Positions 1 to 64,000 of a stretch of DNA of 64,000 nucleotides are shown one piece after another. The position numbers and the translations under genes are program-made. Below the pieces are notes generated by a model. It saw nothing but the letters and a program-made list of their open reading frames with translations, was not told the origin of the DNA and did no database searches. How positions within the stretch are numbered: the stretch's first letter is position 1; the number at the start of each line of letters is the position of its first letter. This stretch comes from Chrysomallon squamiferum (lineage: Eukaryota > Animalia > Mollusca): NCBI GenBank assembly GCA_012295275.1, contig CM022667.1, positions 13,950,001-14,014,000 of the forward strand, in the 5' to 3' direction.

Positions 1-215
1 ATAAGAGTAATAACAACAACAATAATGACAATTATAATAGTAATAATAATAATAATAATAATAGTAGTAGTAGTAGTAGTGTTCATTTATTATAATTTTA
101 TATATGAGTTCAAATATCGGTCGTCGTTTGATAATGGCTTCAGTTTCTAATGTTTTAGTGGCGTTAGTATCCGTGTTTGTGTTTTATAAACAATCAATTT
201 CTGATAATATTTCAG

Positions 216-696
216 GTAACCAAAACCCGTCTGCTGCACATAGCACAGGTAGGTGGTTTTTAAATATTGCTTCTTGTTAGCTGTGCTTGGCAATGCTTAT
301 CTTTTACTATAATAATTAATGATGATGTCACACGCTCTTCTGATTGTTTGAATCGTGCGTTATAGTCAGCAAAGAACGAAAATAATCACTGGTAAACACA
401 CTTTAAGTTGAAATACGTTTATACGTCGCCTTTATTGTGCATTTTGTTCGTTATAATATTTACGATGTCTTCTAATTTATATTTCTATAAATCGATTAGA
501 TTTATCGTCTGAATTCGCACTTAATTAATATTTCTCTGTGTAACATGTTGATTTAAATTTTCCGTACTGCTGAGTTCAAAAACCCACTAAATATTAACTG
601 ATTTAATTTTTGATTTCAGCTGAGCACCAAGCACGCAGATACCATTTCTTGAAGTGGATTGTAATAATGGTCGCGCATGTTATTTCAGACAGTTAG
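216..696 (+). CDS. Family member A, 3' part only (linker exon and GPI-like tail exon); 5' exons lie upstream of the window
   Basis: Exons 216-248 (ttcag|...ACAG|gtaggt; xNQNPSAAHST) and 620-696 (ttcag|; AEHQARRYHFLKWIVIMVAHVISDS*). They are homologous in sequence and phase to exons 4-5 of the complete copies. Confidence 0.8.
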
Positions 697-979
697 ACAG
701 ATTCAACACCGAGTCAAAGACTGACATACGTTAAAATAAATTTAAAATAATAATAATAACAATAATAATAATGAGATGATGATGATGATGACGATAGTGA
801 TGATGAAACAACAATAACAATAATAGCAATAATAATAACAATAATTAATTATTTTCATACGTGTCCCGTTTCAAAATAAAATAATGTGGCTAATTATCAG
901 TGTTTGTTGAGTCTGTATTTTAACTTGTTTCTTATATATATACATATATTGAAGTATTGCAGTGTTTTATTATTATTAT

Positions 980-1010
<31 letters not shown>

Positions 1011-2469
1011 TATATATATCAGTTTAGTAATGGTGCAATATGATGACTAAATGAATCTATATTTTTTGGTCACTGGACTATACTTAATATATTTATCTTG
1101 GTCGTTCATAAATAAAATGTTAGACATTTTTAATTTTAAATGAACAGAAAATTCGGATTAAAGAATTATACAACAATTCGTTATAAAGAGTAATGTGAAA
1201 TGTTTTCCTTTCGGTCCAATTTAAGTTAGAAAGAGGATGCAGACCCCTCTCTCTCCTTACATATTTATTTTATTTACTGAAAGCAATAATGGTAAGAATT
1301 TCTTATATTACAATATGCAGTAAAGTTTGGTAAGTTTTATGCTTGATGTTTCTCCAGATTCCTTGTACAATACACTCAACTTTTGATTATTATGCTTCTG
1401 TTACAGGTCTTAAAATTAATTATTCTATATCAAGAACAGTTTGGACAGGTTATAGTAAATTTTCAAGTAGCAATGCTAACGGCCGATAGGCTAATACCCC
1501 AAAAAACATTAGGCAAATTTTGCTATATATTAAAAAGGAAAATAAATCATAATTATATATCAGTTTATTTTTTTTTTTTTTTTAGGGTAATTTCTTATTA
1601 GAAACCTAAATTAAAATTCCGAAAAGAAAATGAAATAGGAAATAGGTAAAAATAATAAATAAATATCGGGGGGGGGGGGAATCGTAAATGTCGATAACAG
1701 TTGATTACGGTGAATAGCTTATTTAAATGGAACATTTAGTGCCCGATCCTTGAAAAATAATCCATCACGAACGACAACTCTACATGTTAGTCAGCAGAAT
1801 GACATCAAAATTATAGAAAAATATTGTGAAGCTACCCGCTGCTCAAAACAGGGTGTAGAAAAAAAAAGAAGAAGAAAAGGTAAATTTTTAAAAAGGCTGT
1901 AGATATAATGTAAATATATATTTAAAAAATCAAGACGAAAGAAACCTTAAAATTTTCAGTTTTATTCAACGTTACAACAGTTATCAAAACTGCTAGGAAA
2001 TGACGTAATAGCAGACGTGATTAAAATGTAAATATTTTTCTTTGTTGTTCTTTTTTTATATTTTGCTTTTTGGTTTTTTTTTTTCATTTTGTTTGTTTAC
2101 TTACGATCAGATAAAGTGCTATTAAATTCTTTGGGTACTTCAAACTATCAGAAAAGCGTTATTGAATATTTTTATACAATTTATTATCATGCTGTATATT
2201 TAGTTTTCTTGTTTTTGTTTTGTTTTTGCTTTTCACGATCTCTTTTTATTTGCCCAAGCCAAATGTAGTCAAATAATCTGAAAAACAAGCCACAGATTTA
2301 AATAGCGAATTTTTTTTTTTTTTTAATGTTTTTCTTTTTATTATTATTATTTTACGATATTATTGTTCGTCAAAAGATTATCCCTATCCACATTAAAATA
2401 ACAGTTTTACTAAAACAAATAATACAAAAAGTTACTATGTATTTATTCATGTTCTAGGCACACAGTAAG

Positions 2470-4065
2470 ATGAAGTGTCTTTTAGCTGTGAGTATTTTCT
2501 CAGGTAAAGTATTATTTTTGTATTAGCATTTAAATATAAACACACATAATTACATTTCCGTCACATTATTCTTTATCAGAGCCAATAGTTTTGAACATTA
2601 AACACACAGGAAATTATTTTTCCATAACTTTACGAAATTTATTATGCAGAAACAACAGAATAAAAAATACTGTAGCGATAAAAGCTCTGTATAATTCTAC
2701 AACAGACAAATTAAATGTTATGCACTTTGCTACTTATACAACATCAAATTCAAGATCTAATTGTTCCGTTTTCAATTTCAGTGACTACGAATTAATTTTA
2801 TCTAATTTTTAGAATTTATATCAGATATGCTTATATACACATACACATACATGCACGCGATTTATTAATATGATAATACCAATAAGAATTTGATTAAATG
2901 TGATAATCATGATATATCGAATTTTCTGGCGTTTAGCCACAGTTCTTATGACAGCTTTGCAAATTTAGTGATGATTACAAATTCTGCAATTTCAGTAACA
3001 ATATACTTGGCTTTTTGTGAATGTCAAAAAGAGTTAGCGCGACGATGCTCAAAAACATATGAAAAGGAAAAACTATTAAAAGACATACCTGAAGTCGATA
3101 AATGCTAGTATGTTTTTTATTTATTTATTTATTTATTTACCTTTTAAAAATTATTCATATGTGAGTTTTTTCTGTTTGGTCGTACCAAACAATTTGTTCA
3201 GTTTCCCAGAAAAACGGCTATAGAATTGTTTTAATTCGTAACTATTAAATACAGTTTCGTTTTTCTGTTCATTTTATAGTTTAAAAATACAATATATATT
3301 ATTAAACTTCGATCTGGTCCAAAACTTCTAGTACTTTTATATTTAATTTGTTATTTTTATACATTTCTTTATTATTAAATTAGTAGTTATATATGACTGT
3401 GTAAAATATACAGGAATATATAACACTCTTTCAGAAGCAAAAATAAATTTTCGTTCAGAGAACGTTTCTGTCAGATCACAAACACTGAAAATATTCGTAT
3501 CTTTCAGTTACGGACAGAAAATGTTGAGCTGTTTGAGACAAGTTGGTTGTGCTAATATTCATGACGAAAGCTTTAAACTCAACGCGCTGAAAACATTCAT
3601 CAGAAACGACTGCAGTATGTTAGCTTATAAGTACAGCTGAATTCAAGTTTGAACATTGTCAAATATTTTTCTTTTTAAATTTTGAAAGTACAAGCCCGTT
3701 TTTACAGCATCCCTATCGATGTTGCATTCTTTATTGAATTCATTGTTGATCTAAAAAAAAACAAAAAAAAACAACAACAACCCCCCCCAAAAAAATGTGT
3801 CTTTGAATATGATAGGTTTAGCAAAAAGTATAATTATGTAGGTATAGATGTCAACTATAATCATTCAGCAGATATCATTATTATTTTTATTACGTTAATA
3901 CTGTCTATGTTAGGTACAGCAAAACATTTCTACTTTAACAAATTAATTGCTATAGTTTAACGATAATTTATGCAGTATAACAGTACACAGAGAGACCCTC
4001 TGTCATTTTTTTCTGTGAAAACAGCCGAATTTTCAACCCTCACTACCTTTCATAATAATACTACA

Positions 4066-4115
<50 letters not shown>

Positions 4116-4615
4116 AGATATAATAAATTTATAATAATATTGCAGAAGCTGACGAAATCACTCTCGATCCGCAATCGGGCAAAGGTAAATTATACATATT
4201 TTACAATTAGCGGTCCTTAGTTTTTAATCTGTGATAATATTCTTTACTGAAGTCACTAAAATGGACTGAAGTAGAAACTATTTGCTCGTACGTACAAGTC
4301 AGCTAAATATTTTATTTCCTAATTATTCTTATCTTTCTAGCGACGAATCTTGATTGTAATAACAAATTATGACGTCACAGGAAACAGAATAAAGCATCCG
4401 AGTGATTTTGTAATTGATAGCGCCATCTTTAGTACTAATAAAAAAATAGTTCCCAAAATCTAATCTACAAGTTATGTCGATAGAAAAATGATCCACTAAA
4501 TATTAACCGATTCAATGGTTTTTTGTTTTGTTTTCCAGGTGAGCACCAGGCACGTAGTTCTCTGTTCTCGATATGGATTGGAGTGATAATCGCGATCGTC
4601 ATTTTAAACAAATAA
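2470..4615 (+). CDS. Member B: 122-aa secreted/GPI-type six-Cys protein
   Basis: Exons 2470-2503, 2996-3107, 3508-3614, 4146-4184, 4539-4615, all GT-AG and in frame: MKCLLAVSIFSVTIYLAFCECQKELARRCSKTYEKEKLLKDIPEVDKCYYGQKMLSCLRQVGCANIHDESFKLNALKTFIRNDCKADEITLDPQSGKGEHQARSSLFSIWIGVIIAIVILNK*. Confidence 0.9.
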
Positions 4616-4769
4616 AATGACATTCAACGAAACTTTTGTATCTAAGCCTTAAGGACAGTTAAAATAAAAAAAAAAAAAATAAAAAAAAAAAAAAAACTAA
4701 CTAACTAACTAAATAAATAAAATAAAAATAAGTAAATAACAAATAAACAAACAAATAAAGAAAGAAAGA

Positions 4770-4800
<31 letters not shown>

Positions 4801-5444
4801 TATATAGTAATAAAATAAAATTAGTTAAGAGTAATTAACTTATTGTCTATTATTATATATCCTCTTTATAAAGTTGTTATTTATCAACATAACATAAAAT
4901 GAAATAAAATATGAATAAGAAATTTAATCTTCGTATTATATATTTGGACAGATATCCCTTTAAAAATATATTATCGGTTTTTGCTGATTCTGTATTTAGA
5001 ATAACTTTTTTCTTTTTATTATTATTTTTTTTATCTTTGCTTTTGTCATTATATAATAGCTAAATGTTTAATTTAACTTACCTGGAAAACAAAATAACAA
5101 CGCTTATTTCAAAAAGTTATATAAAAAGGTTAAATACTTTGATAAATCTTTTACTTAATAATTTTTCTTCTATCACAGATTTCCTTGTAACATGTTTTGA
5201 CCGCATAAAATTAAAACAAAGTAATGCAGTTTTTTATTGTGTGTGTATGTGTTTGTAATAAATAATTATGTTCAAATATCATCTAGATCTTCTATTGTTA
5301 AAAAAAAAAAAATAATAATAAAATAATAATAAAAAATTAAATAATAAAAAGAAAAGTTGACAGCTGTCATCCAAATTTTTTAGTAGGTCTGCAGAAAATG
5401 TTCTTGATGGAGAAATGCTTTCAATATCTTTTAGATGAAAATAT

Positions 5445-5790
5445 TTTCATACATGATCTGGTTGTATATTACTCTGTATAAAGCACTGAATAAGATACCT
5501 CCATGATACAGCATCTACTATACTAATTATATATTCATAAATGATCTGTTGTTTATAATTTCTGTAGAATGCACTGAATAAAATACCTCTAATACAGCAT
5601 CTACTACATTGTTAAGGATATTCATATATAATCTATTACCTCTGTACAAAGCACTGAATAAGATAACTCTGTGATATATTGCCTGTATGATAAGGTCTGT
5701 ATCCCACTATGAAATATGTTCATACTTGATCTGTTGTATATTCTCTGGAGTGGTGACCATATTTCAGTGTACAACATATTGAGTAAGATT
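5445..5790. repeat. Degenerate minisatellite, about 4 copies of a roughly 85-95 bp unit
   Basis: Recurring TTCATA..TGATCTG...CTGTA.AAAGCACTGAATAAGATACCTC...ATACAGCATCTACTA starting near 5447, 5533, 5621 and 5719. Confidence 0.65.
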
Positions 5791-5799
5791 TTAATTTTT

Positions 5800-8670
5800 T
5801 AATTTTTGAAATAATAAATTCTTAGTTATAAACAAATAGTTAACAGCTTCATTTTTATTGCAAATTTCTTTAAGTTTTGTAGGTCTGTATGAAAAGGAAC
5901 AAATAAAGATATTTAGATCAGCCCCATCTCAAAAAGAAATTAGTTTCACATGAGTTAGAGTCAGGTTTTTCTAAGTGGGTTCTGCACAAACTATAACTGG
6001 TTCTGTCACCAATTTCAGATAAATAAACCATTCATATTCAGTGTTTACAGATTCAGGATTTAAAAAATTCAAATTTCCTTCCCACTGTATCTTGTTACTG
6101 TCTTTCTGAGAACATATCTGACAAATTTCGATAAATAAAAAATAAAAACATAAAGATGAGATTTTAAAAGTTTTATTTGTTCCTGTTTCCCTTTACTTTC
6201 CTAGACTTCTGTTTGATGTGCAGTTAATAATGGAAGTTAAATAGTTTTATCCAGCTCTGGGAATGAAATTATTGTTAACACAATACTGTATGGTGTTTAT
6301 GTGCTTTTTATTAGTTTTTGGAAACTTTGAGGACTTTAGATACTGCAATTTTTCTTGCAGCAATCTGTATGGGATAAATACTTGAGAAATGCTTAGTAAC
6401 AGGACACTAATAATGACAGTATATACAAAATTTGTAAGTTATTATATCTGATATATGTACAAATTATGCACACAATATTCCCCAAAGGTTTCTCAGAGAT
6501 GTTTGCACATTCACCAAATGCCACATGTATTCCATCCAACAGTTGTGCCTGACACATCCACTAGCCAAGCACCATGTTCTCATTTCCACTGGAGGCTCCT
6601 GAGACAAGTCGGTCAATCATTCTTACAACTAGTTCCTCATCCATACAACTTTTTGATGGCACATCATCCACTGCATTTTGAAAAATAATTAATTTCAGTT
6701 GACAAGTACTACATGTTGAGAATGCTTGGGACTGGAAGTGTTTCAGATTTCAGAATATTAAGGATTTTGGAATACGAGGAGATAGCATCAGAATAGAATC
6801 TATGTCTAAATATGAATTCCATACACAGACAATCTGCAGGATTTTTATAATAATGTTTCTAATAATTCTGTACATAAAATATGGTTTGCAAAAAAAGTCT
6901 GAAAACTGTAAGATATTATTATTATTTCTGCTGCTCAGAAAAGGTTTTTTGATTTTGGAACTATTTGGATTTTGGAATTTCATAAAATAGATCCTGAACT
7001 GTATCATCATTCTGATTTCAGAACATAATCTTTAAAAACTGACATGTTTACAAATTATTTACTTAATTGCTATTTCCATTACAACATCATAAATTCAAAT
7101 TTTAACACCATTTTGCATAAACTTAACATAAAAATCTCATACCTAAAAGTCCCTTCTGAAACCATTATGTGTTTTTTCCCCCCACATAGTTGATGTTTTA
7201 TCTAAATTAGATAAGCAGCTAATTGCATTTCATAAAAATTATGCAGTATTTTCTTAACATATAAATTTTGAATATTTCCTCCTGATTCAACTTCTTCTAA
7301 TCATTATTTAACATACTAATTTTCTTTCCCTTCTTTTCTTTCCTTAGCCATCTTTAATTTGCAATAAAAGCAAAACAAATTTGCATTATCTCATTATCAC
7401 ATAAACAAAAACCCTACAATACATGATATTTAAATGAATCTTTTCTTTTTCGATAAAGGATGCATTTTTGTAAATCAGTCATTTAAAGTGATATCTGGGC
7501 TTACTGAATAGTAACAGGATGACAGATGGATCCATTTCTTCAATGAATCAGAAATGAAATGATAATGCATCTAAAGTGTTTAAAGACTCTAATGTAAAAA
7601 GAATGTTATTTCAATTAAAAAAATCATGACTTACTGAATTTTGATGGTTAGGCCTTAGTTACATATTTCTATCATTACCAAAAAAAAAATAAAAAAAAAA
7701 AAAGTACAGTTCTTATTAAATATGAATACAATTTTTTAATTTGTTTCTGAACAGCATTCCCTATTATGCAAATAGATACTGTGGCAGTCTTTAACTGTAA
7801 ACATCAGAAATATAAGATTCATATTTATTTAACAATTAAAAATATGAAAACAGAATCTCCTTTGTCAAATAGAAAAAACATTATTATGGTATTTGTCAAT
7901 GTTGTTTACACACAATTATTTAAGAAGATAGGAATTGAGGAAATACACTTCTGTAACAGTCTAGCAGGTTATTTCATCACATCATTTTTATTAGCCATAT
8001 TGATATGGATGAATTATGTTGAGTCATATCAGATGATGTTAATATTGCTATTGGTGTCCTCATTGGTCTCTTTTTGTCTGGACATGACGGAAGTACTGGG
8101 AAATCAAAGTATGAAACAGATTGTTAAGAATCATTGTTCATTCGGTTGTAAAATATGTAGTTTAACTATGATTTGTGTCAATGATCTATTAACCTCTTAA
8201 ACATTTTGTGTGAGAAAGAAATTTACTTATACTTTCATTCTGCAACCAATAGTCAAACAAAGATGTTGATTACCTTTTGCAGCCCTAATTTGTTTTGATG
8301 TTTGAAGAGAAAACCTTTTGTGGTATTTCTATTCTTCTGCAATGGCAAATCTATAAACTCAATCATTTTTCTCTTTTTTTTTTTTTTGGAAATATTTGGT
8401 AGGAACAGCTGCCTGTACATTTAATACCATTAGCTTGTGGTCAGAACTTGGTGATATCTGTGACAACTTCATCTAATCTGCACTAAAATGAGTGAACGCT
8501 GCTACAAAATGCTTGCAGGTGAAATGACTCTTTCTGAACTCCATAGTATTTATAATTTTAGATGATATAATTTCTGTTTACTAAATTCTCTACACTGAAG
8601 ATGTGGACAATACTGTGTAATTTTGTAATGAGCTCTAATTGCCCAAACCATTTATGTTACAACATACTGT
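5800..8670 (-). mobile_element. Possible highly degenerate THAP-domain DNA transposon relic
   Basis: Non-repetitive, decayed-coding-like composition unrelated to the gene family. The minus strand near 8400-8430 reads LNVQAAVPT (resembles the THAP 'AVPT' box), and a C.I..MCKH-like motif occurs near 6500-6530. There is no intact ORF and the boundaries are approximate. Confidence 0.3.
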
Positions 8671-9904
8671 AGATAAATATACCGATAAAAACAACAACAA
8701 CAACAACAACAAAAAATACCGGTAATTGCTTGATGTGATTATCATTATGAAAATTTATTTTATATTCCTGGTTCTCCTCATCTGACATTTTCATTATCTC
8801 TTATAAACAAATATAATTCATACGTTTAAAAAATTAACTAGTTTAGTAGTTAGTTTATTAGACGAGTGAGTTATGTTACAATATCTGCGCTGTTATTATG
8901 TGTAGGTTACCTGATGTGTACACACAACATACTCTTCATGTACATACATTCATCTATAACCTTTATATATATATCTATTTTAATTTAACATTTTTGATTA
9001 TTTTATCACTTTTATTAACTACTTTCAAAAATAAACAAACAAAATGCAAACGACACTTTCATATATCGTAATCATTCAGAGAAACTTCCGAAATTCTTGG
9101 TCGTTCTATTTGCCGTGGCATCCAAAAAACTTCCGCATCATAGACCTATTCATGATACAGACTAAAAGAAAAGTGGAAGATACTGACCCGTGGAAAATTA
9201 GTGTTTTTATTGATTCTTAATGACAGATCAGACCTATGTGACACAAAACTTAACGTTCGCGCCGGAAGTGTCACATTAGACATGCTCCTTTCCTATCAAA
9301 AGTGTGGTGTTAGGAAATGACGTAATAGCAGATATCATTAAATCATAAACGTTCTTTGTGGGGTTTTTTTCAATTTTGGTTTAGAATTTCTTTTATAAAC
9401 AAGTAAGTGCTATTATTTTTTACTGAAGTAAGATGCTATTATTTCGCTATTACATGCTTTGTGTAATGCCAAACATAAGTTCAGTTTATTCTTTACCCTT
9501 TAAGTGTAATCTTGCATTTTGTATCTATGCCTGTTTAGCTACCGGCTGCTAGTAGGATGGACCAATGATTTGTTAAAAATAAAAACAGGAAACCCATTGT
9601 TTACATACATAATAGTACATGTTTTAGAAGTTGATGTAATTTGTGCCCTTACGAGTTATCTATTATTCTTATTTTTATTTCTTTATTATTATAATTATTT
9701 ATTATATACGTTGTCAGCAATATTCTAATTTTCTTAATTAAAAGACTTACACCATTCACAGTAAAATAGTGATTTTATCGAATTGATTATTTCGCTAAGA
9801 CATACACATACATACATTCATACATATATGCATACACACATATACATATATACATGCATACATACATACATACGTATGTATTCATATTCTAGGCACACAG
9901 TACG

Positions 9905-13046
<3,142 letters not shown>

Positions 13047-14210
13047 ACAGAATCGACATTCAACCCAAGAGTGCATCTAAACCTCAAGAACTGTTATTGT
13101 TAATAAATAAATAAATAAATAAATAAATTGAAATGAAATGAAATAAAAATAAACATGATTAATTGATTGATTCTCTGCCGTTGCAAATATGCTGAAATGT
13201 CTTGTTTAGAAATAAATTAGTTGTCAGTATGAGTTGATTGTTTATTCAGAATAGTTTCTTAAGGCTTTTCAATATAAATACTCTACGAGACAAAGACTTG
13301 TTCACACTTATATTAAATGAGCACGTTTCAGTTGATTAGAAACAAAACACTGTAAACCTCCGAAACGTTATTGATGGTATATAGTTTAGTCTAAAAATAT
13401 TGGTTAACGTCAGTAGCTAAAATAACAATTTGTTTTTTTTTAATTTTTAATTGTTTGAAATTTTAAGTTTGTATTATTATTTTTTTTACGTGATTCGTAT
13501 TTAATTAAGGATTATAATTTAAAAAAAACACAATCTGTAACGCTCGCCACATTCCAGTCTGTCTAGAAAAATCTCTATTACTGTCATAGTCATTCAGAAT
13601 CTTTAGCACAAAAGGCGGTTTCATCGAGGATCAGCAGAAAACAAGTGCAGAAGGATATATTTTACCCACAATTCTTCAGAACTTCCTTTTTGAATTTTCC
13701 TGAGCTGTTTTTCAAGAAAAATCAAACGAATTACGCGTTTGCACTGAGGATAGTCGCCATGTCCACTTCATTGGGTTTTTTTTTTTTTTTTTTTAAATTC
13801 TTTCTGACATGACACAACACGAACTAAACCGTGTCAGTGAGTACTGGGTTGCTCAGTACAGTCTATGATAATGAACATTATCCCGGATAGGTAAATTGTT
13901 TATCAGGTGAGATTTTAATTAATGAGAGCAATATTAAAAAATGAAGAAAAAGTTGTGGCCGCCTACCATGAAACGCGAAAGAGATCCCTGGAGGGCCAAG
14001 TTTCCTCGGTTTCAATTGACATTATATTTGGAATAATTTCACGTTGATGCAAGACAGCTGATATATTAGTAAATGCTTGGTGGCTTCAGAATAACTTTAA
14101 ATAACAACCACAGTCACTAGATACGTCTTCCTATATGGATACAACACTTTTTCGTCAGCGCACAAAATGTAACGTCCGTCACACGCAATTCTGTAGTAAT
14201 TTTCCTTATA

Positions 14211-15155
14211 CAGTGGTACCTCGACTTACGACTGGCCAAACTTACGACTTTTTTGAGTTACGAGCAGACGCCAGGTCGATTTTTTGCTTTTAATAGGTTT
14301 TTGCATGTTGCGTCTCACTCGTGTACTTCACGTGGTTACCTTGCCGCGGACTCATCTGTTGTGTTTTGTGCACGTGTTTTGTGCGGTATTTTCCAAACTT
14401 TACCCATCAGCTCATAGATATCTCCGAACTCTTTTCCAAATAGATTTTTCTACTTTGTTACTTAAGATACAAAAGCCTATAATTTTTCCCTTCTACAAAG
14501 TATGTGTTTGACGTTAGAACCAGTTATTCGAACACAATGGATATATAAGTAAGTGAATGGCCTGTTCCTATAATGTAATGACAGAAGGCTGTATTAAAAC
14601 TAAGAAAATTATATAAATATCACCACTGTATGTACATTATATACATACACTGATATCAGTTATGTAATTACTAAAGTACCTGTTTTTAAACACATACATT
14701 AACTAGTTTAGAATTATATATATATATATATATCTTAGTGTTGGTAAAGCAAACATTTTTCAACACATAAATATGCTGTACTGAACAATTCAAAAACGAT
14801 AAATATATTCCACTGTGATGTACGTTATTTTCTCAGAAGTTGGAGGTCATTCCAGCTGCCCTGATTGTTAGAGTCGTACCCCAGGAAATTCGGTCATTTT
14901 TTCCTTTGTTCAGACCTATTTGGAAAAGAGTTCGGAGATATCTGTGAGCTGATGGGTAATCAGAAATATATGTTACATCAAAAGGAAAAAAGAAATTTTG
15001 GAAAATACTGCACAAAACACGTGCACGACACAACAGAGATGGGTCCGCAGCAAGATAACCACGTGAAGTAAACGAGTGAGACGGGAGACGCTGGTCGGAT
15101 GTTGTGTTGCTCGTTGCGCCAACTACTGGTGGAGTATCTGAAGCTCGCTCGTAAC
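14211..15155. mobile_element. Fold-back Tigger-derived element made of two inverted 5' ends; right end truncated
   Basis: Starts TA|CAGTGGTACCTCGACTTACG. About 14310-14445 is the reverse complement of about 14915-15085. 15100-15155 matches the Tigger copy at 62470-62530 and ends abruptly at the satellite block. Confidence 0.65.
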
Positions 15156-18100
15156 TATCCCATGAATCAGACTATCAATCATTTGTTTGTCTCTACTTAT
15201 ATCTCTGTCACTTGTCTCTGTTTCTCTACCTTTATCTCTATCATCTTTTTTATCTCTACCTTTATCTATCATCTTTTTTCTCTCTACCTTTATCATTTTT
15301 CAGTGACTCTTTAGCTATATCTCTATCATTTGTCTCCTTCTCTTAACAATAACTTATCTGTATCATTCTTAATTCTCTTTTGGTATGTGTTCACAAATAT
15401 AGATTAGAGTTATGTCCCTTACGTCAGATGTCCTCACAGAGCAAAGTAAAAATTACATCAATTAGAGTTATCTCCCTTTAGTGATAAGTGTTCACAAACA
15501 TAGATTAGAGTTATGTCCCTTACATGAGATGTACTCACTAAGCTTACGTACGCTAATTATCCGTACGGGATAAATGGAACCTCCAGAAACTCCGAGATTC
15601 GATCCACGATTGTGTAAAAATCACTTTTTTATATATAAAAAGATCATAAGCAGTGACGTATGACCCGGATGTGGGACAAGTTGACGCCGAGAAGAAAAAA
15701 TTATATCGATTAGAGTTATTTCCCTTACGTGAGATGTAATCACAAACTTAAGTTAGAGTTATGTCCCTTACATGAGATGTACTCACCAAGCTTTCATACG
15801 CTAATTATCCGTACGGGATTAAAGGAACCTCCCAAAACGCCATTCAGCAGTTACCATATATCTTTATTTATATCTTGATTATTTCTCTCTGTCTCTCTAA
15901 CTACGTCTGTCCCATGACTCAGCCTTCCTATCTATTATCTTCTCTATCATTTGGCTCTGCTTCTCGCTATCTTTACATCTATCACATCTGTCGCTCTACG
16001 TTTCTATCTATCTCTCTATCTGTATCTTTATCTCGTTCTGTACATTGATAACGTCTGTCTCTGAACCATATCTCTATCACTTCTCTCTCTCTACATACAT
16101 TGCCACTGATTGTTTCTGATTCTCTACCAGCATGTCTAGTACTTGTACATCTCTCTACAATTATCTCTATCACTTGCCTTTCTCTCTATATTTATCATTA
16201 TCATTTGTCTCCATGTCTCAACTTATATCTATCTCTATCAAAGTCTGCCTAATCTTTATCTCTATCATTTGTCGTTCTACCTATATCTTTGACTTGTCTC
16301 CATCTCTTTACCTACATCACTAATACGAGCCTCTGACTCTCTATCTATATCTCTAGACAAGAGACACGGGTACAGAGATACGGGTACAGCGAGACATGCG
16401 ATGGAGATATAGATAGAGAGTCAGAGACACGTATTAGTGATGTAGGTAAAGAGAAGGAGACAAGTCATGGGACAGACATAGTTAGAGACTCAGAGAGAAA
16501 TAATCAAGATATAAATAAAGAGATATAGATAGAGAAATTCATGGGATGGAGAGATAGGTGTAGATAGAGACAGAGACAAGTGATATAGATATAGGTGGAG
16601 ACACAGAAAAAAGTGACGATATGTAGAGAGTGATATAGACCATATATGGTAACTGCTAAATGGCGTTTTGGGAGGTTCCATTAATCCCGTACGGATAATT
16701 AGCGTATGAAAGCTTAGTGAGTACATCTCATGTAAGGGACATAACTCTAACCTAAGTTTGTGAGTACATCTCACGTAAGGGAAATAACTCTAATCGATAT
16801 AATTTTTTCTTCGCAGCGTCAACTTGTCCCACATCCGAGTGATACTTCACGGCTTATGATCTTTTTATATATAAAAAAGTAATTTTTTCCACACTCGTGG
16901 ATCGAATCGCTGTGTTTCTGGAGGTTCCAATTTATCCCGTACGGATAATTAGCTTACGTAAGCTTAGTGAGTGCATCTCATGTAAGGGACATAACTCTAA
17001 TCTATGTTTGTGAACACATATCACTAAAGGGAGATAACTCTAATTGATGTAATTTTTACTTTGCCCTGTGAGTACATCTCACGTAAGGGACATAACTCTA
17101 ATCTCTTTATTTGTTAACACATATCAAAAGAGAATTAAGAATGCTACAGATAAGTTATTGCTAAGAGAAGGAGATAAATGATAGAGATATAGCTAGAGAG
17201 TCACGGAAAAATGATAGATAAAGGTAGAGAGAAAAAAGATGACAGAGATAAAGGTAGAGAGACAGAGACGAGTGATAGAGATATAAGTAGAGACAAATAA
17301 ATGATTGATAGTCTGATTCATAGGGTAGACAGATGTAGTTAGACAAGATACACGGGTACAGAGATACGGGTACAGCGAGGCATACGATAGAGATATAGAT
17401 AGAGAGTCAGAGACACATATTAGTGATGTAGGTAAAGAGAAGGAGACAAGTCAAAGATATTGGTAGAACGAAAAATGATAGAGATAAAGATTAGGCAGAC
17501 TTTGATAGAGATATAAGTTGAGATATGGAGACAAATGATAATGATAAATATAGAGAGAAAGGCAAGTGATAGAGATAATGGTAGAGAGATGTACAAGCAC
17601 TAGACATGCTGGTAGAGAATCAGAAACAAGCAATAGCAATATATGTAGACAGAGAGAAGTGATAGAGATATGGTTCAGAGACAGACGTTATCAAGGTACA
17701 GAACGAGATAAAGATACAGATAGAGAGATAGATAGAAACGTAGAGGGACAGATGTGATAGATGTAAAGATAGCGAGAAGCAGAGCCAAATGGTAGAGAAG
17801 ATAATAGGTAGGAAGACTTAGTCATGGGACAGACATAGTTAGAGTGACAGAGAGAAATAATCAAGATATAAATAAAGAGATATAGATAGAGAAAGTCATG
17901 GGATAGAGATATAGGTGTAGATAGAGACAGAGACAAGTGATATAGATATAGGTGGAGAGACAGAAAAAAGTGACGATATGTAGAGAGTGATGTAGACCAT
18001 ATATGGTAACTGCTGAATGGCGTTTTGGGAGGTTCCATTAATCCCGTACGGATAATTAGCGTATGAAAGCTTAGTGAGTACATCTCACGTAAGGGAAATA

Positions 18101-19460
18101 ACTCTAAACGATATAATTTTTTCTTCGCGGCGTCAACTTGTCCCAAATCCGGGTGATACTTCGCAGCTGATGATGCTATATAAAAAAGTGATTTTTCCAC
18201 AATCGTGGATCGAATATCGGCGTTTCTGGAGGTTCCATTTATCCCGTACGGATAATTAGCGTACGTAAGCTTCGTGAGTGCATCTCATGTAAGGGACATA
18301 ACTCTAATCTATGATTGTGAACACATATCACTAAAGGGAGATAACTCTAATTGATGTAATTTATACTTTGCTCTGCGAATACATCTCACGTAAGGGACAT
18401 AACTCTAATCTATTTATTTGTGAACACATATCAAAAGAGAATTAAGTATGATACAGATAAGTTATTGTTAAGAGATGGAGATAAATGATAGAGATATAGC
18501 TAGAGAGTCACTGAAAAATGATAGAGAAAGGTAGAGAGAAAAATGATGATAGAGATAAAGGTAGACAGACAGAGACAAGTGATAGAAATATAAGTAGAGA
18601 GAAACAAATGATTGATAGTCTGTTTCATGGGATAGACAGATGTAGTTAGACAAGAGACACGGGTACAGAGATACGGGTACAGCGAGGCATGCGATAGAGA
18701 TATAGATAGAGAGTCAGAGACACCTATTAGTGATGTAGGTAAAGAGAAGGAGACAAAGTCAAAGATGTAGGTAGAACGACAAATAATAGAGATAAAGATT
18801 AGGCAGACTTTGATAGAGACATAAGTTGAGACATGGAGACGAATGATAATGATAAATATAGAGAGAAAGGCAAGTGATAGAGATAATGGTAGAGAGATGT
18901 ACAAGTACTAGACATGCTGGTAGAGAACCAGAAACAAGCAATAGCAATATATGTAGACAGAGAGAAGTGATAGAGATATGGTTGAGAGACAGACGTTATG
19001 AAGGTACAGAACGAGATAAAGATACAGATAGAGAGATAGATAGAAACGTAGAGGGACAGATGTGATAGACGTAAAGATAGCGAGAAGCAGAGCCAAATGA
19101 TAAAGAAGATAATAGGTAGGAAGGCTTAGTCACCCGGATTTCCGACAAACTGACGCCTCGAAGAAAAAATTATATCGATTAGAGTTATTTCCGTTATGTG
19201 AGATGTACTCACAAACTTAGGTTAGAGTTATGTCCCTTACTTGAGATGTACTCACAGAGGAAAGTATAAATTACATCAATTAGAGTTATGTCCCTTTAGT
19301 GATATGTGTTCACAATCATAGATTAATGTTATGTCCCTTACATGAGACGCACTCACTAAGCTTACGTATGCTAATTATCCGTACGGGATAAATGGAATCT
19401 GCAGAAACGCCGAGATTCGATCCACGATTGTGGAAAAATCACTTTTTTATATATAAAAAG
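15156..19460. repeat. Complex ~1.3 kb-unit satellite block arranged forward / inverted x2.x / forward
   Basis: The unit contains GATAGAGATA-rich segments and sub-repeats TTAGAGTTAT(G/C/T)TCCCTT. Forward copy 15156-16354; inverted copies start at about 16355, 17341 and 18648 (period 1307); orientation flips back at about 19131. Confidence 0.85.
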
Positions 19461-20160
19461 GTCAGAACCGTATATCTCTATCTCTTTTCTCTGTCTCTAT
19501 CTATGGCAATTAATTGTCATAGTCCGCAAAAAGATCATGGTATATTCCTTTGTTTTGTATGGCTTATTATGTATATTTATATGTAATGAATATGTGGAGA
19601 TGAAATTAAAGCTGTATTTTTAAACAAATGTATTGTTATCTTGCTTTAAATACAGAACTTAATTAATCTCGAACGCCAGAAAATAGTAAAAGTTTAAATT
19701 ATGAAAAGAATATATGAATATTAAATATTGTTTCGCTTGAAAATCAAAAATATTGACAAGACAAAAAAGGATCCTAAAAAGTATTTGTTGTTATATTTGT
19801 ACCTATTTGTACCCCAAAAAGATATATGTATAAAAGAATAACAACAACAACAAAGAAACAAATAACAACAACAACAAATAAACAAATAACAACAACAAAC
19901 AAACAAATAATAACAACAAAAAACATTGTTCTGGTGACAAACGTGTGTGCTCTTTTCTGTACAGACTATTAAACCTCCAGTAAGTAAAACTATATTTGTT
20001 TTCTTTACCTTTCCACGAGATTTATTAAGAATAAATCATATACTTGACATAACTGTCATAAAAAGGAGAACAATTAGCTGAATTTGCAAATACAGGTAAG
20101 TACATTCTGTCATCAGTTTTAAGATGTTACGCACGCACACACACACACACACACACGCAC

Positions 20161-20194
<34 letters not shown>

Positions 20195-20792
20195 TACACA
20201 CATTACGAAACGAAAGAAAAACTTGAAAATACATAACAACAAATGCTGATATTAGTAACATTAATTTATTTTTAAACAGGATATATCTTCAAATTCATAA
20301 CAATGTAGAATAAATTATTTACTCATGTTTATTATTATTATTATTATTATTATTAAAGATAGATCTGTTTGAGGCTAAGACACTGAAGTACACGATATAC
20401 AGAGCCATATTTTTTTACCCTTCATTTCTCAGTGAACGTAATATTTTTTGTTTATTTATTTATTATCAAATACAGGTCAAGTACATTCTGTCACCAGTTT
20501 CAAGATGTCACACACACTCACACACACACACATATAAATACACACACATATACACACAAATACACACACACATATACACACAAATACACATACATACACA
20601 CACAATTAATATATTATGTTAACTTTGTGTATCTTTCTAAATCACACGACTTGGCGTGTGGTAAATATAGAAAAAGTATTACACAATTTCACTGAAATCA
20701 ACAGAGAATTATGAGAAAAGTGTGCTAAATGAAGCTGAGAAGTAGAAATTTAAAAACCACTAAAACCACTAAATTGACACAAACACACACAC

Positions 20793-20831
<39 letters not shown>

Positions 20832-20985
20832 CTCAAATACATTCAAACAAGACACACACACAAACACTCACACACATACATAACACATAGACACATACAC
20901 ATTCAAAATAATAACTATAAACAATACATATATATGTATTTTCCCACAGTGTTTGTCTTGTATTTACGAAGATTTTCAAATGTAG

Positions 20986-21056
<71 letters not shown>

Positions 21057-21220
21057 TAACTTCTTTAAATACATAATAACAAATTCTGATATTAACAACA
21101 TTAATTTATTTTTTAAACATTTATTTACTCATATTTATTATTATTTCTATTTTTATTTTTTTTTAAAGATAGATATTTTGAGGCTTAGACACAGATGGGT
21201 TTTTTCAATGTCAATTCTGT

Positions 21221-21904
21221 CTATTTGCTTAAAATCACGAACGAGATCACTATTCCAATCCACATCGACAACAGAGATCTGCGTGTCTGGTGCTCAGCTG
21301 TAAAACAAATTGAATCAACAAATATTTGGTAATTCATTTTGAATATTAATAGATATTTGTTACCACGCACACATATTTCAGCTGATTGGTGTAGAAACAA
21401 AAAAACCTAACAGGCGTTCAGAGAAATACTAATCTTATGATATTAGAAAGACTAATCGATCGACAGAAATAAAAATGAGAAGATTCGAAGCTGAAATAAA
21501 AAACGGCGTAGACCGTATTTTTACATAAAGTGAATCAATAACAGTACAAGTGATGATTTTCCTTGTTACATCTAATCTTTTAATAATAAATTTGGACCTT
21601 AAAATTATAATCTCATCTTCAGTAATTATAGTAATTACAGATTCATCTCGGGAAAGAAAACAATCTTTAGGGAATATATTATACATGTTTAGCTTATTTG
21701 TTCGCAGACGAAATAGCAAATTTTAAAACTTTTATTGGATTCAATAGTGAAAGTAGTAATTTTACATACTTAAGCATAGTTAAAATTCTAAACAAGAATC
21801 CTACTGTTAATGTCCTTGAAAATCTCTTACCTTTGCTGTGTGCGGCATGCGGGATCGCTTCTTTACCTTTAATATTATTACACATTTATTATACATTATA
21901 CATG

Positions 21905-21978
<74 letters not shown>

Positions 21979-22412
21979 CCACAGACATACCTTATAGAAT
22001 ATATATATATATATATGCACTAATAAAGTATAGTAAATTATTATTATTATTATTATTATTGTTATTATTATTATTATTATACATTAGTGTTTAACATGTA
22101 AAGAATCATTAAAAATTCAGAGTACCGCAGAATAAATCCAGCATCTTTCTCACTTTCTTTACGTTAAAGGCTTCGTCAGTCTCGCCGAGACAGTTGGTTT
22201 TTGTCAAACAGCTCATCATTGACTGTGATAACCTGAAGTTACAGAACATTTATTATTACTAGTTTATATGGCAAAACCATTCAGTTAAAGTGAAGACAGT
22301 TTGGTTTATGCAACTGCGAATGAAAGAAAAAATATATATAACCAAAATAACTTTACCTATGTACATAGAATATATTTTATAAAAACAGTATTAATAAATA
22401 CATAAATTATGC

Positions 22413-22454
<42 letters not shown>

Positions 22455-23148
22455 AGAGACAAAGAAACAAACAACAAATAAATAACTAAATAAATAAATA
22501 AATAAATAAATCTACTATAATTTATTTTCGTTTGAACATACCGACATTTTGCAGCACTGTTCTCGTCATCGAATCGGAATTCCTGCGTGAAATGAACACT
22601 GCATACTTTCGCTGTGTCTCTGTCACACTGACAAAAAGCCGAGTGTATTGTTACTGAAATAATTAATAATTATGGTTTTGTAGAAATGTCATTAGAACAT
22701 CCCATGAGCGAGAATTAACCGTTCATAAAATTCTTATTGAAGTTATATGAATAATCAATGTGTGTGTGTTTTGTGTCCGCTACTATTTATATATATATAT
22801 ATATATATTTTTTTTTTTTTGAATTATCACATTATATTGTTAGTTTTCTTATTATGTGCTTTACTAAATGTTAAATATTTGATATAAATTATCATAATTA
22901 ACATTCAAAAAAAAACAACAAAAAAAACAAAACAACATAACTTAAAATGAAACTGAAATATCTATAAATAATTGTTTCTTTTAACATAAATATTTACATT
23001 TTATAAACAAAATATTTTATCTGACTCCTCCTTAACGAAACATTATGTTATTTCCTCAATATTTATCTTTTATTACAAATATATATATATAACTATACAC
23101 ATACACACCATATTTCGTAAATATTATGGATATGAATATTATTATCTA

Positions 23149-23212
<64 letters not shown>

Positions 23213-23484
23213 GATAGATAGATAGTAATATTCATATCCACATTTACGAAATATGGTGTGTATGTGTGTATGTGGGTATATATATATAAACACATGCACT
23301 GTCTTGTTTTAAATACAAATATACATACACATAACCTATATATACACAACTGATTTTGAAAAATATATAAATATTATTTTATTTTTGCTTCATTAAGTTA
23401 TGCATGTGTGTGTTTGTGTGAGAGATATATTTGAATATAATATATTTTACCTGACAGAATGCAGATAGCAAATAGCAGCTTCAT
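21221..23484 (-). CDS. Member D: 121-aa six-Cys protein
   Basis: Exons 23484-23451, 22653-22542, 22232-22126, 21866-21831, 21297-21221: MKLLFAICILSVTIHSAFCQCDRDTAKVCSVHFTQEFRFDDENSAAKCRLSQSMMSCLTKTNCLGETDEAFNVRKVRKMLDLFCGKEAIPHAAHSKAEHQTRRSLLSMWIGIVISFVILSK*. Confidence 0.9.
23096..23270. repeat. Hairpin (inverted duplication) centred on (TATC)n/(GATA)n in intron 1 of D
   Basis: ACACATACACACCATATTTCGTAAAT..TGGATATGAATATT on the left is mirrored by AATATTCATATCCA.ATTTACGAAATATGGTGTGTATGTGT on the right. Confidence 0.8.
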
Positions 23485-23714
23485 CTTACTGTATACCTAG
23501 AGAATGCTTTGTTAGTAAATGTGAGTTCGACAAACGACTTATTGCACTTTAGACCTGTGCACCGTCAGCTGAGGTTTTGCTTTTTCTTTTCTTCTTCTTA
23601 TGACTTTGTTTTTAATTAGACCTAGTACGAAAAGCAAACCAAAAAAATGTTGAATGTTTTTTTTCATTCGTATTAGCAGAACAGGTTAAATTTGTTTTTA
23701 TATGTAAAAAAAGT

Positions 23715-23745
<31 letters not shown>

Positions 23746-24257
23746 TAATAATAATAATAATAAAAAAGAGGCTCTTTACCGTTAATAACGTCTGGTTTTA
23801 AATTACGTCATTTCAAACGTCACCTCTTAGACAAACGTCACCACTTTGAAAAGATGTCTGTGGGTTTTAATATAAAACGCTAAAGGCCGTGAGGCTGAGG
23901 GTGGGACGTAAAGGGGTAGACACAGTAAATCGCTCTGTGAGAAATTATTGACTTGTCTGTTGTCTACACTAACTCGGGCAATTTCTAATTCAAGAAGATT
24001 CCATAATAAGTTACAGCTTATCCATTTCCCATTGTGTAAAATGTCTTTCATTTAAAAATATTTTGATGTGGGTTTTTATTATTAAAGTATTCTAAAACTA
24101 AAAAAAAAAAAAAGTGTAATTAGAAAGTGATAAATTTAAATAAGCATTCCAAAACAGCAATGAAAACAAATAAATATTGCTTTATTTGGTTATTTTGTCC
24201 CCAAATTTTGCCCCATCATTAAATACTGCAGTTACTACTACTACTACCACTACTACA

Positions 24258-24310
<53 letters not shown>

Positions 24311-24906
24311 CAACAACAACAACAACAACAACAATAATAATAATAATAAAGAAATAATTATTTCAAAAATGCATCGTTATAAACCTTAAGGAATAAATAT
24401 TAATTTTTGTTTTGATGAATTTCGGAAACTGTGAGATATTTCGGAGCTTTCGTATGACTGATCAGCATTTTCGGCGAAGATGTTCGAGCTATATATTGAA
24501 AAACAGGTATTGTTGCGTGCAAAGTTACTTAATGAGTTTGTACACGTAACATAAATTGTTTTCTGTGCTCCAAATTGTGGGCACTATAAAATCCACAACA
24601 CATTTTAGCCAGATATTTCTTGGAAAAGGATGGAATTTAAAAAAAAAAATCGTTGCTGACATATTCTAAACATATTCATTTATTCAGTTATTTAATGACT
24701 TTTTAAATTCACATTTAACCAATCGCCGAACTCCGTGCTCTCTTGAAAGTTGTCCTGGTTGAACCCACTAAATATGCATGGGACGAAGCTTCTAGAAAAG
24801 ATGGCGGAATTTGACACCGATAGATTCAGACATTTTCAAACAACACTTTGAGTTTACTGCACCAAGCATGATAGGTGGTATCGTGCTCAGCACGTCTGCC
24901 TATGTA

Positions 24907-24967
<61 letters not shown>

Positions 24968-25076
24968 TGTCATGGAAACATTTGTGTCAAGATTCGCAGA
25001 ACCATTGTTTTCTAACCCTTCATTTCTCAGTGAACGTAATTTTTATTTTTTATTATCAGTTTATTTATTTGTTTTA

Positions 25077-25128
<52 letters not shown>

Positions 25129-26048
25129 TGGCCAGAGATTCATTTGTTTCCCCCAAAATTTCATTTGAAAGAAAAAGATCTAATGAAGAACAATTTTGAC
25201 AACATTAAATTTTTCTAATCAAATTTTGGACGAGTTATTTACTACTGAAGGTGAACACGTTAATTAATTTACGCTAATTAACAGATTTTAAATTTCATCA
25301 ATTGTAAAACGTGTTTTGCCGAATTGGTCTTGCTTAAGAAGGGTAAATAAATTAAAAATATAAAAGATAAAATAAATAGTAATAATAATTTCAAAAATTC
25401 TAAATAAAGAAGTAAGAAAATGTACAAAGTATAATTTTGAAGGCTTCAAACTCTGGCGATATTTTCTGTGTACGTCCTAACTGATAAGGACACAGTAAAA
25501 GGGAGATATACAGAGTTAGATTAGGATATTCCCCTTATTCCAACAGTTAAATGCATATATTACACATGACTTAAATCGATAACTCAGTATGCAAAGTCTG
25601 CTAACTTAGTTTTTTATGATAACACCAGTTGCGTGGAAATGGGGGTATCAAAAGAAAGGGGGGGGGGGCATCCGATCAGAGAAAAGAACTTAATAAATAT
25701 GGTTGATTTATATTTAAATCGAATTGTTTATTTTATGTTTAATCTGTGTTTACATATTCAAAATATTTTCCTTTCTCATAACATTTCTCAGTACCAGGCC
25801 CTATTCTTGAGTCTTTGGGGCATACAGTCAAGGAGTACAGTACAGACCTCTGTAATACACTAGACAACACTGTAACGAATGATGTTAAATAGCAACATTA
25901 ATTTATTTTTCAATACAGATAATAAGTTAAATATATTTCTTAATTATCAATTTAACTGTAATTTAATTATTATTAATTTGTTTAAATTTATTAATGATAG
26001 AAGTCTTTGAGGCTTAGACACAGACGTTTTGTTGAATGTCTATTTTGT

Positions 26049-27048
26049 CTATATGTTTAAAATGACGAGCGCGATCATTACTCCAATCCACTTCGAGAAC
26101 ACAGATCTGCGTGTCTGGTGCTCACCTGCAATACAAACATTAAATCAGTTAATATGTAGTGAACCATTTTAATGTTGACGCTTGTTCAGGATCAAGTAAA
26201 CCTTAATATCAGCTTGCTATAGATAGGAAAGCTAGCACTAAAGTCATGTCTAGAACAGACAACGGATATAAAGAGAAATATTAGACGTGTGATGTACCAG
26301 AATCTCTGCAACCCAACGCAATCAAGGTAGTATTGGCGTTCAGTGTAACATGTTGAAAATGTCAAGAGACAGCAGTGTTTAATACACAATTACCATAACT
26401 ATGAGGATAACAAAACCAGTTTTAGGAAATTTCAAAGATGTTTTCAAATCTGTCGGAACATAATATCTGGTTTAGACGATTTTTTGTACTGTTGATCTTA
26501 AATATACAATTACACATAAAAGCTTGCGGTCCATGTGAAAATTAATTTAAATAAACGGGATCCTTAATAAAGAAAAGTTTGGGAACCAGATCTACGCCAT
26601 CGAATGTAACATTTATAACCCAACCGTTCGAGTTAATCAGAAGGGAAATCGAAAAGGATGTAATAAAATGACTTTTATAAATAACTTGGAGTCTGACAAT
26701 TTCTCGTTTTTACTGTCATGTTGTGCTTTATTTTATCATTATGGATTCGATTCTAGAAAGATAAGAACAATTATAAAGTAAACTTAATACATTTAGCTGA
26801 CCTGTACGTACCTGTTTTGTTAAACTTTAAAACTGTCATTACATTAAAAACTAACTTTTGATAGATAAAAATTACATTTCAGTAAATATACATAAAACTT
26901 GCCTTTACTTGATTGAGGATCAAGCGAGATTTCATCTCCAGCTGAAATGTTTTTAGAAATTTATTATATGTACTAGCACGCACACACACACATATACATA
27001 CAATAATAACAGTATCATTAATCAAATTATTATAACTACTAGTACGTC

Positions 27049-27090
<42 letters not shown>

Positions 27091-28285
27091 TGTTATTATT
27101 GTTATTATTATTATTAATACACGTTCGACGTTAGTGTTTAACATTCAAAAATTATTGTGTATAGAGTTAAACGTACCGCAGTTCTCTTTTATTTCCTTTT
27201 TCACTCTTTCTATGTTACCAGTCAGGTCAGTGTTTTGAAGACAGTCTGTGTTTACTGCACAACTCATCATTTTCTGGGCTATGCTGAAGTGTAGTAAATT
27301 TATTATTATTAATTATATGACAAAAACATCGAGTTAAAGTGACGATATTAATTTTGTAAAATTGCGAATGAAATTACGAAAATACATATATAAACAAAAT
27401 ATATTCATTTATGTAGACCTATATAGAAAATATATCTATAAAAACAATAATAATAAATAAATAGATTTTATATAAAAAAACACGAAACAAAACAAAACAA
27501 AAACAAAAAAGCAAATAAATGAATGAATGAATAAATCCACTATAGATTATTTTCGTTCGAACGTACAGACATTTCTCAGATCTTGTCACATCCTCTGTAT
27601 CCATTTTCTGCGCATATTTATCGCCGCATTTTTCGATTTCTGTTACGTTACATTCACAAAAAGCCAAGTGTATTGTTACTGAAATAAATTAAGAACTGTA
27701 GTTTTGCAAAACTGTCATTAGAATTCTATATATATCTACGTAAGTATGTATGTATGTATGTCCATATGTATATTACACAGTTATCAAAGAAGTAGATTGT
27801 TATGAAATTTTAACTTTGTTTTTATTATAATCGTTACTAAACATCAAAACATTTAATATAAATTATTATTAATTAGCACTTAACTAAAATATAACAGAAA
27901 ATAACATTTTACATTTAATGTAGAAAACATTTTGTTTGACTGTAGTTATTGCTACAGTATTTATCTTTTGTTATTACAAATATTATATATATATAATTAC
28001 ACACGTACCTATACACAACAGATTTCGTAAAGACTATACTGTTGTGGATATATATCTAAAAACACATTGCGTTGTCTTTCTTGTTTTAAATACACATATA
28101 TACACAGATACACCTGTATACACGTACACACAACAAATTTCGTAAAGTAAAAACATTTACTGTGTTTTGGGGTTTTGGGGGTGTTTTTTTAAGTATGTAT
28201 GTATGTGTGTGTTCGAGAGAGATTTGAATATAACATACAATTAAATTTTACCTGACAAAATGCAGAGTATTAACAGCAACTTCAT
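26049..28285 (-). CDS. Member E: 122-aa six-Cys protein (GC-AG intron 4)
   Basis: Exons 28285-28252, 27678-27567, 27283-27177, 26941-26903, 26125-26049: MKLLLILCILSVTIHLAFCECNVTEIEKCGDKYAQKMDTEDVTRSEKCLIAQKMMSCAVNTDCLQNTDLTGNIERVKKEIKENCAGDEISLDPQSSKGEHQTRRSVFSKWIGVMIALVILNI*. Confidence 0.88.
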
Positions 28286-28654
28286 CTTTCTGTATACCTG
28301 GAAAATATTTGTTAGTAAATGTGAGTTGGACAAACAAATTATTGAATGTTAATAATTTTTTAATGTTCCAAATAACGTGAAATAATTCGAAAATAATAAT
28401 CTTACAGTTTAGACCTGTGCTTTGTCAGCTGAGGTTTTGCTTTTTCTTTTCTGCTTTTTATTATTATTTTGTTTTTAACTAGAAGTAGTACGAAAAGATA
28501 AAAACACAGAAGAAAAAATGAATGTTTCTTCTCTTTCGTATTAGTAAAATAATAGGTTAAAATTTGTTTTTACGTGTAAGAAAAGTTAATAATAATAATA
28601 ATAATAAAAAATAAAAAAACTAGGTTCTTTACCGTTAATGACGTCCTGTACTAA

Positions 28655-28668
28655 ATTACGTCATTTCC
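28655..28668 (-). promoter_or_regulatory. Conserved GGAAATGACGTAAT element (CRE/ATF-like) upstream of family genes; representative copy
   Basis: Found upstream of every member with a visible 5' end, exact or near-exact: 1996-2009, 9313-9326, 23802-23814, 28655-28668, 33925-33938, 39168-39181, 45806-45819, ~49643-49654, 54849-54862, 58026-58039, 63275-63288. It is always co-oriented with the gene. Confidence 0.65.
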
Positions 28669-29106
28669 TATCTTAGTTACACTGTCATAAAATTATAACT
28701 TTTCCGATTATAATCGTTACTAAACATGAAAACATTCAATATAAATTATTATTAATTAGCACTTAATTAAAATATAACTGTAAATAAATATTTAAATTTA
28801 ATATACAAAACATTTTGACTGCAGTTATTGCTACAGTTTTTATCTTTTGTTATTACAAATGTAATAAATACACACAACATATTTCGTAAAGAATATACTG
28901 TTGTGGGTATATATAAACACACTGAGTTCTGTACTGCTGTTTAAAATACACACACATACACCTATATATACGTACACACCACAGATTTAGTAAAATATAT
29001 AAAACACTGTCTGATTCGGGTTTTTTCGGCTTTTCTTCTTCTTTTTTTTAAATATGTATGTGTGAGTGAGAAAGAGATTTGAATATAATACACAATTAAA
29101 TTTTAC

Positions 29107-29140
29107 CTGACAAAATGCAGAGAACGAATAACAATTTCAT
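29107..29140 (-). pseudogene. Orphan signal-peptide exon (MKLLFVLCILS) upstream of E
   Basis: Intact ATG, 34-nt length and GT donor, but the upstream acceptor reads CTAC instead of CTAG and it has no exon 2 of its own. Confidence 0.7.
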
Positions 29141-29308
29141 ATTACTCTTTATATAGTAGGAAAAATATTTGTTAATAAATATGAACTCGATAAACGACTC
29201 GGTGAATGCCAATACTTTTTTGTAGCGTTCCAAACAATGTGTAGTAATTTGAAAATACTAATCTTGCAGTTTAGACCTATGCTTTCTCAGCAGAGGTTTT
29301 GCTGCTTC

Positions 29309-29390
<82 letters not shown>

Positions 29391-29532
29391 CGAAAAGATC
29401 CAAAACAATTATTGAATGTTTCTTCTCAAGCATAAAAATTATCATAAAATAATTATTTACTTTAAATTTATACCTAATTTACCCATCAAAAAAAAAAAAA
29501 AAAAAATAAAAATTAAATATTAAAATAATAAA

Positions 29533-29572
<40 letters not shown>

Positions 29573-30031
29573 TTTAAAATTAATAACATGAAAAAGAATC
29601 AAATCTTGTTTTCTATCACAGATATGGTGTGCCTGTTTCTGCATAGACTGTTAAACCTCCAGTAAGTAAAACTTTAAATTACTTTTGTTTAGCTTTGCAC
29701 GAGATTTATTAATAGTAAAGACTATGCCATATATTTAACATATTTGTCATTAAAAAGTCCCCATGAAACATGTCCCATATTTTTGGTTAAGGAGAACAAT
29801 TAGCTGAATTTGCGAATACAGGTTAAGTACATTCTGTCACCAGTTTTAAGATGTTTCGCACACCCACGGACAGATAGATACACCAACACATAAATACTCA
29901 CACACATTACGAAACGAAAGAAAAACTTGAAAATACATTATAACAAATGCTGATATTAGGAACATTAATTTATTTTTAAACAGGATATATCTCCAAATTC
30001 ATAACATTGTAGAATAAATTATTTACTCATG

Positions 30032-30111
<80 letters not shown>

Positions 30112-31250
30112 GATTATTATTAAAGATAGATGTGTTTGAGGCTTAGACACTGAAGTACACTATATACAGAACCATATTTATTTACCCTGCAATTTTCAGT
30201 GAACGTAATATTTTTTGTTTATTTATTTATTATCAAATTATTCATTTATTTTACATTATTTTATTTTTGGTCAAATATTCATTTGTTTCCCTAAGAACAT
30301 TGTCACGAAATTGTAACCTTTCTTATTATAATCGTTACTAAACATCAAAACATTTAATATAAATTGTTATTAGTTGGCATTTAACTAAAATATAACTGAA
30401 AATAAAGATTTCTATTTAATGCACAAAGCATTTTGTTTCGCTGCAGTTGTTTCTATGGTATTCAATTCATGAATCCTGTTAACAGCATCTTTGTGTATCT
30501 TTCTAAATATAGAAAAACATTACCAAAATTCACTGTAAATAAATAAAAATATAAAAGATAAAATAAATAGTAATAATAATTTTAAAAATTCTATGTAAAG
30601 AAGTAAGAAAATGTACAAAGTATAATTTTGAAGGCTTCAAACTCTGGCGATATTTTCTGTGTACGTGCTAACAGATAAGGTCATATTAAAAGGGAAATAT
30701 ACAGAGTTAGATTAGGATATTCACCCTTATTCCAACAGTTAAATGCATATATTACACATGACTTAAATCGATAACTCAGCATGCAAAGTCTGCTAACTTA
30801 GATTTTTATGATAACACCAGTGGCGTGCAAATGGGGGTATCAAAAGAAAGGGGGGGGGGACATCCGATCAGAGAAAAGAACTTAATAAATATGGTTGATT
30901 TATATTTAAATCGAATTGTTTATTTTATGTTTAATCTGTGTTTACATATTCAAAATATCTTCCTTTCTCATAACATTTCTCAGTACCAGGCCATATTCTT
31001 GAGTCTTTGGGGCATACAGTCAAGGAGTTGGCCCTGGATATCACCAGACCTCTGTAATACACTAGACAACACTGTAACGAATGCTGTTAAATAGCAACAT
31101 TAATTTATTTTTCAATACAGATAATAAGTTAATTATACTTCTTAATTATCAATTTGATTTTAATTTAATTATTATTCTTTTGTTTAAATTTATTAATGAT
31201 AGAAGTCTGAGAGGCTTAGACACAGGCGATTTGTTGAATATCTATTTTGT

Positions 31251-32255
31251 CTATTTGTCTAAAATGACGAGCGCGATCATTACTCCAATCCACATCGAGA
31301 ACACAGATCTGCGTGTCTGGTGCTCACCTGCAAAAGAAACATTAAATCAGTTAATATGTAGTGAATCATTTTAATGTTGACGCTTGTTCAGGATCAAGTA
31401 AAACTTAATATCAGCTTGCTATAGATAGGAAAGCCAGCACTACAGGCATGTCTAGAACAGACAACGGATATAAAGAGAAATATTAGACGTGTGATGTACC
31501 AGAATCACTGCAACCCAACGCAATCAAGGTGGTATTGGCGTTCAGTGTAACATGTTGAAACTGTCAAGAGACAGCAGTGTTTAATATACAATTACCATAA
31601 CTATGAGTATAAAAAACCAGTTTTAGGAAATTTCAAAGATGTTTTCAAATCTGTCGGAACATAATATCTGCTTTAGACGATTTTTTGTACTGTTGATCTT
31701 AAATATACAATTGCACATAAAAGCTTGCGGTCCATGTGAAAATTAATTTAAATAAACGGGATCCTTAATAATGAAAAGTTTGGGAACCAGATCTACGCCA
31801 TCGAATGTAACATTTCTAACCCAAGCGTTCGAGTTACGCAGAAAGGAAATCGAAAAGGATGTAACAAAATGACTTTTATAAATAACTTGGAGTCTGACAA
31901 TTTCTCGTTTTTACTGTCATGTCGTGCTTTATTATTATCATCATGGATTCGATTCTAGAAAGATAAGAACAATTATAAAGTAAACTTAATACATTTAGAT
32001 GACCTGTACGTACCTTTTTTAGTAAACTTTAAAACTGTCATTACATTAAAAACTAACTTTTCATACATAAAAATATATTTCAGTAAATATACATAAAACT
32101 TGCCTTTACTTGTCTGAGGATCAAGCCAGATTTCATCTCCACCTGAAATGTTTTTAGAAATTTAATACATGTATTAGCGCACACAGGCACACATACACAT
32201 ACACATACAATAATAATAGTATCATTAATCAAATTATTATTACTACTAGTACGTC

Positions 32256-32304
<49 letters not shown>

Positions 32305-33186
32305 ACACGTTCGACGTTAGTGTTTAACTTTCAAAAATGATTATGTATAGAGTTAAACGTACCGCAGTTCTCTTTTAGTACCTTTTTCAGTCTTTCTATG
32401 TTACCAGTCAGGTCAGTGTTTTGAAGACAGTCTGTGTTTATTGTACAACTCATCATTTTCTGGGCTATGCTGAAGTGTAGTAAATTTATTATTATTAAAT
32501 ATATGACAAAAACATCGAGTTAAAGTGATGATATTAATTTTGTAAAATTGCGAATGAAATTACGAAAATACATATATAAACAAAATATATTCATTTATGT
32601 AGACCTATATAGAAAATATATATATGTAAAAACAATATTAATAAATAAATAGATTTTATATAAAAAAACACGAAACAAAACAAAACAAAAACAAACAAGC
32701 AAATAAATGAATGAATGAATAAATCCACTATAGATTATTTTCGTTCGAACGTACAGACATTTCTCAGATCTTGTCAGATCCTTTGTATCCATTTTCTGCT
32801 CATATTTATCGTCGCATTTTCCGATTTCTGTTATGTTACATTCACAAAAAGCCAAGTGTATTGTTACTGAAATAAATTAAGAACTGTAGTTTTGCAAAAC
32901 TTTCATTAGAATTGTGTATGTATGTATGTATGTATGTATGTATGTATGTATGTATGTATGTATGTATATCCGTAGGTATATTACACAGTTATCAAAGAAG
33001 TATATTGTTATGAAATTGTAATTTTGTTTTTATTATAATCGTTACTAAACGTGAAAACATTTAATATAAATTATTATTAATTAACACTTAACTAAAATAT
33101 AACAGAAAATAAAGTTTTACATTTAATGTAGAAAACATTTTGTTTGACTACAGTTATTGCTTCAGTATTTATCTTCTTTTATTACA

Positions 33187-33234
<48 letters not shown>

Positions 33235-33521
33235 GTACAAACGTACCTATACACAACAGATTTCGTAAAGACTATACTTTTGTGGATATATATCTAAAAA
33301 CACATTGCGTTGTCTTTCTTGTTTTAAATACACATATATACACAGATACACCTGTATACACGTACACACAACAAATTTCGTAAAGTAAAAACATCTACTG
33401 TGTTTTGGGGTTTTGGGGGTGGTTTTTAAAGTATGTATGTGTGTGTGTTCGAGAGAGATTTGAATATAACATACAATTAAATTTTACCTGACAAAATGCA
33501 GAGAGTTAACAGCAACTTCAT
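31251..33521 (-). CDS. Member F: 122-aa six-Cys protein (GC-AG intron 4)
   Basis: Exons 33521-33488, 32866-32755, 32469-32363, 32142-32104, 31327-31251: MKLLLTLCILSVTIHLAFCECNITEIGKCDDKYEQKMDTKDLTRSEKCLIAQKMMSCTINTDCLQNTDLTGNIERLKKVLKENCGGDEIWLDPQTSKGEHQTRRSVFSMWIGVMIALVILDK*. Confidence 0.88.
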
Positions 33522-33822
33522 CTTTCTGTATACCTGGACAATATTTTTTAGTAAATGTGAGTTGGACAAACGACTTACTGAATGTTAATAATTTTTTAAT
33601 GTTCCAAATAACGTGAAATAATTCGAAAATAATAATCTTACAGTTTAGACCTGTGCTTTGTCAGCTGAGGTTTTGCTTTTTCTTTTCTGCTGTTTATTAT
33701 TATTTTGTTTTTAACTAGAATTAGTTCGAAAAGATAAAAACACAGACGAAAAAATGAATGTTTCTTCTCTTTCGTATTAGTAAAATAATAGGTTAAAATT
33801 TGTTTTTAGATGTAAGAAAAGT

Positions 33823-33889
<67 letters not shown>

Positions 33890-34375
33890 CTAGTTTCTTT
33901 ACCGTTAATGACGTCCTGTACTAAATTACGTCATTTCCTATCTTAGTTACACTGTCATGAAATTTAACTTTTCCGATTATAATCGTTACTAAACATGAAA
34001 ACATTCAATATAAATTATTATTAATTAGCACTTAATTAAAATATAACTGTAAATAAATATTTACATTTAATATACAAAACATTTTGACTGCAGTTATTGC
34101 TACAGTTTTTATCTTTTGTTATTACAAATGTAATAAATACACACAACATATTTCGTAAAGAATATACTGTTGTAGGTATGTATAAACACACTGAGTTCTG
34201 TACTGCTGTTTAAAATACACACACATACACGTATATATACGTACACACCACAGATTTAGTAAAATGTATAAAACACTGTCTGATTCGGGGTTTTTCGGCT
34301 TTTCTTCTTCTTTTTTTCAAATATGTATGTGTGAGTGAGAAAGAGATTTGAATATAATACACAATTAAATTTTAC

Positions 34376-34409
34376 CTGACAAAATGCAGAGAACGAATAA
34401 CAATTTCAT
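34376..34409 (-). pseudogene. Orphan signal-peptide exon upstream of F
   Basis: Copy of 29107-29140 within the 5.2 kb unit. Confidence 0.7.
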
Positions 34410-34628
34410 ATTACTCTTTATATAATAGGACAAATATTTGTTAATAAACATGAGTTCGATAAACGACTCGTTGAATGCCAATACTTTTTTGTAGCGTTCA
34501 AAACAATGTGTAGTAATTTGAAAATACTAATCTTGCAGTTTAGACCTATGCTTTCTCAGCAGATGTTTTGCTGCTTCTATTATTATGATTATTATTACTA
34601 TTACTATTACTATTATTATTACTATTAC

Positions 34629-34671
<43 letters not shown>

Positions 34672-34777
34672 CGAAAAGATCCAAAACAATTATTGAATGT
34701 TTCTTCTCAAGCATCAAAATTATCATAAAATAATTATTTGCTTTAAATTTATACCTAATTTACCCCTCAAAAAAAAG

Positions 34778-34830
<53 letters not shown>

Positions 34831-35329
34831 TATATATATATCAAAAAAAAAAAAATACTAAGGAGAAAAAAAAGAAAATCTTGTTTTCTATCACAGACAT
34901 GGTGTGCCTGTTTCTGCATAGACCGTTAAACCTCCAGTAAGTAAAATTATATTGGTTTTGTTTAGCTTTGCACGAGATTAATTAATAGTAAAGACTATGC
35001 CATATATTTAACATATTTGTCATTAAAAAGTCCCCATGAAACATGTCCCATATTTTTGGTTAAGGAGAACAATTAGCTGAATTTGCGAATACAGGTTAAG
35101 TACATTCTGTCACCAGTTTTAAGATGTTACGGACACACACGGATAAACAGATACACCAACACATAAATACTCACACACATTACGAAACGAAAGAAAAACT
35201 TGAAAATACATTATAAGAAATGCTGATATTTGGAACATTAATTTATTTTTAAACAGGATATATCTCCAAATTCATAACAATGTAGAATAAATTATTTACT
35301 CATGTTTATTATTATTATTATTATTATAC

Positions 35330-35372
<43 letters not shown>

Positions 35373-36498
35373 GTTGAAGATAGATGTGTTTGAGGCTTAG
35401 ACACTGAAGTACACTATATACAGAACCATATTTTTTTACCCTTCATTTCTCAGTGAACGTAATAATTTTTGTTTATTTATTTATTATCAAATTATTCATT
35501 TATTTTATTTTATTTTATTTTTGGTCAAATATTCATTTGTTTCCCTAAGAACATTGTCATGAAATTGTAACCTTTCTTATTATAATCGTTACTAAACATC
35601 AAAACATTTAATATAAATTGTTATTAGTTGGCACTTAACTAAAATATAACTGAAAATAAAGATTTCTGTTTAATGCACAAAACATTTTGTTTGGCTGCAG
35701 TTGTTTCTATGGTATTCAGTTAATGAATCCTGTTAACAGCATCTTTGTGTATCTTTCTAAATATAGAAAAACATTACCAAAATTCACTGTAAATAAATAA
35801 AAATATAAAAGATAAAATGAATAGTAATAATAATTTTAAAAATTCTATATAATGAAGTAAGAAAATGTACAAAGTATAATTTTGAAGGCTTCAAACTCTG
35901 GCGATATTTTCTGTGTACGTGCTAACAGATAAGGTCATATTAAAAGGGAAATATACAGAGTTAGATTAGGATATTCACCTTATTCCAACAGTTAAATGCA
36001 TATATTACACATGACTTAAATCGATAACTCAGCATGCAAAGTCTGCTAACTTAGATTTTTATGATAACACCAGTGGCGTGCAAATGGGGGTATCAAAAGA
36101 AAGGGGGGCATCCGATCAGAGAAAAGAACTTAATAAATATGGTTGATTTATATTTAAATCGAATTGTTTATTTTATGTTTAATCTGTGTTTACATATTCA
36201 AAATATCTTCCTTTCTCATAACATTTCTCAGTACCAGGCCATATTCTTGAGTCTTTGGGGCATACAGCCAAGGAGTTGGCCCTGGATATTACCAGACCTC
36301 TGTAATACACTAGACAACACTGTAACGAATGCTGTTAAATAGCAACATTAATTTATTTTTCAATACAGATAATAAGTTAATTATACTTCTTAATTATCAA
36401 TTTGATTTTAATTTAATTATTATTCTTTTGTTTAAATTTATTAATGATAGAAGTCTGAGAGGCTTAGACACAGACGATCTGTTGAATGTCTATTTTGT

Positions 36499-38764
36499 CT
36501 ATTTGTCTAAAATGACGAGCGCGATCATTACTCCAATCCACATCGAGAACACAGATCTGCGTGTCTGGTGCTCACCTGCAAAACAAACATTAAATCAGTT
36601 AATATGTAGTGAATCATTTTAATGTTGACGCTTGTTCAGGATCAAGTAAAACTTAATATCAGCTTGCTATAGATAGGAAAGCCAGCACTACAGGCATGTC
36701 TAGAACGGACAACGGATGTAAAGAGAAATATTAGACGTGTGATGTACCAGAATCACTGCAACCCAACGCAATCAAGGTGGTATTGGCGTTCAGTGTAACA
36801 TGTTGAAACTGTCAAGAGACAGCAGTGTTTAATATACAATTACCATAACTATGAGGATAACAAAACCAGTTTTAGGAAATTTCAAACATGTTTTCAAATC
36901 TGTCGGAACATAATATCTGCTTTAGACGATTTTTTGTACTGTTGATCTTAAATATACAATTACACATAAAAGCTTGCAGTCCATGTGGAAATTAATTTAA
37001 ATAAACGGGATCCTTAATAAAGAAAAGTTTGGGAACCAGATCTACGCCATCGAATGTAACATTTATAACCCAACCGTTCGAGTTACGCAGAAGGGAAATC
37101 GAAAAGGATGTAACACAATGACTTTTATAAATAACTTGGAGTCTGACAATTTCTCGTTTTTACTGTCATGTCCTGCTTTATTATTATCATTATGGATTCC
37201 ATTCTAGAAAGATAAGAACAATTATAAAGTAAACTTAATACATTTAATGTACTTTTTGGTAAACTTTAAAACTGTCATTACATTAAAAACTAACTTTTCA
37301 TACATAAAAATTATATTTCAGTAAATATACATAAAACTTGCCTTTACTTGTCTGAGGATCAAGCCAGATTTCATCTCCACCTGAAATGTTTTTAGAAATT
37401 TAATACATGTATTAGCGCACACAGGCACACATACACATACACATACAATAATAATAGTATCATTAATCAAATTATTATTACTACTAGTACGTCTACTATT
37501 ATTATTATTATTATTATTATTAATACACGTTCGACGCTAGTGTTTAACATTCAAAAATTATTATGTATAGAGTTAAACGTACCGCAGTTCTCTTTTAGTA
37601 CCTTTTTCAGTCTTTCTATGTTACCAGTCAGGTCAGTGTTTTGAAGACAGTCTGTGTTTATTGCACAACTCATCATTTTCTGGGCTATGCTGAAGTGTAG
37701 TAAATTTATTATTATTAAATATATGACAAAAACATCGAGTTAAAGTGATGATATTAATTTTGTAAAATTGCGAATGAAATTACGAAAATACATATATAAA
37801 CAAAATATATTCATTTATGTAGACCTATATAGAAAATATATATATAAAAAAACAATATTAATAAATAAATAGATTTTTATAAAAAAAACACGAAACAAAA
37901 CAAAACAAAAACAAACAAGCATATAAATGAATGAATGAATAAATCCACTATAGATTATTTTCGTTCGAACGTACAGACATTTCTCAGATCTTGTCAGATC
38001 CTTTGTATTCATTTTCTGCTCATATTTATCGTCGCATTTTCCGATTTCTGTTATGTTACATTCACAAAAAGCCAAGTGTATTGTTACTGAAATAAATTAA
38101 GAACTGTAGTTTTGCAAAACTTTCAAAAATTTCATTATGTAATGTATGTATGTATGTATGTATGTATGTATGTATGTGTGTATGTATCCGATTATTTTCG
38201 TTCGAACGGTTTTGTCAGATCCTTTGTATCCATTTACACATTTAGGTATATTACACAGTTATCAACGAAGTATATTGTTATGAAATTGTAATTTTGTTTT
38301 TATTATAATCGTTACTAAACGTGAAAACATTTAATATAAATTATTATTAATTAACACTTAACTAAAATATAACAGAAAATAAAGTTTTACATTTAATGTA
38401 GAAAACATTTTGTTTGACTACAGTTATTGCTTCAGTATTTATCTTCTTTTATTACAAATATTATATATATATATATAATGAGACACGTACCTATACACAA
38501 CAGATTTCGTAAAGACTATACTGTTGTGGATATATATCTAAAAACACATTGCGTTGTCTTTCTTGTTTTAAATACACATATATACACAGATACACCTGTA
38601 TACACGTACACACAACAAATTTCGTAAAGTAAAAACATCTACTGTGTTTTGGGGTTTTGGGGGTGTTTTTTTTAAGTATGTATGTGTGTGTTCGAGAGAG
38701 ATTTGAATATAACATACAATTAAATTTTACCTGACAAAATGCAGAGTGTTAACAGCAACTTCAT
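36499..38764 (-). CDS. Member G: 122-aa six-Cys protein, two residues different from F (GC-AG intron 4)
   Basis: Exons 38764-38731, 38086-37975, 37689-37583, 37380-37342, 36575-36499. Differs from F by D>N (MNTK) and T>A (SCAINT). Confidence 0.86.
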
Positions 38765-39065
38765 CTTTCTGTATACCTGGACAATATTTTTTAGTAAATG
38801 TGAGTTGGACAAACGACTTATTGAATGTTAATAATTTTTTAATGTTCCAAATAACGTGAAATAATTCGAAAATAATAATCTTGCAGTTTAGACCTGTGCT
38901 TTGTCAGCTGAGGTTTTGCTTTTTCTTTTCTGCTTTTTATTATTATTTTGTTTTGAACTAGAATTAGTTCGAAAAGATAAAAACACAGGCGAAAAAATTA
39001 ATATTTCTTCTCTTTCGTATTAGTAAAATAATAGGTTAAAATTTGTTTTTACATGTAAGAAAAGT

Positions 39066-39099
<34 letters not shown>

Positions 39100-39100
39100 C

Positions 39101-39132
<32 letters not shown>

Positions 39133-39619
39133 CTAGTTTCTTTACCGTTAATGACGTCCTGTACTAAATTACGTCATTTCCTATCTTAGTTACACTGTCA
39201 TGAAATTTAATTTTTCCGATTATAATCGTTACTAAACATGAAAACATTCAAAATAAATTATTATTAATTAGCACTTAATTAAAATATAACTGTAAATAAA
39301 TATTTACATTTAATATACAAAACATTTTGACTGCAGTTATTGCTACAGTTTTTATCTTTTGTTATTACAAATGTAATAAATACACACAACATATTTCGTA
39401 AAGAATATACTGTTGTAGGTATATATAAACACACTGAGTTCTGTACTGCTGTTTAAAATACACACACATACACCTATATATACGTACACACCACAGATTT
39501 AGTAAAATATATAAAACACTGTCTGATTCGGGTTTTTTCGGCTTTTCTTCTTCTTTTTTTTAAAATATGTATGTGTGAGTGAGAAAGAGATTTGAATATA
39601 ATACACAATTAAATTTTAC

Positions 39620-39653
39620 CTGACAAAATGCAGAGGACGAATAACAATTTCAT
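39620..39653 (-). pseudogene. Orphan signal-peptide exon upstream of G
   Basis: MKLLFVLCILS plus GT donor; copy of 29107-29140. Confidence 0.7.
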
Positions 39654-39842
39654 ATTACTCTTTATATAGTAGGAAAAATATTTGTTAATAAACATGAGTT
39701 CGATAAACGACTCGTTGAATGTCAGTACGTTTTTGTAGCGTTCCAAACAATGTGTAGTAATTTGAAAATACTAATCTTGCAGTTTAGACCTATGCTTTCT
39801 CAGCAGAGGTTTTGCTGCTTCTATTATTATTATTATTATTAC

Positions 39843-39887
<45 letters not shown>

Positions 39888-40538
39888 TGTTATTATTATA
39901 CGAAAAGATCCAAAACAATTATTGAATGTTTCTTCTCAAGCATAAAAATTATCATAAAATAATTATTTACTTTAATTTTATACCTAATTACCCATCAAAA
40001 GAAAAGAAACAAAAATTATTATTAAATATTGAAATAATAAAAAAAAAAAAATAAAAAAAAAAAAATATATATATATATATTTAAAATTAATAACAAGAAA
40101 AAGAATCAAATCTTGTTTTCTATCACAGACATGGTGTGCCTGTTTCTGCATAGACTGTTAAACCTCCAGTAAGTAAAACTTTAAATTAGTTTTGTTTAGC
40201 TTTGCACGAGATTTATTAATAGTAAAGACTATGCCATATATTTAACATATTTGTCATTAAAAAGTCCCCATGAAACATGTCCCATATTTTTGGTTAAGGA
40301 GAACAATTAGCTGAATTTGCGAATATAGGTTAAGTACATTCTGTCATCAGTTTTAAGATGTTTCGCACACCCACGGACAGATAGATACACCAACACATAA
40401 ATACTCACACACATTACGAAACGAAAGAAAAACTTGAAAATACATTATAACAAATGCTGATATTAGGAACATTAATTTATTTTTAAACAGGATATATCTC
40501 CAAATTCATAACATTGTAGAATAAATTATTTACTCATG

Positions 40539-40603
<65 letters not shown>

Positions 40604-40823
40604 GATTATTATTAAAGATAGATGTGTTTGAGGCTTAGACATTGAAGTACACTATATACAGAACCATATTTTTTTACCCTTCATTTCTCAGTCAACGTAA
40701 TATTTTTGTTTTATTTATTTATTATCAAATTATTCATTTATTTTTTTTTTTTTTTTTTTTTTTTTTAAATATGTATTTGTGAGTGAGAAAGAGATTTGAA
40801 TATAATACAAAATTAAATTTTAC

Positions 40824-40857
40824 CTGACAAAATGCAGAGAACGAATAACAATTTCAT
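40824..40857 (-). pseudogene. Second orphan signal-peptide exon upstream of G, from a local ~1.2 kb duplication
   Basis: About 40765-41320 repeats about 39560-40130, joined through a poly-T tract at 40741-40766. Confidence 0.7.
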
Positions 40858-41025
40858 ATTACTGTTTATATAGTAGGAAAAATATTTGTTAATAAACATG
40901 AGTTCGATAAACGACTCGTTGAATGCCAATACTTTTTTGTAGCGTTCCAAACAATGTGTAGTAATTTGAAAATACTAATCTTGCAGTTTAGACCTATGCT
41001 TTCTCAGCAGAGGTTTTGCTGCTTC

Positions 41026-41071
<46 letters not shown>

Positions 41072-41449
41072 GTTATTGTTATTATTATACGAAAAGATCC
41101 AAAACAATTATTGGATGTTTCTTCTCAAGCATAAAAATTATCATAAAATAATTATTTGCTTTAAATTTATACCTAATTAACCATCAAAAGAAAAGAAACA
41201 AAAAAAGTATTATTAAATATTAAAATAATAAAATAAAATAAAATAAAAACAATAAATATATATATATAGATATATAAAATTAATAACAAGAACAAGAATC
41301 AAATCTGGTTTTCTATCACACACATTACGAAACGAAAGAAAAATTTGAAAATACATTTTAACAAATGCTGATATTAGCAACATTAATTTATTTTTAAACA
41401 GGATATATCTCCAAATTCATAACAATGTAGAATAAATTATTTAATCATG

Positions 41450-41511
<62 letters not shown>

Positions 41512-42638
41512 AGATAAATGTGTTTGAGGCTTATACACTGAAGTACACGATATACATAGCCATATTTTTTACCCTTCATTTCTCAGTGAACGTAATATTT
41601 TTTGTTTATTTATTTATTATCAAATTATTCATTTATTTTATTTTATTTTATTTTATTTATTTTTTGTCAAAGATTCATTTGTTTCCCTAAGAACTTTGTC
41701 ATGAAATTGTAACCTTTCTTATTATAATCGTTACTAAACATTAAAACATTTAATATAAATTTTTATTAGTTGGCACTTAACTAAAATATAACTGAAAATA
41801 ATGATTTCTGTTTAATGCACAAAACATTTTGTTTGGCTGCAGTTGTTTCTATGGTATTCAGTTAATGAATCCTGTTAACAGCATCTTTGTGTATCTTTCT
41901 AAATATAGAAAAACATTACAAAAATTCTCTGTAAATAAATAAAAATATAAAAGATAAAATGAATAGTAATAATAATTTTAAAAATTCTATATAAAGAAGT
42001 AAGAAAATGTACAAAGTATAATTTTGAAGGCTTCAAACTCTGGCGATATTTTCTGTGTACGTCCTAACTGATAAGGACACAGTAAAAGGGAGATATACAG
42101 AGTTAGATTAGGATATTCACCCTTATTCCAACAGTTAAATGCATATATTACACATGACTTAAATCGATAATTCAGCATGCAAAGTCTGCTAACTTAGTTT
42201 TTTATGATAACACCAATTGGGTGCAAATGGGGTTATCGAACCCAAGCATCAAAAAAAAAAACGGGGTAGGGCATCCGAATAGAGAAAAGAACTTAATAAA
42301 TATGGTTGATTTATATTTAAATCGAATTGTTTATTTTATGTTTAATCTGTGTTTACATATTCAAAATATGTTCCTTTCTCATAACATTTATCAGTACCAG
42401 GCCCTATTCTTGAGTCTTTGGGGCATACAGCCACGGAGTTGGCCCTGGATATCACCAGACCTCAGTAATAATCTAGACAACACTGTAACGAATGCTGTTA
42501 AATAGCAACATTAATTTATTTTTCAATACATATAACAATACTTAATTATACTTCTTAATTATCAATTTGATTTTAATTTATTGATGATAGAAGTCTTTGA
42601 GGCTTATACACAGACGTTTTGTTGAATGTCTATTTTGT

Positions 42639-43179
42639 CTATTTGTCTAAAATGACGAGCGCGATCATTACTCCAATCCACATCGAGAACACAGATCTGC
42701 GTGTCTGGTGCTCACCTGCAAAACAAACATTAAATCAGTTAATATGTAGTGAATCATTTAAATGTTGACGCTTGTTCAGGATCAAGTAAAACTTAATATC
42801 AGTTTTCTATAGAAAGGAAAGCTTATATTTATAACTTGGAGTCTGACAATTTCTCGTTTTTTTCTGTCATGTCGTGCTTTATTATTATCATTATGGATTC
42901 GATTCTAGAAAGATAAGAACAATTATAAAGTAAACTTAATACATTTAGCTGACCTGTACGTACCTGTTTTGTTAAACTTTAAAACTGTCATTAGATTAAA
43001 AACTAACTTTTGATAGATAAAAATTACATTTCAGTAAATATACATAAAACTTGCCTTTACTTGACTGAGGATCAAGCGAGATTTCATCTCCAGCTGAAAT
43101 GTTTTTAGAAATTTATTATATGTACTAGCACGCACACACACATTCACATAGAATAATAAAACTACTAGTCCGTCTACTC

Positions 43180-43226
<47 letters not shown>

Positions 43227-45350
43227 AGACGTTCGACGTTAGTGTTTAACATTTTGGAAGTCATTTTGCATAGAGTTAAACGTACCGCAGTTATCTTTCA
43301 TTTTCAATTTCACAATATTTATATTTCCAGTCAGATCATCTTCTTCAAGACAATCAGTGTTTATTGCACAACTCATCATTTTCTGGGCCAAGCTGAAGTG
43401 TAGTAAATTTATTATTATTAATTATATGAAAAAAACATCGAGTTAAAGTGATGATATTAGATTTGTAAGATTGCGAATGAAATTAATAATAAAAAAAATA
43501 TATATATATACAGGGTGTCCCAAAATTAACCGAACCGCAAACTTACATAAAATTAGATATTAAAAACAACAAATTTAATATGTATATTTAGTATTTGCAA
43601 ATGTTCTAAATGTCTACCTTGAACTTCAGTACAATCACGACACCTTTTGACAACACTGCGACATACTTTTTGGCAAGTTTCCACTGAAATTTGGTTCCAT
43701 TCGTGCTGAATACTTTGTTTCAGTTGATCAGTGGTCCTAGATTTATTAGCATAAACTGCGTTTTTTAGAACTCCCCATAGAAAGAAATCAGGTAGGTGTC
43801 AGATCCGAGGATCTTGCAGGCCATTCAATTGGTCCACGGCGTGAACAGTATTAACATGAACAGTATTAAAAGACTGCATCACAGACGTCCGCATTGTCGC
43901 GGTGAAACAGAAGTCTCGACCATGAAGAAGACTACAATCAGGTAACAAAAATCATTCCAAAGACTGACAGAAGTAAATGAATAGTACAAAAGATAACATA
44001 AAATGACATAAAAGATGGAATTAAATTTGTTATTTTTAATATCTAATTTTATTTAAGTTTGCGGTTCGGTTACTTTTGGGACACCCTGTATATATATATA
44101 TATATATATATATAAACAAAATGTGTTCATCTATGTAGACCTATATAGAAAATATATCTGTAAAAACAGTATTAATAAATAAATACATTTTACATTAAAA
44201 AAAACCCCAAAACCAACAACAACAAAAAAACAAAAACACACGAAAAAACAGACAAGCGAATGAATGAATGAATGAATGAATAAATCTACTATAGATTATT
44301 TTCGTTCGAACGTACACACAAATCTCAGGTTTGGTCAGTTCCTCGGTTTCGATTTTCTGCGCATATTCATCGCCGCATTTTCGGATTTCAGTTATGTTAC
44401 AGTCACAGAGAGCCAAGTGTATTGTTACTGAAATAAATTCGGAACTATAGTTTTGCAAAACTGTCATTAGAACTGTGACCGATCATCAGAACGTGGGATT
44501 TAATAGAATTAGCAGTTTAAAAAATTCTTATTGAAATTATGTGAATATTTGGTGTGTGTCTGTGCTTTTGTCCACCGTTATATATATATATATATATATA
44601 GGCATTTCTAGGACAGACAACGGCTAAAAAGAAAAATATTAGACCGTGATGTACCAGAATCTCTGCAACCCAACGTAATCTAGTTGGTATTGGCGTTCAT
44701 ATGTATGTATGTATGTGTGTATGTGTCTATATATGTATGTATGTATATCTATCTATATGTATATTACACAGTTATCAAAGAAGTATACTGTTATGAAATT
44801 GTAATGTTTTTTTTTTTATTAAATTCGTTACTAAACGTCAAAACATTTAATATAAATAATTATTAATTAGCACTTAACTAAAATATAACTGAGAATGAAA
44901 ACTGAAATAACTACAAATAACTGTATCTTTTAAATAAATATTTACATTTAATGCACAAAATATTTTGTTTGACTGCAGTTATTGCTACAGTATTTATCTT
45001 TTGTTATTACAAATATTATATATAAATAAATAAATAAATAAATAAATAAATATATATATATATATAACTACACACGTACATATATACAACAGATTTCGTA
45101 AAGACTATACTGTTGTGGATATATATCTAAAAACACATTGCGTTGTCTTTCTTGTTTTAAATACACATATATACACAGATACACCTGTATCACGTACACA
45201 CAACTAATTTCATAAAGTATATACATCTACTGTCAGTTTTGGGGTTTTGGGGGTTTTGTAGGTATGTATGTGTGTATGTGAGAGAGATTTGAATACAACA
45301 TACAATTAAATTTCACCTGATGAAATGCAGATAGCGAAGAGCAGCTTCAT
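42639..45350 (-). CDS. Member H: 122-aa six-Cys protein (GC-AG intron 4)
   Basis: Exons 45350-45317, 44427-44316, 43392-43286, 43093-43055, 42715-42639: MKLLFAICISSVTIHLALCDCNITEIRKCGDEYAQKIETEELTKPEICVLAQKMMSCAINTDCLEEDDLTGNINIVKLKMKDNCAGDEISLDPQSSKGEHQTRRSVFSMWIGVMIALVILDK*. Confidence 0.88.
43511..44088 (-). mobile_element. Internally deleted Tc1/mariner element (578 bp) in intron 2 of H
   Basis: About 69-bp TIRs beginning CAGGGTGTCCCAAAA, flanked by TA. The minus strand retains a frameshifted transposase C-terminus, WPARSSDLTP/DFFLWGVLKNAVY...GRHLEHL. It is absent from the homologous TA tract in E, F and G. Confidence 0.9.
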
Positions 45351-46761
45351 TTTTCTGTACACCTAGAGAATATTTGTTAGTAAATGTGAGTTCGACAAAC
45401 GACTAACTGAATATCCATAATTTTTTAATGTTCCAAATAACGTGAAATAATTCGAAAATAATAATCTTGCAGTTTAGACTTGTGCTTTGTCGGCTGAGGT
45501 TTTGCTTTTTCTTTTCTTCTTCTTGTGACTTTGTTTTTAACGAGAATTAGTACGAAAAGATAAAAAAAAAAAGAAGATAAAAAATGTGAATGTTTTCTTC
45601 TCTTTCGTATTAGTAGTACATCTTATAGACAACCATGTTCAATAATAATTCTTCTGATAAGAAGTAAATATAAACATCGAGAAAATAATAGGTTAAAATT
45701 TGTTTTTACATGTAAGAAAAGTTAATAATAAAAATAAAATCATAAACATAATAATAATATTAATAAAAACTATGTACTTTACCGTTAAAGTACGTTCTGT
45801 ACTAAATTACGTCATTTCCTATCTTAGTTTTCAAAAGGTTAAGGTCGTCAAACGTCACCACTTTGTTATATTTATTTCTTTCCATTTTTCAAAACAAAGA
45901 AATAAATAAAAATTTAAAAAGAACAAAGGAAAAGAAAGAAAGAACTAAAATGAAATAAATGAATAAAATGAAATAAATGAATGAATGAAATATATAAATA
46001 TACACCAAAAAAATAGATGTCTATTTAATATTTTTAATATGTAATGTTTAGTCCGTCAAACACAATGACAGAAGTGGGTTTTAAGAACTAGGGTAACGCT
46101 GAAGGCCGTGAGGCTGAGAATTGGATGGAAAGGGGTAGACACTGTAAATCGCTCCTTGAGAAATTATTGACTTGTCTGTTGTCTAGACTAACTGTGGCCT
46201 CTCAAAGCAATTTCTGTTTCAAGAAGATCCTATAAAAAGTTATAAGTTAGTTGTGGGCCCCAACATTTTGGCATGTTTTCGGTTTGTGTTTGTCTGTATA
46301 TAAATGTATAATCGTATGAAACGTTATGGTCTACCCATTTCCATTCTACTACTGGAAATGTATTTTATTTAAGAATATTTACTATTGAAGGTGATCACGT
46401 GATATTTAGTCCAGTATCTAACTAAAGAAGTAAGAAAATGTACAAAGTATGGTTATGAAGATTTGAAACTCTGGAGATATTTTCTGTCTACCTGCTAAAT
46501 GATACGGACAGAGATATATAGCTAGATTCGGATATACAGCCTTATTAAAACACTTTGTTAAATGAATGATTCTGCAATTACATAATGAAAAGTCTTGTAA
46601 CAAAGTTTTTAAAATACACTACAACAAATGCTGTTAAATAGTAACATTCTTCTTTATTTTCAATTTGTTTTTTATTTTTAAATTGTTTTACTATTATTAT
46701 TTTTGTTTACAGTTTGTCTTTGAAGCTTATACGCAGACGTTTTGTTGAATGTCTATTTTGT

Positions 46762-48968
46762 CTATATGTTTAAAATGACGAGCGCGATCATTACTCCAAT
46801 CCACATCGAGAACACAGATCTGCGTGTCTGGTGCTCACCTGCAAAACAAACATTAAATCAGTTAATATGTAGTGAATCATTTTAATGTTGACGCTTGTTC
46901 AGGATCAAGTAAAACTTAATATCAGCTTGCTATAGATAGGAAAGCCAGCACTACAGGCATGTCTAGAACAGACAACGGATATAAAGAGAAATATTAGACG
47001 TGTGATGTACCAGAATCACTGGAACCCAACGTAATCAAGGTGGTATTGGCGTTCAGTGTAACATGTTGAAAATGTCAAGAGACAGCAGTGTTTAATATAC
47101 AATTACCATAACTATGAGGATAACATAACCAGTTTTAGCAAATTTCAAAGATGTTTTCAAATCCGTCGGAACATAATAACCCCTTTAAACGCTTTTTTAT
47201 ACGGTTGATCTTAAATGCAATTACACATAGCAACCTACGGTTCATGTAAAATTTAATTTAAATAAATGTGATCCTTAATAATGAAAAATTTGGGAACCAG
47301 ACCTAACCAGACGATTCAAGTAGAAATCAGGTATCATCGAATGCAACATTTATAACCCAGCTGTAATAATTATAACGTAAACTTAACACGTTTAGCTGTC
47401 CTATACGTACCAGCGTTGTTAAACATTAAAACTTTGTATACATTAAAAACTAGCTTTTCATATATGAAAAATTATATTTCAGGAAATACATGTAAAACTT
47501 ACCTTTACTTGATTGAGGATTAAGCGAGATTTCAGAATACCCTGAAATATTATCAAGAATTTGTTATATGTACTTAAACACACACACAAACACACACACA
47601 CACACACACAGACACACACAAACGCAGTAATAGTATCTTTAACATATCACTGTTATGAAAGGATGGCGTTCATTGTTAAACATTCGACTATTTTCATATT
47701 TCGATTCTCGTGAAAGTTGTGTGCGAGCGTCTACTGAAATTTAATGATTTCCGTAGCTGAATCTTATTATACTTTTCAATACAGAGACACTGACAGAAGG
47801 TCTCCGTGTATGCTGTTATATACTAACTAAAATTCCACGGTTTAACTAAAGATACATGAATTACAAGTCTCTTTTCAAATATTTACCAATCGATTTGTGT
47901 TGAAATGGATTAGTGATTTAAAATATTTTATGTAGATTCATGTGGACTGAACTCACTGAATACATAAGCAAACATACCGCACACTTCCTTCGAAAACTTC
48001 TGCAGGCTTTTTATAGTAGTTGCAACCCGTTGATCTGCCATACAAAATGCGTCGCTTATACAACTTGCCATTTTCTGTGTGTAACTGAAAGATACGCATT
48101 ATTTTCATTATTGATTTAATGACAGAAACATTAAGTTAATGAAACATCAGACTGGATTATAAAATAGGCGTGCAAAATTTATGTATGCATATATGTATGA
48201 ATACATAATATATATGTACGTATGTGTGTAAGTGTGTGTGTGTGTGTAGTCGTATTTCTTTGTGTGCATGTGTGTGAACTGAATACGTGTGTATGTTGGT
48301 GTGTACAAGTACTCAAAAAACAAAAAATTATAATAAGACAAATTTACAGGGTAAATACAGTCGTATGTATATTTAGCAGATACGAATTATACAGGCTTTG
48401 TAATTTTCTTTTTTTGTTGTATCTGTACTACCAAACCACAGCAAACAAAATATAAATGTTTTTTAAATTAATAAATAAACAGACAAACAAACAAATAAAC
48501 AAATTAATAAAGAAAGAAAGACAGAAACAGAAATAATTGAAATACTAATAAACTAGGTGATTTTGATATAAACTTACTAGCATTTATCGTCGTTGGTTGT
48601 AGATTGTAGGTTTATTTCCGTTTTGTATGTTTGTTCACACTGGTTAACTGTTGGAAGATCACAGTCTTGACAAAAAGCCAAGTATATTGTTGCTGAAAAT
48701 GGTAAGTTTTGTATCAGAACTGTGGAGTTCAGAACATTCGATATAACGTAGTTATGAAACTGTTATTTCTAAAGTTTGACATTAATTTATTACATTTCGA
48801 ATATATTTTTTTTCTTTTCTTAATGTCGACACATTTGATAAAAATTATAAGAATTAGGTTCAGATTATACTATCATTATTGAAAATAATCTTAACAATTA
48901 GATTTAGAGTTTTGTCTTGCAGACATAGGAAAGTACATAACAGATTTTGATAAACTATAATAACAAAA

Positions 48969-49008
<40 letters not shown>

Positions 49009-49135
49009 AAAAATATATATATATAAAAATACAAATTAAAAAATATCTATTTTTTTACTATTTGTGTTCATGTTTAAAAGTAATAAAAAATAATACTTTA
49101 CCTGAGAAAATACCGAAAGCAAACAGATTCTTCAT
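46762..49135 (-). CDS. Member I: 123-aa six-Cys protein
   Basis: Exons 49135-49102, 48692-48578, 48084-47978, 47541-47503, 46838-46762: MKNLFAFGIFSATIYLAFCQDCDLPTVNQCEQTYKTEINLQSTTNDDKCYYTQKMASCISDAFCMADQRVATTIKSLQKFSKEVCGYSEISLNPQSSKGEHQTRRSVFSMWIGVMIALVILNI*. Confidence 0.9.
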
Positions 49136-49206
49136 CTTATTGCGTGCCTAGAATATGAATACATGTGGAGGGATAAATGGATGGATATGATATGTGTGTG
49201 TCTGTA

Positions 49207-49274
<68 letters not shown>

Positions 49275-49855
49275 GCTACGTCACTAACATTGTTTAAACT
49301 ACCCAAAACTGACGTCACAAAACCCGAGCCAAAATGTTAATCGTTACTGCAGAGCATCGCAGCTAATTCAATGATTGTTGCACAAAATCGTCTGTGGATT
49401 GTATCGTGTGCAACACTTTGACTTGTCTTTCTGCGAAATTTTTGTCTGAATAATAAGTACTAACGCCGATGTGCTTATACTTTTCCTTTCTTTATTTCTT
49501 TTTTTTTTTACAAATATTGTCAATGTACAAAAACTATACGTGTAAAATAATACCATACCTTTTTCTAAATTAGAAAAAAACAAAAACAAAAGAAAACCAA
49601 CATACCAAAAAGCAGACGTTCACTGTTTGATGACGTCGGCTGCTACGTCATTTCTTGAGTTCTAATATACATACACATATACTCGACGTAGACAGAACAC
49701 AAACCTCGCCTTCGAAATTCTTACATTCTGAATCCATTATCGCACAACCATACGGACTCGACGGCGATTCCAACATGAAAAATAGTTTCAATCCATATGT
49801 AGTTGGTTTCCTCTGTTAAAGAAAAGCAAAAAAAAAAAAAAAAAAAAAACTTTAG

Positions 49856-49901
<46 letters not shown>

Positions 49902-49929
49902 CAAATTAATAATAATAATAAAAAATACA

Positions 49930-49963
<34 letters not shown>

Positions 49964-50336
49964 CAAAAAACAACAACAACAGCAACAACAAAACAAAACA
50001 AAACATGTAAACTCAAAAGCTATATTTATTAATAATTCGCTTGCAAAAAAATACTTTGAACTCGAAATTTTTACATGAACATTGTTTTGTGTTTTTGGTG
50101 AATTTGGCAAATTGTGTATTGCGATGACACACCTCGAATCAGCCTTTTTCGCATCCCTCGGGTTCGCGGAGTTTGACTAAGTTCCACGAAAAACATTAAA
50201 TGGATTTCTCCACAGAGAACATAAGTTTCTGTGACTTAAGATTTTAATGTTAAAAAATCGGGATGACAACTGTAAGCTGGTTATAATTATTTTATTTTTA
50301 AATCGAGAAGGTTTCGATTTGTATTTAATTATTACA

Positions 50337-50391
<55 letters not shown>

Positions 50392-51123
50392 TTAGAAATA
50401 CGCAGGCTGTTTTGTTTGAATTTTACAAGGTCAAATAATTGTACAGATAAACTATGATAATATATATCAAGGTATTCAAGCTTTTTCATAAAATGCTGAT
50501 TTTTATTGTCAAATAAGTGGATTGTATAGTTTTTAGATACTGACAAACCTTATCTAAAACTGATATTATCAGATATCTAAAGTAAATACGAAAAGTTTCA
50601 GTGAAGTGTTAAACTAATTAATTAATAAACTAGTAATACTACTACTACTACTACATTAATTAATAAACTAGTAGTAGTACTACTACTACTACTACTACAA
50701 ATAATAAAAGTATAAACAATAAGTCTCTTTATTTTCATACAAACAGTTGTCTGTTAGAAAATATTTGTGATATTTTTGGGCAAGATGAAATCTTGTAATG
50801 CCCCAAGTTCATACACAAGTGTCAATTCTGGGAAATGTCTAAGAATAAAATGACAACAATCATGATCTCAGAATATAAAAATTTATTATTAAAACAAAAT
50901 AAAATAATAATCATAAAAAAGCTGCTAAAAGTCTCATAAAATACGCTGTAACAAATTATGATAAATAGCAACATTAATGTATTTTTAAAGACAATATAGA
51001 TATCGAAATTTATAATAGAAGACAATACGTTAATTATTCTTATATATTTTTAAACTTATATTTTTACAGTCTTTAAGGCTCAAACACAATCTGTTTGTTC
51101 AATGTCGATTCAGTCTATCTGTT

Positions 51124-51968
51124 TCACATGGCGAGTGCGATCATTATTCCAATCCACATCGAGAACAGAGATCTGCGAGCCTGGTACTCACCTGCAAAAC
51201 CAAAGTTATTAAAGATCCAGTAAACATTAATATCAGCTTGCTATATACAGGCAAAACAGTCCTTCAGGCATTTCAACTTACAAGAGCAGGCAATGGATAT
51301 AAAGAGAAATACGAGTCCTTTGATATATACCAGAATGTCCGTATCCCAACGTCATCAAGTTGGTATTTGGAGTTCTTCGAAATGTTGACAATGTCAAGAG
51401 ACAGCAGTGCTTTTTTTTTTTATATACAAATACCACAACTATGTGGATAACAAAACCAATTTTAGGAAATTTCAAAGATCTTTTCAAATCTTTGGTAACA
51501 TAATAATTGTTTTAAACGCCTTTTTATACAGTATTTCTTAAACATAATTATACTGATTTTGAGAATATTTATTCATAATAGCCTGCGGCCCATCTGAAAA
51601 TTAATTTAACTAAAAGTGATCCTTAACACTGAAAATGTCTGTGAACCAGACCAAATCAATCGATCGATACAGAAATTAGGTAAGATCGAATGTAACATTT
51701 ATAACCCAGCTGCTCAAATTCCGCCAACGGAAATCGGAAATGACGTAACAAAGAAAAACAAAACGTTACCAGCATTGATAAACTTTAAAGTTTTCATTAG
51801 ATTAAAAACTAACTTTTCGTACACAAAAACATGTAGTTCAGTAAATATACGTAAAACTCACCTTCATTTGTCTGAGGACCAAGCGAGATATCAGTGTCCT
51901 CTGAAATATTATTAGAAAGTTCTTATATGTACTTGAACACATACAACACAGTCACACACATCTCCAAC

Positions 51969-52026
<58 letters not shown>

Positions 52027-52973
52027 CGCAGTACTAGTATCTTTGACATATCACTGTTATCAAATGATAGCGTTCATTGTCAAACATTCGACTATTTTCA
52101 TATTTCGATTCTTGTCAAAGTTGTCTGCGATCGTCTACTGAAATTAATCATTTCCACAGCTGAAGTCTTATTAACTTTTCAATAAAATCTTCCCAACAGC
52201 GACAGAGACAGGTGATCTCCCTGAATATTCTTACGCTGCATAAATGACACGGTTTTTCGCTTAAAATATATGAAATTTTAAAGTCCAGTGATTACTAAAT
52301 CGATTTATTTTGAAATAGATTAGCGATTTAATAAAAAATTTCGAAAATATATTATGCAGCTTCACGTGGATTCGGATATTTAACTCTCTGGAAATATTAT
52401 GTACTTAAGCAAACATACCGCACACACGATTCATGTATTGCTTCAGTTTTGTTATTTTAGGCCTCGTCATTTCATCTTTTAAGCAAAATCCTTCCACTAT
52501 ACAGCCCAACATTTTCTGTGTGTAACTGAAAGATACCAATTATTTTCCTTATTTATTTAATGACAGAAACATTGTCAATGAAAGATCATTTCATGAAATA
52601 GCCGTGCGAATATATGTATGAATATATGTATGTATAAATAACATGTGTGCATTTGTACGTATACGTATGTGTGTAGGTGTGTAAACAAACACGCACATAC
52701 GAGCTCACACAACTATTCAATAACAATTAATTAAAATAAGCAAAATGTATCTTGAAAGCTTATATCGAAAGTAATCCCGATTGTCGATTTTTCCGGTTTT
52801 CTGTGCCAAGACTAAATAATATACATGTATATTTAAAATGTAAATACAGTCGTATGTGTATTTAGCAGATACGGATTAATACAATTATAAAGCTTTGTTT
52901 TATTTTTTATTTTTTTTTCCAAACAACAGTAAACGGTATATAAACGGTATAATATTTAAATAAACTAACAAAG

Positions 52974-53025
<52 letters not shown>

Positions 53026-53031
53026 AAATAC

Positions 53032-53065
<34 letters not shown>

Positions 53066-53757
53066 GAAGAAAGAAAGAGAAGTAATTAAAAGACTAATAA
53101 ACTAGGTGATTATGATGTAAACTTACTAGCATTTACTTATGTCGTCTGAAGATTCTAAGCTAAGTTCCTGTCTGTATGTTTTTTCGCAATGATTAACAAG
53201 GTCATGATTACACACTTGACAAAAAGCCAAGTTTATTGCTGCTGAAAATGTTAATTTTTTTAAATTAGAACTGTGGAGTTCAGAACATTCGATATAACGT
53301 AGTTATGAAACTGTTGTTACTAAAGTTTGACATTAATTTATTACATTTCGATTTTTTTTTTCTTTTCTTAATGTCGACACATTTGATAAAAATTATAAGA
53401 ATTAGGTTCAAACTATACTATCATTACTGAAATTGTAATCTTAACAATTAGATTTAGAGCTTTGTCTTGCAGACATAGGAAAGTACATAACATATAATTT
53501 GGCTGTTTCAGATTTACACATTATAAAATTATCACTACAGTGTTTTTATTTAATTATTGCTTATGATGCTTACAACATCTTTTGATAAACTATAATAAAA
53601 AAAAAAAATAATAATAAAAAATAAATCAATAAATCAATAACAATAAATAAATAAACAATAATGTCACGGAAAACATAACTGTTTGTGTTTATGTTTAAAA
53701 GTAGTAAAAAAATAATACTTTACCTGAAAAAATACCGAGAGCAAACAGATAATTCAT
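51124..53757 (-). CDS. Member J: 120-aa six-Cys protein (stop 3 codons earlier than paralogs)
   Basis: Exons 53757-53724, 53241-53127, 52525-52419, 51900-51862, 51191-51124: MNYLFALGIFSAAINLAFCQVCNHDLVNHCEKTYRQELSLESSDDISKCYYTQKMLGCIVEGFCLKDEMTRPKITKLKQYMNRVCEDTDISLGPQTNEGEYQARRSLFSMWIGIMIALAM*. Confidence 0.87.
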
Positions 53758-53833
53758 TTTATTGTGTGCCTAGAATATAAATACATACATATGTATCTCT
53801 GTGTATCTATAGATGAATGGATTGATGGGTGTG

Positions 53834-53867
<34 letters not shown>

Positions 53868-55759
53868 CAGTGATTACGACAATAACATTGTTTAAACTAC
53901 CCAAAACTGACGTCACAAAACCCGAGCCAAAATGTTAATCGTTGCTGCAGCTAATTCAATGATTGTTGCACAAAATCTTCTGTGGATTGTATCGCGTGCA
54001 ACACTTTGACTTGTCTTTCTGCGAAAGTTTTATCTGAATAATAAGGACCACAGCCTCGATTTAAAAAAAAAAAAAAAAATTATATTTCGATTTTATTGAA
54101 AGAAAGTTTCAGTTTTTGTTGTTATCAGCCGCGGATTTTTATCTGAAGCGTATTAAAATAATTCTTTTCAGGTTAGCGTGAAATCTACAGAAGAGAATAT
54201 GCTTCAAATCAGTACCCCCTACCCGAAAAAAGTGCACTTTATAGCTATCTGGATATTGAAGTAACTTGACCTTTGAACACCAATGTCAGGTTTATGGAAT
54301 CTCATCATTTGATTGACTTAAACCAATGTTTACACAACCCACACACTTTCTTGTTGATTGTTTGTTCTTTCATTGTGGGCGGTTTTGAAAATAAAATGAC
54401 ATTTTACTTTATTAGTACAGCCTATGCTATAGCTAAACAACTTTAAAGTTTATCACTAATTTTAGTTGTGTGATCACACGTCTTCGGATGGATGGTGAGT
54501 CTTTTAAACAGCAAAAGCGAAATATTTCGAATGACGTCATTGTTTATATATTACCTATTTAGATCTGTGGCTTCTCAATAGAGGTTTTATCGATTATGTG
54601 ACTACGGCATATTAAAAAAGATATTAGCAATAAGAACAAATCATAGAAAAAAACCCAGATCAAAACTGCAAGATACTTGAAAAAAAAAAAATACTAGTTA
54701 GAAATTACATTGGTTAAAGTATAGAAACCATAAGTGTAAAACAATAGATACCTTATTCGACTGTGTATAAAAAGTATTTAAAAAAAAAAAGAAAAAAAAA
54801 ATACGATCATACCAAAAAGCAACCGTTTATCGTTTATTGACGTCTACTATTACGTCATTTCCTGACACCGCAGTTCTGATAACGCGGAGTTTACACATAT
54901 ACTCGACAAAGACAAAACACAAAATCTCGCTTACGAAATTCTTACATTCTGAGGCCATGAAATATAGTTTCAGTCTTTGTGTAATCGGTTGCCTCTGGTA
55001 AAGAAATGGTCTTGAATTCTCTGAACTACGCGACGAACATGAAATCCTGCCAGATTTTGACAAGGTGCCCGCTGCTTTGGACGAATACAGAACAAATTAC
55101 ACAGGGAAAAAAATAACCTATATAACGGCACTGCAGAATACAGGAATATTATAACGCTTGGCAATTATTTTTTAGGAATTATACGATTAAAATTACATGT
55201 ATTATTTTCTAGCATACATGATAATATTTGTCTGTTACAGAGGTAATGAGCAAACGTTCTTGTTGATGTTGTTGTTGTTTTACTTTTTGGAATGATATAA
55301 TTAAAAATCGATATGGCAAAGAATCAACAAACGTAGAAAAAATGTTTTTGATTTATAACAGTTACAAGTGTTTTCATTTTTCATACAAACCTTTGTCCAT
55401 TAGAAAATATCTGTGATGTTTTGTCCAATATACAGTCTAGTAATGATCCGCGTTCATACACAAATATCAATTCTGGAGAGGGTTTAAGGATAAAATTGCC
55501 ATGATAATGATCTCAGAATATAATAATTTATAATTAAGATAATAATAATTAAAAAAATAAAAATAAAAAAAATAAAAATAAATAAATAATAAATAAATAA
55601 ATAATTAAAACTGAAACTAAACCTTAAATAAAATGTAATAAAATAAAATAAAATAAAATAAAATAAAATAAATATTTGGTGGTTCATGTTAATGCTGACG
55701 ATTATTAAGAATTAAGTGAACCCTACTATCAACTTGTTATAGAGAGGAAAATAAATACT

Positions 55760-56060
55760 ACCTGCATTTCAAATGACAAGAACAGGCAATGGAAAGCAAG
55801 AGAAAAATCAGTTTTGTGAAGAATACTCTCTAAATAGTTTTTGAACATATAACAATTCAGACAAAAAAGAAGATTTTAAAACATTTTTGTATCTGTTATT
55901 GAATTAATTTTATTGGATCAAGTGAACCTTAATACGAGCTTGCTATAGACAGATTTGGATGTGGATTCAAATAATATATTCGCGATCATCATTTTGAACA
56001 AATAGAATGAATCGACATTTAACAAAACGTCTGCGTCTAAACCTCAAGGACAGCTTTTGT
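55760..56060. pseudogene. Scrambled family relic: minus-strand intron-4 pieces fused to a plus-strand tail-exon/3'UTR fragment
   Basis: GGATCAAGTGAACCTTAATACGAGCTTGCTATAGA (intron-4 homolog, minus orientation) is followed directly by ATGTGGATT...CGCGATCATCATTTTGAACAAATAG...GTCTAAACCTCAAG (exon 5 and UTR, plus orientation). Confidence 0.65.
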
Positions 56061-56855
56061 TAATAAAAAAATAAAAAATAAATAACTAAATACATTAAAT
56101 TAAATTAAATTTAAAAAAAAATAATAATAATTAGCTTATTCTCTATGTTTAAAAATAAATTAATGCTACTTTTTATCAGCACTGGGTATAGTGTTATTTT
56201 AAAAAAGTTGTTACAAGACCTTTCATCATGTAAACTGCTGAATCATCCATTTTAGTCACTTGAAATAGAACACGAGCATATGTGCAGTTTAAGGACTGTT
56301 GGAATAAAGGTGAATACTTTCATCAATCTATCTATTTATTTGTCTAGTTTTTTTTTCTGTCATATTTTCGTCTTCTTCTTCTTCTTATTATTATTATTTT
56401 ATCCTCCTTGAACATGATCAACACCTATCATGCTTGGTGCAGTAATCTCACAGAGTTGTTTGATAATGTCAGAATATATCGGTTTCAGACTCCGCCATCT
56501 TTGCTACAAGCTTCGTCCCACGCATATTTACTCAAAAATTCATTAAATAGTTGAATAAATGAGCTTTTACAATATGTCAGTAAAACATTAAAAATGTTCG
56601 AGCCTTTTCCAAGAAATAACTGGCTAAAATTTCATCCGGATTTCACAGCGCAGAAAGCAAGTTAAATTACGTGTACAGAACTCGTTAGATTTCTTTGCAC
56701 GTAACAATACCTGGTTTTCAGTAGACACAGCTCGGCCATGTCCGCTCAAAATATCGATCAGGCGCGTGAAAGCTTCGAAATAGCTCACAGTTTCAGAAAT
56801 TCATAAAAAAAAAAAAAGAAAACAAAATATCAAAACAAAAACAACAACAGATAAC

Positions 56856-56907
<52 letters not shown>

Positions 56908-56984
56908 TAAATTAAATTAAAAAAATAATAATTGCTATTTGAAACTTCATGTTTTTAGAGATAATTGTTTTGTTCTTTTTTAAA

Positions 56985-57023
<39 letters not shown>

Positions 57024-57449
57024 TTTAATAATGATGCAAAATATGAGGAAAAAAAAAAAAAAAAAAAAAAAAATTAAGCATCTTGTAAGTGTTTCCAAAT
57101 CCAGTTTGGAATGCCTATTTAAATTTATTACTTACTATTTATATATTTTTGTAGCCTCAAAATACTATGATAACGAAAAACTCACATCTAAGTATACACA
57201 AATCAAAGACATTTACCAATAGGCTTAGCAGGTTTTTTCCACCTGGGGTCTAACGAGTATCTGGGGGCCTAGTGAAACTCGTTTGCTGTACTTCATGTGC
57301 TGTCAAATTTGATTATTCTTTAAGTTAACTGCATTTCTTTCATTATTTCAGTATATAAGATGTTCATTATATAAAACTAATTTGATTAAAAGTAATGAAT
57401 TGTTACATTCTTATTTCTTTCATTGTACTATTATATTATCACACACACA

Positions 57450-57514
<65 letters not shown>

Positions 57515-58225
57515 GATACCGAAACAGGCCAAAATTTGGGGACCCACCCGTCATAACTTTTTATAGGACCTTCTTGAAATAGAAATTGCTTTGAGAGGCC
57601 ACAGTTAGTCTAGACAACAGACAAGTCAATAATTTCTCAAAGAGCGATTTACAGTGTCTACCCATTTCCATCCCATTCTCAATCTCTTGGAGTTTAGCGT
57701 AGTCCTAGTTCTTAAAACCCAATTTATCACTTTATTTGACAGATACTTTACATTTTGCAGATATTAAACGGACATATATATATAAATACGGAACTGCCTG
57801 TTTTCTTTCTGACCTTCTTTATTTATTTAATTTAAAAAAATAAAAAAATAAAAAAATATCGTTTTTCTTTATTTCGTTTTCTTTTTTTTTTTTTTTTGTG
57901 TTTGAAATGAAAAAAAAAGATATATATATATATAGTAACAATAAGTAAGTAAATAAAATAAAATAAAATAATAAATAATACAAAGTGGCACGGTTTGATT
58001 AGCTTTACCATTTGAAAACAAAGCAGAAAATGACGTAATTTAGTAGCAGACGTCATCAACAAGAGTGTCTTTTTTAAAACTATTAATTTGTCTTATTATA
58101 CCAAAACTACTACTACTAATAACAACAACAGCAATAATAATAATAATAAAAGAAAGAGTAAAAAAAAGAATACTGACATTTAATAAGTCATATTATTAAA
58201 CTCTCAAATATTGTATTTTCTAGAC

Positions 58226-59288
58226 ATGAAATTACTGTTCCCTCTCTGCATTCTGTCAGGTAAAATTTAATTTCTTATTATATTTAAATATTTTTCTTTC
58301 ACAGACACATGCATACATACTGAAGAAAAATATTACTGTTTATGTGTTATTAGTACTATTATTATTAATTGTCATATACCTACTATATATAAAGACAAAA
58401 CTGTAGACTTAGCATGTTTCATTCAGCAGTAGTACATTAACGTATGCATTTATTTTTGAAACATGATTATTTACAGTTTTTAATTTCATTTTCTGTAATA
58501 TTTTAGTTTAATGCTAATTCTTTGCCATTCACCAGATATTCATTCATATAACGCCAATAAGAAAACTTAATAATAAACTGCTAATTCTGTTACATGGTAT
58601 GTTGTAACGACATTTTTGAATACATTGTTTATTTCAGTAATAATACACATGGCTTTTTGCGAATGTGATACTGACGCAGCGAAAACGTGCAGAATTGAAT
58701 TCTTGCACGAAGTCGATCGTGCAAAGCGCAAAGCTGATAAATGCCGGTATGTTCGTACGAAAATAAGCTATATAGATTTTCTTTTTTTTTTTTTTTTTTT
58801 TGTTGTTGTTGTTGTTGTTGTTTTTTATTTATTTATTTATTTATTATTATTTTTTACGTATCACTTATTTATTCAGTAATTAACTGATTAATATTGCTTT
58901 TTGTATTGTCAAGATTATATACATTTCCTTCATTCGCAATCACTGTCATAAACCAAACTGTTTTTACTTTAATTGAATATTTTTGCCATATAACTAATAA
59001 TAATAAATGTTCTATACTTCAGCATAGCACAGAAAATGATGAACTGTTTCATAGAAACCAACTGTTTTAATAACCAAACCAAGACTGGTGAAATACCAGC
59101 CCTGAAAAAAGTACTGAAGGAGAACTGCGGTACGTTTTCTTCACATGTTAAACACCAACGTTTTCACAACAACAACAACAACAACAACAATAATAATAAT
59201 AAATAATAATAATTAAAATAGTAATAATAGTAATAACAATAATTAATACATCTACATATATATGTATATACATACATATATATGTATG

Positions 59289-59336
<48 letters not shown>

Positions 59337-60009
59337 CTATCTCTGTGTCTCTGTCTCTGTAATAATATTACAGGTGGTGTCATTGTCCCACGCGCTGCAC
59401 ATAGCAGAGGTAAGTGATTCTTAAGTACATTAATAGCAGGATTCTTGTTTAGAATTGTAATTATGTGTAAGTATGTAAAATTACTACTTTTAAAACGTTT
59501 AAACGTTGCTATTTCGTCTGCGGGAAAATCATCTCAATATGTACAATATATTCCCTAACGACTGTTTTGTTTCTCGAGACGAATCTGTAATAATAACAAT
59601 AATAATATGGCGATGTAATCTTAAGATCCAAATTTATTATCAGAAGATTAGATGTAACAAGGCAAATCATCACTTGTACTGTTATTGATTCACTTTATGT
59701 AAAAATACGGTCTACGCCGGTTTTTTAATTTTATTTCAGCTTCGAGCTTCTCATTTATATTTCTGTCGATCGATTAGAGAACTTCTATTATCATAAGATT
59801 AGTATTTCTCTGAACGCCTGTTAGATTTTTTGTTTCTGCACCAATCAGCTGAAATATGTGTGCATGCTAACAAATATATGTTAATATTCAAAATGAATTA
59901 CCAAATATTTGTCGATTCAATTTGTTTTACAGCTGAGCACCAGACACGCAGATCTCTGTTGTCGATGTGGATTGGAATAGTGATCTCGTTCGTGATTTTA
60001 AGCAAATAG
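58226..60009 (+). CDS. Member K: 120-aa six-Cys protein
   Basis: Exons 58226-58259, 58638-58746, 59023-59129, 59374-59409, 59933-60009: MKLLFPLCILSVIIHMAFCECDTDAAKTCRIEFLHEVDRAKRKADKCRIAQKMMNCFIETNCFNNQTKTGEIPALKKVLKENCGGVIVPRAAHSRAEHQTRRSLLSMWIGIVISFVILSK*. Confidence 0.9.
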
Positions 60010-60439
60010 ACAGAATTGCACATTGAAAAAACCCATCTGTGTCTAAGCCTCAAAACATCTATCTTTAATAAAAAATTAAAATATTGAAATTGAAATAATA
60101 ATAAATATGAGTAAATAATTTAATCTTCATTGTTATGAATTTGAAGATATATCCTGTTTAAAAATAAATTAATGTTTCTAATATCAGCATTTGTTATAAT
60201 GTACTTTCAAGTTTTTCTTTCGTTTCGTAATGTAAAGACGTTATATTATTATTATTATTATTATTATAGTAGTAGTAGTAGTAGTAGTAATAGTAGTAGT
60301 AGTAGTAATAGTAGTAGTAGTATCATTATCATAATTATTTTATTATCATTCATTATCATCATAATCATCACTATTATTAGCATTCTTCTTCATTATTATT
60401 GTTATTATTATTATTATTATTATTATTTTTCAACGTTTG

Positions 60440-60646
60440 AAATAACTGCAGTCAAAATGTTTTGTACATTAAATGTAAATATTATTTACAGTTATATTTT
60501 AGTTAAATGCTAATTAATAATAATTTATATTAAATGTGTTGACGTTTTGTAATGATTATAATCAGAAACGTTACAATTTAATAACAATACACTTTTTAAC
60601 TGTGTAACACATACATAAATATATTCATAAATACATACATACATAC

Positions 60647-60685
<39 letters not shown>

Positions 60686-60875
60686 CATATATATATATAT
60701 ATATACATACATACCAAGTATTCATATAATTTCAGTAAGAATTTTATAAACTGCTAATTCTATTAAATGGCATGTTCTGATGATCGGGCACAGTTCTACT
60801 GACAATTTTGCAAAACTATAGTTCTGAATTTATTTCCATGCAACACATTTGTTTTTTTGTAAATGCGATAAAACA
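60440..60875 (+). pseudogene. Relic intron 1 plus decayed start of exon 2
   Basis: Reverse-complement homology to intron 1 of H (about 44430-44990). It ends in TTTCCATGCAACACATTTGTTTTTTTGTAAATGCGAT, a degraded version of TTTCAG|TAACAATACACTTGGCTTTTTGTGAATGTGAT. Confidence 0.55.
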
Positions 60876-61548
60876 AACTGTTGAAGTAAGAGTGAATATC
60901 TTAATCTATCTCTGTATATCTCTCTTTGATTGTGTCCTTGTAAGTTAGCACGTACACAGAAAATATAGCCAGAGTTTGAATCCTTCAAAATTATACTTTG
61001 TACATTTTCTTACTTCTTTAGTTAGAATTTTAGTAATTATTATTACTATTTATTTTATCTTTTATATTTAAAAAAAAATTATTTACCGTTCTTAAGCAAT
61101 AAGCAAAGACCATTTCGGCTAAACACGTTTTACAATTGACGAAGTTCAAAATCTGTTCCTCAGCACTTTTCAGGCACAGGACAAGTTAATTAGTAATTTA
61201 AGAGAAATTATTACGCAGAGAAAATCCATCGATATTTGACAGAATGTCACGCGATCACCTTCAGTAGCAAATAACTTTTTCAAAATTTGATTAGAAAAAT
61301 TTACTTTTGTCAAATTATTCTTCATTCGATATTCACCTTTCAAATCAAGTTTTAGGGAAACAAATGAATTTCTGACCAAAATAATAAATAAAATAAAATA
61401 AAATAAAATAAAATAAAATAAAATAAATGAATAAATTGATAATAAATAAATATACAAAAAATATTACGTTCACTGAGAAATGAAGGGTAAAAAAATATGA
61501 CTCTGTATATCGTGTACTTCAGTGTCTAAGCCTCAAACGCATCTATTT

Positions 61549-61620
<72 letters not shown>

Positions 61621-61887
61621 GCAACAACAACATACAGAGGTGCTGAATACGATAGCATCTATCATGCTTGATGCAGTAAACTCACACAACGTTGTTTGAA
61701 AATATTTTTCTACTTTCAAAATACTATAATAACAAAAAAACTCACGTTTAAATATACACAAGTGAAAGCTATTTTACTAATAATTGATTTACAAATAGAC
61801 GTAGCAGGCCACTGGGGCTTAGGGCGTACGGGTGTATGTATGTATGTATGTATGTATGTATGTATGTATGTATGTATATATATATAT

Positions 61888-62032
61888 CTTGACTTATGAG
61901 ACGTGTTTAATTTGTTCCGAGTCCTATCTCAATTTGCTCGTATATCAAATCAGTTTTCCAACTGAAATTAATTGAAATACCATTAATCCGTTCCAGCCCC
62001 CTCAAAAAACACATATTGTTAACAAAATAAAA

Positions 62033-62065
<33 letters not shown>

Positions 62066-62627
62066 TAAATGAAAGAGAATGTAAAGAAATAAACTGGTTT
62101 TGTAAAGTGTATTTATCTCGGAGATCAGACAAATTATTTTAACGCCATTGGCTGGACTTACAGCCTTTTGTCGACTCCTTCTGCTTCAGCATGGTACATA
62201 TCGTAGAAGTACTACGTTCGTAATGCCTAGCCAAGTCGACAACATGTACACCTCGCTCATGTTTTTCTATGAATTCAATCTTTAATTCAATGGACATCAT
62301 CCGCTTCTTCTTCTCAGCACTGTCCTTTCCACTGACTTTCTTAGGATCTGTGGCCAGAAAATAGAGATTTGGCAGAATACTGCACTAAATGGACCACAAC
62401 ACAGCAGAGATGCTTCCGCGGCGAGGTAACCACGCCAAGTAAACGAACGAGGCTAGGGGTGCTGTCCGCATGTTACGTTGATTGTTGCGCCAACTAGCGG
62501 CGGCGTATCTGAAGCTCGCTCGTTACTCGCATTTTGGCTCGCAACTCAAAGCAAAAGATCGACAGGGCGACTGCTCTTAACTTGAAAAACACGTAAGTTG
62601 GGGCACTCTTAAGTCGAGGTACCACTG
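61888..62627 (-). mobile_element. Tigger/pogo non-autonomous copy, same family as 11848-12607
   Basis: Ends ...AAGTCGAGGTACCACTG|TA. The minus strand encodes a DSAEKKKRMMSIELKIEFIEKHERGV HTH remnant, and the other TIR is truncated at a TA tract. Confidence 0.8.
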
Positions 62628-63141
62628 TATATATACATATATATGTGTGTGTGTGTGTGTGGGTGGGTGTGTGCATACACAGACACACACATACACATAC
62701 ATATATACACAGAAACATATGGGATGCCAAAAGATGGCAAAATATTGGTGGAAACAAGTAGGTAAATCCCGTGATCACTTTTTATAGGATCTTCTTCAAA
62801 TAGAAATTGCTTTGCGCGGCCCGAGTTAATGTAGCTAACAGGCAAGTCAGTAATTTCTCAAGGAGCGATTTACAGTGTCTGCCCATTTCCATCGCATCCT
62901 CAGTCTCATGGAGTTTAGCGTAGTCCTAGTTCTTAAAACCTAATTCTATCACTTTATTTGACAGATACTTTACATTTTACAGATATTAAAAAATAAAAAT
63001 TAAAAAAATACGGAACTCTGTTTTCTTTCAGTCTTTCTTTGTTTATTTCATGTTATTTATTTATTACTATTTTTTTTTTTTGTTTCTTTATTTCTTTTTC
63101 TTTATTTTTTGTGTTGAAAATGAAAAATGTAAAATAATAAA

Positions 63142-63204
<63 letters not shown>

Positions 63205-63490
63205 TAAAAAAATAAATAAAAAAAAAAAATAAATGATAAAATTTGATTAGTTTTAGCTTTTGAAAACTAGGCTAGGAAATGACGTAATTTATTGGCAGAC
63301 GTTGTTAACGGTTATTACAACAAAACTAATTTCGCTGTATTGTTTTCACGAAGTTTATATTTACTGCTTATCACAAGAGGTATCACTGAATATTTTTCTA
63401 TAATATGTTGTTCTGCTACTAATAGGAATGAAAATAAAACATTCAGTAAATCTTTTGTCGTTTTGTTTTAGTTCTAATTAAAATAAAAAC

Positions 63491-63542
<52 letters not shown>

Positions 63543-63653
63543 TAAAAATAATAATAATAATAAAAGAGAGAGTAAAAACATTTTGACATTCAGTAAGTCA
63601 TATTATCGAACTCACCTTTACTAAATAATATTTGTATTTTCTAGCAAAATAAG

Positions 63654-63687
63654 ATGAGATTATTGTTCGTTCTCTGCATTATGTTTG
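63654..63687 (+). CDS. Member L: first coding exon (MRLLFVLCIMF); remainder presumably beyond the window
   Basis: 34-nt ATG exon with a TTTCTAG acceptor upstream and a G|GTAAAA donor. The conserved GGAAATGACGTAAT element is at 63275, and the upstream block is homologous to that of K. Confidence 0.7.
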
Positions 63688-63721
63688 GTAAAATTTAATT
63701 TCTCATTATTGTCAAATCTCT

Positions 63722-63782
<61 letters not shown>

Positions 63783-64000
63783 TGAATGTATGTCTTTATT
63801 TTTTTTTAAATGAATATTTATGGTCGTTTCAGTTTCATTTTCAGTAATATTATAGTTTAATGCTAATTCTTTCAAAATTTAATATTGAATGCTTTGACGT
63901 TTACTATAAAGGATGTAACAGAAATGTTTGGTAACTGTGTGTATGTGTGTGTGTGTGTGTGTGTGCGTGTGCGTTTTTGTTTTGTACGTATAACTGCGGA

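Follow-up and report, generated by a model that had tools for sequence, protein, structure and literature searches.

Amino acid-changing divergence of cysteine-domain exons in a ten-copy array of predicted GPI-anchored proteins with a mosaic ancestry

Introduction

When recent duplicates differ in a protein domain only by amino acid replacements, have the copies been driven apart by selection, or have the changes merely been tolerated? The question is raised by genes E and F, which are recent tandem duplicates within the 64,000-nt stretch of DNA analysed here (the window). The original prediction, made by hand comparison of the exons encoding a six-cysteine domain, counted 11 substitutions between them, all non-synonymous, and read this as an argument against purifying selection and a suggestion of positive selection. 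Here we describe an analysis of these differences, of the divergence of exons, introns and flanking DNA across the related copies in the window, and of the evidence for sequence exchange among them.

Results

Organisation of the gene array

The window contains ten related complete copies, B to K (Table 1), in all of which the reading frame, the splice sites and the six domain cysteines are kept. Each predicted protein comprises a signal peptide, a six-cysteine helical domain and a GPI-like tail. In all ten copies the 15-residue hydropathy maximum is 2.0-2.7 at the N terminus, 2.0-3.0 at the C terminus and at most 1.1 in the core, and a polar small-residue spacer precedes the C-terminal hydrophobic stretch. 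As judged from sequence, this is the layout of a GPI-anchored protein, in which the tail would be the GPI signal and the domain a putative recognition surface.

Table 1. Coordinates of the copies in the window, with the exons of E and F and the sites at which E differs from F
Feature	Position	Strand	Remarks
Gene B	2470..4615	+	intact
Gene C	9905..13046	+	intact
Gene D	21221..23484	-	intact
Gene E	26049..28285	-	five coding exons, 122 aa; four introns joined in RNA run X7
Gene E exon 1	28285-28252	-	signal
Gene E exon 2	27678-27567	-	six-cysteine domain, with exon 3
Gene E exon 3	27283-27177	-	six-cysteine domain, with exon 2
Gene E exon 4	26941-26903	-	linker, GC donor
Gene E exon 5	26125-26049	-	hydrophobic tail
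E exon 2 sites differing from F	27646, 27633, 27624, 27612, 27595, 27589	-	all non-synonymous
E exon 3 sites differing from F	27258, 27255, 27204, 27194, 27192	-	all non-synonymous
Gene F	31251..33521	-	exons 33521-33488, 32866-32755, 32469-32363, 32142-32104, 31327-31251; intact
Gene G	36499..38764	-	intact
Gene H	42639..45350	-	intact
Gene I	46762..49135	-	intact; chimeric, cysteine exons J-like
Gene J	51124..53757	-	intact; tail 3 aa shorter
Gene K	58226..60009	+	intact; inverted relative to D

The family is apparently an orphan, and the description of it as undescribed rests on literature searches by its features, which brought up no match, and on sequence searches whose queries were all single exons of 36-45 residues, so that their negative results are weak. 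No homolog was found by a word-index search restricted to longer proteins with exon 2, 3 and 5 alignments, and HMMER with the exon 2 profile gave no match among 1.84 billion representatives. Single exons of 36-41 aa returned only two weak unrelated rows in a Pfam scan; single-exon queries gave no match among PDB sequences and no usable match in the ESM Atlas, and single-exon sequence searches found no orthologs. Structure models of single exons were helical and poor (pLDDT 53 and 64); with a single-exon model other than that of exon 2, Foldseek gave no match and VIA-align a best Z of 3.1, which is uninformative.

Coding differences among E, F and G

A codon-by-codon comparison confirmed the count exactly, with six non-synonymous differences between E and F in exon 2 (V23I, E27G, G30D, A34E, E40K, V42L), five in exon 3 (A58T, V59I, V76L, E79V, I80L) and none synonymous. 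The two further F/G differences are both non-synonymous as claimed, but codon 58 was already in the E/F list as an F-specific change, and the distinct changes in exons 2 and 3 of E, F and G therefore number 12, not 13. They fall on the E branch (four), the internal branch (six), F (one) and G (one). Across the whole coding sequence E and F differ by 18 non-synonymous and 2 synonymous changes, the latter at codon 94 and at codon 6, which was hit twice and has one synonymous step, while F and G differ by three, one synonymous (exon 1) and two non-synonymous. K was rejected as the source of codons 76-80 in F and G, since three synonymous differences persist across that tract.

Neutral, purifying or positive selection

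Under the mutation spectrum of the introns, a share of 0.797 of the changes in these codons is expected to be non-synonymous. The share of 75% assumed earlier, which gave a probability of roughly 0.04, was too low because the codons are AT-rich, and the neutral probability of 11 out of 11 becomes 0.083 (0.044-0.088 over four mutation spectra) before any correction for the choice of this pair and these exons. At omega <=0.5 the same outcome has a probability of at most 0.011, so that strong purifying selection is rejected for the E/F cysteine exons, as the original prediction argued; neutrality is not rejected.

Classical positive selection, in which adaptive changes (omega >1) drove E and F/G apart after duplication, is compatible with the explanation that we favour below and, taken as the explanation in its own right, is somewhat unlikely. 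The 12 non-synonymous and 0 synonymous changes over four branches speak for it, and dN in the E/F cysteine exons is about 1.8-2 times the non-coding rate (11/175 vs 134/3776, Fisher p=0.055). The excess reaches p=0.018 for the whole coding sequence (18/283), with the same dN rate in exons outside the cysteine domain (7/108). The joint probability of N>=11 and S=0 is 0.014, a post hoc figure, and the maximum-likelihood chi-square test of dN/dS gives p=0.022, which is too generous at a zero count. Against this, the exact neutral probability is about 0.07-0.08, and conservative V/I/L swaps, not charge changes, are enriched (5/11 vs 11.5%, p=0.005, post hoc). Altered charges and untouched cysteines, both offered earlier in favour of selection, are indeed observed, but at chance level (charge, 5/11 vs 40% expected, p=0.47; cysteines, p=0.33), and we rejected them as evidence. 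The pair thus leans towards positive selection, for which 11 changes are too few as proof.

The proposed family-wide codon test was run on the ten intact paralogs with our own implementation of the site models, not PAML, with relative branch lengths fixed for M7, M8a and M8. Plain M2a and M8 supported an omega >1 class (M2a vs M1a, p=0.013-0.09 for the core and 1e-6 to 2e-8 for the whole gene), but the signal was lost under gamma site rates: with rate variation the class gained 0.0-0.83 units of 2dlnL, below all 21 simulations at omega2=2.6 (minimum 2.89; 14/21 significant). The whole-gene p-values of M2a and M8 were discarded because synonymous change is faster in the core, which confounds them. 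Taken singly, exon 2 gave p=0.23-0.54 and exon 3 p=0.04-0.22. An omega close to 1 describes about 80-90% of the core sites, and the other 10-20% hardly vary. The cluster illustrates clearly that, unless rate variation is allowed for, site models can report positive selection in arrays of this kind.

Evidence for sequence exchange among the copies

Three lines of evidence point to sequence exchange among the paralogs. The first 68 nt of exon 5 are identical (0/68 differences) between I and each of F, G and H, as well as between D and K, and in these same pairs exon 3 shows 48-52 differences over 107 nt (48 for D/K). For the cysteine core, the AU test rejects a grouping of E, F, G, H and I as a clade (p=0.001), and intron 4 diverges by 7.5% between E and I vs 21% between I and J. 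Either conversion or unequal crossing-over would account for the mosaic.

Divergence of the cysteine exons and their flanks

Between H and E, exons 1-3 differ by 17-27% (exons 2-3, 17-21%) vs 4-7% for introns 1-3 (introns 1-2, 6-7%) and about 4% for the 3' half, downstream of exon 3. In codons left unchanged between the two, 8/40 third positions differ vs 38/652 intron sites (p=0.003). In the older non-overlapping pairs EH, IJ, DK and BC, the maximum-likelihood estimates for the core are 3.2-4.2 (dN) and 3.4-12 (dS) times the intron divergence (omega 0.35-1.2), and the cysteine exons are overall 3-4 times more divergent than the introns, whose divergence was measured over alignable blocks and is thereby underestimated (349 sites for BC, 252 for DK). 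A synonymous excess over the flanks is also seen for B/C. Unchanged codons show no clear excess for I/J (3/26) and D/K (4/20), whose dS therefore rests on multi-hit codons. Exon 1 of H, encoding the signal peptide, forms a further divergence peak, for which selection on the cysteine domain offers no explanation; a donor of the H exons may exist elsewhere in the genome. In B/C, a near-identical stretch lies 5' of exon 3.

Relaxed constraint combined with chance would have redundant copies drift, the 11:0 count being a post hoc 1-in-12 event and the exon peaks a product of introns under constraint, of biased alignment or of exons imported from distant copies. The uncorrected probability given above and the fit of most sites to omega=1 agree with this, as do the unusually conserved intron 2 of E/F (2/213 vs 57/1390, p=0.018), the B/C stretch just mentioned and an intron/exon divergence ratio that varies little among most pairs (about 0.2-0.3), as constrained introns would also predict. 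However, core dS exceeds 1 in many copy pairs, yet all ten copies remain intact, and the E/F introns (3.7%) diverge like the intergenic flanks (3.0-4.5%), so that introns overall are not specially constrained. We regard this explanation as improbable.

Exon-targeted hypermutation, lifting all substitutions in the cysteine exons, would suit the high dS of the older pairs and the near-equal differences by codon position in I/J (27/23/22), but the absence of synonymous E/F changes has P=0.002-0.004 under an exon-wide 4-fold mutation rate and E/H shows a purifying pattern (14/6/19), which makes it very unlikely. CpG hypermutation was rejected, the E/H synonymous changes lying outside CpG.

Reality of the E/F differences

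In RNA run X7 all four modelled introns of E are joined, with one contig per joint, and a contig spanning all six exon 2 sites matches E at 27567-27669 with 0 differences. Three of the 11 sites are among the 40 of 163 difference rows listed for public runs, one of which may be the source of the window itself. At these three sites the F-type letter is present in all three DNA runs (three studies) and the E-type letter at two; for 27204 the E-type letter is not among the rows listed for the three runs. Contig depths of public runs were rejected as a measure, since they cannot give copy number. Although the comparison rests on one assembly and 27204 would suit it, the notion that the differences stem from faulty reads or assembly, or that two alleles were placed side by side as E and F, is the least credible of all, given the transcribed E-type exon 2, the F-type letters across studies and a divergence of about 3.5% extending over the entire 5.2 kb unit.

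Discussion

The explanation that we favour, at about even chances of being right, is that E and F are duplicates in a ten-copy family of predicted GPI-anchored proteins whose cysteine-domain residues would change about as fast as under neutrality, or a little faster. In this view conversion likely evens out the introns and the anchor exon (exon 5), and selection likely resists conversion in the cysteine exons and keeps the copies different, as in a divergence-peak model. The protective role of selection is suggested by the contrast between these exons and their surroundings; against it, amino acid replacement between E and F is just as fast outside these exons. The 11:0 count would then represent an early stage of the process, at which 11 changes are too few to tell weak diversifying selection from mere tolerance.

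More tentatively, and with the odds somewhat against it, the cluster may be a lineage-specific array of predicted GPI-anchored six-cysteine recognition proteins with a variable head and a constant anchor, in which conversion would hold the introns and the anchor exon alike across copies, selection would maintain the differences between heads, and E and F would represent a new specificity emerging. If true, the array would represent a new family of invertebrate surface proteins that evolves in the manner of recognition systems, be they for immunity, symbionts, gametes or self, and its many copies in a small space would suit tests of selection opposed to gene conversion. The E/F count alone is a borderline statistic that would not surprise a specialist.

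The cysteine spacing may resemble that of small helical domains rich in cysteine, such as the Pfam families CPG4 and DUF19, where, as here, helical segments hold cysteine pairs at close spacing in invertebrate proteins that are secreted or exposed on the surface; single exons of the domain (36-41 aa) gave no match to either. Like the conotoxin and venom PLA2 families, to which single exons gave no Pfam or PDB match, the array combines a conserved cysteine framework with variable inter-cysteine residues and exons that outdiverge introns. Unlike conotoxins, it has no propeptide, its signal exon is not uniformly conserved, and a hydrophobic C-terminal tail conserved in all ten copies predicts a membrane-anchored protein rather than a secreted toxin.

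By these analogies, the kind of evolution would be one already known, either this fast-exon pattern or the combination of conversion and selection described for the duplicated red and green opsin genes of primates, where, according to a review (PMC3924837), a divergence peak arises under gene conversion in the model of Teshima and Innan. The array is like the opsins, as presented there, in its tandem paralogs, its homogenised introns and a divergence peak on particular exons that includes synonymous sites, here most clearly for E/H and B/C; it differs in having ten copies instead of two, and in that its homogenised part includes the coding anchor exon.

Gene structure and predicted protein

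The window is AT-rich DNA of animal type (GC 21-37%) and contains a gene family arranged in tandem, each gene with five exons, in ten complete copies (B to K), with open frames and canonical splice sites; the intron 4 donor is GC in copies E to H and GT in the others. RNA run X7 confirms splicing at all four introns of E, and the joint at intron 4 is consistent with its GC donor. Each copy encodes a protein of ~120 aa with a hydrophobic N-terminus, a domain of six cysteines invariant across copies (the core, exons 2-3), then a short linker and, at the C-terminus, a hydrophobic tail. The layout of the tail resembles that of a GPI signal, and surface recognition is the most likely role, judged from layout and evolution only. 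Only E has a lysine (codon 109) in this tail, which is otherwise hydrophobic; the residue might make anchoring weaker.

Single-exon queries found no homologs of the family protein, which may still belong distantly to a known family; there was no informative fold match, and no description of such a family was found in the literature searched. On these single-exon searches, the cluster is apparently an orphan, rapidly diversifying surface-protein family.

Several other elements accompany the genes (Table). E, F, and G are each preceded, at ~855-890 bp, by a second intact copy of exon 1 (34 nt, with start codon and GT donor), and a fourth such copy sits in a partial duplicate; these are possible alternative first exons or promoters. 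A non-coding block of ~160 bp recurs at ~80-89% identity within intron 1, in spacers, and ahead of exon 1, and is a possible regulatory element or small repeat. Between C and D, a region of higher GC in which repeats of 250-1450 bp, both direct and inverted, are nested contains no long ORF and is possibly a non-autonomous transposon nest.

Table. Window coordinates of partial copies and other features
Feature	Position	Strand
Copy A (upstream window end), last exon	616-696	+
Copy L (downstream window end), first exon	63654-63687	+
Remnant/partial copy, truncated exon 5	55958-56018	+
Remnant/partial copy, decayed exon 2 start	60814-60865	+
Intron 4 GC donor of E (equivalents in F, G, H)	26901-26902	
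Tail lysine of E	26092	
Upstream region of F	33522-35450	
Upstream region of G	38765-40700	
Insertion in G intron 1	38190-38240	-
Extra exon 1 copies	29107-29140, 34376-34409, 39620-39653, 40824-40857	-
~160 bp block	27790-27961	
Copies of ~160 bp block	near 28683, 30293, 33953, 35547, 39196, 41696, 44784, 60441	
Repeat region	14300-19470	

Differences between the recent copies E and F

The original prediction had read the E/F differences in exons 2 and 3, all non-synonymous, as suggesting positive selection. Its count is exact on sequence comparison (6 + 5 non-synonymous, 0 synonymous), and the differences are not read or assembly errors: an RNA contig matches E exon 2 across all six difference sites, and at the 3 of the 11 sites that were listed, the F-type letter is present in DNA from three studies. 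Both changes reported between F and its neighbour G are likewise non-synonymous, but the one at codon 58 already belongs to the E/F list and is the same event, so that the trio holds 12 distinct changes. Outside exons 2-3, synonymous steps number two in E/F and one in F/G.

The probability of ~0.04, derived from a 75% prior, was superseded. Given the codons involved and the mutation spectrum of the introns, a random change is non-synonymous in 79.7% of cases, giving P(11/11) = 0.083 (0.044-0.088 over four mutation spectra; 0.066 with cysteines frozen), and since only 1.7 synonymous changes are expected at the intron rate, observing none has P ~0.18. Positive selection between E and F is not demonstrated; the 11:0 ratio is compatible with omega of 1-3 and does not choose among these values. 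The argument against purifying selection holds, as omega <=0.5 is rejected (P at most 0.011). At 6.3% (11/175), E/F dN is above the non-coding divergence of 3.5% (134/3776) with p=0.055, and the whole-CDS comparison gives p=0.018; the rate in non-cysteine exons (6.5%) is the same as in cysteine exons. Two figures were chosen post hoc, namely the joint probability P(N>=11, S=0) = 0.014 and the enrichment of V/I/L swaps (5/11, p=0.005). Charge changes are present and the cysteines are untouched, as first described, but both are at chance level as evidence (p=0.47 and p=0.33, respectively).

Family-wide site models

In codon site models written in Python rather than PAML, with naive empirical Bayes, omega of the core under M0 was 0.67-0.75. 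The proposed family-wide test did yield a signal for M2a over M1a (p=0.013-0.09 for the core; 1e-6 to 2e-8 for the whole gene), which exon by exon was borderline for exon 3 and absent for exon 2, but it was lost once gamma rate variation, scaling synonymous and non-synonymous rates alike, was allowed (2dlnL 0.00 for the whole gene, 0.19-0.83 for the core). For the whole gene, the null model with rate variation outperformed plain M2a by ~20 lnL units. When data were simulated 21 times with omega set to 2.6 at 27% of sites, 2dlnL in the gamma-rate test never fell below 2.89 and reached significance in 14 of the 21, so low power alone does not account for the loss. False positives of site models by this route are known (10.1101/174839), and PMC3924837 notes gene conversion as a source of them.

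Mosaic ancestry and a proposed divergence peak

The genes have mosaic ancestry along their length. F, G, H, and I share an identical start of exon 5 (its first 68 nt), as do D and K, while exon 3 differs at up to 52/107 nt within these sets. A core tree constrained to place I with E-H is rejected (AU p=0.001), and intron 4 tracks exon 5 (E/I 7.5%, I/J 21%). Divergence between F and G is 2.8% in their upstream regions, matching the distance of these regions from that of E, and only ~0.5% in introns 1-2, which points to a likely recent homogenisation of the F/G gene body. An insertion in G intron 1, a short copy of the exon 2 end and intron 2 start, is closer to exon 2 of F than to that of G and carries the D38 state, which suggests templated copying at short range.

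Between H and E, divergence is 17-21% in exons 2-3 but falls to 6-7% in introns 1-2 and to ~4% beyond exon 3, and the excess in the exons includes synonymous sites (8/40 vs 38/652 in introns, p=0.003). In the four non-overlapping older pairs (E/H, I/J, D/K, B/C), core dN is 3.2-4.2x and dS 3.4-12x intron divergence, the latter taken from alignable blocks only, which counts against the exon/intron contrast. Also counting against the peak, codons left unchanged in I/J and D/K do not clearly have more synonymous differences than expected from the flanks, and the signal exon of H is a divergence peak too. General constraint on introns, as a cause of their low divergence, is compatible with the unusually conserved intron 2 of E/F, but E/F introns diverge like intergenic DNA, which argues against it. 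Hypermutation of the cysteine exons is argued against by the absence of synonymous E/F changes (P=0.002-0.004 at a 4-fold rate).

The mosaic structure suggests that new copies would arise by unequal crossing-over, with introns and the anchor end (exon 5) homogenised by conversion. The cysteine scaffold would stay fixed, changes being tolerated between cysteines, and conversions erasing differences in the head, the cysteine domain, would likely be selected against. E and F, a young pair, would stand at the onset of this process.

Comparison with known systems

The evolutionary signature of the cluster is of a known kind. The cluster is a member of none of the opsin, conotoxin, or venom PLA2 families. 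Exons evolve faster than introns in conotoxins (10.1101/107672) and venom PLA2 (PMC7285919), a pattern also found here, and the cluster would work like the divergence peak of opsins (PMC3924837).
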